DNA from: a virus
Taxonomy: Duplodnaviria; Caudoviricetes
DNA: 64,000 bases
Virus record (IMG/VR): IMGVR_UViG_3300032327_001202
Coordinates: 18,828 to 82,827 of that record
Reading direction: 5' to 3' (one strand)
Part shown: piece by piece, positions 1 through 64,000 of the stretch
Layout: the number at the start of each line of letters is the position of its first letter
How positions within the stretch are numbered: the first letter of the stretch is position 1
Translations under genes and position numbers: made by a program
The notes under the pieces: generated by a model
Database searches by the model: none
Told to the model about the DNA's origin: nothing
The model's input: the letters and a program-made list of their open reading frames with translations, nothing else

Positions 1-2
1 GG

Positions 3-818
3 ACATTTATCCATTATAAACTGATATAATTTACCATTATAAGTTAAATACCTATAAAACTGAACACCTTCATTATGATAATAGTTTTCATTTTGCATTA
101 ATATATTTAAAAATAAAGGCTGAGAATTACTTATATCTACTTCATATGTTTCTTCACTATCTAATAAAAGACAGTTTTTTCTAATAAAAGATTTTAATAC
201 AGTAAAATTAGTATGCATTCTACCAAATACATCAAAGTGATAAAATATCTGATTTTGATCAATACAATCAACACTATATTTATTTCTATTATAAATACTA
301 TCATCATTAAATGTATTATCCAAATAAAATATAGATTTAGCATAATCTACTTTAGCACTAAATAAATCTAATACTAATTTTTTCTTTATTTCAGTGGGTA
401 TAACAGTTTCTTTCGCTTTACTAATAAAGTTATTAATATTAAACTTCATGTTATATCTTTTTAAGATAATTTTATCATTATTGACATATCTTAAAATTTT
501 ACCTCTACATACTTTAGTATTAAACTCATAAACTCTACAGTTATGACCTTTTCTATAATTTAGAAGAAGTTTTAATACACCTGTTTCAACTAAGTATTTG
601 ATATAATAGTTATATAAATAACCATATCTTTCTTTTAAAATTTCTGCTGATAAGCTGATTTTATTATTTTTCTTATTAAAGTATTTTGCAATTAAAGAAT
701 GAACTAAATCAATTAGAAAAGCAGACTTTAGTTTTTTATTTTCATAGAAAAAGAAAGTTTCCCGAGAAATTTCTAAAAAATCACTCGGTAAATATTGTAG
801 GATATATTTTTTATACAT
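3..818 (-). CDS. Partial ORF (runs off the window start; missing from the ORF track), >=272 aa; possible PolA/T7-RNAP-superfamily-like protein
   Basis: Manual translation from ATG at 818: MYKKYILQYLPSDF...YHFDVFGRMHTNFTVLKSFIRKNCLLLDSEETYEVDISNSQPLFL..., open to the window edge. D-x-x-G-R-x-H and D-I-S-N-S-Q-P resemble polymerase palm motifs; the function call is tentative. Confidence 0.5.
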   Translation of the reverse strand, partial: MYKKYILQYLPSDFLEISRETFFFYENKKLKSAFLIDLVHSLIAKYFNKKNNKISLSAEILKERYGYLYNYYIKYLVETGVLKLLLNYRKGHNCRVYEFNTKVCRGKILRYVNNDKIILKRYNMKFNINNFISKAKETVIPTEIKKKLVLDLFSAKVDYAKSIFYLDNTFNDDSIYNRNKYSVDCIDQNQIFYHFDVFGRMHTNFTVLKSFIRKNCLLLDSEETYEVDISNSQPLFLNILMQNENYYHNEGVQFYRYLTYNGKLYQFIMDKC

Positions 819-825
819 TATGTAA

Positions 826-2148
826 TTAAATAGTATTTTTTTTACCATTTTCTGGTATATTACCTATATCCTTTTTATTTTTTTTAGTTTTATTTTTGCC
901 TGGGTTTTCTATCTCTGAATAAACATCAGGATAAACATCTCCCGTAAAATCTTTATCATATTGGATATCAAAATATTGACCAAAATCTAAAAGACCTTTT
1001 TTACCTAATTCTACTTCTGTTTTCTTTTTTAAGAAAAAATCTATTCTAGAATTTATTTCATCAATAAACTTATTGAATACATTTAACGTTTGGTTAGTAA
1101 ATATACCTATTACTTTATTTCTTTTCTTATTAAAAGAGCCTAAAATAACTTTAAAAATATATTCTAAACGTTTGTCTTGTTCAATATATTGTTTAGTTAA
1201 TTTATTATTTAATAACTCTGTATTAATTCTAAATTTATCCTTATCAAAGAATTTAGGAACTACAAAATCAAATTTTAATATATCATCCTTAACTTCTGTA
1301 ATATACATATTATATAACTTACTTATAAGATTTATATAAGAATCATCTTTTCTAATTCCCGAAAATTTAACATTGTTCAGATTAACACTTTGACAAAAGT
1401 TTAAGAAATTAACCAATATTAAAGTATATACCTCAACAAATTCTGTTGAGTTTGTTTCACTTATTTTCTTATATAAAGGATTTAATATTTGAAATGATAA
1501 TTGCTCATCATCTGTTTTTATAATCAACTTTTCTAAGTTCTTTTGATAATCACCATCCATTAAAAATGATGATTCTAAATTAGGATTTAATATCTTATAA
1601 AAAAAGAAACAAAATGACTTTTCTCCAAAAACATATTCCAAATCATCTGGACTTGTATTTAAGAAATACTTAATAGCTTCTATCATTTGTTGATTTAAAC
1701 ATCCGCTAAATATAATTGGTAACATATCACAGTCAAATAATCTAGCATACTCCTCTAATTCTTCTATATTAGAAGAATATTTACCATTTTTATTTATTGA
1801 TATAAGAACTAAATCATTTTTAGGGGTTCTACTATACTCTATATTAGCAGGTTGATTGTCAGGAAAATATTCAAAACAAAACCACCAATTTTTATTTAAT
1901 AAACCCTTAACTCTATCACTTAAACCATTAAGATAATTTAGAGCTTTATTGTAAAAATTTTGCATAGCCAAATCAATTATATTAATAGGTTCAGAACTAA
2001 GAGTTTTTAATTTTATATTAAATTCTCCATCATAATTTACCCATATTTGGCTACCTTGAACATCTTCGTATACTATTATATCTTTATTGAATAAATCATT
2101 TAATAATGAATCATCCTCTAAGTTATTTATTGTTATTAATTTTCCCAT
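826..2148 (-). CDS. Hypothetical protein; N-terminus resembles a degenerate RNA-ligase (Rnl2-like) adenylation domain
   Basis: 440-aa ORF; IIVYEDVQGS resembles ligase motif I (EKxDG) with Lys replaced; downstream FEYF and LPIIFSG segments fit motif spacing. Confidence 0.35.
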   Translation of the reverse strand: MGKLITINNLEDDSLLNDLFNKDIIVYEDVQGSQIWVNYDGEFNIKLKTLSSEPINIIDLAMQNFYNKALNYLNGLSDRVKGLLNKNWWFCFEYFPDNQPANIEYSRTPKNDLVLISINKNGKYSSNIEELEEYARLFDCDMLPIIFSGCLNQQMIEAIKYFLNTSPDDLEYVFGEKSFCFFFYKILNPNLESSFLMDGDYQKNLEKLIIKTDDEQLSFQILNPLYKKISETNSTEFVEVYTLILVNFLNFCQSVNLNNVKFSGIRKDDSYINLISKLYNMYITEVKDDILKFDFVVPKFFDKDKFRINTELLNNKLTKQYIEQDKRLEYIFKVILGSFNKKRNKVIGIFTNQTLNVFNKFIDEINSRIDFFLKKKTEVELGKKGLLDFGQYFDIQYDKDFTGDVYPDVYSEIENPGKNKTKKNKKDIGNIPENGKKNTI

Positions 2149-2242
2149 AATTAATATATATTATTTATATAATATAGTTTTTAAAAATTTTTTTTTGTTG
2201 AAAAATTTTTATATATTTGTATAAATAAAACAAAAAACAAAA

Positions 2243-3511
2243 ATGATAATCGAAAAAAATTTAGTGGAAATAATCCAAAATATTGATAGTCCTTTAAGTA
2301 AAACTTTTCTAAAATTAGAAAAGTTAAATCTTACTTCTATAGTACAACTATCAAATAAAGATTGGCATTTCCAAGTAGTAAACGGTAAGAAAAAAGAAAC
2401 CGTAAAAATGTTTAAATTTATCAATACTTATTTCCCAAATAAGTTTGAAAAAGATGAAGTTATTAGTTTTTGTGAAAAAATTATAACTAATTCTAAACCT
2501 AAACAAGTTACTACTAAAATAGAACCAAGACCATTTAAATATGAGCCTCTTAATGTAAGAGATACATTTATTTCATTAGTTACTGAAACTTATCCTCATG
2601 GATTTGAAGATGAAGTTTTAGCTTATCTTCCACAAGATCTAGAAATAGATGATTTTGGTAATTACTATAAAGTAATTGGTGATTCTGAAACAGTTTTTAC
2701 GAGTCATTTAGATACTGCTTTAAGAGAAAAATCTGATATTAATTTATATTCATTCTTTGTTAAAGAACAAGAGTTTATTAAAACAGATGAAACAACTATA
2801 TTAGGAGCTGATGATAAAGCCGGTGTTACTATCATGTTATATATGATGGCTAATAATGTTCCTGGTTTATACTATTTCTTCTTAGGTGAAGAAAGAGGGG
2901 GTATTGGATCTAAAAAGGTTGCTAATGATTTTATAGACAATCCACTTTTAAAAGGTAAAAAAAGAATGGTATCTTTTGATAGAAAGAATTATTATTCTAT
3001 CATAACATCACAATTAGGAGAAGCTTGTTGCTCAAATGAGTTTGCAGATGGATTATGTAATGAATTAAATAAAAATGGTTTGCATATGAAACCTGATGAT
3101 ACAGGTATCTTTACAGACTCTGCTAATTTTGTGGATTATATTCCTGAATGTACTAATATTTCTATTGGATATTTCAACGAGCACACTCATAAAGAGATTC
3201 AAAATATTTCTTATTTAGAAATATTGGCTAAGTGTTTAGTTGATGTAGATTGGGAAAACTTACCAACTGTTAGAAAGGCAGGTATTAGTGAACAATCTAT
3301 AATTAAACATGGTGACAAAATTAAGAAGTTAAGAAAGTTAGGTATTAAAAATACGCTTCATATTAAGGAGTTAAAGGGTAATTTATATACTATCTTAGAG
3401 GTAGATAATAAAAATCCTATGGGAATATATGAAGATTTATCTCTTTTAAGAGAAACTTTAGGAAGTATAGATTTAAGATTTTACAATTCAAATATTTTAA
3501 TAAAATTATAA
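2243..3511 (+). CDS. M28/M20-family zinc peptidase
   Basis: Metal-ligand motifs FTSHLDT, GADDKAG, GEERG, TDSA, GYFNEHT. Confidence 0.85.
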   Translation: MIIEKNLVEIIQNIDSPLSKTFLKLEKLNLTSIVQLSNKDWHFQVVNGKKKETVKMFKFINTYFPNKFEKDEVISFCEKIITNSKPKQVTTKIEPRPFKYEPLNVRDTFISLVTETYPHGFEDEVLAYLPQDLEIDDFGNYYKVIGDSETVFTSHLDTALREKSDINLYSFFVKEQEFIKTDETTILGADDKAGVTIMLYMMANNVPGLYYFFLGEERGGIGSKKVANDFIDNPLLKGKKRMVSFDRKNYYSIITSQLGEACCSNEFADGLCNELNKNGLHMKPDDTGIFTDSANFVDYIPECTNISIGYFNEHTHKEIQNISYLEILAKCLVDVDWENLPTVRKAGISEQSIIKHGDKIKKLRKLGIKNTLHIKELKGNLYTILEVDNKNPMGIYEDLSLLRETLGSIDLRFYNSNILIKL

Positions 3512-3768
3512 TGCAAGAGACAGTAGATAAAATGGTAGATTACTTAAATGAAAATTTTTCAGAGGAGTTCTACGTAGATTTTGAAGAAGATGAAAAAAAT
3601 AAAGTAGTCTTTATTCAGTTTTTGATGGATAAAGTTATTAGCATTGATAATGCTATAGATTTTTTTAGCAGAATCAATGATAGTAAAACTTTGTGTAAAA
3701 AACAAGAGTTTGAGTTATGGAAAACAAAGGAAGAAGAACCTATTATTCAAATAAGTTATATTATGTAA
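3511..3768 (+). CDS. Hypothetical protein
   Basis: 85-aa ORF translationally coupled to the peptidase (TAATG overlap). Confidence 0.7.
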   Translation: MQETVDKMVDYLNENFSEEFYVDFEEDEKNKVVFIQFLMDKVISIDNAIDFFSRINDSKTLCKKQEFELWKTKEEEPIIQISYIM

Positions 3769-3770
3769 TT

Positions 3771-3986
3771 ATGAGTACAATTAATGTAAAAATACAAACA
3801 AATAGAATTATTGGCGGTCTTAGAGATTGTATTAAATTATTTTTACAAGAAACTAAAGAAAAAGTATTAACTTTAGAAGTTTTAAAAAAATATAATTTTG
3901 AAGAAAAAGATTTATATGATATGAATCTAACTAAATCAAAAATAAGAGATTTTAAAATTAATAAAATATTAAAATTATGCCAGTAG
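3771..3986 (+). CDS. Small protein, RDxxI-motif family member 1
   Basis: Likely start ATG 3771 (just after the stop at 3768); C-terminus KKYNFEEKDLYDMNLTKSKIRDFKINKIL shared with the four downstream ORFs. Confidence 0.75.
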   Translation: MSTINVKIQTNRIIGGLRDCIKLFLQETKEKVLTLEVLKKYNFEEKDLYDMNLTKSKIRDFKINKILKLCQ

Positions 3987-4216
3987 TTTCATTAGATTTC
4001 GCAAGTTTATATCCTAGACCAATGGGTGATTTTTCTATGGGAGATGATTTTGATAAATCTACTAAGTATATATTAGATAGAAATAAAGATCATGATTATG
4101 TAGATCTTTTATTACTTGAAAAGTATGGGTTGGTAACAAGTAGTTTATTTGATTTTCCTTTTGTTCAAACAAAGGTAAGAGATTATGAGATAAATAAAAT
4201 ATTAGATAGTATATGA
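3977..4216 (+). CDS. Small protein: PolB motif A-like peptide (VVSLDFASLYP) plus RDxxI C-terminal domain
   Basis: N-terminus MPVVSLDFASLYP matches family-B polymerase DxxSLYP; C-terminus KVRDYEINKIL. Confidence 0.8.
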   Translation: MPVVSLDFASLYPRPMGDFSMGDDFDKSTKYILDRNKDHDYVDLLLLEKYGLVTSSLFDFPFVQTKVRDYEINKILDSI

Positions 4217-4467
4217 GTGATATAATCAGACAAGAACTTAAAAAAGTAATAAATAGTTTTTATGGAAGAAATCCCGATATAGAAACTGATTTTACTAAAT
4301 CTATAAAGTTTTTATTATCTAAATTGGATGTTAAGTTTTTAACATACGAGTTTGTAGAAAAGATAAAAGATAAATATGATATAGTATATACGGATTTGTC
4401 TGATTTTTCATTAGTTCAGATAAAGGTAAGGGATTATGAAATAAATAAAATCTTTAAAAGTATCTAA
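4213..4467 (+). CDS. Small protein: PolB motif B-like peptide (KKVINSFYG) plus RDxxI C-terminal domain
   Basis: QELKKVINSFYG matches family-B KxxxNSxYG; C-terminus KVRDYEINKIF. Confidence 0.75.
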   Translation: MSDIIRQELKKVINSFYGRNPDIETDFTKSIKFLLSKLDVKFLTYEFVEKIKDKYDIVYTDLSDFSLVQIKVRDYEINKIFKSI

Positions 4468-4497
4468 ACAAAAAAAATTATTTTTTTATCACTTTAT

Positions 4498-4791
4498 ATG
4501 AAAAGTAAAAGTGATTTAAAGATAAAATATGGTGATAACATCATAGACGAAATAGAAAATAAATTAGCAAAAGAAATATCTGATAGTATAAACAAGGATA
4601 TACTTAATAGTTTTAAGAAACCAAGTAAAATTTATCTACTTTCTTTAGTTGAAAATATTAATAATAAAGAAGGTGAGTTATTTATACTAATGGAAAAATA
4701 TGGTATTATAGAAAATGATTTATATAGCCTTGAAATTGTTAAATCAAAAATAAGAGAATATAATATAGATTTAATCTTAAAAAATAATTAA
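4498..4791 (+). CDS. Small protein: major-capsid-like helix plus RExxI C-terminal domain
   Basis: SDLKIKYGDNIIDEIENKLAKEISDSINKDIL aligns ungapped to this window's MCP segment EDIKANTGMDIVQKMESILVNELSQTISKQII; C-terminus KIREYNIDLIL. Confidence 0.75.
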   Translation: MKSKSDLKIKYGDNIIDEIENKLAKEISDSINKDILNSFKKPSKIYLLSLVENINNKEGELFILMEKYGIIENDLYSLEIVKSKIREYNIDLILKNN

Positions 4792-4807
4792 CTTTTTCAA
4801 AAATTTT

Positions 4808-5107
4808 TTGTATATTTGTATGGAAGAAAAAAATATAAATTATAAATCTTATATAGAGGAACAAATAAGTAAAAGTATTTCTTATTCTGATTATATATGT
4901 GATGAGTTAGATAAAACTATAGATTATGCTGATTACTTAAGTGATAAACTTGAAAGTGAAGTATTTTTAGTAAAATTACACACTGATATGAATTTATCAG
5001 ATATAATAGAAATGTATGATTTATCAGAAAAAGATCTTCATAAATTGAGTATAGTTAAGTTAAAAGTAAGAGATTATAAAATAAATTTATTACTAAAACA
5101 AGATTAA
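4808..5107 (+). CDS. Small protein: two scaffold-like 14-aa repeats plus RDxxI C-terminal domain
   Basis: KSISYSDYICDELDKTIDYADYLSDKLE vs protease/scaffold KSIKYSEYVAENLDKNIAYAEYIAENLD (14/28 identical by hand); C-terminus KVRDYKINLLL. Confidence 0.8.
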   Translation: MYICMEEKNINYKSYIEEQISKSISYSDYICDELDKTIDYADYLSDKLESEVFLVKLHTDMNLSDIIEMYDLSEKDLHKLSIVKLKVRDYKINLLLKQD

Positions 5108-5136
5108 AAAATATAATATATACATTACAAATACAT

Positions 5137-5495
5137 GGGGATGAAATGATTTAGATTCATGGAATTAATGGTAGAGATGCAAACATCGGATAATCCTAAC
5201 CCGATTAATAAATTGGATTAAAGTCTAAACGACAAAACAAATACAGTAGCAAGCCGTGAAGAATTAGTAGCCGCTCTACAAAACAACATCTTAAAGGTAA
5301 ACGAAGTAGCTTTTGCTTAATTGACAAAAACAAAAAGGTTTCCAAATAGTTAAAAATCTATTCAAAAATTTTCGGATTTGTTAGGGGTTCGTTAAAAACT
5401 AAATTAGTTTGTTATTTTATAAAAAAGTAACTACGTTTGTAAATGAGTTTCTATGATTAACCAGAGAAGACCCGAATTCGCCTTCGGCATCTCCA
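5137..5495 (+). ncRNA. ssrA: tmRNA (transfer-messenger RNA)
   Basis: 5' GGGGATG pairs with 3' CATCTCC(A), giving a 7-bp acceptor stem with the G3:U70 alanine determinant; T-arm GAC-CCGAA-TTCGCC-TTCGG; internal tag ORF 5225/5228-5320 ending ...VAFA*; terminator immediately downstream; CCA not encoded (CTA). Confidence 0.92.
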
Positions 5496-5500
5496 CTAAT

Positions 5501-5526
5501 AAATACCCCTTGATTGGGGTATTTTT
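5501..5526 (+). terminator. Rho-independent terminator after tmRNA
   Basis: AAATACCCC-TTGATT-GGGGTATTT followed by T-run. Confidence 0.8.
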
Positions 5527-5538
5527 AATTAAAATAAT

Positions 5539-5958
5539 ATGAATGATGATAACTTTGATAAATACCTAAAAATTAGTAATTTATCTTTAATAATTAAAAA
5601 AATAGGAGATAGAATAGATTTTATTGATAAAAATAAAATCTATGAAAATATAGATGGGTGTATTCGAGAATCTAATATAGATTTTATATTAGAACAACAA
5701 AAAGATTTTTATTTTCTTGATATAGAATACTTCAGAGGAAGAAACCCATTAAATAATAATTATTATCCTATAAATTATAAATTAATAGAAAGTGATATGA
5801 TTAAAATAAAAAAATTTAATCAATTATCAAAATCTAAAATAATTATTGTAGGAAACATTACTATACAAAAATTATATTATTCCGCAGACTTTATTGTAGA
5901 ATATATTGATTCTAAACCAAAAATTATTAAAAATAGATATTTTCCAATTTATGATTAA
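5539..5958 (+). CDS. Hypothetical protein with internal RExxI motif
   Basis: 139-aa ORF containing IRESNIDFILE; C-terminal SADFIVEY...KIIKNRY weakly recalls the DnaB/gp41 helicase C-terminus. Confidence 0.65.
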   Translation: MNDDNFDKYLKISNLSLIIKKIGDRIDFIDKNKIYENIDGCIRESNIDFILEQQKDFYFLDIEYFRGRNPLNNNYYPINYKLIESDMIKIKKFNQLSKSKIIIVGNITIQKLYYSADFIVEYIDSKPKIIKNRYFPIYD

Positions 5959-6277
5959 AGTAAGTTTAACCGCAAAAGAACAAATAATTAAATTAAAAAG
6001 TGAAGAACCTAATACAGGACAATACCTTAGAGTAGGGGTAAAGGGTGGAGGATGTAGTGGATTATCATACATCTTAGAATTTGATGATATATATGATAAA
6101 AAAATTGATGAACTTTTTGAAGATAATGATATAAAAATTATATGTGATAAAAGAAGTCTTCTTTATATATTTGGAACCGAACTAGTATTTTCAGGTGGTT
6201 TAAATGGTAAAGGATTCGAGTTTATCAATCCCAATGCAAGTAGAACTTGCTCTTGTGGAGAAAGTTTTTCAGTTTAA
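5951..6277 (+). CDS. iscA: HesB/IscA-family Fe-S cluster assembly accessory protein
   Basis: LRVGVKGGGCSGLSY and C-terminal CSCGESF; likely start MIKVS at 5951 rather than 5906. Confidence 0.95.
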   Translation: MIKVSLTAKEQIIKLKSEEPNTGQYLRVGVKGGGCSGLSYILEFDDIYDKKIDELFEDNDIKIICDKRSLLYIFGTELVFSGGLNGKGFEFINPNASRTCSCGESFSV

Positions 6278-6289
6278 AAAAATAATAAT

Positions 6290-6466
6290 ATGAACAAAGA
6301 TAAAATAGATTTATATAATTTTTTAGTAGATAACCCTTACTTTTCTAAGGAATATGTTATGGGAAAGATATTTAATTTTTCTTTTTCTGATATACAATAT
6401 ATCAATAATTTAGAACTAATGGAAAAAAGAAATAAAAAAATAGATGATTTATTAAATGAAGATTAG
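6290..6466 (+). CDS. 58-aa ORF (not in track): portal C-terminal-like peptide plus RNKKIDDLL
   Basis: Manual translation MNKDKIDLYNFLVDNPYFSKEYVMGKIFNFSFSDIQYINNLELMEKRNKKIDDLLNED*; PYFSKEYVMGKIFNFSFSDI aligns with portal PYFHVDFLVDKIMKLTPEEI. Confidence 0.75.
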   Translation: MNKDKIDLYNFLVDNPYFSKEYVMGKIFNFSFSDIQYINNLELMEKRNKKIDDLLNED

Positions 6467-6617
6467 TATTGATGAAATAATAACTTATGATATAGTAGCA
6501 TCTCCAGCACTTGGAAGTGCTAAACTAGTATATGATGAAGAGCTTAAACGAAAGAAAATATTAGAGGATATGGAGAGGAGAAATAAGATTTTAGATGAGT
6601 TATTAAAAGAGGATTAA
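6456..6617 (+). CDS. 53-aa ORF (not in track): prohead-protease-like peptide plus RNKILDELL
   Basis: Manual translation MKISIDEIITYDIVASPALGSAKLVYDEELKRKKILEDMERRNKILDELLKED*; TYDIVASPALGSA vs protease TYDIVADPGFASA (9/13 identical). Confidence 0.8.
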   Translation: MKISIDEIITYDIVASPALGSAKLVYDEELKRKKILEDMERRNKILDELLKED

Positions 6618-6638
6618 ATTAATTTAATCCTCTTTTTT
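6605..6638. terminator. Perfect 32-bp palindrome / bidirectional terminator
   Basis: AAAAGAGGATTAAATT-AATTTAATCCTCTTTT between convergent ORFs. Confidence 0.75.
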
Positions 6639-6641
6639 ATT

Positions 6642-6947
6642 TTAATATTCTTTTAAATCTGAGATTTCTAAATCATCTAATACAGATATTGCTTTATCTA
6701 ATCCACTTTTCCAATTAGGCCATTTTCTTCTATGCATTTCAACTGCTTCTTCTAAATCATGATATAAATCATCATTTCCAACTAAGTTATAATATTTATT
6801 TTTAAGTTTAGAAACTAATTGATATAAAACAGCATTATCAGTTTCATTTTTTAAGGCTTCAATTTCGGCTTTAAGTTCAGGAATAAACTCTTTTTTTAAT
6901 TGCCAATTACCTTCAAATAAATGAAGATATTTTAATTTTTTTTCCAT
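6642..6947 (-). CDS. Hypothetical protein with CTS-like leader
   Basis: 101-aa ORF starting MEKKLKYLHLFEG. Confidence 0.7.
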   Translation of the reverse strand: MEKKLKYLHLFEGNWQLKKEFIPELKAEIEALKNETDNAVLYQLVSKLKNKYYNLVGNDDLYHDLEEAVEMHRRKWPNWKSGLDKAISVLDDLEISDLKEY

Positions 6948-6949
6948 GT

Positions 6950-7618
6950 TTATTTTAATTTTTTATCAAGGATTTTAACTAATCCTTCCCCTATTGTAAA
7001 ATGTATATTTTTTAATACATCGCTTTTTATATTTAAAAAATCTTCTAAAAAAGTAAAGTTAAAATCATATTCATATTCTTCATCTATTTTTACTTTTTTA
7101 ATACTAAGTTTTAGTTCATAAGAATCATTTACACTAATAACAAAATCAAATTGTAAATCTTCACATTTTGTAATCTTAAACTTAGGCTCGTATATAACAT
7201 CAAATATAGTATAATCAGTTCTATTAACTGTTTTAAGATAATGATTTAAAAGTAATGCTGGTGTTTCAACAAAATCTGATAATAATTGTAAATCTTTTCC
7301 AAAATTATTTGATTTTATAATCTTCTTTAATTTATATTCTAATTCATTTATATCTTTAAACAATTCTTTATGATAAACACAATTTATATTATATAAGTAA
7401 GTAAAATAATTTTCTGTTATTTCAGTTTTTTCTAAATTTGTTTTAAATATAAATTTAGTATGTAAAACAAATGTTTCTTCTATTAATAAACTATGAATAG
7501 ATATAACTAAATTATAATAATCATCATGTTTTTCATATACATTTTTATATGTTAAAAAACGTCCTTCTGTAAAAACGGATTTAAATAGTTCCTCTATTTC
7601 AGATATTTTAATTGCCAT
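6950..7618 (-). CDS. Hypothetical protein
   Basis: 222-aa ORF co-oriented and closely spaced with neighbours. Confidence 0.75.
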   Translation of the reverse strand: MAIKISEIEELFKSVFTEGRFLTYKNVYEKHDDYYNLVISIHSLLIEETFVLHTKFIFKTNLEKTEITENYFTYLYNINCVYHKELFKDINELEYKLKKIIKSNNFGKDLQLLSDFVETPALLLNHYLKTVNRTDYTIFDVIYEPKFKITKCEDLQFDFVISVNDSYELKLSIKKVKIDEEYEYDFNFTFLEDFLNIKSDVLKNIHFTIGEGLVKILDKKLK

Positions 7619-7619
7619 A

Positions 7620-8372
7620 TTATTTAAATTGTTTATCGTAAGTTTTCTTTCTTAGATTAATAAGTTTTTCTATATATTTATTTCTTCTCAATAACTTAAA
7701 TACTAAGTTTTCTAATGAATACTCACCATCTTTTTCTATACCAGATTTTCTACCATCTTTAATTTTTTTCCAAATTTTCTTCCATTTAAACTGAAAATTT
7801 TCATAATTAGCCACATTACCTGATTCTATTTCTAAATCATCTATACTATCCATTATATCTTCTGCTTTAAGTTTAATTAAATGATAATCAATTTCAAAAT
7901 TCTTTCTATCTGGTTTTTGTACCCAATAGTTATATAGTATAGAATATACTCCACTATTTTTTCTTATCTTTTCTATGTCTGTTTGGCAGTTAAGTTCTAA
8001 TTCATATCCTGCTATTATTATATCATGATCTTCATTCCATAATTTAGAATATGTTTTAAGATAATTTTGAACTAAATTTTCATCGTCATTAATTTCTGTA
8101 AAATCTAAAACTATATGTAAATCTATATCTGACCATTCTGACCAATTATAATTGGCTAATGAACCTGTGAATATAATATCTTTAACCTTAAAATCTATTT
8201 TTAAATCATCTTTTATTTCATCAATAAAATCATTCCCTATTTGGAGTAATTCTTCTTTTACTTCATGATTTAATTTAAATTTATGCCATATTTTCGTATT
8301 TAAATAATCTTTTAACTTAAATGATTTTAATGGAGTTAAATCCTTTTTATGGTCATTATATTTTTTTATCAT
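7620..8372 (-). CDS. Pol-beta-superfamily nucleotidyltransferase
   Basis: FTGSLANYNWSEWSDIDLHIV = GS...DxD motif; likely start MIKKYN at 8372 (track start 8468 overlaps the divergent gene). Confidence 0.8.
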   Translation of the reverse strand: MIKKYNDHKKDLTPLKSFKLKDYLNTKIWHKFKLNHEVKEELLQIGNDFIDEIKDDLKIDFKVKDIIFTGSLANYNWSEWSDIDLHIVLDFTEINDDENLVQNYLKTYSKLWNEDHDIIIAGYELELNCQTDIEKIRKNSGVYSILYNYWVQKPDRKNFEIDYHLIKLKAEDIMDSIDDLEIESGNVANYENFQFKWKKIWKKIKDGRKSGIEKDGEYSLENLVFKLLRRNKYIEKLINLRKKTYDKQFK

Positions 8373-8424
8373 AACTAAAACTTTTTTGTGTATAAGTATA
8401 TATATTAAAAAATAATACCTAATT

Positions 8425-8949
8425 ATGTTAGATGAAAAATTTCCCGATAGAAAAGAAATTAAATACACTTATCAGAAAAGTTTAATTGAATCTATTAAAT
8501 CTATAGATCTTACCGACTATGATTATAATAAAGCAAATGATGAAGAATTTGCACCGAGAACTAAGATAACTCAAAAACAAAAAATTTATTTTTGGATTAG
8601 ACTTTATTTAAATGAAGAAATAGAGATTGAACCAAATGATATAGTTAATATAGTTTATACTCCATTAAATGAAGTATTAGAAACTACTTTTGTTTGCTAT
8701 TCAAAACCTTATTCATCAAAAGTTGATGTTGATAATTTAACTGAATATAATCCTGAAGATGATAAAAAAGTTTTATGTTTAATGGTAGATCAATCACGTA
8801 TAAATGAAAATTCGGATGATATACCTTTTATCAGATCTTTATTTAAAATAAGTAAATATTATGAAGATAGAGTTATGAGAAAAGGAGAATTAAAATTCAT
8901 TCTTGAGAAAAATGATACAGAATTAGAATATTTTAGTATTGGATTTTAA
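8425..8949 (+). CDS. Hypothetical protein
   Basis: 174-aa ORF followed by a bidirectional terminator. Confidence 0.7.
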   Translation: MLDEKFPDRKEIKYTYQKSLIESIKSIDLTDYDYNKANDEEFAPRTKITQKQKIYFWIRLYLNEEIEIEPNDIVNIVYTPLNEVLETTFVCYSKPYSSKVDVDNLTEYNPEDDKKVLCLMVDQSRINENSDDIPFIRSLFKISKYYEDRVMRKGELKFILEKNDTELEYFSIGF

Positions 8950-8951
8950 TT

Positions 8952-8984
8952 AAAAAAGAGGACTTATTTAGTCCTCTTTTTTTT
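8952..8984. terminator. Bidirectional terminator
   Basis: AAAAAAGAGGACT-TATTT-AGTCCTCTTTTTT between convergent genes. Confidence 0.75.
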
Positions 8985-9461
8985 ACCTCTTTTATTTATT
9001 GGAGGTGTATAATTTGTTGATGTGGATTGGGTAGATGGCGTAGTGTAAGCATAATCAAAATAAAATAAATTAGGGCTGGAACCTGTTTTATATAATTCAT
9101 GTTCTTCTTCTTTAAATTCCTCAAATTCTTTGTTTTCTAAAATAGAATCTAATTTTCTATCACGATTAATGGTAGCAACTTCTCGTTTAATTCTTTCTTT
9201 TTCCTCCTCTGAATTACCAAAACCTTTCATAGGGTTAACAGTAACTAAATCTATCCCTATTGTTTGAGCGGCTATTTTTTTAGCAATTGGTAATAAACTT
9301 GGAAAAGATTCATTTGACTGTGTCCCTACTAATGTAGTATCCATATTTATTTCATTTTTTAAATGAAGATTAGCATATTCGGTCATCCAGTTATTTACTA
9401 CAGATTGTGTAGATGATACATGATTCAAATCCCATTTATCTATTTTTATATTTGGTTTCAT
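8964..9461 (-). CDS. Truncated paralog of the major capsid N-terminal region with an inserted RDRKLDSIL helix
   Basis: WMTEYANLH vs MCP WMAEYAEYH; LLPIAKKIAAQTIGIDLVTVNP vs LLPVAMKIAAQTIGLDLVAVKP (17/22); LFYFDYAY vs LVYVDFQY after the insert. Confidence 0.85.
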   Translation of the reverse strand: MKPNIKIDKWDLNHVSSTQSVVNNWMTEYANLHLKNEINMDTTLVGTQSNESFPSLLPIAKKIAAQTIGIDLVTVNPMKGFGNSEEEKERIKREVATINRDRKLDSILENKEFEEFKEEEHELYKTGSSPNLFYFDYAYTTPSTQSTSTNYTPPINKRGKKKRTK

Positions 9462-9464
9462 ATT

Positions 9465-10568
9465 TTATATTATTTTTTCTTCTAAAATTATTTCTATATT
9501 TTGTTCATAAGAAATTTTTAATAATTCTTTTTTATTTTCCAAAACCCAATTATCTTTTAATTGGTCATTTCTTTTTACAACCTCAAATTGCTCTTCACCA
9601 CCAAAAAATTCTCTTGGCTCATAATGTTGAATACCATTAAACTCTATAAATAACCCCTTTTTAGGTAAATAAAAATCAAATCTATATGTAGAATTACCTA
9701 TTTTTTGTTTATATTCTTTAATGTATTCTATACCTTTTATATCTAACCAATTCTTTATTTGACGTTCTCCTTTTGATGAAGAACAATTAGGACAACCACA
9801 TTTATGATGTATAATATAATTAGGTTTAGCACTCCAAATATAATCACATACTTTACATTTATGTTTTAAATAAAAAAGAGACCCTATATATTTTTCACCA
9901 TCTACTAATTCTATATCATTTGGAAGAAGAGATAAATATTTTGTATGAGAAAATTTTCTACCAGAACAAGATGAACACCCTAATACTATATTAGCTATAT
10001 TTTTAGGCGTAGTGTTAAATTTCTCACCACATTTTAAACATTCAAAATCATGATTTTCTCTAAAATTAGTGTAATTTCCTATTAATTTTATATTCCTTTC
10101 TATTAATAATTCATTAAATTTATTAATATAGTTATATGATTTTTTGCTTAATAAATTTTTATCCTTTTTACATTCACAAATATATTTTGTGATTTGTTTA
10201 GGTGTTTTATTTATTATTTCATTACATATTTTACATTCAAAATTTATATACGTATTAGTGTTAATATAATTATCTACTCTAATAAAATCTAAATCTTTTA
10301 TTCTTAAATCAAATTCTTCATTTGTTATTTTTCTACCTAATGAAGAAAAACTATCGTTTGTTTCTTTTTTACATTCACATAATGTTCGATTATATAATTT
10401 AGGCTTTTTCATACTTTTTTTACCACATAACTTACATTCAAATTCTATTGGTGTTTCTGCATTAATATAATTACCGATTCTTATATAATCAGAATCTTTA
10501 ATTTTTAAATCAAAATCATTATTAGTAAATGCTTTTGGTCCTGACTTTTCGTTCTTTTTTATATACAT
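9465..10568 (-). mobile_element. Free-standing homing-endonuclease-like gene (CxxC repeats plus C-terminal PD-(D/E)xK/Vsr-like domain)
   Basis: Repeated FECKxC units, GCPNCSSSKGE, RFDFYLP..FIEFNGIQH; directly downstream of the capsid gene. Confidence 0.8.
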
Positions 10569-10620
10569 AATTTATATATTTTCTTATTATATTTTTATTT
10601 CATGAATAGTTCATGAAATA

Positions 10621-10649
10621 AAAAAACCTCCCTTGAGGGGAGGTTTTTT
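10621..10649. terminator. Terminator downstream of the major capsid gene
   Basis: AAAAAACCTCCC-TTGAG-GGGAGGTTTTTT. Confidence 0.8.
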
Positions 10650-10667
10650 GTATTCTAATTTATTATA

Positions 10668-12410
10668 TTAGTTAAGGTAGCCATTAGCATCATTAACGTA
10701 GATAGTCATAAATTGTTTTTGTGGGAAGAAACCTAATTCAGCCACAGCATATCTTGATCTTAAAATCATTCTTGGAGCAAATGTTGCTTCTGACATGATT
10801 GAGATAGATTGTGCCATGAGGAATGGCACGAAACAGATACCTGGTTGATCAGGATTGTTTTTACGTCCGATTAAGATTCTGTTGTCATTGTATTTCATGT
10901 AAGGATCTACGTAGATAGTGATATCACCGATTTGACCTACAGGGTACATTTGACCGTTTGTGTTTAATTTAGATTTAAGTGGGTTAATTGTGTAACCTGC
11001 AACATCCATTAAAGCTGCTGCTAATCCACCATTTGTTACCGCATATTGTGCTGGTCCAACACGTCCTTCAGTTGCGATGTAGTTAGAAGCATGTACCATT
11101 TTAGTGATAAGCTTTCTTTGTACAGCGTGTGTAGTTTCACCACCTGGTCCTGCTTGAACATAAAGAGTATCTAAGTCAAATATAGTTTGTCCAGAGATGT
11201 TAGCGTTAGCATTTAAACCTGTGTATAAAGGAGCAGTTTGTCTGTTTATATTACCCATATCAAATACTTTAGCAATAATTTGCTTAGAGATAGTTTGAGA
11301 AAGTTCGTTTACAAGGATTGATTCCATTTTTTGAACGATATCCATACCAGTGTTAGCTTTGATATCTTCAATTTCTGTTCTACGTAATGCAGAACTTACT
11401 TCTACTGTACCAACTGTAATTGATTTAGAAGAAATTTTTGGTCCAATTGCACCTGCATATGTGCTTTCTTCTTCTTGACGAGCCATTGGGTATTGCCCAC
11501 CATTACCATTAAAGTTTGTAACATATCCTGGTAATTGATCTTCAAGAGCAGATACTAAGCTTATGCTTATAGCATTTGAGTTAGTAGACTGTCCAAATAA
11601 GTAGTTAATTTCTGAAACCATTGAACCACCTGCTGTAGCACCTGTAGTTGAAACGTTAAATGAGTTGTTTGCTTGATTTAAGCCATAAACAACACCACCA
11701 CCATATGCACCACCTGCCGCATTTGATTCTTTGTAAGCTCTGAATATAGGCTGTCCATCAATACGAGAGAAACCTAAGAACTCTAAGTAACCAAATTTGT
11801 TAGTTGGTTCAGTTGTAGTACTAGATACTGAAGTTGATGCAGTGAAACCTGTCCAAATTCTTGTACCAAATGCTAAACCACCTTGGTTTTGTTGAATACC
11901 TGCAGTAGTTAAAGCGCTATTAATAGCTGTATTTAATGAAGCACTTAAACCTGTAGAAGTTAAAGTAGCATTCCAAGCAATTTTGAATACTTGAGGTTTT
12001 GTGTTAAAGTTTGAAAGATTTAAATCGTCATATTGAAAATCAACATAAACTAAATCAATCTTTGGACCTGGAGTTGGCTTTACAGCTACTAAATCAAGAC
12101 CAATTGTTTGTGCAGCAATTTTCATAGCTACTGGTAATAGGTTTTGTCCTAAATCACCTGAACCTATGTTTGATGAACCATAGTTTGCACCAATTGTTGT
12201 ACCTGGGTAAGTACCAACTTGTGGAGCTAAAACAGCACCTAAACCACCTGTAGAAGCATTAAGGTAAGCGTTTTCGTTTATTGCATGGTATTCAGCATAT
12301 TCTGCCATCCATGAATATTTTTCTCTGTCCTCTTTGTTAACACCAATGTTTTCTAAAATTGGAGTCCATTTGTTAAGAGCTTTTTGTAAGTCAATTCTAA
12401 CTTGTGACAT
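10668..12410 (-). CDS. gp23: Major capsid protein (T4 gp23-like)
   Basis: KWTPILE N-terminus, EDIKANTGMDI..E..L..E helix, IYVDPY, F.P.M.L.SRYAV C-terminal motif; adjacent to protease and portal. Confidence 0.9.
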   Translation of the reverse strand: MSQVRIDLQKALNKWTPILENIGVNKEDREKYSWMAEYAEYHAINENAYLNASTGGLGAVLAPQVGTYPGTTIGANYGSSNIGSGDLGQNLLPVAMKIAAQTIGLDLVAVKPTPGPKIDLVYVDFQYDDLNLSNFNTKPQVFKIAWNATLTSTGLSASLNTAINSALTTAGIQQNQGGLAFGTRIWTGFTASTSVSSTTTEPTNKFGYLEFLGFSRIDGQPIFRAYKESNAAGGAYGGGVVYGLNQANNSFNVSTTGATAGGSMVSEINYLFGQSTNSNAISISLVSALEDQLPGYVTNFNGNGGQYPMARQEEESTYAGAIGPKISSKSITVGTVEVSSALRRTEIEDIKANTGMDIVQKMESILVNELSQTISKQIIAKVFDMGNINRQTAPLYTGLNANANISGQTIFDLDTLYVQAGPGGETTHAVQRKLITKMVHASNYIATEGRVGPAQYAVTNGGLAAALMDVAGYTINPLKSKLNTNGQMYPVGQIGDITIYVDPYMKYNDNRILIGRKNNPDQPGICFVPFLMAQSISIMSEATFAPRMILRSRYAVAELGFFPQKQFMTIYVNDANGYLN

Positions 12411-12490
12411 ATTTTTTAATTTTTTTTATTAATCTATATATTAAATGCTAAAAGTCTCTTTTTGCTATTTTTATAGATTTGTTTGTTTTT

Positions 12491-14695
12491 TTAAATGTTT
12501 TTGAATCTTTCTAAGATTGATTTGAAATCTGAATCAGATAGTTTATCTTCTTGTATTAAACTGTCATGAGAAATCATTTTTTTAGTTGATTCATTCTTTT
12601 TTAAGTTTCTAGTTAACCAAAAATGTTCAATTTTAGCTTCTGAATCCAATTCAGGATATAGTTTAGCTTGTGAAAGAATTGATTTTTTAGAACTTTCATT
12701 TGTTACTTCCCAAATTGATTTTATATTTTCTGGCATCAATCTGATTAGTCTTTCTTCTAATGATTCATTTTTAATAGAAAGTGCTTCTTGTATTAATTTT
12801 ATAACTTCTGAACTTGTGAAATAACTCTTTTCGTTTATGTAAAGTTTTACTTGTTCTTGCTCTTCGTTTGTTAAGCTATAATAGCTATCAACTTGAGACT
12901 TGTTTAAAAATTTTAAGAAATGTAGATCGTTTGTTTCAGAAACTTTACGTTTTCTAGCTTCTTCGATTAATAAATCTATTTTTTTACTTAAATCTGAATC
13001 TGTATTTTTATTTTCTAAGTAGTCTTCGTCTGCTTTAGATACATCTGGTAAACCTTCTAATTTTACTTCTTTACCTAATAATTCATCTTTGAAATCTGCT
13101 TCATTTGGAACCGCAGTATCAACTTTTTGTTCTTCTGGTAATTCAACTTCTGTTAATTCAGTATAATCTAAAGAAACTGGAGTTGCTTCATCAGCTTCAC
13201 CCGCTTTTTCAACACCATCTTCACCATGAAGTTCATCCTCACCACCTTCTAAATAGTTATCTGATTTATTATCAACATCATTTTCACCAAAACCATATTC
13301 TTCTAAAGTAGGAATAAGATTTGATTCATTACTTTCAAATAATTTAGTACCATTAACTTTTTCAGAAATTAAACCTGTATAAGATACAGCTTTATCTAAG
13401 TTTTCAGCAATGTATTGAGAATAAGAAATGTTATCATCAAGGTGTTCTGCTATATATTCAGAATATTTAATATTACCTTCTAAGTTTTCAGCGATATACT
13501 CAGAATAAGCAATATTACCATCTAAGTTTTCAGCTAAATATTCAGCATAAGAAATATTTCTATCTAAGTTTTCAGCTAAGTATTCTGCATAAGAAATATT
13601 CTTATCAACATTCTCAGCAATATATTCAGAATAAGAAATGTTTTTGTCTAAATTTTCAGCGATGTATTCAGAGTAAGAAATGTTTCTATCTAAATTTTCA
13701 GCGATGTATTCAGAATAAGAAATGTTCTTATCTAAGTTTTCAGCAATATATTCTGCATAAGCGATATTTTTATCTAAGTTTTCAGCAACATATTCAGAAT
13801 ATTTAATTGATTTGTTTAAGTTTTCAACTAAATAATCGTTATGTTCGATTAATCTATCAGTTGTATCTTTAAGAGATTTGTTCTCAGAAACAACAACTTG
13901 AATTTTTTCTGCTAAATAATCTAAGTATTTAACAACTTGAGAATTAGTTTTATTTAATTCTTCATAGTAGTTTAAAAGTTTTTCTAATTTAACTGGTTCT
14001 AAATTACCAGATTTAAGAGCACTTTTAACTTCTTTTTTAGTTGCAGCAATTTCATTAACTATATATTTCGAATAGTCTGACAATTGATCTTTCGTTACGA
14101 ATTCATTTTTGTTCATGTTAAATAATTCATTTATTTTTGATTCATTTGATACTTCATATATTCTGAAGTTAGCATCATTTGAATAATTTAAAGACTCATT
14201 TATAGAAGACATTCTCGCAGAAGCAAATCCCGGATCTGCAACTATATCATAAGTAAATAATTTTTTTAGTGATACTGTACCATCAGCTTCTGTAATACCA
14301 GCAGCTCTTGAAGATACAAATATAGGGCAACCATCATCAACTAAAGCCTTAGCTTCTTTTCCCCAATAGGTATTTAATAATTTAATTTGTCCTTCAACTA
14401 CATTTTTTTCTTTAACATAATATGCGGTTTTGATTAAATGGGATGCACGGGATAGTGAAGTGTCAAAGACGTCGGGGTGGTCAAACTCACCATAAACTAC
14501 TCCCATAGTAGAAATCCTGCTATTAAGTTCTTCTAAACAAGGCAAGAATCTTTCAGGAGTATATACTCTTTCATTCCTATTTTTAACCATAAACTCAGTA
14601 AAAGTACCTCCTAAAAGATAATCTTTTCTAGCATCTACACCTTCGTTCATTTTTAAAGGATTTGTATTATTTTCAATGATTAATACTGGCTTCAT
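12491..14695 (-). CDS. gp21: Prohead protease (gp21-like) fused to a scaffold-like region
   Basis: NRNERVY, YGEFDHP, VSSRAAG, TYDIVADPG protease motifs in the N-terminal ~170 aa; coiled-coil, repeat and acidic C-terminal region. Confidence 0.9.
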   Translation of the reverse strand: MKPVLIIENNTNPLKMNEGVDARKDYLLGGTFTEFMVKNRNERVYTPERFLPCLEELNSRISTMGVVYGEFDHPDVFDTSLSRASHLIKTAYYVKEKNVVEGQIKLLNTYWGKEAKALVDDGCPIFVSSRAAGITEADGTVSLKKLFTYDIVADPGFASARMSSINESLNYSNDANFRIYEVSNESKINELFNMNKNEFVTKDQLSDYSKYIVNEIAATKKEVKSALKSGNLEPVKLEKLLNYYEELNKTNSQVVKYLDYLAEKIQVVVSENKSLKDTTDRLIEHNDYLVENLNKSIKYSEYVAENLDKNIAYAEYIAENLDKNISYSEYIAENLDRNISYSEYIAENLDKNISYSEYIAENVDKNISYAEYLAENLDRNISYAEYLAENLDGNIAYSEYIAENLEGNIKYSEYIAEHLDDNISYSQYIAENLDKAVSYTGLISEKVNGTKLFESNESNLIPTLEEYGFGENDVDNKSDNYLEGGEDELHGEDGVEKAGEADEATPVSLDYTELTEVELPEEQKVDTAVPNEADFKDELLGKEVKLEGLPDVSKADEDYLENKNTDSDLSKKIDLLIEEARKRKVSETNDLHFLKFLNKSQVDSYYSLTNEEQEQVKLYINEKSYFTSSEVIKLIQEALSIKNESLEERLIRLMPENIKSIWEVTNESSKKSILSQAKLYPELDSEAKIEHFWLTRNLKKNESTKKMISHDSLIQEDKLSDSDFKSILERFKNI
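13390..13850 (-). repeat. Coding tandem repeat, about 10-11 copies of 42 bp (14 aa: NISYSEYIAENLDK)
   Basis: Directly visible in the translation and DNA of the protease/scaffold gene. Confidence 0.95.
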
Positions 14696-14831
14696 TAATT
14701 TTTAAGTTATTTTGTAGTATTATATATAAAAAAATAATACCTCCTTTTTTCTAAAAAAATCAATTATTTTTATGACCTGGATTTTTTATAGAAAAACTTA
14801 AAACTTAAAATTTTTTTAATATATATTATCT

Positions 14832-15236
14832 ATGTATAAAATTAATTTTGGTGATGAGAAAGTTTTTTTAAATTATTTAAAAGGTTTTGAAAATAAGTAC
14901 CATAAAAGACAAAAAGTATTAAATGAGATTTTAGAAATTAATGATAAAGATGATGAAGCATTAAGCTACTGGGATTTTACTGATAATAGTATAATATATG
15001 GTCAATTTTTTGATAAAAGATATGATAAAGATACATCTTTAAGTAATGTTTCACATTATGTTAAAAACATAGAAAAAATAAATGGGGAATATTTCGCAGA
15101 AATAAAAATATTAACTACTTATTGGGGTATAGCATTATTAGATTTAATTAATGCTGGAATAAAATTTCATTTAGAATGTGTCTATCATACTTATGAAAAT
15201 AAAAAAATAATTAGACTAGATATAAATGATTATTAG
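14832..15236 (+). CDS. Degenerate (likely inactive) paralog of the prohead protease domain, with an RQKVLNEIL motif
   Basis: IIYGQF..DTSLSNVSH..IKILTTYWG..LINAG aligns with protease VVYGEFDHP..DTSLSRASH..IKLLNTYWG..LVDDG; the HP and SSR motifs are absent. Confidence 0.75.
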   Translation: MYKINFGDEKVFLNYLKGFENKYHKRQKVLNEILEINDKDDEALSYWDFTDNSIIYGQFFDKRYDKDTSLSNVSHYVKNIEKINGEYFAEIKILTTYWGIALLDLINAGIKFHLECVYHTYENKKIIRLDINDY

Positions 15237-15564
15237 CAGAGAAATAGAAATAAAAGTAAATAACACAAATATAGGTTATTTACATAATTTAGGTTATGAG
15301 GTTAATAGAGGAGAATTATTATCAATTCCAATTGAATTACTTAGTCCTGGTAGTCATTACAAAATAAGTTGTAAATGTGATAAGTGTGGAATTATTAAAG
15401 ATATTTTATTTAAAAATTATATTAAATATGGAAATAAATGGGGAGAATATTTTTGTAGAAAATGTAGTGAAGATAAAAGAAAAAAATCTTTACAATTAAG
15501 TCATGGAGTAGATTACCCTATTCAAAATAAAGAAATACGAAATAAAATAAAGTTTAAAAACTAA
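15226..15564 (+). CDS. Zinc-ribbon protein resembling the N-terminal DNA-binding part of homing endonucleases
   Basis: CKCDKCG...YFCRKC and HGVDYP (compare KYGVEH repeats in 20258-21946); no nuclease domain. Confidence 0.6.
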   Translation: MIISREIEIKVNNTNIGYLHNLGYEVNRGELLSIPIELLSPGSHYKISCKCDKCGIIKDILFKNYIKYGNKWGEYFCRKCSEDKRKKSLQLSHGVDYPIQNKEIRNKIKFKN

Positions 15565-16342
15565 CTTGTATTCTTTCAAGTTGATATTTTCTTATATCTA
15601 TATTTTTATTAGATTTTAAAAAATCAACAATTTTTTCTAATAAAGTAATTGTGATTCTACAATCACTTAAAGCATCATGATAATTAGACATATTTATATT
15701 TAAAGCAGGACCAATTTTAGATAAACTTGAAGATATAAGTCCATTATCTCTAATAGAAGTACCAATTTTATTTATTAATTCTAAATATTCTAAATTCTCT
15801 TCTGATAATTTTTGAATACAAGGTATATAATATAATTGTATTAAATCTTTAGTATCTAAAACATCATTATTAAATGTTTTTATTCCACTTCTAATATTTA
15901 ACATCCTCATATCAAATTTTGCATTTTGTATTACAAAAATTGAATTTTTATATTGATTAGACCAATTCAAAAAATCATTTAATACTAAATTTTCATCTTC
16001 ATATTTATTTTTATTTTGTCCATAATGGTTAAATCTTAATACTTGTTTAATCCTAGAGTTTGAATTATTTTTGATTATATCTTTAGTTTTATCTGTTAAT
16101 TTAATTTTTTTATTAAATGAATCATTTTCCTTGAATTTATTCAAATTAAAATCATATGTGCATGAAACAGCACTGATTTGTGTAAGTTGTATATCATAAG
16201 GATCAGATTGAAATAACCCTGTAGTTTCAGTATCTAAAAATAAAAAATTATTATTTGATATTTTTTCTAACCAATTTAGAAAGTCTTCTATACTTTTATA
16301 GAATAATTTATTTTCATTTAATTCAAAAAACCTATTTACCAT
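15554..16342 (-). CDS. DEDDh 3'-5' exonuclease (DnaQ-like)
   Basis: FLDTETTG, QNAKFD, HDALSD motifs. Confidence 0.9.
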   Translation of the reverse strand: MVNRFFELNENKLFYKSIEDFLNWLEKISNNNFLFLDTETTGLFQSDPYDIQLTQISAVSCTYDFNLNKFKENDSFNKKIKLTDKTKDIIKNNSNSRIKQVLRFNHYGQNKNKYEDENLVLNDFLNWSNQYKNSIFVIQNAKFDMRMLNIRSGIKTFNNDVLDTKDLIQLYYIPCIQKLSEENLEYLELINKIGTSIRDNGLISSSLSKIGPALNINMSNYHDALSDCRITITLLEKIVDFLKSNKNIDIRKYQLERIQVSF

Positions 16343-16359
16343 ACATTATATATTAAAAT

Positions 16360-16387
16360 AAAAAAATCCTCTTAAAGAGGATTTTTT
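16360..16387 (-). terminator. Terminator after the portal gene
   Basis: AAAAAATCCTCT-TAA-AGAGGATTTTTT. Confidence 0.75.
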
Positions 16388-16394
16388 AGTTATA

Positions 16395-18128
16395 TTAAAA
16401 TTCAAACTCACCACCGCCAGCTTCACCACCAGCTTCAGGTGCAGGAGGATTTTCACCACCAGCTTCAGGTTCCGAAGCAGCTTCACCACCTTCAGGAGGA
16501 GTTTCACCACCCGCTTCAGGAACAGGAGCTTCAGGAGAAGGTCCTGCTTCTCCACCACCGCCTCCACCTTCTGGCATTCCACCTCCAGCAGCAGTTGATG
16601 ATCCAACCCCTTTTGATTTAATCCAATAAGCCTTATTTTCTTCAATTTCTTCGGGAGTTAATTTCATAATTTTATCAACAAGGAAATCAACATGGAAATA
16701 AGGTTGTTCACCATTCATAATTCCTAATAAAGTAGTCATTATGGTAGCTCTAGATTCCATATTTGCTAATTTTTTCCATTCTTCAAAAATCTGATTTGTA
16801 TTGAAAATAACATCAACTTGGTTAAGAAATACTTCATCATGTCTTAATTCAGGAAATTCCATACACATTTGAAGTTTAATTGGTTTAACAATTAGTTCTT
16901 TAATAATTGAACGTAAACGGCTAATAAAATTACCAAAGGTTATTTCATCTCTTGTCATTTCATTTGCAGCAGTCACTAACTGACCCCCACCATTTTCTTT
17001 TTCAAATCTTTGGAAAGGTATCTTACTTGCTCTTTTCAAACAATTCATAAACCAATTTAACATATTATCTTCATTAAGATTATGTCCTTGTGGAGAAATC
17101 AATTCCATATTTGGTGTACCTTGATCACCTTCTGGAAACCATATTTGTTTATTATATGGTAAGTGTTTACTACCACTAATAGTTAATGTACCTAATGAAT
17201 CATCAAATTCTACATCTTCAGAATAATCAGCTATTAATTGTGCAATTTGTTCCTCAGCTCTTTGTTTTGGTAAACCTTTAATAGGTATTGTAAACTTTTG
17301 ATAAACCATCGCATTAACTACGTTAAACATAATTCTTGTTTGTTCCATAATCTTTAATTGATTATATGGTTTAATAAGTCCTTCTACATAAGAAGTTTCG
17401 GAATAATCATGTTGAGTAGAATATGATATAAATACTATTTGCGAATCTAAGAAAATTCTTCTTAAAGCAGGATCTTCTGGATATTGTATCCAAATATTTC
17501 CTATACTTGGTTCATAAGCTGGAACAAGAGTTTCAGGTCTCATTCTATTAAAACTAATAATATTCTTTTTTGTATCATCCCATATAATTTCAACTGCGGC
17601 ATAACCATCAATTAAAAAATCTTTAGTCATATTCCAAGCAGTAATACCATCAGAAAAACCAAAACGACTGTATATTTTTTCAAAAAATTCTTGATATTTA
17701 TCTCGTATATCTTGTGAATAACTATTATTTAAAGGACTTGGAGAACAGAAATCTTTATCTTCATCATACACAATAATTTCATCGGCTAACACAGATACAA
17801 ATTCACGTATTTCATCCTTAATAGAATATTCTCTTAATATTCTTCTTTTATCTGAATACGCTTTATCTAAATAAGGAATTGATTTTTTGTTTAAAACTTG
17901 AGCGACTGCTCTTTGAGAAAAGAAAGCATACATAGAATCCGCTCTTTGAGCAAGAGGGTCTTCATTCATACCGACACCGATAGAATTTCTAAGTATCATA
18001 TCTTCATATTTTAGACCTAACCCTGAAAGGGATCTAAGAAGACGATTAAATATACCTTTATTTTCAACAGCAGAAGGTATAATATTTGGGTTTGTATTGC
18101 TATTTATTGGATTATATGATCCTGGCAT
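16395..18128 (-). CDS. gp20: Portal protein (T4 gp20-like) with Gly/Pro/Glu-rich C-terminal tail
   Basis: 577 aa in the head module; KRASKIPFQR, EMTRDEITFGNFISRLR motifs typical of gp20. Confidence 0.9.
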   Translation of the reverse strand: MPGSYNPINSNTNPNIIPSAVENKGIFNRLLRSLSGLGLKYEDMILRNSIGVGMNEDPLAQRADSMYAFFSQRAVAQVLNKKSIPYLDKAYSDKRRILREYSIKDEIREFVSVLADEIIVYDEDKDFCSPSPLNNSYSQDIRDKYQEFFEKIYSRFGFSDGITAWNMTKDFLIDGYAAVEIIWDDTKKNIISFNRMRPETLVPAYEPSIGNIWIQYPEDPALRRIFLDSQIVFISYSTQHDYSETSYVEGLIKPYNQLKIMEQTRIMFNVVNAMVYQKFTIPIKGLPKQRAEEQIAQLIADYSEDVEFDDSLGTLTISGSKHLPYNKQIWFPEGDQGTPNMELISPQGHNLNEDNMLNWFMNCLKRASKIPFQRFEKENGGGQLVTAANEMTRDEITFGNFISRLRSIIKELIVKPIKLQMCMEFPELRHDEVFLNQVDVIFNTNQIFEEWKKLANMESRATIMTTLLGIMNGEQPYFHVDFLVDKIMKLTPEEIEENKAYWIKSKGVGSSTAAGGGMPEGGGGGGEAGPSPEAPVPEAGGETPPEGGEAASEPEAGGENPPAPEAGGEAGGGEFEF

Positions 18129-18164
18129 AAATATATATTTTTTTTATTGAATATATATTAAATA

Positions 18165-18692
18165 TTATGCCTTTTCTAGTATTTCAGAAAAGTAGGGCTG
18201 TGTGAAGTTTAATAATTTATTTTTATTACCGTCATAAGATGATATTAAAAAATCAAATAACTCTTGACTTTTTATTAAATATTTATTACTTAATTTATTT
18301 AATTCTTTTTTTCTTAATAAATTATCTATGCGGTCACAAATTTTAATTTCTATAATATCATTTTTTGTTTTAGTATCTATATCTTTAAATCTTTCTTTTA
18401 GAATATCTAAAGATTTATTTTTTGATAAATTTACATCATTATCATAATATGTCAAAAACTCAACTAATTTAATCGAATATGAACTAATCATATTTTTTAG
18501 TACATAAATAGATCCACCTCTTTCTAAAAAGTCATGATATAAGGCCGCATTATGTACATCTTGAGAAACAGTTAATAACTTAATTAAGTTAGCAACTCTT
18601 TTTGAGTGTTTAACTTTTTGTAAAGGCATACTCTTTTTAAGAGTTTTTATGTCTGTTTTAGTTGCTTCAAAAATAAATTCTTTGAATTTCAT
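18165..18692 (-). CDS. HD-domain hydrolase (RelA/SpoT hydrolase, Mesh1-like)
   Basis: HSKRVA, ALYHDFLE, IKICDRIDNL; likely start MKFKEFIFEA at 18692 (CTS-like). Confidence 0.75.
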   Translation of the reverse strand: MKFKEFIFEATKTDIKTLKKSMPLQKVKHSKRVANLIKLLTVSQDVHNAALYHDFLERGGSIYVLKNMISSYSIKLVEFLTYYDNDVNLSKNKSLDILKERFKDIDTKTKNDIIEIKICDRIDNLLRKKELNKLSNKYLIKSQELFDFLISSYDGNKNKLLNFTQPYFSEILEKA

Positions 18693-18705
18693 TGTATAAA
18701 TATTT

Positions 18706-19398
18706 TTATTTTCCATACTTGCTATAACTTTTTTGTATTCTATTAATATGGTCTTTTAACTCTGTAAAATTTTTATCAATATCTGATGATATATCAAACA
18801 TATCTTTAACTAATAATTTAGATAATTCAGCATGTCTTTTATCTCGTGTTTCTAATTTAATTTTCCAAATTTCATATAATTTTTTTGGATCATATTTATT
18901 TATTGGATGTCCTGAATATAAAAATCTAGGAATTAAATTCATATTAATTTCATGAACTAAAACTATTTGAGCCATATTATATTCTACAATAGCCCATTCA
19001 TATCCATATTTTGATAATTCATTATAACATCCTTCATAATCAACGTTCAATCCTATATTATTATCAAAGTTTTTATCTATAAAAAATTTATCAAAAATAG
19101 ATACTCTTATTCCAATTGGAATAAAATTAAAATTAACCCCATATATAATAATCAAGTTATCAAACTTTTTAAAATCAATAATAAATACAGGAGAATATTT
19201 AATCCAATTAGAATCATCTTTATAATGAAGATGATAAAAATATCCTAACTTCATGTTACCAGGACTTATATTTAAAACATTTTTATCTGAATTTTTGTAT
19301 TTTTCATAAAAAAATAAAGAATTTTGTTTAAAAACATCGGGTATATCTTTTCCATATACTAAATTAGATAATTTAACTCTTTCCAACAACTCTGACAT
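18706..19398 (-). CDS. Putative DNA end-protector protein (T4 gp2-like)
   Basis: YSPVFIID...GVNFNFIP..R pattern resembles gp2; sits next to the gp4-like gene. Confidence 0.55.
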   Translation of the reverse strand: MSELLERVKLSNLVYGKDIPDVFKQNSLFFYEKYKNSDKNVLNISPGNMKLGYFYHLHYKDDSNWIKYSPVFIIDFKKFDNLIIIYGVNFNFIPIGIRVSIFDKFFIDKNFDNNIGLNVDYEGCYNELSKYGYEWAIVEYNMAQIVLVHEINMNLIPRFLYSGHPINKYDPKKLYEIWKIKLETRDKRHAELSKLLVKDMFDISSDIDKNFTELKDHINRIQKSYSKYGK

Positions 19399-19429
19399 TT
19401 AATATATATTAAAAAAATAATATTTTAAT

Positions 19430-19936
19430 ATGCTTAATTCAAAACCAAATAATAGTAATTATCATCAAGGTTTATATATTCCAAAAAACAAAGATAAAGT
19501 TTTAAAATTAAATAATCAAGGTGGATTATATTATCGTTCAGGGTTAGAAAAAAAAGCTATGATATTTTTTGATTATAGTGAAAGAGTTATTAGATGGTCT
19601 GCTGAAAATTTTAAAGTAGAATATGTTAAAACTGATTGGGATAATGGTACACAAGGTTTAATTAGTTCTAAACATAGTTACTACCCAGATTTTTATTATG
19701 AAATGAAAAAACCTGATGGTAGTATTGCAAAAATTATAGCAGAAGTTAAACCACATAGTGAAACTGTAGCACCAATCTTAAAAGAAAATGCTACAGTTAA
19801 ACAACTTAAAAATTTTGAATATTCCCTAAAAATGTGGAATAAAAATTTAAGTAAGTGGAAATACATGATTGAGTTTTGTGAGAAAAAAGGTTTTGAATTT
19901 ATTATAATAACTGATAAATTCTTATCTAAACTATAA
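19430..19936 (+). CDS. gp4: Head completion nuclease (T4 gp4-like, TnsA N-terminal fold)
   Basis: YRSGLE..WSAE..YYPDF..EVKP..N..KW..A/FCEKKG.EF.IIT pattern. Confidence 0.8.
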   Translation: MLNSKPNNSNYHQGLYIPKNKDKVLKLNNQGGLYYRSGLEKKAMIFFDYSERVIRWSAENFKVEYVKTDWDNGTQGLISSKHSYYPDFYYEMKKPDGSIAKIIAEVKPHSETVAPILKENATVKQLKNFEYSLKMWNKNLSKWKYMIEFCEKKGFEFIIITDKFLSKL

Positions 19937-20219
19937 TTATATCTTCTAATTTAAGAAGATTATTATAATTATAACTTCGTATTTTAAGATTCAAATTCTT
20001 TTTTACTAACTTAAAAAGTTTCTCAGTTATTTCAACTAATATAGGTTCTCCGACAATACGAGAATATTTACTTGGAACTTTTTTTCCTACCCGTTTTTTA
20101 TAAAATTGATTTATATAATTTTTACAATCATTGATTGTAAGATGTAATGATACTCCGTCATTTTTAACTTCTTGATTAATTTCTGATAATTCCCAAAATT
20201 GTAGATATACTTTATTCAT
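19926..20219 (-). CDS. Hypothetical protein
   Basis: 97-aa ORF. Confidence 0.65.
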   Translation of the reverse strand: MNKVYLQFWELSEINQEVKNDGVSLHLTINDCKNYINQFYKKRVGKKVPSKYSRIVGEPILVEITEKLFKLVKKNLNLKIRSYNYNNLLKLEDIIIV

Positions 20220-20257
20220 AATAAATATTTTTTATATTATAAAGATATGAAAATTTT

Positions 20258-21946
20258 TTATAATAAAAAAATCCACTTTTTATTGCCACCATTATATACT
20301 CTATAATATCCTAATTCTAGCATAATTTCTTCTTCAGTTTTATTTATATCATAACCCATTTTGACTAACTTAGATTTTCTCCAATTAAATCTATGTTCTC
20401 TTTTTTTATCAATTACATACCAATATCCAGGTTTAGATGTATGTAAATAAGTAAAACCTAATTTTTCATACATATTTCCATTAGAAATTAAATTATCTGA
20501 ATAAGTTTCTATTCTAATTGGAATCCATTTATCAATAAAATATTTTAATAATTTGGAAGCTCCACCAATTATATTAGTGTTTATTATATTACAATACCGT
20601 GTTAACTCATAAACATGTTCTTGATTTTTTCCACCTAAAGGAAGTCTTAATTTAGAAAATGTCATTAAATTAACTAATTCATTATTATAATATAACCCAA
20701 TTCTTATTGATGATTTACAATCACCTTGAAAATGATTCCTATCTAAAAAATTTTTAGAAGTTGTATAATCAACTTCTTTAATTACACATTTACGTGCTCC
20801 TATTTTATATGTTAAGTTTAATTTATTTAGAATATATGATTTACAGATTTCTTTTTTAATAACCCAATCATCTTCCCATATAGTAAATAAATTAATATTA
20901 TTTTTTTCTGCTAATTGTTTTTTTATTAAATGATATTCTTCTTTTTTAAATTTCTCACTATGCCAATATAGCCCATTAAATTCAAACCCTAATTTTAATT
21001 CTGGTAAATAAATGTCAATTTCATACGGATTAATATAATCTTTAGTATTTACTATAATTTCTCCATTATAATTTTCTTTAATAAAATTATAAATATCAAT
21101 TTGTTTAATACTTGAACTTTCTGATATAGGAAAGCAATTAGTACATATACTAGTATTATTAGTGACTCTATAATAAAATTGATAAGTTAATATCTCAAAA
21201 TTAGTATTACATTTTTTACAAAAAAATTTTAAATATGTAGTTATATTTTTATTAAAACCATTAAATTCATAATCATTTTGATTAATTTTATCCATTATTC
21301 TTTTTTTATAATCAGAATAAAAAACATCAATTGATTTATCATGTATTTCTTTTATCATCCAATGATGTTCAACTCCATATTTTTCAATGGATGTTTTTTT
21401 AAAATTTTCTTTAAAATCACTTATTTTAAAACTTTCTATTCTTTTTTTATTTAATTCTTCTGATTTATTGGGGTTATCTACACCCCAATTTTTTAATAAA
21501 GTTTGTTTAGATTTTTCTTGAGTTTTTTCTAAACACATAGCAGAATTAACCCCATATTTTTCTAAATTTGTTTTTATAATTTTTTGTTTTATTTCTAATG
21601 ATTCAGCAGGGGTTTTAGTTCCATATTTAACAATAGATTTTTCTTGTTTAGATTTTTTTATATTTTCATCTGAACTTATACATTTATTAGAGCAATAAGT
21701 TAAATATCCTATTGTTGAGTTTTTATACTTTACTTTATTACTACAATTATTATTTTTACATTTAGGAACTTCTTTTAAATTATTGACAGAGATAAAAACT
21801 TTTTCTTTAAAAGGTAAATCTCCTAATTCATTATTTATACAATAATCAATAATATATTCATATTCCTTTGGATATGTTTTTAACAAAGATTTTTCTTTAC
21901 ACATACTTCCAGAAGGATCACTTTTTTTAAAAATTTCTAAATCCAT
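20258..21946 (-). mobile_element. Hef-like homing-endonuclease-type gene (KYG repeats, PD-(D/E)xK domain, C-terminal GNAT-like domain)
   Basis: KYGVNS/KYGVEH repeats, EIDIYLP..GFEFNGLYWHS, then FLDRNHFQG..ELTRYC..GGASKLL..YEKLGF; downstream of the tail sheath gene. Confidence 0.75.
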
Positions 21947-21994
21947 AACATTTTGTTTTTACATATATATTAAAAACTCCTAATTATGTTTAAT

Positions 21995-22025
21995 AAAAAA
22001 TCCGTTCCAAAAGAACGGATTTTTT
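21995..22025 (-). terminator. Terminator after the tail sheath gene
   Basis: AAAAAATCCGTTC-CAAAA-GAACGGATTTTTT. Confidence 0.8.
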
Positions 22026-22042
22026 ATTATTTTTATTAATTA

Positions 22043-25000
22043 TTATTGGAAACCACCTGAAGCAATTGCTCCTGTCTTAAGGATTGTTATATTATTAACA
22101 ATTACTCCCATACCCTTAATAATTTCTACATAAGTATCTAATACACCGATTTGATTATCTATGATAATTTGAGTATTATTTTCTTGGTCACACTTGTTAA
22201 AGTAGTTATATAAACCATTTTTACTTACATATGTGCTACAAATAGAATCAGCTCTTTGCTTGATTTCTGCTCTTGTTTGTGTTGTGTTATATTTCCATTG
22301 GAAATCTAACAACATTGCACTTAAATCTCTTTCTAATTCAACCAACACTTCTCTACAGTGAATGTATGATAATGATGATTTGTATTCAGTTTGAGCTGTA
22401 TTTTCAGTCTCAATAACATAACCTCTATTCTTTTTGTATACAATAGGATTAATTTGAGCCGTATTAAGATTAGAAATATCTTGTGGGGTAAAGTCAATTT
22501 CAGTTTTACCAAAACCACTTATTTTACCATTTGTTATACCTGCTGCTATAGTCCAAGGAGTTATAGAAGATGAATTTGCATTTATTTTCTTCATATAAGT
22601 TGTGGCTACAAACATTGCTGGTGGAACATTGAATGGTCTACCATTGTCACTAACTGTTACATAAGGAGTGAAATAACCTACACAAGTTGTACCTCTACCT
22701 ATACCAAAAGAGTATAAGAATGCTGGGTTTTTGTCTAAATTACCACCTGCTGCAATATAGCTTGTTTGTAATACTCCATTTGCATCTATAAATGTAGGTG
22801 ATGCTGATTGTTTAAATTGTTTCATTGAAGGCATGTTTAAAAAACCAAAGCAGTCTAATCTTTCTCCACAAAGGTCAACTAATTGTTGTTTTGAGTATTC
22901 TGTTAAACCTAAACCAAATGAATCAACTAAATATCTGAAATCAATTGCATCTTTATTTGATAAAGCAGTAAATAAAGGAGTTCCTTTTCCAACTAAATCA
23001 AGTATTAATGATTGTCTTGCTTCTGTTCCATCAGGCATTGAGGCATTTCTCATTCTAAATCCTTTAAGAACAATACCTTTATATGTTGTCGCATAGTTAT
23101 CAATTGAAGAATATCTTGTTGTTTGTTTAATCCCATTATAAATCTTATAGTCAATTTTAGAATCACAAGATAGTAATACTTGAGTATTATCAGAAGGATT
23201 AACTTTTTTTGTTAAGATTCTTGTTATTTTCTTAGGTACTTCACCAACTTCTAACATAGTTTCATCATAATAAGCAGATAAGAAATCTCCTGCTAAAATA
23301 TTAGAATATCTTGAACCATCTACAGCAACTGTATTTGCATTAATAACACTTTTAATTTCTACACTTTCTTTATATTCTCCATCATAAGATGTTACATCTA
23401 ATAGTGTTGGTAAATCAAGTATAATAGATTTTGGTGTTTCCTTATCTGTATCAGTAAAAGTTACATTTAATAAATTACCAGAAAATTCCATTTGTAAATA
23501 ATGTGTGTTATCAGGGTCTGTTTTATAAACTCTGTTTGTTGATGTAATAATTTCGTCAGTTACATTATATAAACCTGTGTCTATAACGTACCCGTAAGTA
23601 GCACTTATAGGATCACCTGTTTTTGTAAACTCAAATTTATTAGATGTTGAATCTGGAACTAATAAGGTATCCCCTGTAGTTAAATCTAAATTAGGATTAG
23701 AAAACTTAACATAATTAGTACCATTAACAAAGCTAAATACTACTGATGTTGTTGTGCCTGAGATTAAATTGTCATAAAAATAATCGCCTGTATTTATTAC
23801 ACCATTATAGTAATCCTTATAGAAAGTTGATTGGTATCTTACTGAACCATATCCTGTTGCAGAAATAGGATCAGTTTCGCTTGTTTTAAATCCTTGACGA
23901 CCAATTATAAATTCATCATCTTTTATATAGAATACAATTTGATTAAGACTTGTACCTGTTAAATTTGTATTAATAGCAATATATCTATCAGTTAAGTTAT
24001 TATTAGTGTAAGATGCTAAACTCATATTGCTTGTTGATTTAACAACTGCATTTGGACCAGTTGTATATAAAAATGCTCCGTGAGTAAAATTTGAACTACT
24101 AACTATTGATAATAAGTAATTGAATGCTTTAATTTTTCTGTAAGTAGCATAATCATTAACATTAGGTGTACCTGCTGTTTTTGAAAATGTTATACCTAAA
24201 ACTCCATTAGAAAGGCTATATAAAAAGTCTGTACCATTTTGTAATTCTACAAAACCATTTGTATCTACTGTTACATTACTAAATGTTAGAGATGATAATC
24301 CTTCAGAATTTTTTATAGTATAGTTCATATAACCTAACACTATATCTGTTGGTTGTACTGGGGGATTTATTTTTCCAGGAACTGTTGATCTTATAGCATT
24401 AATTCCAGAATTATTTAATACAATAGCTGTTTGATATAATCCATCTGAAGTATAAGACATTGGATCTATACTAAAAGAATAATTACCTTCTGAAAAAGTA
24501 ATAAAAATACCATTAGATACAGCAGAAGCCATTGAACCTATAACATAAGTAACGGGAGTATATAATGTTGGATATTTTAATGATAATATTAAAGGATTAG
24601 CTAATGCATTATATGCAGAACCACCTGAAAAAGTACCACTTGTAAATATTGATGCTGTAACACCTTTTGATATTTTAATAGAAAAAGTGTATCCATTAGC
24701 AGCAGTACCTCCATTGGTGTAGCCTAAAGAAATTGTAGCTCCAATAGTACTCATTGTATAACCTGATGATGTACCATATGACAAATTCCAATTCTTAACT
24801 ATATCAGCAGCAATAGCTGTTGAAGCTGTTGAAGCTGTTGTTGATGAAAGTGTAAATCCAATAGTTAGTCCAGGGGCAGCACTTGTTAAATTAAAATAAC
24901 TATAACTCAATCCTGAATAAGTTAATCCGCTTATATTTATATAAGCTAAAGCACTTGCTGTTGCGGTAGCAGTTGCTCCAAATGATGTAGATGGTATAGA

Positions 25001-26380
25001 AACTGTAGTACCATCAATTCCAATTGAACTAGTACCTACATAATTTGTATTTATTACCACACTAGTTCCATAATTAATTACATTAATTGAAGCTGTTAGA
25101 CCAGCAGTAAGACCTATAGAATATGTAAATCCTGATGATGTAATATCAGGGAAATAACCGGTAGTTGGTGAAGATATAGTAGTAAGTCCGTTAAATTTTA
25201 TATAAGAAGATGGTGTAGAACCTAATGTTATATTTCTTACTATACCTTCTGAGTAATCAAAATCTCTATCATTTACAGTATCTGTTCCTCTTTGTCCGCC
25301 TGATATATCAATACCAAAAACATTTCCTGCTCTATTTAATACAGTATTTTCAAATTCAACATTTTCAACAATTGTGTCTTTATAAGATAAAAAATCAATA
25401 GAATTTGTTGAATCAATTGAATTACCTACTAAATCAACTAAGCCATTAGCAAATGCAGTTTCATATAAATCCATATTAAATGCACAGTATAATCCTGTTT
25501 TTGCAAAATCATTATTTAATACAGTTTCAATAAATAAATTATTACCACTTAAATCAGTGAAATAAGGAATAAAAGAAAGATTAGAATAAAATGATAATAC
25601 ACTTATATTTCTATCAGCAGCAAAGTTTGATAATTGACCTTTTTTAAGACCTGTTCCATCAAAGTATTTATTCCATCTAGGATCAACTGATAAAGATGCA
25701 TAGTTAGACCAATCACCTGATACTGCTAATACATCAACCATATAATCAGAAGCCCAATCTGTAGCTTTTAAGTATGGAGGAATATTTTCTACAGAACCAT
25801 AATAATTAATTAAACTATTATTGTAAGAAGTTGTTTGTGTTTTGTATATAAATAATGTTACATAATTACCACTCATATTAGTAACATTAAATAATCTATT
25901 ATGATTATTTCCATCAGTACTACCATTTGGCTCAACATTAGCTAAATAGTTAAATGATTCAGTATCTTTTTTCCAGAAACCTGTCGTATTAAAGAACTTG
26001 CTATAAGGAGCACCATTAGAATTAATATAGTTAGGATAATTACAAGCGGCTGAAAGTGAAGCGTATTGTAATAGATCTAAAGTATCATCAGTTTCTAATA
26101 AGTTTAGAGCATAAACTGGACCTGATAATAACATTTGTTGAATTGTTCTATGAAAGAAAGAACCATTTCTTTCTAGGGTTCTATCAATATTACCGAATAT
26201 ATTTGTTAAATCACTTTGACTTTGTAATAAAACTGGAGTATTAATAGGTCCTATCTTAGAGAAACCTATTACTAACGTATAATTCCCAGCTGGTGCTACA
26301 ATGTTTGGTAAAATTGAATTGTCATACTCATTAATATATATACCTGGTCTTGTATATTGTCCTATTTGAATTGTTGGCAT
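22043..26380 (-). CDS. gp18: Contractile tail sheath protein (gp18-like), enlarged
   Basis: N-terminal PGIYINEYD..IGFSKIGPINTP; C-terminal VPPAMFVA, WTIAAG..G, INPI, LSYIHCREVL motifs; 1445 aa. Confidence 0.9.
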   Translation of the reverse strand: MPTIQIGQYTRPGIYINEYDNSILPNIVAPAGNYTLVIGFSKIGPINTPVLLQSQSDLTNIFGNIDRTLERNGSFFHRTIQQMLLSGPVYALNLLETDDTLDLLQYASLSAACNYPNYINSNGAPYSKFFNTTGFWKKDTESFNYLANVEPNGSTDGNNHNRLFNVTNMSGNYVTLFIYKTQTTSYNNSLINYYGSVENIPPYLKATDWASDYMVDVLAVSGDWSNYASLSVDPRWNKYFDGTGLKKGQLSNFAADRNISVLSFYSNLSFIPYFTDLSGNNLFIETVLNNDFAKTGLYCAFNMDLYETAFANGLVDLVGNSIDSTNSIDFLSYKDTIVENVEFENTVLNRAGNVFGIDISGGQRGTDTVNDRDFDYSEGIVRNITLGSTPSSYIKFNGLTTISSPTTGYFPDITSSGFTYSIGLTAGLTASINVINYGTSVVINTNYVGTSSIGIDGTTVSIPSTSFGATATATASALAYINISGLTYSGLSYSYFNLTSAAPGLTIGFTLSSTTASTASTAIAADIVKNWNLSYGTSSGYTMSTIGATISLGYTNGGTAANGYTFSIKISKGVTASIFTSGTFSGGSAYNALANPLILSLKYPTLYTPVTYVIGSMASAVSNGIFITFSEGNYSFSIDPMSYTSDGLYQTAIVLNNSGINAIRSTVPGKINPPVQPTDIVLGYMNYTIKNSEGLSSLTFSNVTVDTNGFVELQNGTDFLYSLSNGVLGITFSKTAGTPNVNDYATYRKIKAFNYLLSIVSSSNFTHGAFLYTTGPNAVVKSTSNMSLASYTNNNLTDRYIAINTNLTGTSLNQIVFYIKDDEFIIGRQGFKTSETDPISATGYGSVRYQSTFYKDYYNGVINTGDYFYDNLISGTTTSVVFSFVNGTNYVKFSNPNLDLTTGDTLLVPDSTSNKFEFTKTGDPISATYGYVIDTGLYNVTDEIITSTNRVYKTDPDNTHYLQMEFSGNLLNVTFTDTDKETPKSIILDLPTLLDVTSYDGEYKESVEIKSVINANTVAVDGSRYSNILAGDFLSAYYDETMLEVGEVPKKITRILTKKVNPSDNTQVLLSCDSKIDYKIYNGIKQTTRYSSIDNYATTYKGIVLKGFRMRNASMPDGTEARQSLILDLVGKGTPLFTALSNKDAIDFRYLVDSFGLGLTEYSKQQLVDLCGERLDCFGFLNMPSMKQFKQSASPTFIDANGVLQTSYIAAGGNLDKNPAFLYSFGIGRGTTCVGYFTPYVTVSDNGRPFNVPPAMFVATTYMKKINANSSSITPWTIAAGITNGKISGFGKTEIDFTPQDISNLNTAQINPIVYKKNRGYVIETENTAQTEYKSSLSYIHCREVLVELERDLSAMLLDFQWKYNTTQTRAEIKQRADSICSTYVSKNGLYNYFNKCDQENNTQIIIDNQIGVLDTYVEIIKGMGVIVNNITILKTGAIASGGFQ

Positions 26381-26434
26381 ATTATGTTATTTTTTTTATT
26401 ATCTTATATATAAAAATAAAATTATCTATTTTTT

Positions 26435-26962
26435 CTATTTTGTAGATTTCATATTACTAATTTTTTTGTTTAGTAAAGTTAATTTATTTTTTATTTCCGT
26501 ATCTATTTTAGTAATTTCCGTTTTTAGTAGGTTAATTTCATTTAATTTATCTGAGATTTTTTTATTTAATTCTGTTATTTCTTCATTTGTACTTTCTTGT
26601 AAGTTAGGATTTTTTTTAATTAAATCTTGTTTTTGGATTATATTATTTTTATAACCTTCTATAGTATCATTTATATTTTGTATTTCTTTTTTCTTACCTG
26701 CAATTTTTGCCCATATTTCTAGTAGTTCATTGGTAAAAGCCATTTTATTATCTTTACCTCTAATAACTAATTTAGCATTAAATAATTTATTTTCTAAATC
26801 TTTTTCATTAATATTAGTTTGGTAAATTTTATCTAAAATAGTTTTTTTGGATTTATATTCCATTACTTGTTTTTCTAAATTTTCCAAACTTTCTAAATTC
26901 TCTAAGTTTTGTACTTCTACTTCTTCTTTAATAAAAGAAGAAAATTTTTTATATATTTTCAT
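26435..26962 (-). CDS. Hypothetical coiled-coil protein with CTS-like leader
   Basis: MKIYKKFSSFIKEE; heptad-rich sequence. Confidence 0.7.
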   Translation of the reverse strand: MKIYKKFSSFIKEEVEVQNLENLESLENLEKQVMEYKSKKTILDKIYQTNINEKDLENKLFNAKLVIRGKDNKMAFTNELLEIWAKIAGKKKEIQNINDTIEGYKNNIIQKQDLIKKNPNLQESTNEEITELNKKISDKLNEINLLKTEITKIDTEIKNKLTLLNKKISNMKSTK

Positions 26963-26963
26963 A

Positions 26964-28700
26964 TTAAATTATTGTGCCTTTTTTATAAGATAAAACAGCG
27001 TCTGTTAATTTACTTTTAACTTTATCTGTTAATAACTTATGATATTTATTATAAGTATTATCATCACAAGAAAATTGAGAACCAGCAGCACCTTCTGTTA
27101 AAAAAGAATAATTTTTTATTTCTGTATCACCAAAAGAAATTTTTGTATCAATATTATCTTTAATTGTAGGATAACCACCACTTTTATCTTTTGTTACATC
27201 TATATAATCAAAAGTTGTATTATTACCACCTTTAACATCCATTAAATACCATTCACAATTATCAATTTTAATAGGACTATTAGATGTATTTAGTGAATCT
27301 AAAAGTCCTATTCCTTCATGATCATTTTCTATATTAGGATATTTAGCATCTCTTAATTTAAATCCTTTATGATTTAAATTTATCCAATCTCTAATTATTT
27401 TATCATTATTTTTCCAATAATAAAAATATATTCCTTTAAACTCTTCCTTTTTATTATTAGCTTTAAATTCAAAAAAACATTTTTCCAAAGCTATACATAT
27501 AAAAGCTAATTGATTACTTGTAGCAGCCGCAAAAAACTTTTTATTTATTTTATCATAATCTGGTCTACCTGAAACTTGCCAATAAAAAGTTTTTGGTTCT
27601 ATATCTCTTTTATTTTTCTTAATAAGTGTCCCATTATAAGTTACTTTATCAACTGAATCCCCTTTAATTCCAAAATAATCAAACATTAGTTTATTTTTAT
27701 TACTATCAAAATCTGATAATTTATTTTTATCAAGCATATTCCTCATAAAAGTAAATATTATTTGACCTTGTTTATCATTACCACTTGGTGTAGCAGTTGC
27801 TTCTTCAGCTTCATTAATAAATTTAATACTTTCTAATTTAGTTTGTTTATTTGGTTCTTCTACAACTGTAGTATTTTTTACTTTAAATTTAGAATTAGCA
27901 AATATTTTTCTCATTTCTTTATCTTGAAATATTTTCTCAATACCATCTCTCCATTTATTAAATATAGAATTTGCTATAAAAGGTCCATTTGGTGCTCTTT
28001 CTTCAGTCCACTGACCTCCACCTGGTTCTTTTCCTACATAAGTATATTCTAAATAAGTTTTTTGAGATACTTTACCTAAAGGTCTTCCTGTTGGAATTTG
28101 AGGAGTAAAATATAATTGATGTGCTTGTTGAAATAAATCAACTATTTTAATAATAGGATCTTTATCTGTATCATCTGGAGTATAAGACCATGATTCTACA
28201 TCTTGTGAACCTATATATTCCATTTTTTTATAATCTTCATCCGTCATTTCCCATTTTTGTCTTTCTTCTTGTTTAAAGATTGTTCCAAACAAACCATCTA
28301 TAGTTAGAGGAGTTGATGCACTAGCGCCTTGAGTAGGCGCTGTTACTGATGCACTTCCTCCTTGAGTTTGAGATGTATTTGATGCACTTCCTCCTTGAGT
28401 TTGAGAGGTATTTGATGCACTACCACTTTGTGGTTGATTTTGTATAGAAGAATTATTATTTGAAGCACTTGCTCCTTTATTATCATTGTTATTTAAACCT
28501 TTATATATAGTATCTAATTTATTAATCCAATAATTAGAGTCTTGTTTTTTTGTGTTATCAGCAGAAACAAACTCATCTAATAGTGATTTTAATTCTGTAT
28601 TATTTTTATCAGATTTTGAAGCTTTTGCTAATTTATCATAAATAAAATCAGAATTAAGTTCTTCTTTTAATAAAGTTGGATGTTTTTTTATATATCTCAT
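26964..28700 (-). CDS. Hypothetical protein (possible head-internal protein)
   Basis: 578 aa; MRYIKK..LLKEE leader, internal FINEA site, Q/S/G linker repeats. Confidence 0.75.
   Translation of the reverse strand: MRYIKKHPTLLKEELNSDFIYDKLAKASKSDKNNTELKSLLDEFVSADNTKKQDSNYWINKLDTIYKGLNNNDNKGASASNNNSSIQNQPQSGSASNTSQTQGGSASNTSQTQGGSASVTAPTQGASASTPLTIDGLFGTIFKQEERQKWEMTDEDYKKMEYIGSQDVESWSYTPDDTDKDPIIKIVDLFQQAHQLYFTPQIPTGRPLGKVSQKTYLEYTYVGKEPGGGQWTEERAPNGPFIANSIFNKWRDGIEKIFQDKEMRKIFANSKFKVKNTTVVEEPNKQTKLESIKFINEAEEATATPSGNDKQGQIIFTFMRNMLDKNKLSDFDSNKNKLMFDYFGIKGDSVDKVTYNGTLIKKNKRDIEPKTFYWQVSGRPDYDKINKKFFAAATSNQLAFICIALEKCFFEFKANNKKEEFKGIYFYYWKNNDKIIRDWINLNHKGFKLRDAKYPNIENDHEGIGLLDSLNTSNSPIKIDNCEWYLMDVKGGNNTTFDYIDVTKDKSGGYPTIKDNIDTKISFGDTEIKNYSFLTEGAAGSQFSCDDNTYNKYHKLLTDKVKSKLTDAVLSYKKGTII
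28340..28430 (-). repeat. Coding 33-bp repeat (QGGSASNTSQT, about 2.5 copies)
   Basis: gatgcacttcctccttgagtttgaga occurs twice at 33-bp spacing. Confidence 0.85.
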
Positions 28701-28735
28701 AATTTTTTATTTTTTAATTTATTTAAATAAAAAAC

Positions 28736-29554
28736 TTAAATACTAAGTTTTTTATTTAACTCTGCAATTTCTTCTTCTTTTTTCTTAATATCATCTTCTA
28801 TTTTTGATTTAAGTACAGGATTATTTGCATTATTCAATGCTTCTTTCTGATTATTAATACTATCTTTGATAGTATTAATTTGTTCTTCAACTTTTTTCTT
28901 CTCATCACTAATATCAACTTGATTATTAACCTGACTTGCACTAGGACCATTATAAGTAAGTAGCCCTTGTGGTTTAATTGGTTGAGGAGCTTCTTCTTCA
29001 GGTTTAGATTCTTCTTTTGGATTTTTTAAAGTTTTCAACTTTTGTGCAAAATCTCTTAATTGTTTCAAAATAAAATCACGATTATCAATTTTATACTGAT
29101 AGTCACCTGCTTTATCTTTTAGATTTAATTCAGTTAATGCTTCAATGGCAGCTTGTATTAAACCACCATTACCATTTTTACCTATAAGTTGAATCTTTTT
29201 TTCTTCAAACTCAATATCCTCATTTTTAACCATCTCATCAACATTAGACATAGCAAGACGATATAAATAATAACCATACTCATTCTTTAATTCACCACTC
29301 ATATTCTCATCTAACATTAAGTATAATTGATCTCTAACTTTTGTTACTAAGGGAGTTACTTGAGTTCCTTTATATGCATTTGTTGCTCTTCTAATTGTAG
29401 AGTTTATCAAACGGCCAAACCATGAACCACCAAATCTAATATCATTACCTACTATTTCAGTAATTAAATTAGAATCTTGATTAAGTAATTCAGGATTAAT
29501 TAAAGATTGTTTTACGTTAGATATAAATAATTTTCTTTCTTTGATATATTTCAT
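28736..29554 (-). CDS. Hypothetical protein
   Basis: 272-aa ORF, MKYIKE leader, coiled-coil C-terminus. Confidence 0.75.
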   Translation of the reverse strand: MKYIKERKLFISNVKQSLINPELLNQDSNLITEIVGNDIRFGGSWFGRLINSTIRRATNAYKGTQVTPLVTKVRDQLYLMLDENMSGELKNEYGYYLYRLAMSNVDEMVKNEDIEFEEKKIQLIGKNGNGGLIQAAIEALTELNLKDKAGDYQYKIDNRDFILKQLRDFAQKLKTLKNPKEESKPEEEAPQPIKPQGLLTYNGPSASQVNNQVDISDEKKKVEEQINTIKDSINNQKEALNNANNPVLKSKIEDDIKKKEEEIAELNKKLSI

Positions 29555-29750
29555 TTATCTATTATATTTTATTTATTATATATTAAAATATAATTGTTGT
29601 ATTTTACATTAGATAATTTAAATAAACATGATTTTTAATGTTGAGAAAAAGTAGTAAATATAAGTAAATATAGTATATTATATATATCATGATCTTGCAT
29701 GAATTCAAATTTATTTCATTCTGATTAAAATCTGCGTAAATTAAAAAATT

Positions 29751-30101
29751 GTGTTTTTTCCAAAAAAACACATATCGGTTATTTTGGAGTTTAAGATTAA
29801 AATATATATGTGTATGAGATTTTTAAAATTAAAAATTAATGATAAAATCATTACCGACCCAATTGAAATAAACAAAATATTATCTAAACAAAAATTTTAT
29901 TGGTTAATAGATTCAGAAATTGAAATGGCTGATATTGAAATCATACATGATACTATTGTATGGAATAGTGGTAATTTTTATACTGGAAATTGGTATTATG
30001 GAATTTGGAAAGGGGGTAATTTTTACGGGATTTGGGAGAATGGGATATTTGAAGCAGGTAAATTTGAAGGAAAGTTTTTATCAGGAATAAAAAATATTTA
30101 A
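29751..30101 (+). CDS. Hypothetical protein with G-x-W/F pentapeptide-like repeats
   Basis: NSGNFYTGNWYYGIWKGGNFYGIWENGIFEAGKF; true start probably an ATG near 29787-29793. Confidence 0.65.
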   Translation: MFFPKKHISVILEFKIKIYMCMRFLKLKINDKIITDPIEINKILSKQKFYWLIDSEIEMADIEIIHDTIVWNSGNFYTGNWYYGIWKGGNFYGIWENGIFEAGKFEGKFLSGIKNI

Positions 30102-30104
30102 CTT

Positions 30105-30545
30105 ATGAGAAAAAAAAGACTTAATGAAGCAGATAACATTATTTTTAAAAATAATAACATCAGCATCATAAAAGATTTAGAAAACCAATATGTTTATGAA
30201 ATAGGAAATGAAATTACATATGATGTTGGTGAAGCAGTTGCTCTAATGATCGGTGATAATTCTAAAAATTTATGGGATTTAGATATAAAAGTTAAATTAA
30301 CAGATATTTCTCCTGAAAAAACTTTATACTGGATGAGTGGTGGTAATAAAGAATGGAAAACTTTAGAACATTATAATAAAACATGGACGGATTGTTATTT
30401 AGATTTTTTAGAAGAATATGGATATATTATCATAAATATTCTTCGTAAGTCTAAAAAGTTAGTAGATATTAAAAGAGGATTTCAAAAACATATTAATTTA
30501 CCGACAATGTATGACTTTGCAATAAGTAAAGGTTTTGTCAAATAA
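30105..30545 (+). CDS. Hypothetical protein
   Basis: 146-aa ORF. Confidence 0.7.
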   Translation: MRKKRLNEADNIIFKNNNISIIKDLENQYVYEIGNEITYDVGEAVALMIGDNSKNLWDLDIKVKLTDISPEKTLYWMSGGNKEWKTLEHYNKTWTDCYLDFLEEYGYIIINILRKSKKLVDIKRGFQKHINLPTMYDFAISKGFVK

Positions 30546-30563
30546 AATTTAATATATAACTTA

Positions 30564-31421
30564 ATGGAAAAATTTAAATGTAATGTTTTTGATATAGATA
30601 CTATTTTAGTAATAGATAGTAAAGTATGGATAGTTGATAAAACTAAACCAAATATCCCTATATTAAAAATAAGCGAATATGAATTTAATTTAATTAAAGA
30701 CGGTATATATAAAAGTCAAGATAATAAAATATATTTTAATGGTAAAGTATATTGGCTTCCTACAACATTATATAATAATATAAAAATTCATGCTAAAAAC
30801 TATAAAGCAGATCTTAATAATTTAGGAATATCTATTCAAGAATTTCTAAACAAAGATATTATTGATAATACTAACTATGAATTAAGAATAGATTTACTAA
30901 ATAAATTATTAAAGAATAAAACAGATGATAATTATATAATTTGTTCTAAATTAACTAAAAGAAATTATGAATCTATAATTGAAAAAGTTGAAAAAAAGTT
31001 AAATGAAGAAGGTATTATAATTAAAAAATTTATTTTCATAAATGAAACTTTTTATGATAAAGATGCTGATTTTGTACATTACAAAAAAATAGAATTTTTA
31101 TTAAGACTATTGACCGGATATAAAATTCAAGATAAAAAGTTTATAGATAAACAAAATAAACAATATAGTGTTGTTAATTTTTATGATATTGATTTAGGAA
31201 CTCTTAGTATATATAATGATATAAATAATTACTTAAAAAGTATTTTAAGTAAAACTGATAATGGTCTAAAAGAAGTTATTAAAGAAAACATAGATTTAAT
31301 AAAACCACTTTTAGAAATAAATCAATTAACTACAAATAAGCATAATCAAATTATTTCCAAAAGTGTTTATTTAGATTATTCTAATCTTTTCAAGACTTTT
31401 GAATCTTTTAATAAAAGATAA
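30564..31421 (+). CDS. Hypothetical protein, possible degenerate HAD fold
   Basis: N-terminal VFDIDT resembles HAD motif I. Confidence 0.5.
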   Translation: MEKFKCNVFDIDTILVIDSKVWIVDKTKPNIPILKISEYEFNLIKDGIYKSQDNKIYFNGKVYWLPTTLYNNIKIHAKNYKADLNNLGISIQEFLNKDIIDNTNYELRIDLLNKLLKNKTDDNYIICSKLTKRNYESIIEKVEKKLNEEGIIIKKFIFINETFYDKDADFVHYKKIEFLLRLLTGYKIQDKKFIDKQNKQYSVVNFYDIDLGTLSIYNDINNYLKSILSKTDNGLKEVIKENIDLIKPLLEINQLTTNKHNQIISKSVYLDYSNLFKTFESFNKR

Positions 31422-32066
31422 TTAATCCTTATTTTTAAGGATTTTATCAATCATATCATTTAAACTTCTTGCATCAACAACTTGTTTATCATCTTCAACA
31501 ACCTTGTTAATTTCTTCCTCTTGGATTAATTCTTCTTTAACTTCTGGTTCAATTGAAGTAGTTACATTTGTTAAACCTAAATCTTTACGAATTTCTTTAT
31601 AGAATTTTTCTAATTCAGTTCTTTGAGTAGAAATAAATTTAATATTTTCTCTCATCTGACCTACTGTTTGATTCACAACTTCATGCATTCTAGCACTATT
31701 ATCACCATTATCAATTTGTCTTAACTGTGTTAAATAGTTCTTTCTTGTCATTTTACCCAAGAACATAGTTTCTGCATATATTGAAGCATCCTGCCTCATT
31801 TTTTGTTTAATATATCCATGTTCCATTACTACTTTAGAATCTCCTAAATATAAATCAACTAATGATTCTAACATATCTGATGCTTCAGTATTTGCTGTAG
31901 TAAGATCTAAATCATAATTATATATTTCTATTTCACCTAAATCGGGTAAATCATCTTCTGTTGCAAAGTATTTTGTTAAATCTAGCCCTTTGCTAGTTTC
32001 TTGAATTCTTTCAAACTCCTCTTTTATAGACTCCATTTTGACGTCTTTTTCTGATTTTTTTGCCAT
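31422..32066 (-). CDS. Hypothetical helical protein
   Basis: 214-aa ORF divergent from the terminase; no recognised motif. Confidence 0.7.
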   Translation of the reverse strand: MAKKSEKDVKMESIKEEFERIQETSKGLDLTKYFATEDDLPDLGEIEIYNYDLDLTTANTEASDMLESLVDLYLGDSKVVMEHGYIKQKMRQDASIYAETMFLGKMTRKNYLTQLRQIDNGDNSARMHEVVNQTVGQMRENIKFISTQRTELEKFYKEIRKDLGLTNVTTSIEPEVKEELIQEEEINKVVEDDKQVVDARSLNDMIDKILKNKD

Positions 32067-34270
32067 ATTTTTATGTATATGATATTTATTTATATATATT
32101 AAAAAATAATTTTTCTTTTATGGCTAAAAGCACAAAGATAGATGAAGAAGAATTAAGGAAATTTGTCTTTAACTCAGAACTAGTTGAAGAATTAACGCAG
32201 AAAATAAATGACGGTATTGTATTAAAACGTTATCAAAATCCTTGGTTCAAAAATGAAATAGGAAATAGGAGAGCAGGTATAACCTTCGCAATGACTCCTG
32301 AAGAAATCGCAGAATATATTAAATGTAAAACAGATATAAAATACTTCGCACAAAAATATTGTAAAATTAAAGTTGAAGATGGTAGTATTAAAAATCTAAC
32401 ACTCAGAGATTATCAAATAGATATATTAGAATTATATCAAAATAGAAAATCTATTCTATGTGGTAGTCGTCAGATAGGTAAAACTATTAATGCCGCAATT
32501 ACCATGTTACACTTTGTAACATTTAATAATGATAAAAATATCATGATTGTGGCTAATATAGCCAGTACAACAATTGAAATTGTAGATAAAATTAAATCTA
32601 TATATGTTCACCTTCCATTCTTCCTTAAAGTAGGTATTAAAAACTGGAACCAAAGAACAATGATATTTGAAAATGGTTGTCGTATTAAAACAGCTGCAAG
32701 AAGTAGAACTCCCGCTATCGGTTTTACGATAGACTTTTTATACTTAGATGAATTTGCACACATTCCTTCTAATATTATCGAACCTTATTATCAAGCAGTT
32801 TATCCCGTAGTATCTGCGGTAGAAAACTCAAAAATAATTATTACATCAACCCCTAATGGAATGAATCTATTTTATAGATTATTAACCGATGCGGAACGCC
32901 CTGAAGGCGATCCTCAAAAAAATCAGTTTAAGGCATTAAGAATATATTGGTATCAAGTACCAGGAAGATTCGTAACATTTTATAGATTAAACCCTGTTAA
33001 ATTATTTAAATTTGGTTTAACAGAAGAATCTTTATATGAACAAGTTATAGCTAACTTTTCACACTTAACTAAAGTAGAAAAAAAGTTCGATGCTGAAATA
33101 GAAAAAGAAACTATAGCAATTCATAATAATGAACTATGTCCTGAAGAATTAACAAAATCTTTTCAATTTTATGACAACAATAATGTATTAACACCTATTC
33201 AATTAGCATGTGACGTTTCTACATGGAAAGAAGATTCTATAAAAAATATAGGTGGAGAAGATGCATTTAACCAAGAATATGGTTTACGTTTTATTAACGC
33301 AACTCGTTCTATATTAAGTGAAAGTGTGATAGATACGCTAATAAAAGGAAAAAAGCATTTTGAGTATAGAGATATACCTATGTTTGATGATAAATTAAGA
33401 TTTAGTTATAGAGACTTAGCATGGGTTGATAATGATACATTTAATCATGCAAATCGTAAAGATATTAAAGGTATAATGTCGATTGATATATCTGAGGGTT
33501 TAGGTCAAGATTATACTATTATAAATATATTTAGAATAGCGTTAAAACCTATAGAATTAATTGAAGCTCAAAAATCTAATTTATATGATTTTAGTGATTT
33601 CTTTTGGTTAGAACAAATTGGATTATATAGATCTAATTTAATTTCTGTTAAACAATTATCAGATTTATTTTATATGTTAGCTTTTGAATATTTTGATTAT
33701 GAAAAGTTTAGAGTAGTATTAGAAACGAATACTTATGGTAGTGAGTTTTTAGCACATTTACCACATGTATTTGATGGTAATAATAATTATGGTTCTGGTA
33801 TATTTTTTAGATATAAACACAGGATGGATTCTAGTGAAGAAAAAGTAGGATTAAAATTAGGAGATAATAAAAATCTTTTAGTTAAAGATTATCAAGAAAA
33901 CATGAATAAAAGAAATTTTCACATAACTAATGAAGATAATATTAAAGAAATAACCACGTTTGTTAGACACATAACATCAGCAGGTAATGTTAGATATGCT
34001 GCGGATATAGGTAAAGATGACTTAGCCATGTCATTAGTAAATGCTTCATCTATATTTAGTCGTTATGATTATAAAGAGATGATACAAGATTTTAGTAAAG
34101 AGTTGCCAAGTGATGTATTAAATTATATTAATAATATAATAAATAATTCAAGTGAAGCTAAAGAAGTTTCGGATTATTCTGCATTAATAAATGTTAATCG
34201 TAGAAGAAAAAATGCTACTTCATATACTTATGAAAAAAGTATAGATTGGCATGGTAAAAAATATTATTAA
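32060..34270 (+). CDS. gp17: Terminase large subunit (gp17-like)
   Basis: LRDYQ, SRQIGKT (Walker A), LYLDEFAH (Walker B), TSTPNG, nuclease IDISEG..DY and DDLAMS; start probably MAKSTK at 32120. Confidence 0.95.
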   Translation: MPYFYVYDIYLYILKNNFSFMAKSTKIDEEELRKFVFNSELVEELTQKINDGIVLKRYQNPWFKNEIGNRRAGITFAMTPEEIAEYIKCKTDIKYFAQKYCKIKVEDGSIKNLTLRDYQIDILELYQNRKSILCGSRQIGKTINAAITMLHFVTFNNDKNIMIVANIASTTIEIVDKIKSIYVHLPFFLKVGIKNWNQRTMIFENGCRIKTAARSRTPAIGFTIDFLYLDEFAHIPSNIIEPYYQAVYPVVSAVENSKIIITSTPNGMNLFYRLLTDAERPEGDPQKNQFKALRIYWYQVPGRFVTFYRLNPVKLFKFGLTEESLYEQVIANFSHLTKVEKKFDAEIEKETIAIHNNELCPEELTKSFQFYDNNNVLTPIQLACDVSTWKEDSIKNIGGEDAFNQEYGLRFINATRSILSESVIDTLIKGKKHFEYRDIPMFDDKLRFSYRDLAWVDNDTFNHANRKDIKGIMSIDISEGLGQDYTIINIFRIALKPIELIEAQKSNLYDFSDFFWLEQIGLYRSNLISVKQLSDLFYMLAFEYFDYEKFRVVLETNTYGSEFLAHLPHVFDGNNNYGSGIFFRYKHRMDSSEEKVGLKLGDNKNLLVKDYQENMNKRNFHITNEDNIKEITTFVRHITSAGNVRYAADIGKDDLAMSLVNASSIFSRYDYKEMIQDFSKELPSDVLNYINNIINNSSEAKEVSDYSALINVNRRRKNATSYTYEKSIDWHGKKYY

Positions 34271-34288
34271 AAATTAATATATACAGAT

Positions 34289-35551
34289 ATGGAAAATTAT
34301 GTTAAAGTTTTTGAACTCTTTGATAAGAGAACTAATGTATTTAAAAATGCTAGTGTAGATAAAATAGAAGGTCAGAGTAAACAACCTTATACTCAAACAA
34401 TTAATTACTTTTTTACATTTGAGGAAGCTAAGAAAAAAATAAGTTCTATATGGAACTTTTCTACTCCTGAATTAAATAAAAGAATTGATAAAGAAGTAAG
34501 TCCTTCATTGATAAAAAAATTTGGGGATAAAGTTAAAGATAAGTTAGGTATTTCTAAAGAAAAAGAAATTAAAATAAAAAGCTTAACAAGTTTAGGTATT
34601 TCTGAAAAAAAAGAAAGTAATCAATTATTTTACTATACATATCAAGGTTTAAGAATTGCTAAAATAGAATTTGATAGAACTAAAGTTCATGATAGAAGTT
34701 GGAAAATGACTTTTTATTATTATGATGGAGTTAATGGAGATTCTAGTAAAAAAGTTCCAGGAGAAATACCTTCTAATAGTAAAAAGAAAGAAGATAATAT
34801 ACCTGGTAATATAGAAAGTAATAATCAAGGAGAAGAAAATAATAAACCTAAAGAATTAGGATATAAAAAAGATATTGTTGTTCCATTTATAGATAGTTCA
34901 AAAAAAGCATTAGATTTTATTAAAAAGCATTTAGATTATATTTACAAACCAAGTGATACAGAAATAGAAATTGGGGATATGAAAGTTTTAAAAGATTCTA
35001 ATAAAAAATTTACTATTAAAATAGATAATAGAAGTATTGAAGTAGTAAATAGTGATATAGTAAAAGGATTAAATCAGGTATTTAATTATGAAGGATCTTC
35101 TGATGCTAAACAAATAGGAAATGGAGAAACTCCAAATGAAGATCCTATAAAAACTGATAAAGAATCTAATAAAGATACAGAAGAAAAAGTTGATACATTT
35201 GAGGAACATAAAAAGAAAGATACGCCTGAAAATAAACTTTTAAGTGAACTTACTAAAATCAAAAATGATATTAATAATGAAGATTATAAAAAAATAAGAA
35301 GTTCTTATAGAATGTTGGTTCATCCGGACAAATTAGGTAAAGTTATAGAAGTGAAAGATGATGAAGGTAGAAATACAACTGAAAGAGAACATTCTAAGTT
35401 AGATAATAAAATTATTGCAATATATACAGAAACAGAAGAAATTTTAGGTAATAAACAATTATCAGAATCTGATAAAAAAAATCGTATAAAAGGAGATTTA
35501 GATAAAATAATAAATTTATTAGAAAAAGAAATAAAAAAAGAGGCTAAGTAA
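34289..35551 (+). CDS. Hypothetical protein with a C-terminal J-domain-like HPD segment
   Basis: YKKIRSSYRMLVHPDK resembles DnaJ helix II-HPD. Confidence 0.55.
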   Translation: MENYVKVFELFDKRTNVFKNASVDKIEGQSKQPYTQTINYFFTFEEAKKKISSIWNFSTPELNKRIDKEVSPSLIKKFGDKVKDKLGISKEKEIKIKSLTSLGISEKKESNQLFYYTYQGLRIAKIEFDRTKVHDRSWKMTFYYYDGVNGDSSKKVPGEIPSNSKKKEDNIPGNIESNNQGEENNKPKELGYKKDIVVPFIDSSKKALDFIKKHLDYIYKPSDTEIEIGDMKVLKDSNKKFTIKIDNRSIEVVNSDIVKGLNQVFNYEGSSDAKQIGNGETPNEDPIKTDKESNKDTEEKVDTFEEHKKKDTPENKLLSELTKIKNDINNEDYKKIRSSYRMLVHPDKLGKVIEVKDDEGRNTTEREHSKLDNKIIAIYTETEEILGNKQLSESDKKNRIKGDLDKIINLLEKEIKKEAK

Positions 35552-35566
35552 TTAGCCTCTTTTTTT
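35533..35566. terminator. Bidirectional terminator
   Basis: AAAAAAAGAGGCTAA-GTAA-TTAGCCTCTTTTTTT. Confidence 0.8.
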
Positions 35567-35567
35567 A

Positions 35568-35852
35568 TTAGATATTTTCTTCCATTGTCACACTAAGACC
35601 TTTTGACTTTAATTGTTCATACATCTTAGTTACTATTTCTTTAGTACCTCTTTTTACATCACATTTACCTCTAAAATGTACTATATGAGCACACTGAGAT
35701 GCTTGTTCGTAAGAATGCTTACAAACTTTCATTAAACACTCTATTACGTGTTCAAAACTATTATAGTCGTCATTGTGAAGTAAAAGGGTAAAAGGTTGAC
35801 TTAAGATCTCATCTACTTTTGTTTCACTTTTTGTTTCTGTAATTGTTGCCAT
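35568..35852 (-). CDS. clpS: ATP-dependent Clp protease adaptor ClpS
   Basis: LLLHNDDYNSFEHVIECL..A...VHFRGKC pattern. Confidence 0.9.
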   Translation of the reverse strand: MATITETKSETKVDEILSQPFTLLLHNDDYNSFEHVIECLMKVCKHSYEQASQCAHIVHFRGKCDVKRGTKEIVTKMYEQLKSKGLSVTMEENI

Positions 35853-35856
35853 ATTA

Positions 35857-36357
35857 TTATATTAATTTTTTCTTGTTTATAACATCTATTATTTCAATAG
35901 GAACTTTTTGTTTAGGAGCCCATTCATTTACAAACTTAATTAAATGTTCATGTCTATCATCGAATAAAATGAATTTCTTTGGTTTATATCTATCAATTAG
36001 ATTTGTAAATAATCTTGCTTTAAATAAATATGTATCCATGCCAGGGTTACAATACAAATCTATATCAATATCATGAAGTTTTAAAACTTTTATTACTGAT
36101 CCTCTTAACTTCTCAACTCTACCTGTTGCTAAAAAGCAATGACTGTTAGTATCTTCTGAATATTGTTTATAAAATTTATATACCCATTCATTACGAGGTA
36201 TATAAAATATATTTGTATTTAAGGATTCTTTATTTCCCCACCAACCTCTTCCTTGCCAAGAAGAACCTGTTTCTTTTTCCCAAAGATCTTTACCACTTTC
36301 TGGTGTTGGAGTGTGGAACATTGTTGAATCAAAATCAAAACTCACTAGGTTTTCCAT
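35857..36357 (-). CDS. HAD-superfamily phosphatase ('Swiss Army Knife' RNA-repair HAD-like)
   Basis: FDFDSTMFHTP (DxD motif I), LATGR, FDDRHEH; WW-containing segment typical of this subfamily. Confidence 0.7.
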   Translation of the reverse strand: MENLVSFDFDSTMFHTPTPESGKDLWEKETGSSWQGRGWWGNKESLNTNIFYIPRNEWVYKFYKQYSEDTNSHCFLATGRVEKLRGSVIKVLKLHDIDIDLYCNPGMDTYLFKARLFTNLIDRYKPKKFILFDDRHEHLIKFVNEWAPKQKVPIEIIDVINKKKLI

Positions 36358-36447
36358 TTTTAATTATTTTTATTTATATAACAAATATAAGAAAAATATT
36401 TATTAAAACAAAGTATTTTTTTTATATATAAAAATAAAAAAGTTTCT

Positions 36448-37065
36448 ATGAATAAATTATTTATTCCAATTATCGGAACCCTACTTATCATTTTATTTTT
36501 AATGAGATTTAATAGTTGTGGTTGCCATTCTCCAATCCCTCAAATAAAATCAGACACATTAGTAATACATGATACTATTAAAATTTATGATACTACTCCT
36601 GGAAAGATTGAGTTTGTAAAATCTAAGCCAATTCAACATTGGGATACTATACCAAAATATATTCCTGATACAAATTATCCTGGTTTATTAAAACAATATA
36701 ATAATTTAGGAAATGAGTATTTTACTCAAAATATATATAAAGCTATATATAGAATAGATTCATTAGGAACATTAACTGCAATAGATACCATATCACAAAA
36801 TAAATTAACAGGTACTTCTTTAATTACTAATTTAAAAATACCATATAAAAGAATAGTTGTAACTAATACTATAATACCTGCTGCTAAAAATCAATTATAT
36901 ATAGGTGGTGGTCTTAATGGAAATAGAAGTTCATTAATAAATTCAGCAGAAGTTGGGCTTATTTTAAAGACGAATAAAGATCAAATTTTCCAAGTAAAAG
37001 TAAGTGAAGACTTAGATGGTAAAATTAATTATGGAGTTGGAACTTATTGGAAAATAAAATTATAG
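36448..37065 (+). CDS. Membrane-anchored or secreted hypothetical protein (possibly lysis/spanin-related)
   Basis: N-terminal hydrophobic helix, DTLVIHDT repeats, C-terminal beta-strands ending YWKIKL. Confidence 0.6.
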   Translation: MNKLFIPIIGTLLIILFLMRFNSCGCHSPIPQIKSDTLVIHDTIKIYDTTPGKIEFVKSKPIQHWDTIPKYIPDTNYPGLLKQYNNLGNEYFTQNIYKAIYRIDSLGTLTAIDTISQNKLTGTSLITNLKIPYKRIVVTNTIIPAAKNQLYIGGGLNGNRSSLINSAEVGLILKTNKDQIFQVKVSEDLDGKINYGVGTYWKIKL

Positions 37066-37124
37066 AAAATTAATAAAAAATGACTTTTGATTAATAATAT
37101 ATAATTAAAATTAAAATTAAAATT

Positions 37125-37631
37125 ATGAAATACATAAAACAATATGAAAATCATGTAAAATTAAAAAAGGCACAAGAAGTTCCTGTTAAAGAAGTAAAAA
37201 CTTTACAAGTGATTAATGAAAGTGTTGAAATAATTGATGATATATATGAAGTTAGAACAACTACTGAGATCCCTCAATCTCTTATTAATGGTTTTATTAA
37301 AAAAGCAGAAACTAATTTAGACATTAAAGTTCGTAAAACTTACAGTGATAAAGACCTTGCTGAGATGTTAGTTAATAAAGTTATTAAAATGAATTTAGAT
37401 ATTGAGAAGTTAAACCCAAGTGATTTCTTTGGAGGAGGACAATCTTCTTCACAAGAAGGACAATCTCAAGAAACTCCAACAGAAGCTCCAACTGAGACAC
37501 CTCAAGAAGATTCAGCAGAAGCTCCTCAATCTCAACCACAAGCACAAGCACAATCAGCTCCTACAGAAGGATATGAAAGTACAGAAGAAAATTTACCAGA
37601 AGAACAAACTCAAACTCAAGAACAAGTTTAA
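37125..37631 (+). CDS. Hypothetical protein with CTS-like leader and Q/E/P/T-rich tail
   Basis: MKYIKQYENH; low-complexity C-terminus. Confidence 0.75.
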   Translation: MKYIKQYENHVKLKKAQEVPVKEVKTLQVINESVEIIDDIYEVRTTTEIPQSLINGFIKKAETNLDIKVRKTYSDKDLAEMLVNKVIKMNLDIEKLNPSDFFGGGQSSSQEGQSQETPTEAPTETPQEDSAEAPQSQPQAQAQSAPTEGYESTEENLPEEQTQTQEQV

Positions 37632-37647
37632 AAATAAAAGCCAAAAC

Positions 37648-37676
37648 AAAAAAACCACCGATTAGGTGGTTTTTTA
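37648..37676 (+). terminator. Terminator
   Basis: AAAAAAACCACC-GATTA-GGTGGTTTTTT. Confidence 0.75.
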
Positions 37677-37691
37677 TTTAATATATACTTT

Positions 37692-38300
37692 ATGAAATAT
37701 TTAAAAATATTTGAAGAATTTGAGGATAAAGTATTAGTTATTGTAGATGTTCAAAAATCTTTTAAGAAATACTTTAATGATATTTATTTAGAAGAATTAA
37801 AAAAATATTGTGCGGAATTTACAGAAGTTTATCAAATATACGATAATCATATTTTTGATAAACCAGGAACAGATTTTATGTTTTCTGATAATCCTATAAA
37901 ACCTATTTTTGATGAATTATATAATTTTAATGAAGTTGATATAATAGAAAAACGTTATCATAATGAACACCATTTAGTTTATTACAAATCTTATTTAACT
38001 AATGAAGTTTATAGAACTATTGTTGAAAGACAAAAAAATAATTTGTTAAAAGTTGGTGATATGTTTGATACTAAACACGGAACTAAAATAATTTTTGTAA
38101 ACCATAAACATATGTGGTTTCATTTAACTAAAAAAATGATAAATTTCTTTAATAAATTAAAAGGAAGAAAAATTATTTTAGTAGGTGGTGCTATAGACCA
38201 TTGTTTAAAAGATATAGAAGTTTCTATGGAAACATTTGTATTAGATATAACTATACAACACAAATTTATTTATAGTGGTACTTACTGTTATTTTAGTTAA
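37692..38300 (+). CDS. Isochorismatase/cysteine-hydrolase (nicotinamidase-like) family protein
   Basis: LVIVDVQKSF, IIEKRY, LVGGAIDHCL (Asp-Lys-Cys triad pattern); CTS-like leader MKYLKIFEEF. Confidence 0.7.
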   Translation: MKYLKIFEEFEDKVLVIVDVQKSFKKYFNDIYLEELKKYCAEFTEVYQIYDNHIFDKPGTDFMFSDNPIKPIFDELYNFNEVDIIEKRYHNEHHLVYYKSYLTNEVYRTIVERQKNNLLKVGDMFDTKHGTKIIFVNHKHMWFHLTKKMINFFNKLKGRKIILVGGAIDHCLKDIEVSMETFVLDITIQHKFIYSGTYCYFS

Positions 38301-38685
38301 GAACTTGATTATAAACACCTAACTTAGCATATACATCATACTTTCCTATTTTAAAATTAACATAAAGTATATCTTGATAGTTAAAAGGATCTTGTGTAAA
38401 TATACATTTTACTTCATAATTTATACCTGCTATTTCAGGAATAAATTGAATGATCTGATCATTTATTGATTTTTGAACATATTCAGCACTTACTGTAGTA
38501 TTAAAAATTAAAGATTCTAAATTAGCACCTAATTTTGGTTCGCCATAAACTTCTCCTTGATTAGTAAAAAGAATTATTTCATATTTCTGAATAATCATTT
38601 GCATTATATCATCTTCTTCTATTACAGAAGAATTAAATCTAGGATGTCCATCGTATAGTATATAAAAATCTTTAAAGTCAAACAT
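38293..38685 (-). CDS. gp25: Baseplate wedge gp25-like protein
   Basis: ILFTNQGEVYGEPKLGANL..L.F pattern of the gp25/GPW family. Confidence 0.75.
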   Translation of the reverse strand: MFDFKDFYILYDGHPRFNSSVIEEDDIMQMIIQKYEIILFTNQGEVYGEPKLGANLESLIFNTTVSAEYVQKSINDQIIQFIPEIAGINYEVKCIFTQDPFNYQDILYVNFKIGKYDVYAKLGVYNQVLN

Positions 38686-38712
38686 AAAATATATATTAAA
38701 ATATATATTCTT

Positions 38713-39690
38713 TTATTTAAACAAATCTTTTAATTTACCAATTAAAGTCATTCCAACAACTACAGGATCTGTATTAGTATCTAATAATTTATGATATTCT
38801 GAAATAATATAATTAACTTCAAATAATTTATCCATGTTTTCTCTTTTTTCATTAAATACCCAATTGATAAAATCACGACTAAATAATTGGAACATTTCGT
38901 CAATATTATCTTGACCAAAATTATCCATCATAAAGTGATATATCTTTTCATAATCCATATCACTAAATACAACATTATATAAATCTGTTTTTAATTTAGC
39001 ATTAATGGAATTATTACTTGTTACTTCACCTGTTAATTTAAACTGTTGTAAAGCATTTATTATAGATCTAAAATCAGGAAAATTTCTGTTAATTAACTTT
39101 ACTAAATTTTCTTTATTAATTTCTATTTCTTCTTTAACACATATTTCATTCATTATTCTTTTATACAAAGAATTTTTTAAGAACTTTTCTTCTTCACCAT
39201 TTATTGTATTAAAGTTAATACAAGTCATTCTTGACTTAATACCATCTGATACTTTATTTATATTATTTGTATTAAAAATAAATCTAACATTCTTATTAGA
39301 AAAATCTTCAATATAAACTTTTAATGCATCTTGATATTGAATTGAAGATCTTTCAAACTCATCTAAAAATACATATTTTATATCATCTTTTGTTATTTCG
39401 GAATCTAAGTCTATCCCTGTATATACTTTAGAACAGAAATCATCAACTTTAGTTCTTAAATCATCAATTGAAGAATAGTAAGAATTATTTAATTCTAAAT
39501 AAGGTTTATCTTTTGAATATTTACCAATTAAAATTCTTGCTAATGAAGTTTTACCTGTTCCAGGTGTTCCATAAAATACATAATTAGCGGTTATTTCTCC
39601 ATTCGGAAAAAACTTTTGGATTCTTGGTATAATAACCAAATCTTCTAATTTTTTAGGTCTCCATCTCTCGTTTAGTAGTAATTGTTTCAT
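38713..39690 (-). CDS. gp44: Clamp loader AAA+ subunit (T4 gp44/RFC-like)
   Basis: ERWRPKKLED, GTPGTGKTS, FLDEFE, IKSRM, NFPDFR. Confidence 0.92.
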   Translation of the reverse strand: MKQLLLNERWRPKKLEDLVIIPRIQKFFPNGEITANYVFYGTPGTGKTSLARILIGKYSKDKPYLELNNSYYSSIDDLRTKVDDFCSKVYTGIDLDSEITKDDIKYVFLDEFERSSIQYQDALKVYIEDFSNKNVRFIFNTNNINKVSDGIKSRMTCINFNTINGEEEKFLKNSLYKRIMNEICVKEEIEINKENLVKLINRNFPDFRSIINALQQFKLTGEVTSNNSINAKLKTDLYNVVFSDMDYEKIYHFMMDNFGQDNIDEMFQLFSRDFINWVFNEKRENMDKLFEVNYIISEYHKLLDTNTDPVVVGMTLIGKLKDLFK

Positions 39691-39720
39691 ATAAAATTAT
39701 ATTATTTTTTAAGGAAAAAG

Positions 39721-40686
39721 TTAAAAAATAATATAGTCGTATATTCTAGATAATTCATGATATACATAAATATCATTATTAAATTCATCATTATTATAGT
39801 CATTACCTATAGTTAGGTAATGACTTTCAGAATAAGGTTTATTGTCTCTTATAAATTTATCTATAATTTCATTAGAATTTAATAAAAATTTATTCCCAAT
39901 TTTTTCGAAATTTATTTTTATTTCTTTATAAAAATTTTTTAATTCATTAAATGTTTTTATAACATATTTTTTCTTTAATATATTTTCTATAAATAAATTT
40001 GTAAATTCTAATAATTCATTAAATTCAACTTTTGTTAGAATATTATTTGAATCAAAATTAATAAGCATCATTGCTGATTTATATAAATAATTTTTTTTGA
40101 ATTCATCTTGAATCATAGATTTATCAAATGTTCTTAGATAATATAATTTATCATACAACATTCTAATTCTTGCATCTACCTCATGATCTAATGCTAAGTA
40201 ATTTAATTGCATAAAATCATGTATCCAATAATTTTTTTTATAAAAGTTTATTAATCCATTTGTATATAAAACTTTATCAAAAGATTCAAGATTATTATTA
40301 TGATATAAGTCATATATATGTTTTAATTCATGAACAATTATAGAAAATAATTGATAATAATCTATTTTAATGTCAATTATTTCTATTTTAATGTCAAAAT
40401 TTTTAAAATTATTTTTTTTAATTATGTCTTCCTGTACATAAGCATAATATTTTTTCTTATTATTATCTTTATAATCTATAATTATATCAAATATAACACC
40501 AAATGGATCAAATTCTTTAAAGTCATTTTTGTTTCTAAAATCAAAATCAAAATGGTATTTATTTATTCCTAAATTAATATTATTTTCTATTTTTTGTCTA
40601 ATAATATTCATATGCTTTTTTAAAGCAAACTCATATATTTTTTCTTCACTTTTACTAAATTCTTGATATTTTTTTAAATTATCCAT
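39721..40686 (-). CDS. HEXXH zincin-like protein, paralog A
   Basis: IIVHELKHIYD ... EVDARI; similar layout to 56584-57567. Confidence 0.6.
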   Translation of the reverse strand: MDNLKKYQEFSKSEEKIYEFALKKHMNIIRQKIENNINLGINKYHFDFDFRNKNDFKEFDPFGVIFDIIIDYKDNNKKKYYAYVQEDIIKKNNFKNFDIKIEIIDIKIDYYQLFSIIVHELKHIYDLYHNNNLESFDKVLYTNGLINFYKKNYWIHDFMQLNYLALDHEVDARIRMLYDKLYYLRTFDKSMIQDEFKKNYLYKSAMMLINFDSNNILTKVEFNELLEFTNLFIENILKKKYVIKTFNELKNFYKEIKINFEKIGNKFLLNSNEIIDKFIRDNKPYSESHYLTIGNDYNNDEFNNDIYVYHELSRIYDYIIF

Positions 40687-40815
40687 ATATTATATATTTT
40701 TTAAGAAAAGTATCTTTATTTTAAATAATATATTTTTACATGTAAAAGTTTAAAAAATACATTTTTCACATGTAAAAAATACAAGAGGAAAACACCATTT
40801 TAATATATAATTAAA

Positions 40816-41124
40816 ATGTCAAAAAAATTAACACAAGAAGAATATATAGAAAAAGTTAGGTTTATTCATAATAATAGTTATGAATATTCAAAAACTATCT
40901 ATACTGGTAATAAGAATAAATTAATTATTACTTGTATAGAATATGATGGAAAGCAACATTTCGAATCAATTGAATATTTTGGTAGTGAAGAATCATTAAA
41001 AAAGAAAAAAATAAAAGATTTTATTAAAGATAATTTTTGTTTAAAAAATAAAATTAATCTAATAAGAATACCTTATTATGATTTTGATAAAATTGAAAAA
41101 ATTATAGAAGAAATATGCCAATAG
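40816..41124 (+). pseudogene. Internally deleted homing endonuclease (DUF723-like N-terminus joined to the end of a PD-(D/E)xK domain)
   Basis: ..YTGNKNKLIITC joined directly to IEYDGKQH..LIRIPY; zinc fingers and the catalytic D are missing compared with 9465-10568. Confidence 0.75.
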
Positions 41125-41903
41125 GTCAAAAACACAATGCCGACGACAGTTTTTTCCGGGACCTAATTTTATGTGTTTTAGATACTTTAGAATCTGAGTT
41201 AATGTGGGTTAATAGATTTTCAAGTGGTAATATAGAAGTATCTGTGCCTATTTATTATTCTCTAACTGGTGATGAAAGATTTTTATTAGATTCATTTGTT
41301 GATGATGTTGTATCTGATAATAGATATGTTGAATTAAATACTGATAAAATACCAAGAGGTCATTTAACGATGACTGGATTTGATATTTTGTCTGATAGAT
41401 TTAATAATCCAAATGTTTGGTTAAAAACTGTAATTGATGATAATGAGGAAATAAAAAAAGTTTTGACAAAAATTAAAGCTATTCCTTTGAGTGTAAAATT
41501 TGATTTAGTAATTTTATTAGCAAATGAAATAGATTATTTTAAATGTAGTCAAGCTATTTTAGATTCTTTTTCATTTTATAGATATATTCAATTTGAGTAT
41601 AATTATATGAATATAGATGCTATGATTATATTACCTGATACAAAAACACTTGAGTTTTCAAGAGAAAAGAACATGACATCAGACAACTCACTTAAATTAA
41701 CAATGCAATTTGAGGTATCTACTTATTACCCTGCTTATAGAAGACCAAAAAGTAATTTAGAACTTAATGATAAAAATATGACGTGGTCAAATGCTTTTAA
41801 TTATGATGGATTTAAATCAAATAATAAAGATTTGATAGTAAATCCAAAGAAAAGTAAGTGGTGGAGTAATTTACTAAGAGTACAAAAAAGAAATAATGAG
41901 TAA
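41115..41903 (+). CDS. Tail completion / sheath-stabiliser gp15-like protein
   Basis: IEVSVPIYY..E.FL..KIPRG pattern resembles T4 gp15. Confidence 0.55.
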   Translation: MPIGQKHNADDSFFRDLILCVLDTLESELMWVNRFSSGNIEVSVPIYYSLTGDERFLLDSFVDDVVSDNRYVELNTDKIPRGHLTMTGFDILSDRFNNPNVWLKTVIDDNEEIKKVLTKIKAIPLSVKFDLVILLANEIDYFKCSQAILDSFSFYRYIQFEYNYMNIDAMIILPDTKTLEFSREKNMTSDNSLKLTMQFEVSTYYPAYRRPKSNLELNDKNMTWSNAFNYDGFKSNNKDLIVNPKKSKWWSNLLRVQKRNNE

Positions 41904-41975
41904 TTGTTTTTCTAAAATAGAAATAAATGACTTTTTATATAAAATATATACTAATAACAAAAATAATAAATATTC

Positions 41976-43259
41976 ATGAAAAATATTAAATTGGAAATTT
42001 TTAACTTTCGTAAAAGTTTATCTATTGAGCAAGAAGAAGTATCTAACATATTAGAAGCTTATCTAGGTTCTCTTAATGATATATCAGAAAAACAAACTGT
42101 TCTTTCGCTTAATGAAAGATTAAAAACATATACTTATGATAAAGGAGTAAAATCTTTTTTAGAAGCATTAAATAATGATATGAAAGAATATCAATTAGTA
42201 TATGAATTAAAACATTTATATAGTGTATTAAATACTAAAAATCAAGGTGAACTTTATAGACAACCTATTAATGTTATCTTACAAACTATCAATTTAGATT
42301 CTGATTCTGACAGAATGTCAAAAGTATTAAACGAATTAGCAATTTATGATTGGGTTCCTGAGATTAAATTATTCGTACATAACTTAACAAAATCTCCTGA
42401 ACAAAGAGCTAACTTATTATCAGGGGGTAAGGGAGAACCTATTTATACATTAGTAGAACAAGTAGAAAATGGATATATCTGTTTAATTAGAGATTCATGG
42501 TTTTTCTTAAGTGATGATAACATCGAAAAAACTTTAGTAGAAACTCATGTTAAAGATGAAAGTAAAATCCTTTTATTAAGAACTTTATCAACTGCAATGC
42601 AGTATTCAAATATCACGGCTGAAAGAGTTAATTTTAGAATTTCAGAAAATTTAACAATCGGCTTATCAGTATCAAAGAAAGGGCAAATTTATATCAATGA
42701 AGATTTATTAAATAAAGAAACAACATTAGAAAGTTTATTCAATTCTCCAATCGTGCCATTAATAAATAAAAATTTCTATCCATTAATTGTTGAAACTGCA
42801 AATAATTTAGACAAATTCGTGGAATTAGATATAGTTAAAAAAGTATCAAATATAGTTAATCCTTATTTAGAAGCTTATGTATTCAATTATAAAGACGCAT
42901 CTTATATTTATCGTTGCGATGAAAGATTTGGGCATTCATTATTCAAATATGATTCAGTTTTAGAAATAGTAAATGAAATTAAAAATGACTTAAATTACGA
43001 TTTAACATATTTCTTTGAAAATAAATTAGATAAAGAATTAATTAGCAAAAGAAAATTAGAAGATAAAGAAAGAGAAATAGTTCTTAAATTAGAAGATATT
43101 AAATTCAATATTAGTAAAATTAAAACATCTTTACAATATATCGGTGAATCAGAAACTTTATCAACTGCATTAGTTAATTTAGAAAAAAGAGAAAACACAT
43201 TATCTACAGAATTACAAGCTGTAAAAGAATTACAATATAACGAAAGAATTAAAATCTAA
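41976..43259 (+). CDS. Hypothetical protein (coiled-coil C-terminus)
   Basis: 427-aa ORF preceded by an AATATATA motif. Confidence 0.75.
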   Translation: MKNIKLEIFNFRKSLSIEQEEVSNILEAYLGSLNDISEKQTVLSLNERLKTYTYDKGVKSFLEALNNDMKEYQLVYELKHLYSVLNTKNQGELYRQPINVILQTINLDSDSDRMSKVLNELAIYDWVPEIKLFVHNLTKSPEQRANLLSGGKGEPIYTLVEQVENGYICLIRDSWFFLSDDNIEKTLVETHVKDESKILLLRTLSTAMQYSNITAERVNFRISENLTIGLSVSKKGQIYINEDLLNKETTLESLFNSPIVPLINKNFYPLIVETANNLDKFVELDIVKKVSNIVNPYLEAYVFNYKDASYIYRCDERFGHSLFKYDSVLEIVNEIKNDLNYDLTYFFENKLDKELISKRKLEDKEREIVLKLEDIKFNISKIKTSLQYIGESETLSTALVNLEKRENTLSTELQAVKELQYNERIKI

Positions 43260-43277
43260 TCAAATAAAATAACGGCA

Positions 43278-43313
43278 AAGACCTATGTATTTTTATACAT
43301 AGGTCTTTTTTTG
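43278..43313 (+). terminator. Terminator
   Basis: AAAGACCTATGTA-TTTT-TATACATAGGTCTTT followed by T-run. Confidence 0.75.
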
Positions 43314-43361
43314 TTAAACTTTTTATCAAAAAAGTCTATAGTATAAAAATAATATCTACAA

Positions 43362-43727
43362 ATGTATTTACAAAACAAAGAACTTTTCATTGAAATTGTT
43401 ATTTCAAAAGCTCAAGGAAAATTAACTAATCCCGCTAAAAAAATGTTAGAAATGTTAGCTAAAAAAACAATTAAAAAATTTAGATATTACAACAACGAAG
43501 ATAAAATGGATTGCTACCAATCTGCTTTATTAGATATGTTTTCTAATTGGTATAATTTTAATGATGAAAAAAGTGATAATGCTTTTGCTTATTTTACTGA
43601 GATATTTAAAAGAGGTAGTGCGAAAGGACTTAATCAAATCTATGTAAAAAAAGGAGATTCATTAAATCAAATAAAAGTAATTAGTATAGAATCATCAAAT
43701 GATGGTCAAGGACTTCACTCAATTTAA
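43362..43727 (+). CDS. gp55: Late-transcription sigma factor (T4 gp55-like), short
   Basis: YLQNKEL.. and NF..EKS.NAFAYFTEI motifs characteristic of gp55. Confidence 0.7.
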   Translation: MYLQNKELFIEIVISKAQGKLTNPAKKMLEMLAKKTIKKFRYYNNEDKMDCYQSALLDMFSNWYNFNDEKSDNAFAYFTEIFKRGSAKGLNQIYVKKGDSLNQIKVISIESSNDGQGLHSI

Positions 43728-43730
43728 TTA

Positions 43731-43757
43731 AAAAAAAGTAGGCAATGCCTACTTTTT
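43731..43757. terminator. Bidirectional terminator
   Basis: AAAAAAAGTAGGC-AAT-GCCTACTTTTTT. Confidence 0.75.
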
Positions 43758-44030
43758 TGCTTTATGTAATAACATTTCTAAATTATCTTTAGTAAAATCT
43801 TTAAAATCTTCTTTACCACCATCTTTTAAATAAGCATTATATAACTCTTGATATTCATATAATGTATAATATTTTCCTGTAGTTTCGGAAAATAAAACTC
43901 CTGTATCTTTAGCATCTATTCCTATATCTAATACTTGATTACCATATGCCGGTCCTATACTTCCTGCACCAACAGGTATTTCTGCTCCACTAATGGATTC
44001 TACAAACTTGTTAAATTTTTTAATTATCAT
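43749..44030 (-). CDS. Hypothetical protein with CTS-like leader
   Basis: MIIKKFNKFVES. Confidence 0.7.
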   Translation of the reverse strand: MIIKKFNKFVESISGAEIPVGAGSIGPAYGNQVLDIGIDAKDTGVLFSETTGKYYTLYEYQELYNAYLKDGGKEDFKDFTKDNLEMLLHKAKK

Positions 44031-44436
44031 CAGTTTCTATTTTTTCATAAAATTCATCACTTTCGGTTAATAAAAAGTGATCATTTTTGCATACATAATT
44101 TATGTGATAAAGATAATTATCTTTTACTTCACAACGTTTTTGATTTTCTAATAAAAGAAAATCTCTATCTTTTTTATTTATAACTTCTAAAACTTTGTCA
44201 TTGTATGCTTGAAGATTACATATCATATCTTTTTTATCTAACAAATATTTAACTTGTGAAATAAAATCGTATTTTGATAAATATAAATAATCTTTTATAT
44301 AATCTAAATTATAGTTATCTAAAAATTTCTTTTCACATGTAGATATAATTTCATTTTTAGATATTTTATCCAAAATTTGATTTAATGCATACACTTTATC
44401 AGTGTCTCTCTTAAAAAAATATTTTAACCTCTTCAT
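44020..44436 (-). CDS. Hypothetical protein
   Basis: 138-aa ORF. Confidence 0.65.
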   Translation of the reverse strand: MKRLKYFFKRDTDKVYALNQILDKISKNEIISTCEKKFLDNYNLDYIKDYLYLSKYDFISQVKYLLDKKDMICNLQAYNDKVLEVINKKDRDFLLLENQKRCEVKDNYLYHINYVCKNDHFLLTESDEFYEKIETDDN

Positions 44437-44486
44437 ATATGTATATATTATTATTTTATATATAAGATTAATAACTAACCTAAAAA

Positions 44487-47400
44487 ATGGATAAAAAACT
44501 ATTAGATGCTTTTAATAATTTGAGTAAAGCCTTAGATTTACTTGCTAATACATTAGATAAAAATAAAAAAAGCAAAGAATCTGGGTCGGCTACTGGAGAT
44601 GCTTTAAAAAATAAAGAAATTAAGGATATTGCTACGCAGATAAAAGATATTAGTGATGGTGTCAAATCATTAAAAAGTGATAATAAAAAGATTTTAGCCA
44701 ATCAAAAAACTTTATTAGACTTAGCAAGAAAACCACAAAAAGGAGTTGAAAGTAAAACAGGCGCAGTTGAAGATGCAGGAGATCCTAATAAGAATAAACG
44801 TATTAAAGATGGTGCTTTAATGATAGTTGGGATAGCAGTTGCTGTATTAGCAATTGGTCTGGCATTTAAACTAATAGGTAAAATTGATGTAGGTAGTGTA
44901 TTAGCTCTTTCTTTAGCAATACCGTTAATAGCATATGCTTTTGAAAGAGTTTCTAAATTAAAATTAAATTATAGAGATATATTAAGTACTTCTTTAGCAT
45001 TAATAGCAATTGCTGGTGTTCTTACGATAGCATCATTCATTATGCAATATATTCGTCCTATTTCATTTGCACAAGGGTTTACAGCTATTTTTATAGCTAC
45101 AACATTTGTTGCTATATCTTTTGGTATAAGACGAATTGTAGATGGTTTCAAAAGTATTAATCCAATTCAACTTATAAAACTACCTGTTATATTGATAACT
45201 TTATCATTGGCTATAACAGGTGCATCAATGATTATGCAAGGTATTATACCAATTACTTTTACACAAGGTTTAACTGCTATATTTATAGCAGCTACTTTTG
45301 CTGTAGTTTCTTTTGGTATTAGTAAACTAGTTTCAGGATTAAAAGATATTACTAGTGAACAAATAATAGAATTACCAATAGTGTTAATAACATTAGCTCT
45401 TGCTATAACTGTGGCATCTATTATTATGCAAGCAATTACTCCAATTACTATTGCTCAAGGTTTAACTGCTATATTAATAGCGGCTACTTTTGCTGTAGTT
45501 TCTTTCGGTATTGGTAAATTATTATCTGGATTAAAAGATGTTACAGTAGGTGAAATTATTGAGTTACCTCTTGTTTTAGTTACATTATCTATAGCTATTG
45601 TTGCTTCATCTTATATATTACAATTAACTATGCCAATAAAATTTGGTACATTATTATCTGTAATTGAAATTGCTTTAACAATGGCAATTGCTTCTACTAT
45701 AATTGGGTTATCTATTTTTGTATTAAAAAAATTAGGACTAAAACCAAAAGATATTTTAGAAGGTGGAGAATCAATAGTTTTAATTGCAGCTACTATAACC
45801 GCATCCTCATGGATATTAGCATTAGGAACTTATACAAATCCTCCTGATTTTATGTGGGCTTTACAAGCTGGATTAAGTATTTTAGTATTTGGATTAGCAG
45901 TTGTTGGTATGGCATTAGTTATGACAAAATTAGGTATTGGAGTAGAAGCACTTGTAGAAGGGGGTATAGCTGTATTAGGTATAGCTGTAGTTATTGCTGC
46001 ATCTTCTCAGATATTAGGTTTAGGTAGTTATGGTAATGCTCCAACTTTTGAATGGGCGGAAGGCGTTGGTATGAGTCTTTTAGTATTTGGGTTAGCAACT
46101 CTTGCATTAGGAGCAGCAATTGAATTTTCAGGAGGATTAGCAGCCGGTGCATTACTATTAGGTGCCCCCGCTGTATTAGGCATTGCAGCATTAATAGTAG
46201 GTAGTGCAGCAATATTAAGTACAGGTAATTATGGTAAATACCCTACATTAGATTGGGCAGAAGGTGTTGGTTTAAGTTTATTAGCTTTTGGTTTAGGAGC
46301 TTTAGTAATAGGGGGTGCAATTCTTGCTACTGTTGGTTTAGGAAAATTAGCTCTAAGTATGGGGCAAGATGCTATATTATCTATAGCAAGTACAATAGTA
46401 GAAACTTCAAAAATATTTGCAAATGGTACATGGAATGGTGGTCCAACATTTGAGTGGGCTTTAGGAGTTTCCATGGCTATAGGAGCATTTTACCCACTTA
46501 TAGATAAATTAAATACAGGTGGATTATTTAGTTTATTTACAGGAGGTCTAAAATCAGAAGATATTATTAATACTATAACTGGTGTAGCAACTGGGTTAGT
46601 AATAGCAAGAGATGTTTTACAAGAAGGAACTTGGACAGGAGGTCCAACCCCTGAGTGGGCACAAGCAGTGTCGACAGGTTTATCAGCATTCATGCCTTTA
46701 ATAAATCAATTAGATAAAGGTGGTATATTTAGTATATTTACAGGAGGTCTTAAACCAGAAGACATAGTTAATTCTATAACAGGTGTTGCTTTAGGGTTGG
46801 CAGTAGCTCGTGATGTTCTTAAAGATGGTGATTGGACAGGAGGTCCAACTCCTGAATGGGCAGATGCTATATCAAAAGCATTAGGTGCTTTTGCTCCAGT
46901 ATTCGGTTATTTACATGATAATAGTGGTTGGTTCTCTGGTGGAACTGATGAAATATCAAATGGTATAACAGCAGTTGCTTGTGGTATAAGAGATGCTACT
47001 GATATATTTTCTCAAATAAAAATAACTAATTTACCAGAAGGAGATTTTATGGATACTATATCTAATTCAATTAAAAAATATATTGATTTATCAGAGTATT
47101 TAGCAACTAAAGGTATGGGTATTTCTTCATTAGGAATGATAAGTGTAGTATTTGGAATGTCTTCTATGGCAAGTGCTTATTATGAATTAGCAGAAAGTGT
47201 ATCTAAATTAACAAGTTCTATGAGAGATTTAGATTTAGATAAATTAAATGCTCTTAAATCTTTAAGTGGGAATATAGTTCTTATGTCATTAATTGATTCA
47301 GAACAATTTGGACAAATGATGGATACTTTAGAAGATAAAAGTAGTATAATTAGTAATGCATTTGATGGTATATTTGGAAAAGGAGAAGGTAAAGAAAGTG

Positions 47401-47588
47401 CAACTGTTTCTTCTGGAGGATCTAAAGGTAAAAATAACGATGACCTTTATAATATGCTAAGTTCTATGAATGGTAGTTTAGCTCAAATAGTGTCAAATAC
47501 TGGAGCATCAAATAATAATTTATCACAAATTTTAAATGAAGCTAGAGAAAGTAATAAAAAGCCAAGAATAGGGGGAAAACTTAAATAA
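44487..47588 (+). CDS. Tape-measure-like protein
   Basis: 1033 aa; Ala/Gly/Ile-rich amphipathic repeats with regularly spaced W/F; charged termini. Confidence 0.6.
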   Translation: MDKKLLDAFNNLSKALDLLANTLDKNKKSKESGSATGDALKNKEIKDIATQIKDISDGVKSLKSDNKKILANQKTLLDLARKPQKGVESKTGAVEDAGDPNKNKRIKDGALMIVGIAVAVLAIGLAFKLIGKIDVGSVLALSLAIPLIAYAFERVSKLKLNYRDILSTSLALIAIAGVLTIASFIMQYIRPISFAQGFTAIFIATTFVAISFGIRRIVDGFKSINPIQLIKLPVILITLSLAITGASMIMQGIIPITFTQGLTAIFIAATFAVVSFGISKLVSGLKDITSEQIIELPIVLITLALAITVASIIMQAITPITIAQGLTAILIAATFAVVSFGIGKLLSGLKDVTVGEIIELPLVLVTLSIAIVASSYILQLTMPIKFGTLLSVIEIALTMAIASTIIGLSIFVLKKLGLKPKDILEGGESIVLIAATITASSWILALGTYTNPPDFMWALQAGLSILVFGLAVVGMALVMTKLGIGVEALVEGGIAVLGIAVVIAASSQILGLGSYGNAPTFEWAEGVGMSLLVFGLATLALGAAIEFSGGLAAGALLLGAPAVLGIAALIVGSAAILSTGNYGKYPTLDWAEGVGLSLLAFGLGALVIGGAILATVGLGKLALSMGQDAILSIASTIVETSKIFANGTWNGGPTFEWALGVSMAIGAFYPLIDKLNTGGLFSLFTGGLKSEDIINTITGVATGLVIARDVLQEGTWTGGPTPEWAQAVSTGLSAFMPLINQLDKGGIFSIFTGGLKPEDIVNSITGVALGLAVARDVLKDGDWTGGPTPEWADAISKALGAFAPVFGYLHDNSGWFSGGTDEISNGITAVACGIRDATDIFSQIKITNLPEGDFMDTISNSIKKYIDLSEYLATKGMGISSLGMISVVFGMSSMASAYYELAESVSKLTSSMRDLDLDKLNALKSLSGNIVLMSLIDSEQFGQMMDTLEDKSSIISNAFDGIFGKGEGKESATVSSGGSKGKNNDDLYNMLSSMNGSLAQIVSNTGASNNNLSQILNEARESNKKPRIGGKLK

Positions 47589-47630
47589 TAAACTTTTTAA
47601 ACAAAAAATAAATTTTCATATATATAGTAT

Positions 47631-48059
47631 ATGAAACCAAATTTATTTAACCGACTTAAACTATTTTTTCTTTATAAATCTACTATAAATAAAAATTTAT
47701 TAACTCTAAACTCATCTTTCAATCTCAGAAAAGATTTATCTAACAGATTATATACTGTTATAAATGTACCCGTTGAAAATTTTGATGAGCCTTATAATAT
47801 AAGATCATCAGATATAAATGCTATTGCTGAAAATTATATCAGAGATTTTTGTATTAGAATTGGACAAGCTTTAGATTTTATGGGACTTAAAGAGTTATAT
47901 AAAATATATTCTATATCAAAAGTTGATAAGTATAGTTACTTAGTAATTATAGGATTTAGTTTATTTGAGACAGATAAAGTTTATAGAAATTTAATAAATT
48001 TCGGATTATTTTTAGTAGGTTGTTTTATTTTATATAAACTTTTTCATTATTTTATTTAA
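47631..48059 (+). CDS. Hypothetical protein with C-terminal transmembrane helix
   Basis: Ends NLINFGLFLVGCFILYKLFHYFI. Confidence 0.7.
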   Translation: MKPNLFNRLKLFFLYKSTINKNLLTLNSSFNLRKDLSNRLYTVINVPVENFDEPYNIRSSDINAIAENYIRDFCIRIGQALDFMGLKELYKIYSISKVDKYSYLVIIGFSLFETDKVYRNLINFGLFLVGCFILYKLFHYFI

Positions 48060-48085
48060 AATATAAACAACAAAAAATTAAAAAT

Positions 48086-48523
48086 ATGAGTAAATTTTAC
48101 GAATTAAGTGATCATACAGTATCACTATTTAACGATGTTTTCAGAAAAAAAGCATTTTCAATTGAATTAGATTTTGCATTTCAAGGAAATGAAGGTCAAA
48201 AAACTTTAGTAAAAATAAATAAAATTCCTGAGCAGTATGCTGTTCTTTTAGAAAAATCTATTTTAGTTACTATTAATGAAGAAGTGATGGGTCTAATGGA
48301 TGATGAATCAATAACAATTTTATTTGAGCAAGAATTAGATAAGATTTCTGTAAATATTGATAGTGGGAAAATTAAATTAGTAAAACCAGATCTTACAACT
48401 TTTTCATCATTAGTTATAAAATATGGTATAGAAAAAGTAAGTAAAGCAAATAGTTTAGAAACATTAGCATCTGATCAAAAAGATGATATGGATATAGATG
48501 AATTTGATATTTTAACAAAATAA
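48086..48523 (+). CDS. Degenerate phage metallopeptidase-like protein
   Basis: ILFEQELDKI...KPDLTTF..V.KYG matches the layout of the putative phage metallopeptidase family (HELxH...HD..F..V.RYG) with the His ligands replaced. Confidence 0.45.
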   Translation: MSKFYELSDHTVSLFNDVFRKKAFSIELDFAFQGNEGQKTLVKINKIPEQYAVLLEKSILVTINEEVMGLMDDESITILFEQELDKISVNIDSGKIKLVKPDLTTFSSLVIKYGIEKVSKANSLETLASDQKDDMDIDEFDILTK

Positions 48524-48546
48524 AAAATTAAAAAACAAAAATAAAT

Positions 48547-49254
48547 ATGGAACAAGAAGTAAAAAAACCAATGTTAGAAAATAGTGTAATTAAACCAAAA
48601 TTAACTATGTCATTTAACGAAACAGAATACAGATTAATTTCATCAGAAAATGAAGTAAACTTAGACACTACAATTGAAGGTATTGAAGCATTCATTACAT
48701 CAAACGATGGTAAAGGTAAATCTGAAACAGAAAAAGATGATTTATATACAAGTGCAAAAGAATTATGGGGTTCTTTAGCCTCTTTGTTAAAAGAAACAAA
48801 TTATACTTTCTATTTAAATAGAAAGCAATATCATTTCTTAAAAGATCTTTTAGAAGAAAAGTTAGAATATGATGTTAACACAGTATTCGTAGCTATTGAA
48901 TTATATAATATGTTAGGTCAGTGGAAAGAATCAGGTGCTAAACAAACAAATGATAAAGATATTAAGGGTTACTCTGCTGATGCAACTGAAATCACTTACA
49001 TTTATCACTTAATTTCTAAGCATAAAGTTAAAGGATTAGGAGCATCTACATTCTTATTCACTGAAATTTTAAGAAAGATTGGTGATCTAAGTAAGATTAT
49101 ATCTTACTATGATAATAAAGCAAAATCTTTATCTAAAGAAATCCAAGATTGGGTGGTAACCTTTGATGAAGGAGTAATTGCTGAATCAGTTGAAGCTCTT
49201 AAAGAAAAAGCTAAGGCTAAAAAAGTAAAAAAAGAAGCTGAAGTTTCTGAATAA
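48547..49254 (+). CDS. Hypothetical protein
   Basis: 235-aa ORF followed by a terminator. Confidence 0.75.
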   Translation: MEQEVKKPMLENSVIKPKLTMSFNETEYRLISSENEVNLDTTIEGIEAFITSNDGKGKSETEKDDLYTSAKELWGSLASLLKETNYTFYLNRKQYHFLKDLLEEKLEYDVNTVFVAIELYNMLGQWKESGAKQTNDKDIKGYSADATEITYIYHLISKHKVKGLGASTFLFTEILRKIGDLSKIISYYDNKAKSLSKEIQDWVVTFDEGVIAESVEALKEKAKAKKVKKEAEVSE

Positions 49255-49256
49255 TT

Positions 49257-49290
49257 AAAAAAAATCCCCTCTTAGTGAGGGGATTTTTTT
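49257..49290. terminator. Bidirectional terminator
   Basis: AAAAAAATCCCCTC-TTAGT-GAGGGGATTTTTT. Confidence 0.8.
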
Positions 49291-49293
49291 TAA

Positions 49294-52200
49294 TTATGGG
49301 TAAATAGTAAATGTATCACTACCTACTTTACCAGTAGTAGTATCTGTTACTGTTAAAGTAACATACGGGATATGGACTGGACTACCAGGGTACCAAAAAG
49401 CAGTCTTTTTATCATCTGGGATTATCTTAGCACCATAATTTGAAGTCCATTTATAAGAATAATTACCACTACCATTAAAAACATTTGCAGTTAAATTATA
49501 ATGTCCACCTAAATTTGTATTTGTTATATAAACAAATAGTGAATTACTCGAATTTCTTTTAATAACTAATAAATCTTTTTCAGAATAATTACCAATACTA
49601 TCCGTCACATAAAATGTAAAATAATAATTACCATTTGATATTAGTCCATTAAATGTAGGTACTAGTGAGTTAGTGCCAACAATAATTGGATTACTTGGAG
49701 GGAAATAAATATCTGTAATCGTCCAAATTATTGAATAAGGAGGAACACCACCTGTTATTAAAGCAGATGTATTTGTATACGAATTATTAGTAATACTTGC
49801 CGTATTACCTGCATAAATATAAAAAATAGGATTATATATGTAGCTACTTATATTTGAATAACCCCCTGTATTACCATTTAAAAATGTCAAATTAGATTTA
49901 ACATACCAACTTTGTGTTGATGATATACTTAAACTATATGTTGTATTTATAGTACTAAATGATGCCGAACTATTTAAATTATTACTACTTGTTCCATAGT
50001 AAAAAGTTATGTAATTAAAATTAGTTGAATTATAATTTAAATTAACTAATATATTAGAACCTGTCCCTATAATATTATTAATAACAGGAATATTATCAAT
50101 AATATTAAGTCCTATATTATATGATGTTGCTGCTTCATATCTTGAATCTCCTAATTGATTAGCAGTTATATTTGTAATACCAGCTCCAATTATAGTTAAT
50201 GTATTATTATTTATAGTTGCTATTGATGTGCTACCTGATGTATAAGTTATAGGTAAATTTGGTATAAATAAATTGGTATTTAAATCTATACTTGAATTTG
50301 TCAATGATATAGGGGTATTATCATAAATATATTTATTTAAATTATTACTACCAGTTATACCTTGCATTCCTTTATATATTGTTAAACTTTGAGTTATTGA
50401 ATATGCTGGATAATAACTAGTGTCACCATCTTGAGTAGCAGTTATAATAACAGTTCCTGCTGAATAAATATTTAATCGAGAAAGATTTGTGACATCTATA
50501 TTTGCTATAGATATACTAGAACTAGTAAATGATACAGTTAAATTAGGAATTGCGCTGGATGAAGCAGAAAGTCCTAGTGTTAAAGGCATAACATTATTAG
50601 TTACATAAGTAATTGGATTTAATGAATCAAATGTTAAATATTGATTTTTTTTCTTAGTATCATTTGTTAACTCTACTTTAATATTACTAGATCCTGTTGC
50701 ATTCACAGTAAATACATAATTTCCTAAATTTTTATTAGATACATTTGTTGGTCCATTATTTCCTGTAACACTCATAATATAAAAAGCATCACAATTGTCT
50801 AAAAATAATTTTACAGTATAAATACCAGTAGGTAAACTTATTGTTCCTGAATTACCATAACTTATTGAAGGATTTATTGTGTAAGAAGGTATTCCAGGAA
50901 TACCTTCTATTTTTGTAAAGGCAAAACTACCACTTCTTTCAGGTAATATAGATATATTTAATAAATTACTCCCTGTAGGAGCAGTTGGTAAAACAGGTTG
51001 TACATATACATATGGAAAAGATGGTTGAGGTTCCGAAGCTATATATGTAATATTTGATTTTTTTGTAGGTAATCCTAATATAGAACGTATTTCATAATTT
51101 TTCTTACTTGTATAAATTAATCCATAATTATTATCAGAAGTTAACTCACATACTATATAAGGGTCTATATTAGAATCAACTGTTATACTAAAAGGATATA
51201 ATTGAGTTCCTAATCTAAACTCACTCAAACTTTGAACAGGTTGCAAATCAACAACTTCCCATTTAGTTATATCTAGCCATATTGGGGAAGGATTAATAAT
51301 ATTATTTAATGGGGTTGAATATGAATAATTTAAAGAAGATTGTGTTCCTATAAATTCATAAATTCTACCTTTATATTTAGCTAACTCTGTCACGGTATAG
51401 TCATAAGTAATACTCCATGTTGCAGTATTTACATATTTTCTTGGATCATTTAAAATATTATCATTCTTATTAGAAATATAATTTAACTCATAATAAGAAA
51501 TCATATCACCTAAATTGTAAGTATTAAACGGATACCATTCAGGAAAAGTCTGATAAGTTTTTACTTTTAAAGTAAAATAATCAGGTATAGTTGAATAAGT
51601 ATAAAAATCAAAATGTACATTATATACAGAACTACCAGAATTAATAGGCATTAAATATGCTTCATTGATTTTAAAATCAATTGGTGACATTGTCTGTGCT
51701 GTATTTAATATAGTTGTTTTATATGATTTATGTTTTATATAAGTAGGATCTAAAAAATCTGCTCTACCAGTTATATCTAAAATTTTATGAGTAACAGGTA
51801 TAACGTTAATATCTAACCATCTTTTTAATCCTTGTAATTTTACAATTACTTCCTCTAAAGAATATTTTAATATATTATTACCTTTTTTATCTGTAATTAA
51901 ATAAGTTAAATTAAATTCATTAGTAATATCATAACTTGAATTAGGATATGTATTAATCAAATAATCTGATTCATTCCAACCTATAACACTACTATCAAAT
52001 ATATCTGGTATTTCAATTTTCTTTAATTGTCCATATTCATAAGAATTAATATCTACATTTCTATAATATTCATAAAGTTGTAAATCATTATATCCAAAAT
52101 ATCTTATAGCATTTATAATTGCTTTATAGGAACCTACATAAGGAAATATTTCATTTTTATACATGAACATTTCCTTTCTTTTCTTATTTAAATAAACCCA

Positions 52201-55200
52201 ATCATACCCTTGTTCTTTTATATTATATTCATTGAATATAAACACATCATCTGCATTAATATTATTTCCTAAATTATCTAATATTGTTTTATAACGAATA
52301 TCTTCTATTTCAGTTTGTCCATAAATATCAAATCTACCAATAACTTTATCTATAGTTTTTATTTGTAAATATAAATAAGTTACACTTCCTAATCTTGGAA
52401 AATTATTAATCATAGTAGTTTCATTTGTAAATATAATACCGTCATTATAACTAACTAAAATTTCTTTATCGTATATTTCAAGTATATTTAATGAAAGACC
52501 GTTATTATTAGAAATATATCTAGAATTTGTATTTGTAGTATCATTTACAAAAATATTAATATCTTGTCCTACTTTAAGACATGTAGAGCCTCCATTATTA
52601 TCAAATAAAAAGCTTAAAGTAGAGTTATAATTAATTGAAATTTTACCCGTATTATTCCCATAATTATCTAATATGTTTTGAAAGGTAATTATGTTATTCA
52701 AATTAGTTTTTAAAGTAAAATTTACATTTTCTTTATAAATTAATTGTAATTTAGATTTAGAATATCCTTCATTTTGAGAATTATAACCTAAAAATACAGG
52801 TAAAGCAACTGGTATATTAGACAAATCTTCTGCATCATGGTATTCTAAAGTATATGAAATTGAACCAAATATTGTTTGTTGAGCTGATGAATCATATATT
52901 TTAGTTATATCTAAATTTGGTGATTTATTTAAATGTATATTTGTTAAAGGCTTAGGACCTTGATAACTTAATTTGCCATTATTACCCAATTGTTCTCCCG
53001 AAAAATCATACATAAAAATATCAGGATTATTATCACTTTCCCAACTCCAAATATATTGAGTACTTGGTTGTCCTATATATCTATCTCTTGGATATCTTAA
53101 AAATTTTCTAGTCTTACACCATATTCCTTGAATTGGATTATATAAAGGATCTAAAATTCCATATTGATTTGGAAATCCACTTTGATATCCTGTTGTTGTA
53201 GATGATGTAAAAGATTGTGTTATATAACTACCTGATGTTAGTCCAACAAATGAATCAGTATTAAATGAAATTAATTCATATGGAGAAGTGTTTAGTGGGG
53301 GTGTAGAATAATCACCCCCACTAAATGGACCTATATAACTAAGTACTATATTAGTGCTAGTAACTTGTAATATATTATACTCCATATTATCTAATACTTG
53401 ATTACTACCATTAACACCGACAACCATCCCAGAGGATAAATTAGCTTGATTAAAATCATCATTTTGATTTACTAAACCAACTGCGTTTGATGTAATTATA
53501 GAACCAGTATTTTCAACATCTATTGGAATTTTATGATAAAAATATTCACCTGGTAAAGAAGATTTACCACAATCTATTTTTATAACTATATTTGTAGTTA
53601 CATGTGTTTTACTAAAATATAAATTATTTGAATATATACCTGTACCATAGTTAACAATTATTCCATAATTATATAAGGTACTAGCAAATGCGTTTACCCA
53701 TTTTTGTATAGTAGGAGCGACATATGTAGTACTTGACGTAGATGATTGGGTTCCATAAGTAGTATTATTTATAGTTATATTTAAATGATTATAAATATTA
53801 TAAAATTCAACATAGAAATCATCTATTATTTGGTAGTTATTTTTATCTGTAGATACTGATAAAACTAAAGGAGTATTTGGAAATATTGTATTAAAAACTA
53901 AATTATCTATATAAGATGCTGATCCAAATATAGAATGAGTATATGATAATAAAATACCTAAGTTATATAAGTCATTTGAATAATCTGAACTAAATTTTAA
54001 TATAGTATTTTGAATGGTGTTCGGTGTATCTAATAAACCATTTTTATAAGTTAACTCAGCAGCTGTATGGTATTTTTGAGAATTAATATTAAATGAGAAT
54101 CCATATTTATCTAAATTTTCAAACCTAATGCTTTTATTAGTTAACTTAGATATATTAGTATTTTCTTCATTTATTAATGTTTCCTGAACACTAAAAACAA
54201 ATTCATTCTTTGGTATATTATTACTAATTATATTACTTGCTGTTATTGAACCAAAATAAGCTTTAATATCACAATAATTATCAGGAAATTTACTTGTTAA
54301 AGTTAAAGTACTTGATAAATCATCATTAGTTATTATTGAAGGGATAATATAATCTGTTAATAAATAACTTTTATATGTTTCATAAAAAGAGTTTAATGTA
54401 ATATTACTTGCAGAATTTCCACTTGTTGAATAGATAAATTTATTATTTAATAAACGAATACTACCTGTATATATATTACTTTGACTTAATAATTTCTCAC
54501 TTATCTTAATATAAGAAATTTTATTACTCCAATAAGTAGAATTATCTGGATAAATACTTGATGTAGCTGATTGTGTATAAGATGTAATACATTCATAAAT
54601 TACTCCATTATATGAATATTGTACTCCTTTATTATAAAATAATAAATCTCTAATACCAAAATTACTAAATGTAGCAATTGTTAAATTACTTATAGTAAAT
54701 TCATTTGATATATCATGGGATTCTATTTCTATTTTATACCCTGATCTAAAACCAACATTTCCACTATTGTTAAAAACAGGTAATATTGAAGAATTAAGTT
54801 GAATTATATGATTAGAACAACTTAATCCAGAATTCTTATAAATATAGGGGGATTGTGTTAGTAAATCATATTCTAAAATAAAGTTATTTCCTGATGGAAT
54901 ATCATTTGAATTAATAACCCAATTATTATAAACATTATCAATATATATATGATTAGCCGTATAAACTCCATCATTTTTTTTAGTATTAACTACATTAACA
55001 ATTCTTTCTCCATGTGTTTTAATACTGTTATATAATTTATTATAAAAATCAGGCTGTGACCAACTACTAATACTTGAGGAATTGCCAATTAAATAATCTT
55101 TTACTCCAATTGCATTAATACAACCAATAGCAGTTATACTAGATGTTGTTGAAATATATTTAGTATAATTTTCATTAGGTTTCTCACTTAGTACCATTAT

Positions 55201-55641
55201 AGATCCTCGTCTAGTTGATATAACATTATAGATTTTATTACTTATACCAAAATCATGAAGTTCCGTATCTTTTGAAACAAAAGTAAATTTGGTTCCAATA
55301 GGAAATAATTTATCAAAATCTTTACCATTTATCCATTTTGAATAAAAGTTAATGTTTTCATTTACTGCTTCAACACTATCTACTATAGAATATGTATTTG
55401 GATTTGTTCTAAAATTAAAACCATATTCATTAAATAATTGAAATTTATCTAAAGCTAAACCTGATAATTGAAAATCAAAAGGATCAACTTCTTCAAAAGT
55501 ATATACTGTTAGAGTTTTAAAAGTATCGGAACTATTTTCTTCAAATAGTAATTCACCTGTATAACAATTTTGATTTGCGCTCCAACCAAAATTTAAACCA
55601 TTTCCATTTTTATCAAAAAAAACTAAAGATTGTGTATTCAT
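49294..55641 (-). CDS. Large virion structural protein (probable baseplate wedge/tail protein with C-terminal Ig-like domains)
   Basis: 2115 aa, S/T/N/Y-rich; central YVGSYKAIINAIRYFG segment resembles baseplate wedge proteins; TSSSISIA..AGTVIITATQDG repeats are Ig-like. Confidence 0.6.
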   Translation of the reverse strand: MNTQSLVFFDKNGNGLNFGWSANQNCYTGELLFEENSSDTFKTLTVYTFEEVDPFDFQLSGLALDKFQLFNEYGFNFRTNPNTYSIVDSVEAVNENINFYSKWINGKDFDKLFPIGTKFTFVSKDTELHDFGISNKIYNVISTRRGSIMVLSEKPNENYTKYISTTSSITAIGCINAIGVKDYLIGNSSSISSWSQPDFYNKLYNSIKTHGERIVNVVNTKKNDGVYTANHIYIDNVYNNWVINSNDIPSGNNFILEYDLLTQSPYIYKNSGLSCSNHIIQLNSSILPVFNNSGNVGFRSGYKIEIESHDISNEFTISNLTIATFSNFGIRDLLFYNKGVQYSYNGVIYECITSYTQSATSSIYPDNSTYWSNKISYIKISEKLLSQSNIYTGSIRLLNNKFIYSTSGNSASNITLNSFYETYKSYLLTDYIIPSIITNDDLSSTLTLTSKFPDNYCDIKAYFGSITASNIISNNIPKNEFVFSVQETLINEENTNISKLTNKSIRFENLDKYGFSFNINSQKYHTAAELTYKNGLLDTPNTIQNTILKFSSDYSNDLYNLGILLSYTHSIFGSASYIDNLVFNTIFPNTPLVLSVSTDKNNYQIIDDFYVEFYNIYNHLNITINNTTYGTQSSTSSTTYVAPTIQKWVNAFASTLYNYGIIVNYGTGIYSNNLYFSKTHVTTNIVIKIDCGKSSLPGEYFYHKIPIDVENTGSIITSNAVGLVNQNDDFNQANLSSGMVVGVNGSNQVLDNMEYNILQVTSTNIVLSYIGPFSGGDYSTPPLNTSPYELISFNTDSFVGLTSGSYITQSFTSSTTTGYQSGFPNQYGILDPLYNPIQGIWCKTRKFLRYPRDRYIGQPSTQYIWSWESDNNPDIFMYDFSGEQLGNNGKLSYQGPKPLTNIHLNKSPNLDITKIYDSSAQQTIFGSISYTLEYHDAEDLSNIPVALPVFLGYNSQNEGYSKSKLQLIYKENVNFTLKTNLNNIITFQNILDNYGNNTGKISINYNSTLSFLFDNNGGSTCLKVGQDINIFVNDTTNTNSRYISNNNGLSLNILEIYDKEILVSYNDGIIFTNETTMINNFPRLGSVTYLYLQIKTIDKVIGRFDIYGQTEIEDIRYKTILDNLGNNINADDVFIFNEYNIKEQGYDWVYLNKKRKEMFMYKNEIFPYVGSYKAIINAIRYFGYNDLQLYEYYRNVDINSYEYGQLKKIEIPDIFDSSVIGWNESDYLINTYPNSSYDITNEFNLTYLITDKKGNNILKYSLEEVIVKLQGLKRWLDINVIPVTHKILDITGRADFLDPTYIKHKSYKTTILNTAQTMSPIDFKINEAYLMPINSGSSVYNVHFDFYTYSTIPDYFTLKVKTYQTFPEWYPFNTYNLGDMISYYELNYISNKNDNILNDPRKYVNTATWSITYDYTVTELAKYKGRIYEFIGTQSSLNYSYSTPLNNIINPSPIWLDITKWEVVDLQPVQSLSEFRLGTQLYPFSITVDSNIDPYIVCELTSDNNYGLIYTSKKNYEIRSILGLPTKKSNITYIASEPQPSFPYVYVQPVLPTAPTGSNLLNISILPERSGSFAFTKIEGIPGIPSYTINPSISYGNSGTISLPTGIYTVKLFLDNCDAFYIMSVTGNNGPTNVSNKNLGNYVFTVNATGSSNIKVELTNDTKKKNQYLTFDSLNPITYVTNNVMPLTLGLSASSSAIPNLTVSFTSSSISIANIDVTNLSRLNIYSAGTVIITATQDGDTSYYPAYSITQSLTIYKGMQGITGSNNLNKYIYDNTPISLTNSSIDLNTNLFIPNLPITYTSGSTSIATINNNTLTIIGAGITNITANQLGDSRYEAATSYNIGLNIIDNIPVINNIIGTGSNILVNLNYNSTNFNYITFYYGTSSNNLNSSASFSTINTTYSLSISSTQSWYVKSNLTFLNGNTGGYSNISSYIYNPIFYIYAGNTASITNNSYTNTSALITGGVPPYSIIWTITDIYFPPSNPIIVGTNSLVPTFNGLISNGNYYFTFYVTDSIGNYSEKDLLVIKRNSSNSLFVYITNTNLGGHYNLTANVFNGSGNYSYKWTSNYGAKIIPDDKKTAFWYPGSPVHIPYVTLTVTDTTTGKVGSDTFTIYP

Positions 55642-55730
55642 TAAAAAATTTATTTATTAATTTTATATATTAAATATAACCTAATCAGTTATTAAATTTA
55701 ATATATAAAATATAAAATATAATTATACAA

Positions 55731-56309
55731 ATGAAATACATTATTAATTTTGAACAAGTAAAAATATCTGAAAATCTACAATACCATATAGATAAAGATA
55801 TTTCTATTTTTGAAAATATATTTAGATCAGGTTCGGATTCATTTTATGAATTATTAAAAGAATCTAGAGAACTTTTTGATAAAAAATCCATAAATATTTG
55901 TGTCGAAGATAAAATTCTTTTTGAAGAAACTGATTTAGGTCACTTTGATTATTATGAAGGTTATTTAGTTCCATTAGATTTACCTTTTGAGGAAGAAGAT
56001 GAAGAATTAAATGAAGCAGAATACCATGGTAAAAAAGTTAAATTAGGACATCCTACAAGAAGTTCTGGCCCAAAAAAATTCCAAGTTTATGTTAAAAATC
56101 CTAAATCAGGAAAAGTAATTAAAGTTAGTTTTGGTGATAAGAAAGGTGGATTAAGAACTAGAATCGGAAATGCTAAAGCAAAAAAATCTTTCAGTCAAAG
56201 GCATAAATGCTCCACTAAGAAGGACAGAACAACCGCTGGCTACTGGTCTTGTAGATTGAATAGATATAAGAATCTATCTGGTTCTGGTAAGACTGGTGGA
56301 TATTGGTAA
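55731..56309 (+). CDS. Hypothetical phage protein: acidic N-terminal half, basic C-terminal domain after an LNEA site
   Basis: EEEDEELNEAEYHGKKVKLG..KVSFGD..RHKC..AGYWSC. Confidence 0.75.
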   Translation: MKYIINFEQVKISENLQYHIDKDISIFENIFRSGSDSFYELLKESRELFDKKSINICVEDKILFEETDLGHFDYYEGYLVPLDLPFEEEDEELNEAEYHGKKVKLGHPTRSSGPKKFQVYVKNPKSGKVIKVSFGDKKGGLRTRIGNAKAKKSFSQRHKCSTKKDRTTAGYWSCRLNRYKNLSGSGKTGGYW

Positions 56310-56366
56310 TTTTTTTATGATTTAATAAAAAATGCTTTAAGGGAAAGTAATATTTTAATATAATAT

Positions 56367-56531
56367 ATGAAAAATATAGAAATAATAAAAAAATTATTAC
56401 CATTAGAACAACACAAAAATTTAGATAAATCAGGGATTTATAAAATAACTAATATTATAAATAATAAGGTACTAAAAAGTAGTGGTTGGTTGAAACAAGA
56501 AGAAAAAACTAAGATACATAATTTTTCTTAG
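56367..56531 (+). pseudogene. GIY-YIG homing endonuclease remnant (54 aa, not in track)
   Basis: Manual translation ...DKSGIYKITNIINNKVLKSS...*; the GIY half-motif is present, and the sequence diverges where YIG is expected. Confidence 0.7.
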
Positions 56532-56583
56532 ATTTTTTTGAACGGTGGAAATGTTATGAGTTATAAAAATAAATACATAATTA

Positions 56584-57567
56584 ATGAATAAATATATAAC
56601 ATCATATGAAAATTATTTTACTTATGATCCTTTATTAGAACCTATAAATGAAGGAAGAGGCATCCCTGAAGATTTAAAATCTGTAATAAATGAAGTATAT
56701 AATTCTATTATAGATTTTATAGAAAATGGAAAAAAAATTAATCTTTTTTCTTTTTCTTATGAAAAATTTAAAATAAAGAATCTTAGAATTAATCTAAATA
56801 TAGATAATAGTAGAAAAGATATATATGCTACTTCACAATTTGGAAAATTTAATGGTAAAGAATTAGAAAATCCTATTATAAATTTGATAACTAATTTAGA
56901 TTTATCAAATTTAAAAGTAGTAATAACTCATGAATTACTTCATATATATGAGATATATAATAGAATAATTAAGATAAATAAAAATAATTATGATATTCAA
57001 TGGTATAATGCTAATATTTTATATAAAATAAGAAATAAATATAATGATGATTTTATAAAGTATTTTATATATTTAATATACTTATCTTTTAATCAAGAAA
57101 TAAATGCAAGAGTTGCTCAAACTTATACTTATTTAATGGAATTAAATAAGTTGAAAACATATTCAAAAGATGAATTATTTTTAGAATTAAAAAAATCTAA
57201 TGCTTGGAAATATAGTGAAGAATTATTAAATTTTGATTTTAATAATAAAAAAATAGATTTTAATTTACTTAAAAAATTTTTAGTAGAATACAATACAGAA
57301 ATAAATAAAAAAATTGTTAAAAAGTTTAATATAAATAAAATTCCTGATACTAATAAAGATTGTTTAGATATTTTAAAATCATATAAGAAATTATTTAAGA
57401 AAAAAGGTTATTATTTTCAACATAAATTAGAAATTATAGTTGATGAAGTTATATTAGACACATTACTATATAACAGAGCATTTAGAACTTTTGAAAATGG
57501 TATAATAAAAGTAATTTTTGATAAAAAGTTACTTAGAGAAAGTAAAATATATAAATTATTAAGATGA
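56584..57567 (+). CDS. HEXXH zincin-like protein, paralog B
   Basis: VITHELLHIYE ... QEINARVAQ; leader MNKYITSYENY..INEG. Confidence 0.6.
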   Translation: MNKYITSYENYFTYDPLLEPINEGRGIPEDLKSVINEVYNSIIDFIENGKKINLFSFSYEKFKIKNLRINLNIDNSRKDIYATSQFGKFNGKELENPIINLITNLDLSNLKVVITHELLHIYEIYNRIIKINKNNYDIQWYNANILYKIRNKYNDDFIKYFIYLIYLSFNQEINARVAQTYTYLMELNKLKTYSKDELFLELKKSNAWKYSEELLNFDFNNKKIDFNLLKKFLVEYNTEINKKIVKKFNINKIPDTNKDCLDILKSYKKLFKKKGYYFQHKLEIIVDEVILDTLLYNRAFRTFENGIIKVIFDKKLLRESKIYKLLR

Positions 57568-57824
57568 ATTTAGCATTTAAAGAAGAAAGAAAAGATAATT
57601 ACTATATCAGAACTTTTAATAAAGATGTTAATATAGAAGATTTAGAATGGCATAGAGATCGTGAGGATCGTTTAATAGAATGTATTGGAGAAACAAATTG
57701 GCAATTTCAAATAGATAATGAATTGCCAATTTGTTTTGATAAACCAATCTTTATTAAAGCAGAGGTTTATCATAGACTTATTAAAGGAGATGGTGAGTTA
57801 GTATTGAAGATTATTAAATATTAG
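57564..57824 (+). CDS. Small cupin-like protein
   Basis: LEWHRDREDR..WQFQ..VYHRLIKG pattern. Confidence 0.55.
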   Translation: MNLAFKEERKDNYYIRTFNKDVNIEDLEWHRDREDRLIECIGETNWQFQIDNELPICFDKPIFIKAEVYHRLIKGDGELVLKIIKY

Positions 57825-58527
57825 CTATGTTATAACTTATAAGACAATCTTTTGGAATGTTTTTAATTGCAAAAACTCCACTAGGTAAATAAGGATCTTT
57901 ATAAAGATAAATTCCTTTTTCTTCTAATTTGTTTCTATCTATTTTAAATAAAACAGGTTTTTTTACATCAAAATCAGGATCATTATATAACCAAGTACAT
58001 TCTTTTTTATCAGTTGCTAAATAAATCCTATCAGGATGATATGCTTTTTTAGACTTACTTTTAGGAACAAGTCCTACTTTTAAGATTTTATCTAAATATT
58101 TCGTATCAGATACGTGATATAGTATATCTGGTAATTTATCATAATCTACTATTGTTCCTGTTTTAGATTCAAACATAAGTGTATAGATTTCATCATCTTC
58201 ATCATCAATATCATTAGAATTTATATATTCTTTTAAATCTAAATCACAATTAGGTATTTTAAAATTACTATCTTTTCTATTAACTATATCGTAAGTATCA
58301 TACATTATTTCAGCTAAATACCAACCATATACATTTTCTATACCAGTTAATATTTCATTATATTTACCAATATGGTTAGGTTTTATACCAAGATAAAAAA
58401 AACCTTCATCTTGTTGATAAAAATCTATACCTTCTTTTAATCCTTTCCTTTTAAGAAATTGTCTTATTTTAGAAAAGGGGTATGTATTAAACCCTTCAAT
58501 AATAAATTGATAATATTTTTTAATCAC
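57814..58527 (-). CDS. ADP-ribosyltransferase-fold (KptA/Tpt1-like C-terminal domain) protein, copy 1
   Basis: LYHVS..ILKVGLVP..YHPDRIYLAT..LFKID..NIP pattern. Confidence 0.65.
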   Translation of the reverse strand: MIKKYYQFIIEGFNTYPFSKIRQFLKRKGLKEGIDFYQQDEGFFYLGIKPNHIGKYNEILTGIENVYGWYLAEIMYDTYDIVNRKDSNFKIPNCDLDLKEYINSNDIDDEDDEIYTLMFESKTGTIVDYDKLPDILYHVSDTKYLDKILKVGLVPKSKSKKAYHPDRIYLATDKKECTWLYNDPDFDVKKPVLFKIDRNKLEEKGIYLYKDPYLPSGVFAIKNIPKDCLISYNIANI

Positions 58528-58532
58528 TATTG

Positions 58533-59237
58533 TTATAATTTTTTATACCCTATAATATATTTAGGGTGTATATTTTCAATTACATAAATACCTCCATCAT
58601 GAAGATTAGAATCTTCATAAAATTTAAAACCTTTTTCTTTTAATCCTTTAGCATCAATTATTAGTATAATAGGTTGTTTTAATTCAAAATCTGAGTGATT
58701 TGCTAATTCCATACAAATATCTTCGCTAGTTCCAAAAAAGATTCTATCAGGATGATAACTAATTTTATCTAAGTGTTTTGGTATAAGTCCTTTTTTCATT
58801 ATTTTAAAATAAAATCTACCATTTGTTATATGATATATCTTATCAGGAATATTTTCATAATCTATGATTCTATCATATTTAGGTTCAAAACATAACCTAC
58901 CTAAAGGTTCTTCATTATTATCTTCTTCCTCATTATCTTCTATATACTCTTCAATAAAATCTTTATAAAAATTAACATCTTTATCTTCTGTAAAATTTTT
59001 TTTATTAACAAATGCTAAATACCATCCATAAAAATTTTCTAATTTAGTAATTATTTGTTTATATAAATATTTATTTGCAGGACGCAATGTTATATAAATT
59101 TTATCTGCACTAAACATACTATAGTAATCATATCTTTGTTTTAATCCTAAACTATCTAAATATTTAGTTACTGTTAAAAAAGGATACGTTTTTAAATTCT
59201 CATTTAAAATAAAGTCATTAAATTTTGTAATAATCAT
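58533..59237 (-). CDS. ADP-ribosyltransferase-fold (KptA/Tpt1-like C-terminal domain) protein, copy 2
   Basis: IYHIT..IMKKGLIP..YHPDRIFFGT..ILIID..NIHP; collinear with copy 1 (ENFYGWYLA / ENVYGWYLA). Confidence 0.65.
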   Translation of the reverse strand: MIITKFNDFILNENLKTYPFLTVTKYLDSLGLKQRYDYYSMFSADKIYITLRPANKYLYKQIITKLENFYGWYLAFVNKKNFTEDKDVNFYKDFIEEYIEDNEEEDNNEEPLGRLCFEPKYDRIIDYENIPDKIYHITNGRFYFKIMKKGLIPKHLDKISYHPDRIFFGTSEDICMELANHSDFELKQPIILIIDAKGLKEKGFKFYEDSNLHDGGIYVIENIHPKYIIGYKKL

Positions 59238-59255
59238 ATTTAATATATATTAAAT

Positions 59256-59774
59256 ATGAAAAATTTAAAAAACTTTAAACAATTTAACGAAGCCCATGTT
59301 GATAAATATGGAAAATTAAGAAATATGAATTGGGAAGAAGATCTTTTTGATGAAGATGAACTAATAAAATTAGCAAGAGCTGGATTTGAAAAAGGTAATT
59401 TTGTTGATGAGGAAACATATTTAATGATGCCATTGAATTTACAGAGTATATATAAAAAAATTAGTGTAGAAGATAATGTTGTGTTTTTTAACCCCCCATA
59501 TATAGTAGAAGATATTTTAGAAGATTATCCGTATGAATGTAAATTATGTATTGAAAATAATATATTAAATTCTAAAAAATTACCTTATTCTTTTGAAGTA
59601 ATAGAAATATTACCAATTGAATATCAAGAATTAATTATTTCATACATAATTAATAATTTTAAAAAATATCAAATAGAAGAAATACAGTTTGATTCATTTG
59701 ACTTAAAAGTTCAAAAAATAATTAATTTTAATAAAGACAAAATTATTATAACATGGAAAAAGCAAGGAAGATAA
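59256..59774 (+). CDS. Hypothetical protein with CTS-like leader
   Basis: MKNLKNFKQFNEA. Confidence 0.7.
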   Translation: MKNLKNFKQFNEAHVDKYGKLRNMNWEEDLFDEDELIKLARAGFEKGNFVDEETYLMMPLNLQSIYKKISVEDNVVFFNPPYIVEDILEDYPYECKLCIENNILNSKKLPYSFEVIEILPIEYQELIISYIINNFKKYQIEEIQFDSFDLKVQKIINFNKDKIIITWKKQGR

Positions 59775-59787
59775 TCCTTGCTTTTTT
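59759..59787. terminator. Bidirectional terminator
   Basis: AAAAGCAAGGA-AGATAA-TCCTTGCTTTTTT. Confidence 0.75.
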
Positions 59788-59792
59788 ATTTT

Positions 59793-60155
59793 TTAATTTT
59801 TTAAAATTAGGTTTATAGATTCTTCCCTTTGTTTATATATTGTATATTGTTTATAAAGTATTTCAGCAAATAAATATACAGATATATCTGAATAAAAAGG
59901 ATCTTTATCCGTATGTATTATATATTCGCAATTATTCCAATCAATTGATTGGAATAATTGTAAAAAGTAATTCTTTTTATCTTCCATTTTAGAATTAGTA
60001 TAAATTTCTTCAGGCTTTAAGAAATTAGGTACTTTAATAGGATCAAGGTTATAAAAAATTTCTTTATAACCAGCATCATATAAATACCATTCATTATCTT
60101 TTATTATAAAAGCTACTTCACTTTTATTTTTTTTAATAACTTTAAAATGTTCCAT
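59793..60155 (-). CDS. Hypothetical protein ending in an RExxI motif
   Basis: C-terminus QREESINLILKN, like the 3771-5107 family. Confidence 0.7.
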   Translation of the reverse strand: MEHFKVIKKNKSEVAFIIKDNEWYLYDAGYKEIFYNLDPIKVPNFLKPEEIYTNSKMEDKKNYFLQLFQSIDWNNCEYIIHTDKDPFYSDISVYLFAEILYKQYTIYKQREESINLILKN

Positions 60156-60157
60156 AT

Positions 60158-61279
60158 TTATTTTTTATTTTTATAATTCTCTTCATATATTCTTAATATA
60201 TTTCCAAACTCATCTAATACTCCTGATTTAATTTTTTTATTATCCCATTCCATATTTGAAATATATCCTTGGATTATATCTTTATAATCATTTGATATTG
60301 TCAATACATCACCCTCATTTAAAATACTTGTTATATCTACTTGAGCAACTTCTTCTGTTTTTGAAGTAATATCATCTATATATTCTACACTCGTAAAATT
60401 ACCAGTTTCCAATACACCTTCAATTTTTCTTCTTAACTTTCTATTATTGATTAGTAAACTGTTAGAAATAAATAAATCAATCCAATCTTTTTTATCAATC
60501 TTATCCAAACTATCTATATCATCCTCTTTTCTTAAATAAATTTTCTTAAATTTAGGTGATACATTATTTGGTACAAATTTTTCAGTATCTAAATCAGTAT
60601 CTAAAATAAAAATACCCTTTTGATTATCTATATCATTTCTATCCATCTCATGTACAGATCCAACAAAAGTAAAGTTTTTATTTCTTTGTAGAATATGTAT
60701 ATGTCCTGAATATACCCCTTTATACCCATCAAAATCCTCTACATCTATTTTATGTAGGTTTTTATGTGCTACTGAATTTAAATGCATTCTTGCACCATTT
60801 AAATCAGAATGACAGAATAAAAAATCACTACCTGAGTTTTCTTTAAGAACTTCTACTTGATCACTTTTCTTTTCAACCCAAGGCATCATCAAAATAGATT
60901 TATTATTAAATTCTATTCGTTCAGGTTTTTCATAAATACTAACATTAGGAATATGTTTGAAACTTTTCAATGAGTTTATATCATTTGTAGATTTTGTATA
61001 TATATCGTGATTACCTATTAAAACATGTACAGGACAAATAGAAGTCATACGTTCTAATATATCTTGAGCATAATTTAAGATATTAATAGGAACTACGTCT
61101 CTGTTATCAAATAAGTCTCCTAATTGAACTATTATATCATCTTTATCTAATTCTCTTTCCATTAAAGGGAAAAGGAAGGTTTCACAATATTCTTGTGAAA
61201 CCTTAAACCATTTATCAACTTTATTAGGAAATCCAAGAGATAGATGGAAATCTCCTATTAAAAATATTTTATTTGCCAT
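60158..61279 (-). CDS. gp47: Recombination nuclease (T4 gp47 / Mre11 / SbcD family)
   Basis: Metallophosphoesterase motifs GDFH, GDLFD, GNHD, CHSD, GHIH. Confidence 0.9.
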   Translation of the reverse strand: MANKIFLIGDFHLSLGFPNKVDKWFKVSQEYCETFLFPLMERELDKDDIIVQLGDLFDNRDVVPINILNYAQDILERMTSICPVHVLIGNHDIYTKSTNDINSLKSFKHIPNVSIYEKPERIEFNNKSILMMPWVEKKSDQVEVLKENSGSDFLFCHSDLNGARMHLNSVAHKNLHKIDVEDFDGYKGVYSGHIHILQRNKNFTFVGSVHEMDRNDIDNQKGIFILDTDLDTEKFVPNNVSPKFKKIYLRKEDDIDSLDKIDKKDWIDLFISNSLLINNRKLRRKIEGVLETGNFTSVEYIDDITSKTEEVAQVDITSILNEGDVLTISNDYKDIIQGYISNMEWDNKKIKSGVLDEFGNILRIYEENYKNKK

Positions 61280-62690
61280 TAAATATGTTTTTTATTTTGT
61301 TAAAAAATTTACTAATTGTAGAAATTTTCTTTTCTTCTTTAACAGGTACAAAAACATCAGTTAATGGAGTTGTTGGTGTGTCTGTTATTAACTCTACCTT
61401 TGAAGTTTCTTTATTTGGTGAAGGGAACCAAATATCTTTTTGATAAGGAATTTGTGTTTTACCATCTAAAATCAATTCTTTTTTATCTTCATCAAACTTA
61501 ACATCTTGTTGATAACTATTAATTAATTCCGCTAAAGCTTGTTTAGCTAACTCAGGATCTGTATTTCCAATAGGTATTGTGAACTTTTGAGAAAAAGTAT
61601 GACTTAATATATTATGACTAAGTATTTTAGAATCTTCAACAATTTCTTCTGTTATCGTAGTTTCTGGTTTAGTTATTTCATAAACATCATCTTCAAATTT
61701 AACCATATTTGGAGTTTCAGGAACTTCTTTAGATTTTGCTAAATATTCATTATATGAAATATCATTAGATGATTTTACATTTCTTAAATCTTCTCCTGTA
61801 CTATATGTTATACCATTGATATTTATAAATTCCTCTTTATTATTAATATACTCAATATTAATTTCAGGTTTTGGTTGTTTACCGACAATATGTGGAGTAA
61901 TATCTTTCAATTTTTCTTTTCTAATAGCTGCCATTTTTTCTATTATTTCTTTGGTATCAGCATTTGGATCTTTTTGTCTTTGTAATAATTCTCTTCTTAG
62001 ATCATGAAAATTTTCAGTTATTTCATTATCAATAGGTTTAATATTATCAAACGCTAAGAATCCATCTTCATTTAGAGAAGTTTCTTCAATAATATTTACT
62101 GATTCTTTAATACCATCTGCTTTGTAATTAATTAATTCTGGATAGTCAGATAATTCTTCTTCTTTGAAGTCATTAGTTATACTAATAATTTCCCAATTTA
62201 ATAATTGTCTATTTCTTTTTATAAACTTTTTTTCTAATTGAAAAGAGCTAGCTAAATCCCAAAGATTTAATTCTTCTATTTTTTGTCTTTCTAATTTATT
62301 AAAACTAACTAAACCAGTTACATTTGCTTTTCTTAAAATAATTTTATTCCAATTAAGATGATCTTGATATTCAGTAATAAAGTCTTTATCAAAATTAAAA
62401 TAAGTATTTAGTGTTAAGTATTGTAAATCATTAGTTTTTAAAAATTCTTTTTCCAAAAGAATTTTAACAAGATTTTGACTACACGTAAAAACTGGTATTA
62501 AATACTCTTTTCCGACAAATGACGGATCTTCAACTAAAGAAGTAATAATTTCTTCAGAAATTTCATATTCTCCAAAAAAATTTGGAGAAGAATTAATTTT
62601 TATTATTAATTCTTTTAAAGTCAACTCTTCTTGGCTTTGAGAATTATCTTTTAAATAATATTTTTCATTATTGAGTGTTATTTTTTTCAT
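61269..62690 (-). CDS. Mosaic protein: Trp-repeat N-terminal region, scaffold-like peptide, and a portal-clip-like C-terminal segment
   Basis: FITEYQDHLNW / NRQLLNWEIIS repeats; NDISYNEYLA; a 68-aa segment 29/68 identical (ungapped, by hand) to this window's portal. Confidence 0.75.
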   Translation of the reverse strand: MKKITLNNEKYYLKDNSQSQEELTLKELIIKINSSPNFFGEYEISEEIITSLVEDPSFVGKEYLIPVFTCSQNLVKILLEKEFLKTNDLQYLTLNTYFNFDKDFITEYQDHLNWNKIILRKANVTGLVSFNKLERQKIEELNLWDLASSFQLEKKFIKRNRQLLNWEIISITNDFKEEELSDYPELINYKADGIKESVNIIEETSLNEDGFLAFDNIKPIDNEITENFHDLRRELLQRQKDPNADTKEIIEKMAAIRKEKLKDITPHIVGKQPKPEINIEYINNKEEFININGITYSTGEDLRNVKSSNDISYNEYLAKSKEVPETPNMVKFEDDVYEITKPETTITEEIVEDSKILSHNILSHTFSQKFTIPIGNTDPELAKQALAELINSYQQDVKFDEDKKELILDGKTQIPYQKDIWFPSPNKETSKVELITDTPTTPLTDVFVPVKEEKKISTISKFFNKIKNIFNGK

Positions 62691-62749
62691 TTTTAAATAT
62701 ATTTTTTATTTATATAAAAAATATATTTAATAGTTTTAATATATAAATT

Positions 62750-63961
62750 ATGATAAAAAAATATTTAGAATTTATCTTAGAATTGAAAAAAGATGATTTA
62801 AAAGGTTCTTATTTACTTAATGATTATGAAAATAATTTAGAATTAGAAAATAAGTTAAAAACTATTATAGATGATAAAATAGTTTTAAACCAAATTCAAA
62901 TCCCAGAAAAAGTGGGGGATAAAAACTTTATTAAAATAAAAGATTTTTTAAAAAATGATAAAGACTTATTAAATATATTTACAAATAATAATAAGGAACC
63001 TCTTAATAAAGAAGGGTTAAAAAAGTGGATTGAAAAATTTATTAAAAACAAATATCTAAATATATCACCAATTAAAAAGGATAAAAAAGAATTTGATATA
63101 GATTTTAAAAAAGTAGATAAAAGTTCCCCAATGTATAAACAAACAGGAGAATTAAATAGAGGTTATGGAGATAATTTTGAAATATATCAAATACTTTTTA
63201 CTAAAGAAATAAATGATCTTATTGAAAAAAATCCAGAATTTAATAAAGCAGATAAATACATGTATCTTACACTAGAAACTGATCATCTTAACAGAGTTCA
63301 TTTTCCAGGAAGACAAGTTAGAAATTGGTATTCTTGGCAACTTAGTGGAATACCAACTACTTTAAGAGGTGATGGGATATCTTTTTTTATTTACAGAGCA
63401 TTTATACATAAGGTAGGTTATTTAACTTCTAGTACAAGTTCATCATCATCAATAAGAAAAATATGGGAAAAAATTATTGTAGATAATAGTGTTAATAGTA
63501 TTATTTGTAATCATGATATTATTGTATTTTCTAAAAATTATACAGGTGATATTGATAATATAGTTAAAAAGTTCTTAAATTCTAAAACATGTACCAAAAA
63601 TAAATTAAAAATAGATACTGAATTAGAAAATAAATTAGGAGATTGGTATAAAGAATGGAAAAGAAAACTTGTTGATTCGTCTTATTATTTAAATAATTTA
63701 AATAAATTAATCAATAAATATAAAAATTATAAAATAACTGATGAAGATATAAAAGATACAAAAAGTAAAAAATTAATTTTTATTGTTTATTTACCAAAAA
63801 ATAAACAAATAGGTGTTCTTAACGAAATAAGTACAAAAGAAGATAAATCATTATTTTATAGTATTCAATATTTAGATTCAGGTAAATATTATAATGATGA
63901 ATTTAATGAAATAGATGAGACAAGTTTTAATATCTTAGAAAAGAAAAAAATCAATTTGTAA
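62750..63961 (+). CDS. Hypothetical protein with CTS-like leader
   Basis: 403 aa; MIKKYLEFILE. Confidence 0.75.
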   Translation: MIKKYLEFILELKKDDLKGSYLLNDYENNLELENKLKTIIDDKIVLNQIQIPEKVGDKNFIKIKDFLKNDKDLLNIFTNNNKEPLNKEGLKKWIEKFIKNKYLNISPIKKDKKEFDIDFKKVDKSSPMYKQTGELNRGYGDNFEIYQILFTKEINDLIEKNPEFNKADKYMYLTLETDHLNRVHFPGRQVRNWYSWQLSGIPTTLRGDGISFFIYRAFIHKVGYLTSSTSSSSSIRKIWEKIIVDNSVNSIICNHDIIVFSKNYTGDIDNIVKKFLNSKTCTKNKLKIDTELENKLGDWYKEWKRKLVDSSYYLNNLNKLINKYKNYKITDEDIKDTKSKKLIFIVYLPKNKQIGVLNEISTKEDKSLFYSIQYLDSGKYYNDEFNEIDETSFNILEKKKINL

Positions 63962-64000
63962 AACTAATATATACCATGTATTACAAATGTTTTTTCATTG

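Follow-up and report, generated by a model that had tools for sequence, protein, structure and literature searches.

Small proteins that consist of a single segment related to the interaction element of a larger protein are described in eukaryotes as microProteins, for example those of the LITTLE ZIPPER and Id types, and are thought to engage the larger relative or its partners (PMC9638782). According to the annotation of phage T4 (AF158101), the small ORFs alt.-1 and alt.-2 go back to an old duplication of the start of a gene coding for a head-packaged protein, with a new stop and a new start. The T4 proteins gp67 and gp68 and the internal proteins are also small, and co-assemble with portal, protease and scaffold inside the prohead (PMC9958956), while Inh is a phage protein annotated as restraining the head protease gp21. 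Even in T4, it is still an open question by what means the prohead core acquires its small proteins, and what silences the protease until assembly is complete (PMC9958956).

The two overlapping genes considered here, ORF58 and ORF53, resemble microProteins in that they code for only 58 and 53 aa and show significant homology to one segment each of a larger protein, residues 469-506 of the portal and residues 141-163 of the prohead protease, respectively. They differ from the eukaryotic examples by their phage host and by having a portal and a prohead protease as parents, as well as by the combination of two fragments with one added helix in overlapping genes, known here from sequence. The T4 alt.-1/alt.-2 case is different, since a single gene was split in two without a common tail, and its sequence is unlike that of the pair. 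The genes for gp67 and gp68 sit between those of the portal and the protease, whereas the pair is found at a distance of 6-10 kb, encoded on the opposite strand. Inh has 226 aa, is not a fragment of a protease and has no similarity to ORF53, for which an inhibitory activity of the same kind had earlier been proposed. Comparisons of the pair with gp67, gp68 and Inh by hhalign all gave E-values of at least 0.18.

The window, that is the whole stretch of 64,000 nucleotides analysed, covers bases 18828-82827 of an 82.8-kb IMG/VR virus fragment rated as about 15% complete, and has a G+C content of about 24%. Its sequence identifies the source as a Mahaphage-type huge phage. The closest database DNA is that of 634-642-kb uncultured phages, which belong to the Mahaphage clade and have Bacteroidetes as predicted hosts (PMC7162821), and a 633-kb ENA scaffold (L090) is fully syntenic with the region of the pair. 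The pair is carried by a subclade of these phages. An alternative genetic code was ruled out, as standard-code ORFs tile the window and stop reassignment gains little. The head module, annotated with Pfam and PHROGs, lies on the minus strand and includes a T4-type portal (16395-18128, -), a gp21-type protease fused to a repeat-rich scaffold in a protein of 734 aa (12491-14695, -) and a Gp23-type capsid protein (10668-12410, -). In the 734-aa protein, the scaffold-like region is long and contains about ten copies of a 14-residue repeat in tandem as well as an acidic linker, and the portal ends in a low-complexity tail rich in Gly, Glu and Pro.

ORF58 (6290-6466, +; stop TAG) and ORF53 (6456-6617, +; stop TAA) share 11 nt (6456-6466, +), so that the start codon of ORF53 is found within the end of ORF58. 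Both were recovered from the ORF listing as the preliminary description had reported them, with the motifs that it had quoted, and the corresponding parental motifs are present in the portal and in the 734-aa protease-scaffold protein. Read from the sequences, the identity of the protease motif is 9/13, as had been claimed, and that of the portal motif is 6/20. The same description had made its proposal depend on conservation in relatives, and same-length homologues were found down to 42-46% identity. In a search of 5.8 billion proteins, all relatives of ORF53 have 53 aa (83-96% identity), and those of ORF58 have 57-78 aa, in addition to a truncated form of 35 aa; the longer ones, up to 78 aa, represent the same frame extended to an upstream start codon. 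With HMMER, run exhaustively on 1.8 billion representatives, three further and more distant relatives of ORF53 were obtained (51-53 aa, 46-61% identity). The ORF58 family comprises at least nine sequences of 57-60 aa that are 42-97% identical, and the ORF53 family 11 sequences of 51-53 aa, nearly gap-free, with identity down to 45%. Moreover, wherever a contig shows the gene surroundings (the window, L004/L005, L086-L089, L090, L091, L249 and L250), ORF58 and ORF53 are neighbours with an overlap of 8-11 nt, and the same convergent gene lies directly after them in all of these except L250, where a 525-aa gene is inserted in between. No match to Pfam or PHROGs was found for either ORF, and a tblastn search of 50,697 phage records yielded no small-ORF homologues of the pair; the only matches were protease genes of Lak-type and 634-642-kb phages, with E-values of about 4-5.

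ORF53 has a dN/dS of 0.20-0.24, the annotated frame being the lowest among the six. Compared with L086, the value is 0.24 for ORF53 and 0.44 for ORF58, against 0.10 for iscA. Stop triplets represent 8.5% of positions, hence a given frame of 53-58 codons would be open by chance in less than 1% of cases. Some copies are nevertheless interrupted. In L005, a TAA at codon 21 of ORF58 leaves a 35-aa form, a variant present on seven contigs, and the portal-like half is therefore not indispensable; in L089, an extra A in a poly-A run shifts the frame of ORF53. Taken as sequence evidence, these data establish ORF58 and ORF53 as genuine conserved genes under purifying selection, and indicate that ORFs of less than 60 codons in huge phages can be genuine genes under selection. 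The two genes had also been described as a translated mini-operon behind iscA. The conserved genes and the terminator stand, and translational coupling of ORF58 and ORF53 is probable; translation itself we infer from purifying selection and from the conserved length of the ORFs. The position behind iscA is incidental, as the related contig L249 has the pair without iscA. In addition, an IMG/VR synteny search found the pair at only two close relatives among 80 iscA loci, and iscA is thus no marker of the pair.

The resemblance of ORF53 to the protease, reported in the preliminary description as mimicry, turns out to be true homology. It concerns residues 3-25 (6462-6530, +), identified by both hhalign and BLASTP, and corresponds to residues 141-163 of the protease (14207-14275, -), a block that is invariant in 25 protease relatives. 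Residues 3-24 of ORF53 match residues 141-162 of the protease of the same phage by BLASTP with an E-value of 4e-6, and the profile of the 11 family members matches a 25-member protease profile by hhalign with a probability of 95.6% (E 1.2e-8). When all 121 ORFs of 60 aa or more in the record are compared with ORF53, the protease ranks first by four orders of magnitude. In 150 column shuffles no score exceeded 20 and the maximum with reversed decoys was 20.3, against observed scores of 28.8, 49.7 and 33.5, the 49.7 being that of the ORF53 family with the protease. Distant members of the family have P-G-F, like the protease, and the resemblance is thus ancestral rather than a quirk of the copy in the window. 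The homology of the N-terminal part of ORF53 to a conserved block of the protease is therefore solid at the sequence level.

The protease aligns with T4 gp21 through its His and Ser blocks, and the copied block lies about a dozen residues downstream of the Ser block. It is followed by an invariant I-N-E-S, whose counterpart in T4 gp21 is I-T-E-S, and this may represent a T4-type I-x-E processing site. ORF53 is not itself a gp21-type prohead protease (Peptidase_S77 / PHROG 207): its alignment is limited to protease residues 141-163, downstream of the DHP and VSSR blocks, and both the catalytic His (DHP) and Ser (VSSR) blocks are missing from it. One family member matches S80 at an E-value of only 0.14, and a protein-language-model look-up placed ORF53 near an S77-bearing cluster at rank 23, which is to be taken as a lead only. 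The copy and its parent have a DNA identity of 57%, indicating that the duplication of the protease fragment is old and was not refreshed by gene conversion; for the pair as a whole, recent gene conversion from the parent genes was ruled out by DNA identities of just 50-57%. Divergence is much faster in the copied segments than in the parental motif, which is invariant. In the AlphaFold2 (AF2) model, residues 1-26 of ORF53 have no secondary structure (pLDDT about 60). For the protease domain, the quality of the model (pLDDT 48) was insufficient to map the copied segment on it, and a PDB sequence search with the protease profile gave no match.

The portal-like segment of ORF58 covers residues 15-36 (6332-6397, +), as delimited by hhalign and by BLASTP of a divergent family member, and corresponds to portal residues 469-506 (16611-16724, -), which by BLASTP and mapping on T4 gp20 represent crown-domain helices. 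Here, the claim of a resemblance to the portal stands at the level of the family and falls for the copy of the window taken alone. BLASTP of the window ORF58 against the portal of the same phage gave no hit, and the ORF58 family reached a probability of only 5% against a single portal sequence by hhalign. Against a 26-member portal family, this rose to 54% (E 1.3e-4), and with an enlarged ORF58 family to 83.9% (E 7.8e-6). In addition, BLASTP aligns the most divergent family member (P0024, 60 aa) with residues 469-506 of the portal (15/39 identities, E 9e-6). ORF58 of the window fits the consensus of more distant portals no worse than its own portal. The origin of the N-terminal part of ORF58 from the portal crown, weak in the window copy, is thus supported by sequence comparison at the family level.

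When mapped on T4 gp20, the parental segment falls in the crown domain, which is made of three helices (residues 451-524) and is the innermost part of the portal (PMC4493910). ORF58 is not a T4-type portal (PF07230): the alignment extends over only about 22-38 residues, all in the crown region, the clip, stem and wing are missing, and it has no Pfam match. Short portal fragments were the nearest neighbours of ORF58 in an ESM-atlas protein-language-model look-up (0.88), again a lead only. Two other resemblances of ORF58 were discarded. A likeness to an extended frame of iscA (hhalign score 26.8), as strong as that to the portal when single sequences are compared, is due to chance, lying partly in a non-coding frame and disappearing when an iscA family profile is used, and a match with the N-terminal strand of the protease was not significant (E 0.012, 3.5%).

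Both proteins end in a common module, located at residues 32-58 of ORF58 (6383-6463, +; hhalign) and 27-53 of ORF53 (6534-6614, +; AF2 and alignment). What had been noticed as near-identical tails is a homologous module of 27 residues: over these 27 columns, the tails of the two families match by hhalign with a probability of 91.8% (E 7e-7), and at the DNA level 52/84 positions are identical. AF2 predicts a single helix at residues 27-52 of ORF53 with a pLDDT of about 90. K34, L36, R42, N43, I45, L49 and L50 are invariant in the ORF53 family, and at the position of the invariant Arg-Asn the ORF58 family has Arg followed by Asn or Asp. The spacing of hydrophobic residues, read from the alignments, may correspond to a short zipper. 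Derivation of this tail from protease, scaffold or portal sequences was rejected, the best score of about 19 being within the null range.

The perfect palindrome reported to close both ORFs is present (6605-6636) and qualifies as an intrinsic terminator by terminator scoring and folding energy. Within its 32 nt, a loop of 4 nt separates the arms of a 14-bp stem, which is accompanied by a T-run, and the folding energy is -14.9 kcal/mol (z = -3.5). The stem encodes the final codons of ORF53, and the terminator separates this gene from the convergent 101-aa gene (6642-6947, -). L086 and L089 have kept it, although their loop is shorter. The pair forms the 3' end of a 4.4-kb same-strand cluster, on the strand opposite to that of the head module, which includes a 422-aa gene, small ORFs, a tmRNA-like RNA and iscA, a peptidase-like gene being among its auxiliary genes. 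A Bacteroidota-like TAnnTTTG element lies upstream of the first gene of this cluster. The RNA (5137-5498, +) matches the full-length Rfam tmRNA model with an E-value of 1.4e-6 and 22 bits, below the gathering score, and ARAGORN identified no tmRNA or tRNA across the window.

Another element, TTAATATATA, occurs at 22 sites in the window for 5.0 expected and precedes many genes at a short distance, those of the capsid and the portal among them, for example at 12435-12444 (-) and 18152-18161 (-). It probably represents a phage promoter or leader element, since almost all its sites are 5-30 nt upstream of start codons and oriented with the gene. No enrichment of the T4 late-promoter octamer was observed in the window. 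TTAATATATA is missing from 2161-8398, around the pair, which casts doubt on co-expression of the pair with the head genes. The pair may be timed differently from these genes, and this is the main counter-argument to a purely morphogenetic role.

To our knowledge, no microProtein-type regulation of virus assembly has been described for phages. The explanation that we favour, as a possibility still short of probable, is that ORF58 and ORF53 would be a coupled pair of microProtein-like factors whose copied segments dock on partners of the portal crown and of the protease. Each protein is a two-part mosaic, with a copied N-terminal part of about 22-25 residues and the shared 27-residue amphipathic helix. 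The N-terminal part of ORF58 descends from the crown-helix region of the portal, and that of ORF53 from the last conserved block of a gp21-type protease, before the putative I-x-E site. The shared helices may pair both peptides, or tether them to one common partner, leaving the floppy copied segments to dock at the putative docking sites of the parental segments. The ORF58 helix could then insert in the portal crown or lie against it, and the ORF53 strand could add to the protease or compete at it, so that the pair might tune, bridge or block the contact of the portal with the protease-scaffold core, a mode of action attributed to eukaryotic microProteins with respect to their larger relatives. 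A two-peptide device, in which mimics of the portal crown and of the protease strand joined by a zipper-like helix would control docking and activation of the core on the portal, or sabotage these steps in rival phages, in a clade of the largest phages known, appears unlikely. If such a device exists, it would be one of a wider repertoire of mini-proteins made from capsid, scaffold, protease and DNA polymerase motifs. If the favoured reading is true, this would be the first microProtein-like regulation in a bacterial virus, and peptides made of a copied portal helix or protease strand with a handle would be natural probes of core and protease contacts.

The copied fragments may instead have been exapted, their similarity to head proteins being historical and their current role unrelated to heads, for example as early host-takeover or regulatory peptides. 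The location of the pair among small and auxiliary genes that are clustered on the other strand from the head genes points in this direction, as do the TAnnTTTG before the first gene of the cluster, the lack of TTAATATATA near the pair and the much faster divergence of the copies with respect to the parental motifs. However, the core of the copied motif survives divergence to 42-46% identity, which is hard to explain without selection on the motif in the small protein, and we consider exaptation somewhat unlikely. That the ORFs are mere relics or gene-call noise, i.e. chance frames in AT-rich DNA after old fragment duplications, is highly improbable: the interruption of ORF58 in one lineage, the frameshift of ORF53 at a poly-A run in one contig and the only moderately low dN/dS of ORF58 would be expected of relics, but length, adjacency and overlap are conserved over the same range of divergence, the dN/dS of 0.2 of ORF53 is the lowest of six frames, and the probability of a frame this long being open by chance is below 1%.

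The peptides could also be cargo of the prohead core, small internal head proteins whose helix would serve as a core-targeting signal and which would be cleaved or expelled at maturation. T4 proheads contain hundreds of copies of small core proteins whose mechanism of localisation is open (PMC9958956), and the paralogous fragments of the head module at 8964-9461 and 14832-15236 fit a loose pattern, R-[DENQ]-x-x-[IL]-[DN]-x-[IL]-L, which the tails of ORF58 and ORF53 fit as well. This explanation is quite unlikely, given that T4 gp67, gp68, gp22 and Inh show no similarity to the pair, that no conserved I/L-x-E site is found in the alignments of both families and that the genes are outside the head module. 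Alternatively, the pair could act as a weapon or a decoy, with dominant-negative fragments directed against co-infecting phages or baits for immune sensors of portal or protease. The copied pieces are indeed the most conserved motifs of hallmark proteins, ORF58 is no closer to its own portal than to the consensus of more distant ones, and mini-ORFs with motifs A and B of family-B polymerases are beyond the reach of an assembly role. Known sensors recognise folds, however, and such short fragments are unlikely ligands; no defence or exclusion context is present around the pair, which makes this reading improbable. With respect to these alternatives, the pair of microProtein-like factors docking on partners of the portal crown and of the protease remains our preferred, still tentative, interpretation.

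The pair is not the only case of small proteins related to fragments of large ones. A 99-aa ORF (4808-5107, +) carries the 14-residue repeat of the protease-scaffold protein in about three copies (BLASTP E 2.8e-10), and a 165-aa ORF (8964-9461, -) corresponds to the N-terminal part of the capsid protein (E 1.7e-8). A 134-aa ORF (14832-15236, +) matches protease residues 66-125 (E 8e-5). Finally, a 91-100-aa ORF present at 4498-4791 (+) and in orthologues (L086:1256-1555 and L090:4324-4596) matches positions 160-220 of the Gp23 Pfam model through its N-terminal 40-55 residues with up to 28 bits; the L090 orthologue, with 28.1 bits, is above the Gp23 gathering score. The presence in the record of these other small ORFs with head-protein fragments shows that fragment mini-proteins are a habit of the lineage, in which new small proteins have repeatedly arisen by duplication of fragments of hallmark genes.

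The capsid paralog lies downstream of an HNH endonuclease gene, within 8964-10568 (-); in L090, the paralog has 117 aa and the HNH gene is missing. The protease paralog is one of two ORFs (14832-15564, +) that lie, in opposite orientation, between the genes for portal and protease, and the adjoining 112-aa ORF is similar to the N-terminal part of a homing endonuclease (PHROG 12131). At 3717-5107 (+), five tandem small ORFs of 79-99 aa have different N-terminal halves and a constant C-terminal domain of 30 residues, with the pattern KY..DL..VK.K.R.Y.IN.IL. Orthologous arrays in L086, L089, L090 and L249 vary in their set of members, and in L249 the scaffold-repeat part and the constant domain are split into two overlapping ORFs. 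Two members of the array (3977-4216 and 4213-4467, +) start with copies of motif A (D-F-x-S-L-Y-P) and motif B (K-x3-N-S/G-x-Y-G) of family-B polymerases. These copies are retained in the orthologues, and the array members match the resident polymerase with an E-value of only 0.11.

The array resembles the pair by its organisation, a variable N-terminal part copying a motif of a large protein followed by a constant C-terminal helix. It differs in that its constant domains are not demonstrably homologous to the tails of the pair (hhalign E 0.1-0.4). A kinship of the tails with the constant domain was rejected on an HMM E-value of 1.8 and hhalign E-values of 0.11 and 0.42, and neither ORF58 nor ORF53 stood out in a scan with a PSSM of the array tail. 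The loose pattern mentioned above, which was defined post hoc, is shared by the tails and the array. At the position syntenic to the pair in the more distant 642-kb genome LR756502 (L252), two overlapping genes code for proteins of 261 and 92 aa (4392-5433, +). Both proteins have C-terminal helices of the R-D-x-x-I-x-x-V-L type, and the 261-aa protein, which has no Pfam match, resembles by eye the C-terminal half of a T4-type capsid protein.

Follow-up and report, generated by a model that had tools for sequence, protein, structure and literature searches.

In the described systems closest to the locus reported here, namely phage T4, phage 80alpha and the encapsulins, the N-terminal arm (N-arm) is where the shell protein meets scaffolds or cargo peptides. 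For gp23, the major capsid protein (MCP) of T4, the residues preceding L106 were found to be disordered in the unexpanded head, with L106 directed inward, for which the authors suggested a contact with the scaffolding core; after expansion, the N-terminal region is organized into an N-arm and an N-fist that make inter-capsomer contacts (PMC9546572). The first quarter of gp23 also contains the Gol region, a stretch of 29 residues that represents the most conserved part of the protein and binds domains II-III of EF-Tu, as has been proposed for all T4-like phages (PMC3014915), and the N-terminus of gp23 sends fusion proteins to GroEL (PMC3012670). In 80alpha, the scaffolding protein docks on the capsid N-arm helix by means of a C-terminal amphipathic helix-and-hook carrying basic residues, as does the protein CpmB of SaPI1 (PMC5644958), and Family 1 encapsulins use an N-terminal helix together with the P-domain as a pocket for C-terminal cargo peptides (PMC11664910). 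Moreover, diverse small internal proteins of T4 are sent into the scaffolding core by a short, common capsid targeting label (PMC3012670).

In the genomes of huge phages, genes for small proteins without a known function number in the hundreds. The family described here ties a tag helix to a protein of known ancestry, the capsid N-terminal arm, and our literature search yielded no description of either an MCP paralog consisting of the N-arm only or of the tag itself.

Gene order and relatives of the locus

The locus is part of an 82.8-kb source fragment from an uncultured virus (completeness estimate 15%, G+C content 24.6%), of which a stretch of 64,000 nucleotides, hereafter referred to as the window, was analysed. 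The genes of the locus and their parts lie on the minus strand where, in reading order, a prohead protease-scaffold fusion is followed by the MCP, a homing endonuclease and an open reading frame (ORF) of 165 aa. The protease-scaffold fusion (12491..14695, 734 aa), located upstream of the MCP gene, gave a weak match to Peptidase_S77 and contains 14-residue repeats as well as a C-terminal helix that is both amphipathic and conserved. The MCP (10668..12410, 580 aa) belongs to the gp23 type (PF07068, 3.3e-27), is almost invariant across the clade in its residues 1-128, and represents the donor of the copied segments discussed below. Just past the MCP stop codon, a three-way DNA alignment revealed a terminator-like, G+C-rich hairpin followed by a T run (approximately 10615..10650), which is also kept in a relative that has no endonuclease gene at this site. 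The endonuclease gene of the window (9465..10568, 367 aa) was assigned through matches to phrog_559 (HNH endonuclease, 2e-56) and phrog_9084 (homing endonuclease). The 165-aa ORF (8964..9461), which we refer to as the small gene, encodes a protein that is paralogous to the MCP N-terminus and has a tag helix inserted, an assignment based on its homology to the MCP, its conserved family and its purifying selection. A 10-mer late-promoter-like motif, which occurs upstream of the MCP and scaffold genes and, in relatives, of the small gene, was not enriched in the window (6 found versus 5 expected).

The closest MCPs in the phage collection were those of LR745206 and LR756500-LR756504, all of them uncultured huge phages of 462-735 kb, followed by the MCPs of Prevotella Lak phages and of jumbo phages of Tenacibaculum and Chryseobacterium. 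The small gene is carried by a large clade of huge phages with gp23-type MCPs, the Mahaphage-like group, whose hosts are probably Bacteroidota; no small gene was found in a Lak phage and in Tenacibaculum phage PTm1.

Comparison of related loci further clarified the status of the endonuclease. In the two closest relatives, 95% and 78% identical, the small gene directly follows the MCP gene with no endonuclease between them, and a 59% relative carries a 75%-identical endonuclease at the same site, which is the patchy pattern expected of a mobile gene. The borders of the insertion fall between the terminator-like hairpin of the MCP gene and the start of the small gene. In LR745206 and LR756502, the small gene resides ~90 kb from the MCP gene, among unrelated genes and without an endonuclease; its conserved neighbours in LR745206 gave no match in Pfam or PHROGs. 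These data establish the endonuclease as an unrelated mobile element that was inserted between the MCP and small genes later, in a recent event.

A small protein derived from the capsid N-terminus

Comparison of the small protein with the MCP by BLASTP gave one alignment with 32/82 identities (E 2e-10), covering the W-M-x-E-Y-A motif and a 22-residue block of the N-arm. Within this block, 17/22 residues are identical to MCP residues 91-112 (12075..12140), a segment that is itself identical in 6/6 MCPs compared and shows one conservative change in a divergent contig. At the profile level, the small family and the MCP were aligned by hhalign with a probability of 99.6% and an E-value of 9.9e-24 (family columns 5-84, MCP 6-115). 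A joint alignment revealed that the small protein is collinear with MCP residues 1-128, with a glycine-rich MCP stretch of ~30 residues deleted and with 54 residues replacing a 7-residue MCP turn. The second strand, L-x-Y-x-D-x-x-Y, falls outside the local profile alignment, so that this third segment (residues 132-139) is not significant alone; it is collinear, and almost invariant in the small family and in the MCPs. The sequence-only reading, which had noticed three MCP segments preserved in MCP order, the 17/22 identity in the N-arm segment and about 50 aa in place of a short MCP linker, was thus borne out on each of these points.

The propeptide-like N-terminal part with the W-M-x-E-Y-A block, which was delimited by alignments (residues 1-52, 9306..9461), is degraded in the window's clade and nearer to the MCP in distant members; it constitutes the least constrained part of the gene (dN/dS ~0.5) and is missing from many complete family members of 88-99 aa. 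It is followed by the copy of the MCP N-arm helix and the first strand (residues 53-80, 9222..9305), which carries the 17/22 identity and which, going by an alignment to gp23, would be the homologue of the T4 Gol region; for this part, AlphaFold predicted a helix at residues 57-67 with low confidence. An acidic, helical insert of ~50 residues (residues 81-130, 9072..9221) takes, according to the alignment, the place of the 7-residue MCP turn and harbours the tag-type helix (residues 95-108, 9138..9179), which reads R-D-x-K-[IL]-D-x-I-L with a preceding N and was located with the tag matrix introduced below. The second MCP-like strand (residues 131-139, 9045..9071) is collinear with MCP residues 120-127, and its residues L132, Y134, D136 and Y139 are invariant or nearly so family-wide. 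The protein ends in a Ser/Thr-rich tail with a basic end cluster and a net charge of +7 (residues 142-165, 8967..9038), which we regard as clade-specific because a strongly basic tail was found in only 31/138 family members.

With a length of 165 aa and an MCP-like part that ends at the strand equivalent to MCP residues 120-127, followed by a short tail, the small protein lacks a complete gp23 fold and is not a capsid shell protein. The monomer model obtained with AlphaFold (pLDDT 59, pTM 0.27) contained no strands, and only a helix spanning residues 85-109 was moderately confident (pLDDT 73-84); the insertion point could not be placed in the MCP model, which was built from 24 sequences (AlphaFold, pLDDT 45.8), and its location in a loop, as given in the sequence-only reading, was thus not confirmed. 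No Pfam match was obtained for the small protein of the window, and searches with the small protein and its family against Pfam, PHROGs and PDB sequences returned weak Gp23 matches at most, 3/29 family members giving a weak match to Pfam Gp23. ESM Atlas features indicated a weak likeness to small portal/connector fragments, with too few features in common to be informative.

A protein of this build may in principle act as a dominant-negative blocker of assembly that caps MCP interfaces, either delaying capsid polymerisation of its own phage in a chaperone-like manner or poisoning co-infecting relatives. The small protein copies inter-subunit contact elements (the N-arm and the start of the E-loop) without the remaining fold, is predicted to be disordered alone, and corresponds to an arm that makes inter-capsomer contacts in the mature T4 head (PMC9546572). 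However, the copied MCP segment is identical across the clade, so that self and competitor would be indistinguishable, and the tag helix would be left unexplained. We therefore consider a blocking function very unlikely.

Taken together, the alignments show that the 5' end of the MCP gene was duplicated long ago to give rise to the small gene, whose product keeps the MCP N-arm helix and the following two strands, with the propeptide-like N-terminus retained in some lineages. A recent gene conversion from the MCP gene was considered and rejected, because just about half of the identical residues of the N-arm block (8/17) use the same codon. As the codons differ at the other half, the likeness of the N-arm block is maintained at the protein level.

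In addition to 39 close homologues, an exhaustive profile search retrieved 572 representative clusters of the small family at E<=1e-3, defined as clusters at 50% identity, of which 239 were found at E<=1e-10. The best 150 of these 572 clusters all comprise proteins of 76-236 aa. The architecture of N-arm helix, first strand, tag helix, acidic stretch and second strand is conserved family-wide, and since many complete members of only 88-99 aa begin at the N-arm block, we consider the region from the N-arm to the second strand as the conserved core, and the propeptide-like N-terminus and the basic tail as optional additions. A tree built from 28 small proteins and 24 MCP N-termini contained a single branch that set the former apart from the latter (support 93/94, 96% of bootstrap trees), and the small protein of the window grouped with the copies from those phages that hold the closest MCPs. 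Whole-gene dN/dS values of 0.19-0.33 were obtained for closer pairs, similar to those of the MCP. The insert proved to be the most constrained part of the gene (dN 0.069 and dS 0.824 relative to the 78% relative, dN/dS ~0.08). The stretch 8964-9461 is a functional, vertically inherited gene.

These results also bear on the origin that had been proposed as an alternative in the sequence-only reading, in which the small gene is a relic of capsid-gene replacement by the endonuclease. Such a neutral relic would be a leftover 5' fragment of the MCP gene, dating from an invasion or replacement of the capsid gene, that has stayed open by chance. The endonuclease indeed adjoins the small gene in the window and in one relative, but it is absent from the 95% and 78% relatives, and in LR745206 and LR756502 the small gene occurs without an endonuclease and unlinked to the MCP gene. 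A relic is likewise difficult to reconcile with a family of 572 clusters, with synonymous sites that have diverged from those of the MCP gene, or with two of the checks that had been suggested: evolution is not neutral, with dN/dS at 0.19-0.33, and the protein does not lie nearest to a foreign MCP allele but branches with the other small proteins in one clade apart from the MCPs. With the gene found in the absence of the endonuclease, under purifying selection and in a clade of its own, we regard the relic reading as refuted and assign it next to no probability.

The inserted tag helix

For the motif count, the full genome of LR745206, a related complete huge phage of 635 kb, was reassembled from its pieces. 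The motif R-[DEN]-x-[KRQE]-[ILV]-[DEN]-x-[ILV]-[ILVF] was detected in 70 of the 923 ORFs of this phage, compared with 1.06 +/- 1.1 in shuffled proteins, and is positioned <=8 residues from the C-terminus in 57 of the 70. A scoring matrix trained on these 57 C-terminal tags was then applied to the genome of the window. Residues 95-108 of the small protein reached 18.9 bits, the third-highest score among 25,083 positions in the ORFs of the window phage, and exceeded the best of 501,660 shuffled positions (13.8 bits). The other top matches fell on small ORFs at 3717-5107 and 6290-6466, in each case on the C-terminal tag. Because the matrix was derived independently, from the tags of LR745206, this match settles the identity of the helix: the core of the insert is identical in motif to the tag that ends ~7% of LR745206 ORFs, a proteome-wide tag of huge phages of the type R-[DEN]-x-K-[IL]-[DN]-x-[IL]-L. 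The earlier observation that the insert holds the family helix is therefore confirmed.

In the small protein the motif is internal and ends 57 residues before the C-terminus. Residues N99, R100 and R102 are invariant in 23 aligned sequences, N99 and R100 remain so in a set of 31, and the helix is present more than once in some members of the small family. The tagged ORFs were not recovered with an HMM of the helix derived from the small family (E 14), and a comparison by hhalign between the small family and the C-terminal constant domain of the tandem array gave a weak match (P 0.003, probability 10.6%). BLAST searches of the tagged mini-proteins against the large ORFs of the phage returned mostly noise; the tag was also found on small proteins whose variable parts resemble DNA-polymerase motifs. 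A prohead-protease site behind the helix was evaluated as a defining feature and rejected, as the Glu following the helix is present in only 80/138 family members.

A divergent phage contig of 98 kb provided a comparison of tag variants within one genome. At two motif positions, its four tags and both of its small-paralog helices have K/E and R, and this common variant, although seen in one contig with a small sample, suggests that a single reader serves the tags and the small-paralog helices. In the same contig, no compensatory change was seen in the MCP N-arm where the tag variant differs; since the arm is near-invariant there, compensatory change lends no support to a pairing of N-arm and tag. 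The proposal that the helix had been grafted in and kept for a purpose, rather than merely appended, gains support from three sides: the architecture recurs in 572 clusters, the insert evolves at a dN/dS of ~0.08, and the helix seems to vary with the tag of its genome in one divergent phage.

Candidate roles and comparison with described systems

Related genomes contain several other proteins derived from the MCP. LR745206 and LR756502 each encode a paralog of 243-263 aa that runs from the MCP spine helix to the C-terminus and lies ~5 kb downstream of the MCP gene, and the 243-aa copy of the C-terminal half in LR745206 itself ends in a tag. Further MCP derivatives, in shortened form, occur in LR756501, LR756500 and LR756504, and the N-arm block appears as a portable module in a 459-aa ORF of LR756501 and a 65-aa ORF of LR756504. 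A full-length second MCP was found in neither of two complete relatives.

As the small protein unites within a single chain an N-arm copy and a helix resembling in kind those that dock on capsid arms in other systems, and is encoded with head genes in the window's clade, we tentatively favour, somewhat short of an even chance, a role as a prohead accessory in which both of these modules would be used for assembly or for the docking of cargo. The proposal of an N-arm site combined with a tag reader derives from the N-arm precedents in T4, 80alpha and encapsulins. The copied N-arm module would let the small protein fit into a site intended for an MCP N-arm, be it one on the scaffold or one on adjacent MCP subunits, and the embedded helix would engage the same reader as the C-terminal tags. 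In this way the small protein could link tagged small proteins to the capsid, be it as an adaptor, as a regulator or by mimicking an occupied site. That it is predicted to be largely unfolded alone fits folding on a partner. A link to the prohead is further supported by the position of the small gene directly after the protease-scaffold and MCP genes in the window's clade, and by the presence of tags on other MCP-derived proteins in related genomes, such as the 243-aa paralog of LR745206. Several observations speak against a prohead role, however. The MCP arm stays nearly invariant even where the tag variant differs. Tags on small proteins with DNA-polymerase-like motifs are a misfit for a purely capsid-related function, and the propeptide-like N-terminus, where a scaffold contact would be expected, is the least conserved part of the protein and absent in many members. 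In addition, the Glu after the helix in 80/138 members does not amount to a conserved prohead-protease site, and the small gene is unlinked to head genes in distant phages.

A more far-reaching version of the prohead reading would hold that the small protein reveals the tag reader itself. The tags would then be scaffold-like helices that dock on the capsid N-arm in the prohead, dozens of small proteins would be loaded in an encapsulin-like manner for delivery with the DNA, and the mini-protein would act as regulator or adaptor. We consider this version unlikely.

The position of the small gene and the C-terminal paralogs also allow for a descent from a vertex protein. The local gene order parallels that of T4, 21-22-23-(segD)-24, with the small gene at the position of T4 gene 24, and the small protein may accordingly be a remnant or split part of a gp24-like vertex paralog, i.e. 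the N-terminal piece, perhaps paired with a separate C-terminal-half paralog to form a vertex or minor capsid protein in two pieces. The lack of a full-length second MCP in two complete relatives is in agreement with such a history, and the 243-263 aa C-terminal-half paralogs of LR745206 (the tagged copy) and LR756502 add a little to it. In contrast, no similarity to T4 gp24 was detectable by hhalign (probability 0.1%), the N- and C-terminal paralogs are non-adjacent and, even together, would still be without the E-loop return strand. Moreover, the short form is kept across 572 clusters, with no long intermediates among the best 150, and T4 can bypass gp24 through mutations in gp23 (PMC3012670), hence a vertex paralog is not required. 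Thus, we judge a vertex remnant to be quite unlikely.

The conservation of the N-arm block raises a further possibility. The block aligns to T4 gp23 residues ~95-116, and the Gol region, which we take to span gp23 residues ~93-122, would by this alignment have its counterpart in the block. The small protein may therefore be a host-factor binder or decoy that binds EF-Tu, a chaperonin or a Lit-like sensor, and thereby tunes translation or folding of the MCP or blunts an abortive-infection sensor. Besides the alignment of the 22-residue block, such a role is suggested by the status of Gol as the most conserved part of gp23 and its binding to EF-Tu domains II-III (PMC3014915), and by the targeting of fusions to GroEL through the gp23 N-terminus (PMC3012670). 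The block is also portable, as seen in the 459-aa and 65-aa ORFs of LR756501 and LR756504, and the minimal family members retain exactly this block. A free Gol-like peptide would, however, be expected to trigger rather than to silence a Lit-type sensor, and binding to a host factor leaves the tag helix and the invariant second strand unexplained. As the overlap with Gol is deduced from an alignment and from approximate coordinates, we regard this role as improbable.

The preferred reading as a prohead accessory, which joins the tag helix to the capsid N-arm, provides a concrete hypothesis that can be addressed with a protein of 90-165 aa and a peptide. Should it be wrong, the small proteins would still represent a large and previously undescribed capsid-derived group, comprising 572 clusters at 50% identity. 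The family also retains the putative equivalent of the Gol segment that binds EF-Tu, a segment that has lacked an assigned phage role ever since it was discovered in T4.

Among the described systems, the N-terminal region of T4 gp23 is the closest to the small protein. The two are homologous and collinear, sharing a K-W-x-P block in distant members of the family, the block of helix plus strand, and the next strand. Unlike gp23, the small protein is a stand-alone protein of 88-180 aa without A-domain, spine helix and E-loop return strand, and it shows the ~30-residue glycine-rich deletion and the ~50-residue insert in the turn. T4 gp24 offers a parallel in location, since its gene, too, codes for a paralog of the MCP and lies a short way downstream of the MCP gene, with a homing endonuclease gene (segD in T4) in between; this position of the small gene holds in the window's clade, but not in LR745206 or LR756502. 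Whereas gp24 has a full HK97-fold of 427 aa, the 165-aa small protein cannot form this fold.

The tag has its own set of parallels. The capsid targeting label of the T4 internal proteins is N-terminal and is cut off by the prohead protease, whereas the tag sits at the C-terminus or inside the protein, and a search for a conserved cleavage site next to it was negative. To the docking helix of the 80alpha scaffolding protein and CpmB, the tag bears a likeness in kind only, being short, amphipathic, mostly C-terminal and common to unrelated proteins. There is no sequence relationship between the two, and the helix of the small protein differs in being internal and in sharing a chain with a copy of the N-arm. 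Finally, encapsulins are cellular compartments whose cargo peptides have ~10 residues and another motif; with their HK97-fold shell, however, they set a precedent for an N-terminal capsid helix that reads a C-terminal label.

Carriers of the C-terminal tag

A group of five tandem paralogous small genes encoding proteins of 79–99 aa was found at window positions 3717–5107 (+). The C-terminal domain of these proteins, about 35 residues long, is constant and closes with the tag, the short helix motif of the R-[DEN]-x-K-[IL]-[DN]-x-[IL]-L type; their N-terminal parts are dissimilar from one another. Strings resembling motifs A and B of family-B polymerases are present in two of the five paralogs, a weak Pfam Gp23 match (E 0.003) in one, and scaffold-like repeats in one. 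Two further small ORFs at 6290–6466 and 6456–6617 (both +) overlap, and translation of each ends with the tag at the C-terminus. Inspection by eye revealed that a stretch of about 16 residues in the latter closely resembles a strand that the protease-scaffold protein has around residue 140.

Across the whole genome of the related phage LR745206 (pieces L025–L056), the tag motif was detected in 70 of 923 ORFs versus about one expected, and it lies no more than eight residues from the C-terminus in 57 of these. The carriers are mostly small proteins, one being 731 aa long. A 124-aa protein of the same phage (W01 129206–129580, in L022; −) was matched by the profile of the small-paralog family over the helix and the acidic part only (E 7e-5), and an ORF adjoining it has the tag at its end. 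A variant of the motif with K/E and R characterizes the tags of G001:C6 (98 kb; L057, L060–L064), a huge-phage contig of the same clade that encodes an MCP, a PolB and a small paralog and was deposited within a 3.7-Mb bacterial genome assembly.

Relatives of the capsid and protease-scaffold proteins

Paralogs of the major capsid protein (MCP) spanning the spine helix to the C-terminus (243–263 aa) are encoded some 5 kb downstream from the MCP gene in LR745206 (207176–207907, equal to L024:677–1408) and LR756502 (234429–235196), with weaker relatives in LR756501 and LR756500; the paralog from LR745206 has the tag at its end. Collapsed 'mini-MCPs' of 169–196 aa are encoded by other huge phages (L077:343–933, −; L076:831–1400, +; L079:196–705, −) and consist of a propeptide, an N-arm, a spine helix and the last strands. 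These phages also encode a 65-aa protein with an N-arm and two tags (L075:1513–1710, +) together with an open frame of 459 aa (359 aa when counted from the first ATG; L078:898–1977, −) containing a near-exact N-arm block.

Directly upstream of the protease-scaffold gene and on the opposite strand, a 134-aa ORF (14832–15236, +) resembles residues 66–122 of the protease domain of that protein (38% over 58 residues, E 3e-6). The 734-aa scaffold itself terminates in a conserved amphipathic helix (12491–12540, −), which four relatives possess in identical form and LR745206 and LR756502 in similar form; this helix is distinct from the tag, yet exhibits the same hydrophobic spacing.

A homing endonuclease beside the MCP gene

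The homing endonuclease at window positions 9465–10568 (−) shows a patchy occurrence at a single intergenic site, being present in the window and in a distant relative (L006:6892–8004; 75% identity) and missing from the two closest relatives. In Tenacibaculum phage PTm1, a homing endonuclease is likewise located directly downstream of the MCP gene.

Follow-up and report, generated by a model that had tools for sequence, protein, structure and literature searches.

The window analysed here, a stretch of 64,000 nucleotides at the end of an IMG/VR fragment of 82.8 kb (15% complete by estimate), carries close to its end a gene for a protein of 473 aa, stop included (61269..62690, minus strand). 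This protein is very probably a conserved chimera of a ~0.6-Mb T4-portal-type phage, maintained by selection, in which part of the portal, from the end of stem helix alpha5 through the whole clip, was duplicated and joined to an unrelated helical N-terminal domain, with a repeated strand 1 and a basic amphipathic helix following the copy.

The resemblance between window positions 61385-61589 (minus strand) and a segment of the portal gene, which had been noticed in the original prediction, was reproduced. Residues 368-435 of the fusion protein and residues 277-344 of the portal (window 17097-17300) shared 29 of 68 positions in an ungapped alignment, against a best score of 16 among 5000 shuffles of the 68-residue segment. 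A gapped BLASTP alignment between the fusion protein and its own portal, run as a single comparison, showed 29% identity over 163 residues (E 3e-14). In a translated search of the whole 82.8-kb record the portal was matched at 38% over residues 349-436 (E 1.1e-15), and no clip copies other than the fusion gene and the portal were found in this record. The portal gene itself (577 aa; 16395..18128, minus strand) was identified by Pfam (Portal_T4, E 4.6e-54) and by a HMMER match to T4 gp20 in the PDB sequences. A Gly/Pro/Glu/Ala-rich low-complexity tail of about 65 residues ends the portal (window 16395-16600, residues ~510-577), and a 99-aa ORF overlapping it (16346-16645) is probably spurious.

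When portal residues 246-498 were aligned by HMMER to T4 gp20 252-501, the segment 277-344 corresponded to about gp20 283-350. The gp20 clip comprises residues 279-358 and is flanked by the stem (255-278 and 359-377); it consists of three strands and helix alpha6 and is exposed on the outer side of the capsid, where gp17 and gp13 dock onto it (PMC4493910). The proposed mapping of the copied region to the clip, where terminase and neck proteins dock, was therefore confirmed by the alignment together with the published domain limits. Moreover, a profile made from the non-portal copies alone (A2) matched gp20 269-351 in the PDB sequence set (E 4.5e-7), and an HMM of 47 non-portal cores scored the fusion protein at E 5e-33. 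Judged from these sequence comparisons, the copied piece is a true homologue of the portal clip and spans essentially all of it, together with the end of stem helix alpha5.

The match to the portal extended at most over portal residues 197-345, with a reliable part at 246-345. The other ~335 residues of the fusion protein were unrelated to portals, as expected from the earlier description of a clip copy at the end of an otherwise portal-unrelated protein, and the complete wing-stem-clip-stem-crown architecture of a dodecameric portal channel was absent. A Pfam scan of the fusion protein gave no PF07230 match at E <= 1; the PHROG portal family phrog_213 matched its C-terminal piece (E 1.4e-4, profile positions 274-329), and relatives and small copies reached the PF07230 cut-off only at profile positions ~205-280. 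The AlphaFold2 model of the module alone was a poor monomer model (mean pLDDT 64), for which T4 portal chains ranked first in Foldseek without reaching significance (E 1.8-9.5) and the VIA structure comparison returned no Z >= 2.

All 18 homologues are built alike (A1): a strongly conserved N-domain is followed by a charged linker of variable sequence, then by the stem-clip copy and a Pro/Thr spacer in which strand 1 recurs, and the protein closes with a basic amphipathic helix. The N-terminal domain (residues 1-190; 62121..62690, minus strand) was modelled as all-helical and solenoid-like, with AlphaFold2 pLDDT values mostly of 80-91 over residues 1-180, and in the full-length model residues 1-190 were the only confident part. 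It was also the most conserved part of the family, with long invariant runs at residues 89-190; the first ~60 residues (window 62510-62690) come in two sequence types among the homologues. The earlier label of a Trp-repeat protein was not borne out, since BLASTP detected no similarity between the halves of the domain and the model was a helical solenoid-like fold. Structure searches returned generic ARM/PPR-like matches only (Foldseek E at least 0.5, VIA Z at most 5.4). No Pfam family was matched by this domain, it matched phrog_3532, of unknown function (E 2.9e-4), and a protein atlas search yielded just unnamed viral clusters with scores of 0.90 or less. Shorter homologues of the domain were searched for and none were found.

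The charged linker (residues 191-335; 61686..62120, minus strand) had pLDDT values below 50 over most of its length, showed indels between homologues and was predicted to be mostly disordered, with two helices within residues 223-261. An insertion of ~41 residues (278-318; 61737..61859, minus strand; A1 columns 320-360) was present in 7 of the 18 family members. The scaffold-like repeat claimed for this protein (residues 309-318, window 61737-61766) lies in this lineage-specific insertion, which most homologues lack. When scored with a matrix built from the ten tandem 14-residue repeats of the protease-scaffold ORF (734 aa; 12491-14695, minus strand), its 14-mer ranked 3 of ~24,600, corresponding to a significance of only ~0.06 for this protein, so the claim was not sustained. 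With the same repeat as reference, a small ORF on the plus strand (window ~4829-4955) contained three similar units, ranking 1st, 4th and 6th among the non-scaffold 14-mers; this is the window's second case of a partly copied head-assembly protein.

Downstream of the linker, the copy of the alpha5 end (residues 336-367; 61590..61685, minus strand) was recognized because the BLASTP alignment runs into portal 246-276, equivalent to the gp20 stem at 255-278. It is followed by the clip-like core (residues 368-436; 61383..61589, minus strand) with strand 1, tip, helix alpha6, strand 2, W-x-P loop and strand 3; in the module model, residues 370-409 reached local pLDDT values of 77-90 and a helix was placed at 379-394. 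The next segment, a Pro/Thr-rich spacer with a second strand-1 pattern (residues 437-455; 61326..61382, minus strand), reads F-V-P-V followed by acidic and basic residues and is nearly invariant, P442, L443, P449, V450, K451 and E452 being conserved at 90% or more in the fusion family (A1). The protein ends in a basic amphipathic helix (residues 456-473; 61272..61325, minus strand; predicted helix 458-469), whose C-terminal 11-mer has a hydrophobic moment of 0.75 and a net positive charge and is kept in all members of the family.

The 18 homologues, with identities of 42-89%, all came from metagenomic huge-phage contigs, two of them of ~635 kb. They formed a separate clade in the tree (SH-aLRT 97) and their N-domain occurred nowhere else. 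The dN/dS ratio on the stem-clip part of the fusion gene was 0.43-0.48. A comparison of the window copy with the copy at locus L005 showed 91% identity in the stem-clip part (dS 0.09) and just 71% in the N-domain (dS 0.39), a divergence contrast that points to recombination within the fusion gene.

With regard to the genomic setting, the fusion gene was located 44 kb from the portal gene and upstream of a gp47/Mre11/SbcD-like nuclease gene (60158..61279, minus strand; Pfam Metallophos E 2e-9; phrog_100 E 7.6e-55), as the original prediction had placed it. The junction sequence showed that the 3′ end of the fusion gene overlaps the start of this gene by 11 nt, and the two genes are probably co-transcribed. 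The gp47-like gene lay directly downstream, with the same 11-nt overlap, in all of the copies examined (L003, L004, L005 and L006), and the nuclease of the window was 94-98% identical to those of L003 and L005. A scan for promoters and terminators found that promoter-like sites were not commoner than in shuffled sequence. The source record stops 39 nt beyond the neighbouring gene, and the upstream context of the fusion gene is thus cut off. Paralogues of DUF7487 (PF24308) were found 1-6 kb from the clip-copy gene in two lineages, namely at the fusion loci L003 (7584-9161) and L005 (89-1672) and in LR756500 (L034 1718-3421 and 12546-14489); the window carries one at 20258-21946. A T4-type large terminase (32060-34270), a gp23-type capsid gene and a sheath gene are also present in the window. 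Its portal shared 72-73% identity with the portals of two uncultured phages, LR756502 (642 kb) and LR745206 (635 kb), the Lak phage portals being more distant relatives.

The view of the clip copy as an isolated oddity did not hold. When the last 144 residues were searched with phmmer against 1.84 billion representatives, 109 matches at E <= 0.001 were obtained; a third or more of these were full portals, a few were portal fragments, and about 45 were small proteins of 60-220 aa with a Met start and a portal likeness confined to the clip core. Besides the 18 fusion homologues there are thus ~45 clusters of small non-portal clip proteins. These are complete genes in huge-phage-like contigs, such as P0021, which lies among aminoacyl-tRNA synthetase genes in a 190-kb contig. 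Pfam and PHROGs see the small proteins just as a local piece of the portal family and contain no separate family of free or fused clip copies. Literature searches on clip paralogues, and on Avs4 together with the clip, returned no description of such proteins, and a survey of jumbo phages mentions the portal and gp40 only (PMC7824862).

Conservation in the non-portal copies was highest in the motifs of strand 1 and of helix-strand 2 and in the W-x-P loop, all of which are conserved in portals as well. A second strand 1 after the clip was observed in about 10 small copies (among them P0019, P0030, P0066, P0072 and the LR756501 copy) and in the whole fusion family. The stand-alone mini-proteins (P0019-P0126) share with the fusion protein the core motifs, the frequent terminal basic amphipathic helix and sometimes the second strand 1, and occur in huge-phage genomes, usually as one copy besides the portal. 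Unlike these free-standing proteins, the fusion protein has 473 aa, a 190-residue unrelated N-domain, a clade of its own and the most acidic tip, and it is a new architecture within the family of non-portal clip proteins. Other composite forms were also found: the metagenomic protein P0098 (338 aa) consists of a complete dihydrofolate reductase (PF00186, E 4e-54), a linker and a C-terminal clip-like module, and in P0050, P0071 and P0114 (442-497 aa) one or two clip-like modules are embedded in larger proteins of unknown family.

A profile search of five complete relatives of ~0.5-0.7 Mb detected one clear extra copy besides the portal in three, a rearranged remnant in one and weak fragments in another; the helical fusion was present in none of the five. 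Only the portal, and no extra clip copy, was found in T4, Lak-B5, PTm1, PAU and MA9V-2; the clip match of the Lak-B5 portal (L043, MK250024 411196-411447) reads through two TAG codons, which fits the known stop-codon recoding of Lak phages. In LR756502 (L032 7407-8311), which together with LR745206 is one of the two closest complete relatives, the small clip gene adjoins a T5orf172/MUG113-type gene with an HNH gene nearby, and encodes 153 aa with an aromatic-basic insertion at the tip. In LR745206 (L035 7956-8491), too, the small clip gene adjoins a T5orf172/MUG113-type gene; what is left of it here is a rearranged remnant of 84 residues, in which the W-x-P loop, a single strand 1 and the amphipathic tail survive.

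A terminal basic amphipathic helix was predicted in 26 of 45 small clip proteins, compared with 6 of 38 neighbour genes and 4 of 27 portals (Fisher p 1e-4, for a criterion set post hoc). Its placement varied between the N-end, the C-end and an insertion at the tip, the aromatic-basic insertion being located exactly at the clip tip in five small proteins. This varied placement suggests a position-independent function such as membrane binding. These helices resemble the membrane-targeting helices of MinD, MreB and Noc, which are likewise short, basic, aromatic-rich, terminal and apparently transplantable, the resemblance being compositional only. By analogy with a protein of the same window, a capsid-interior or scaffold address would be an alternative to the membrane for the tail helix of the fusion protein. 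The protease-scaffold protein (12491-14695), composed of a T4 gp21-like prohead protease N-part, repeats at residues ~295-434 and a long acidic C-part, likewise has a basic amphipathic helix at its C-terminus. By eye, its final dozen residues are similar to the C-terminal helix motif of a mini-ORF family at 3771-15236, and the common helix of this family may be a scaffold/protease-type address.

The comparison with the T4-type gp20 clip (279-358; PF07230; PDB 3JA7 and 6UZC) revealed the same order of elements in the fusion protein, strand-tip-helix-strand-loop-strand. In contrast to gp20, the fusion protein has no wing, crown or second stem helix and cannot be a portal. Its additional parts are the repeated strand 1, the amphipathic tail and the N-domain, which is unrelated to portals; its gene is paired with that of a recombination nuclease and lies 44 kb away from the head genes; and its tip is acidic instead of basic. 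The net charge of the seven tip residues averaged +1.45 in portals (n=33; +3 in the phage's own portal), -0.19 in the small copies and -1.88 in the fusions. The tip was acidic (-1 to -2) in all eight fusion-family members examined, with -2 in the window protein.

The retention of the ring-building positions, the loss of the terminase-contacting tip and the frequent membrane-type helix together favour, tentatively, a membrane-associated module that would pair with portal subunits during vertex assembly and deliver the helical adaptor domain; membrane binding, portal binding and timing are what we infer here, and the reading as a whole is possible rather than probable. In the T4 portal the clip provides the only main-chain hydrogen bonds between subunits, one strand pairing with two of the neighbour. 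Given this strand pairing, a lone clip has an unsatisfied pairing edge. The T4 portal initiator is membrane-bound, and its clip is turned towards the membrane, becoming accessible only once the prohead is released (PMC9958956). According to the proposed mechanism, the tail helix would tether the fusion protein to the cytoplasmic membrane from the inside. Having kept the positions needed for the fold and for the beta-sheet between subunits, and not the basic terminase-docking tip, the clip copy would behave like a neighbouring subunit and pair by its edge with the clips of portal subunits that are still free or in the course of assembly. The fusion protein would thereby serve the membrane-bound portal vertex as adaptor or regulator, bringing the binding partner of its N-domain. 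The dN/dS on the module, the absence of gp40 from five complete relatives and the tendency of the copies to be closest to their own portal also speak for this proposal. Among the points against it are the poor monomer model of the module, the lack of a free clip edge in the finished dodecamer, which would restrict pairing with the portal to assembly intermediates, and the position of the fusion gene beside a recombination nuclease, not head genes.

Such a role would be comparable to that of the T4 portal chaperone gp40, although not its ancestry. The membrane-associated head vertex assembly chaperone gp40 (PF11113) acts on portal assembly at the membrane, and both it and the fusion protein are non-structural, are encoded among replication/recombination genes, have a basic-aromatic C-terminal tail and lack a transmembrane segment. 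However, gp40 has neither clip-like motifs nor sequence similarity to the fusion protein, and its absence is not correlated with the presence of a clip copy. A gp40 homologue was considered and rejected, as the clip HMM scored T4 gp40 at -0.5 bits over the whole sequence. Likewise, PF11113 was not listed in the Pfam scans of the window protein or of six small clip proteins, gp40 itself being detected at E 7.5e-29. The family was also absent from the five complete relatives, with T4 as positive control. The idea that the clip copy is complementary to the absence of gp40 failed: four gp40-less phages with T4-type portals (Lak-B5, PTm1, PAU and MA9V-2) carry no clip copy, so that the copy does not generally replace gp40.

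A second explanation, rather unlikely on balance, is that the clip copy is a recycled alpha/beta module without any link to the portal, a general domain for oligomerisation or tethering that here would serve an N-domain working with the recombination nuclease. It would account for the fusion of the module to unrelated partners (the dihydrofolate reductase of P0098, the larger proteins P0050, P0071 and P0114, and the helical N-domain), for the coupling of the fusion gene to gp47 and not to head genes, and for the lack of conservation of the terminase tip. A single origin of all non-portal copies, compatible with this explanation, was not rejected by the AU test (p 0.24, 67 columns). The relationships of the cores are harder to reconcile with it, since copies were closer to portals (identities of up to 51-58%) than to each other (27-46%) and some shared lineage-specific motifs with the cognate portal, both unexpected for a module without a portal link. 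In the tree (67 columns) the small copies interleaved with huge-phage portals, which, with the shared motifs, suggests at the sequence level a repeated origin of copies from cognate portals. The core identity to the own portal tended to be slightly above that to other portals (39% versus 31-37% here, and 51% in two relatives), the difference being small.

It is unlikely that the clip copy serves as a decoy or regulator tying up the large terminase or a gp13-type neck protein, whereby it would time packaging, keep the terminase with its active nuclease parked at the membrane or sabotage a relative infecting the same cell. The competition for terminase suggested in the original prediction has a precedent, because a free 24-residue gp20 peptide, 288-311, binds gp17 and inhibits packaging in vitro (PMC4493910), and its equivalent lies inside the copied region, within the domain on which both gp17 and gp13 dock. 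Many small family members also retain the portal-like tip pattern of Ser/Thr followed by a basic residue. In T4, the gp20 tip residues N291, M292, R295 and K296 contact gp17 (PMC4493910), and it is precisely this basic tip that is replaced by an acidic one throughout the fusion-family members examined, which argues against simple competition for terminase. The aromatic-basic insertions at the very tip of five small copies also speak against such docking.

An immune decoy, in which the copy would mimic the portal to occupy or mislead host sensors such as Avs4-type STAND proteins, the case raised in the original prediction, or RAZR-type ring sensors, seems equally doubtful, and none of the results pointed to it specifically. 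Portals do trigger several defence systems (10.1101/2025.11.14.688446; PMC13017515), the copies are close in sequence to the huge-phage portals with which they interleave, and they are patchily distributed among relatives, as counter-defence genes often are. Nevertheless, no sensor is known that reads the clip specifically, RAZR assembles round the circumference of the ring (PMC13017515), and binding of the trigger normally activates Avs proteins, so that a mimic could be harmful. A decoy would also leave the membrane-type helix and the highly conserved N-domain unexplained, and dN/dS values of 0.4-0.5 indicate constraint rather than an arms race. A broader version of these ideas, to which we give a similarly low probability, envisages a dedicated class of portal-clip mimics in huge T4-portal-type phages. 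Portable amphipathic helices would direct these mimics to the membrane, in this lineage together with a helical adaptor, and they would capture factors that bind the clip, whether portal sensors of the host or proteins that rival phages use for packaging and for the neck. They would be part of a wider repertoire of "self-mimic" head-protein fragments. Finally, a functionless portal fragment left by duplication or mobile endonuclease activity, which the T5orf172/MUG113 genes beside the small copies of LR756502 and LR745206, the HNH gene near the LR756502 copy and the truncated, rearranged state of the LR745206 copy might suggest, is highly improbable and largely refuted for the fusion gene by a frame intact in 18 homologues down to 42% identity, an invariant second strand and tail helix, a dN/dS below 0.5 and conserved synteny.

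The portal clip is the hub for the packaging motor and then for the neck, and in the T4 head initiator it also forms the side nearest the membrane. Conserved and widespread free or fused clip copies in giant phages therefore point to an unstudied layer of control or conflict at this hub. The fusion protein offers a handle on it: its module of 140 residues is defined, and it contains candidates for a membrane anchor and for an adaptor domain.
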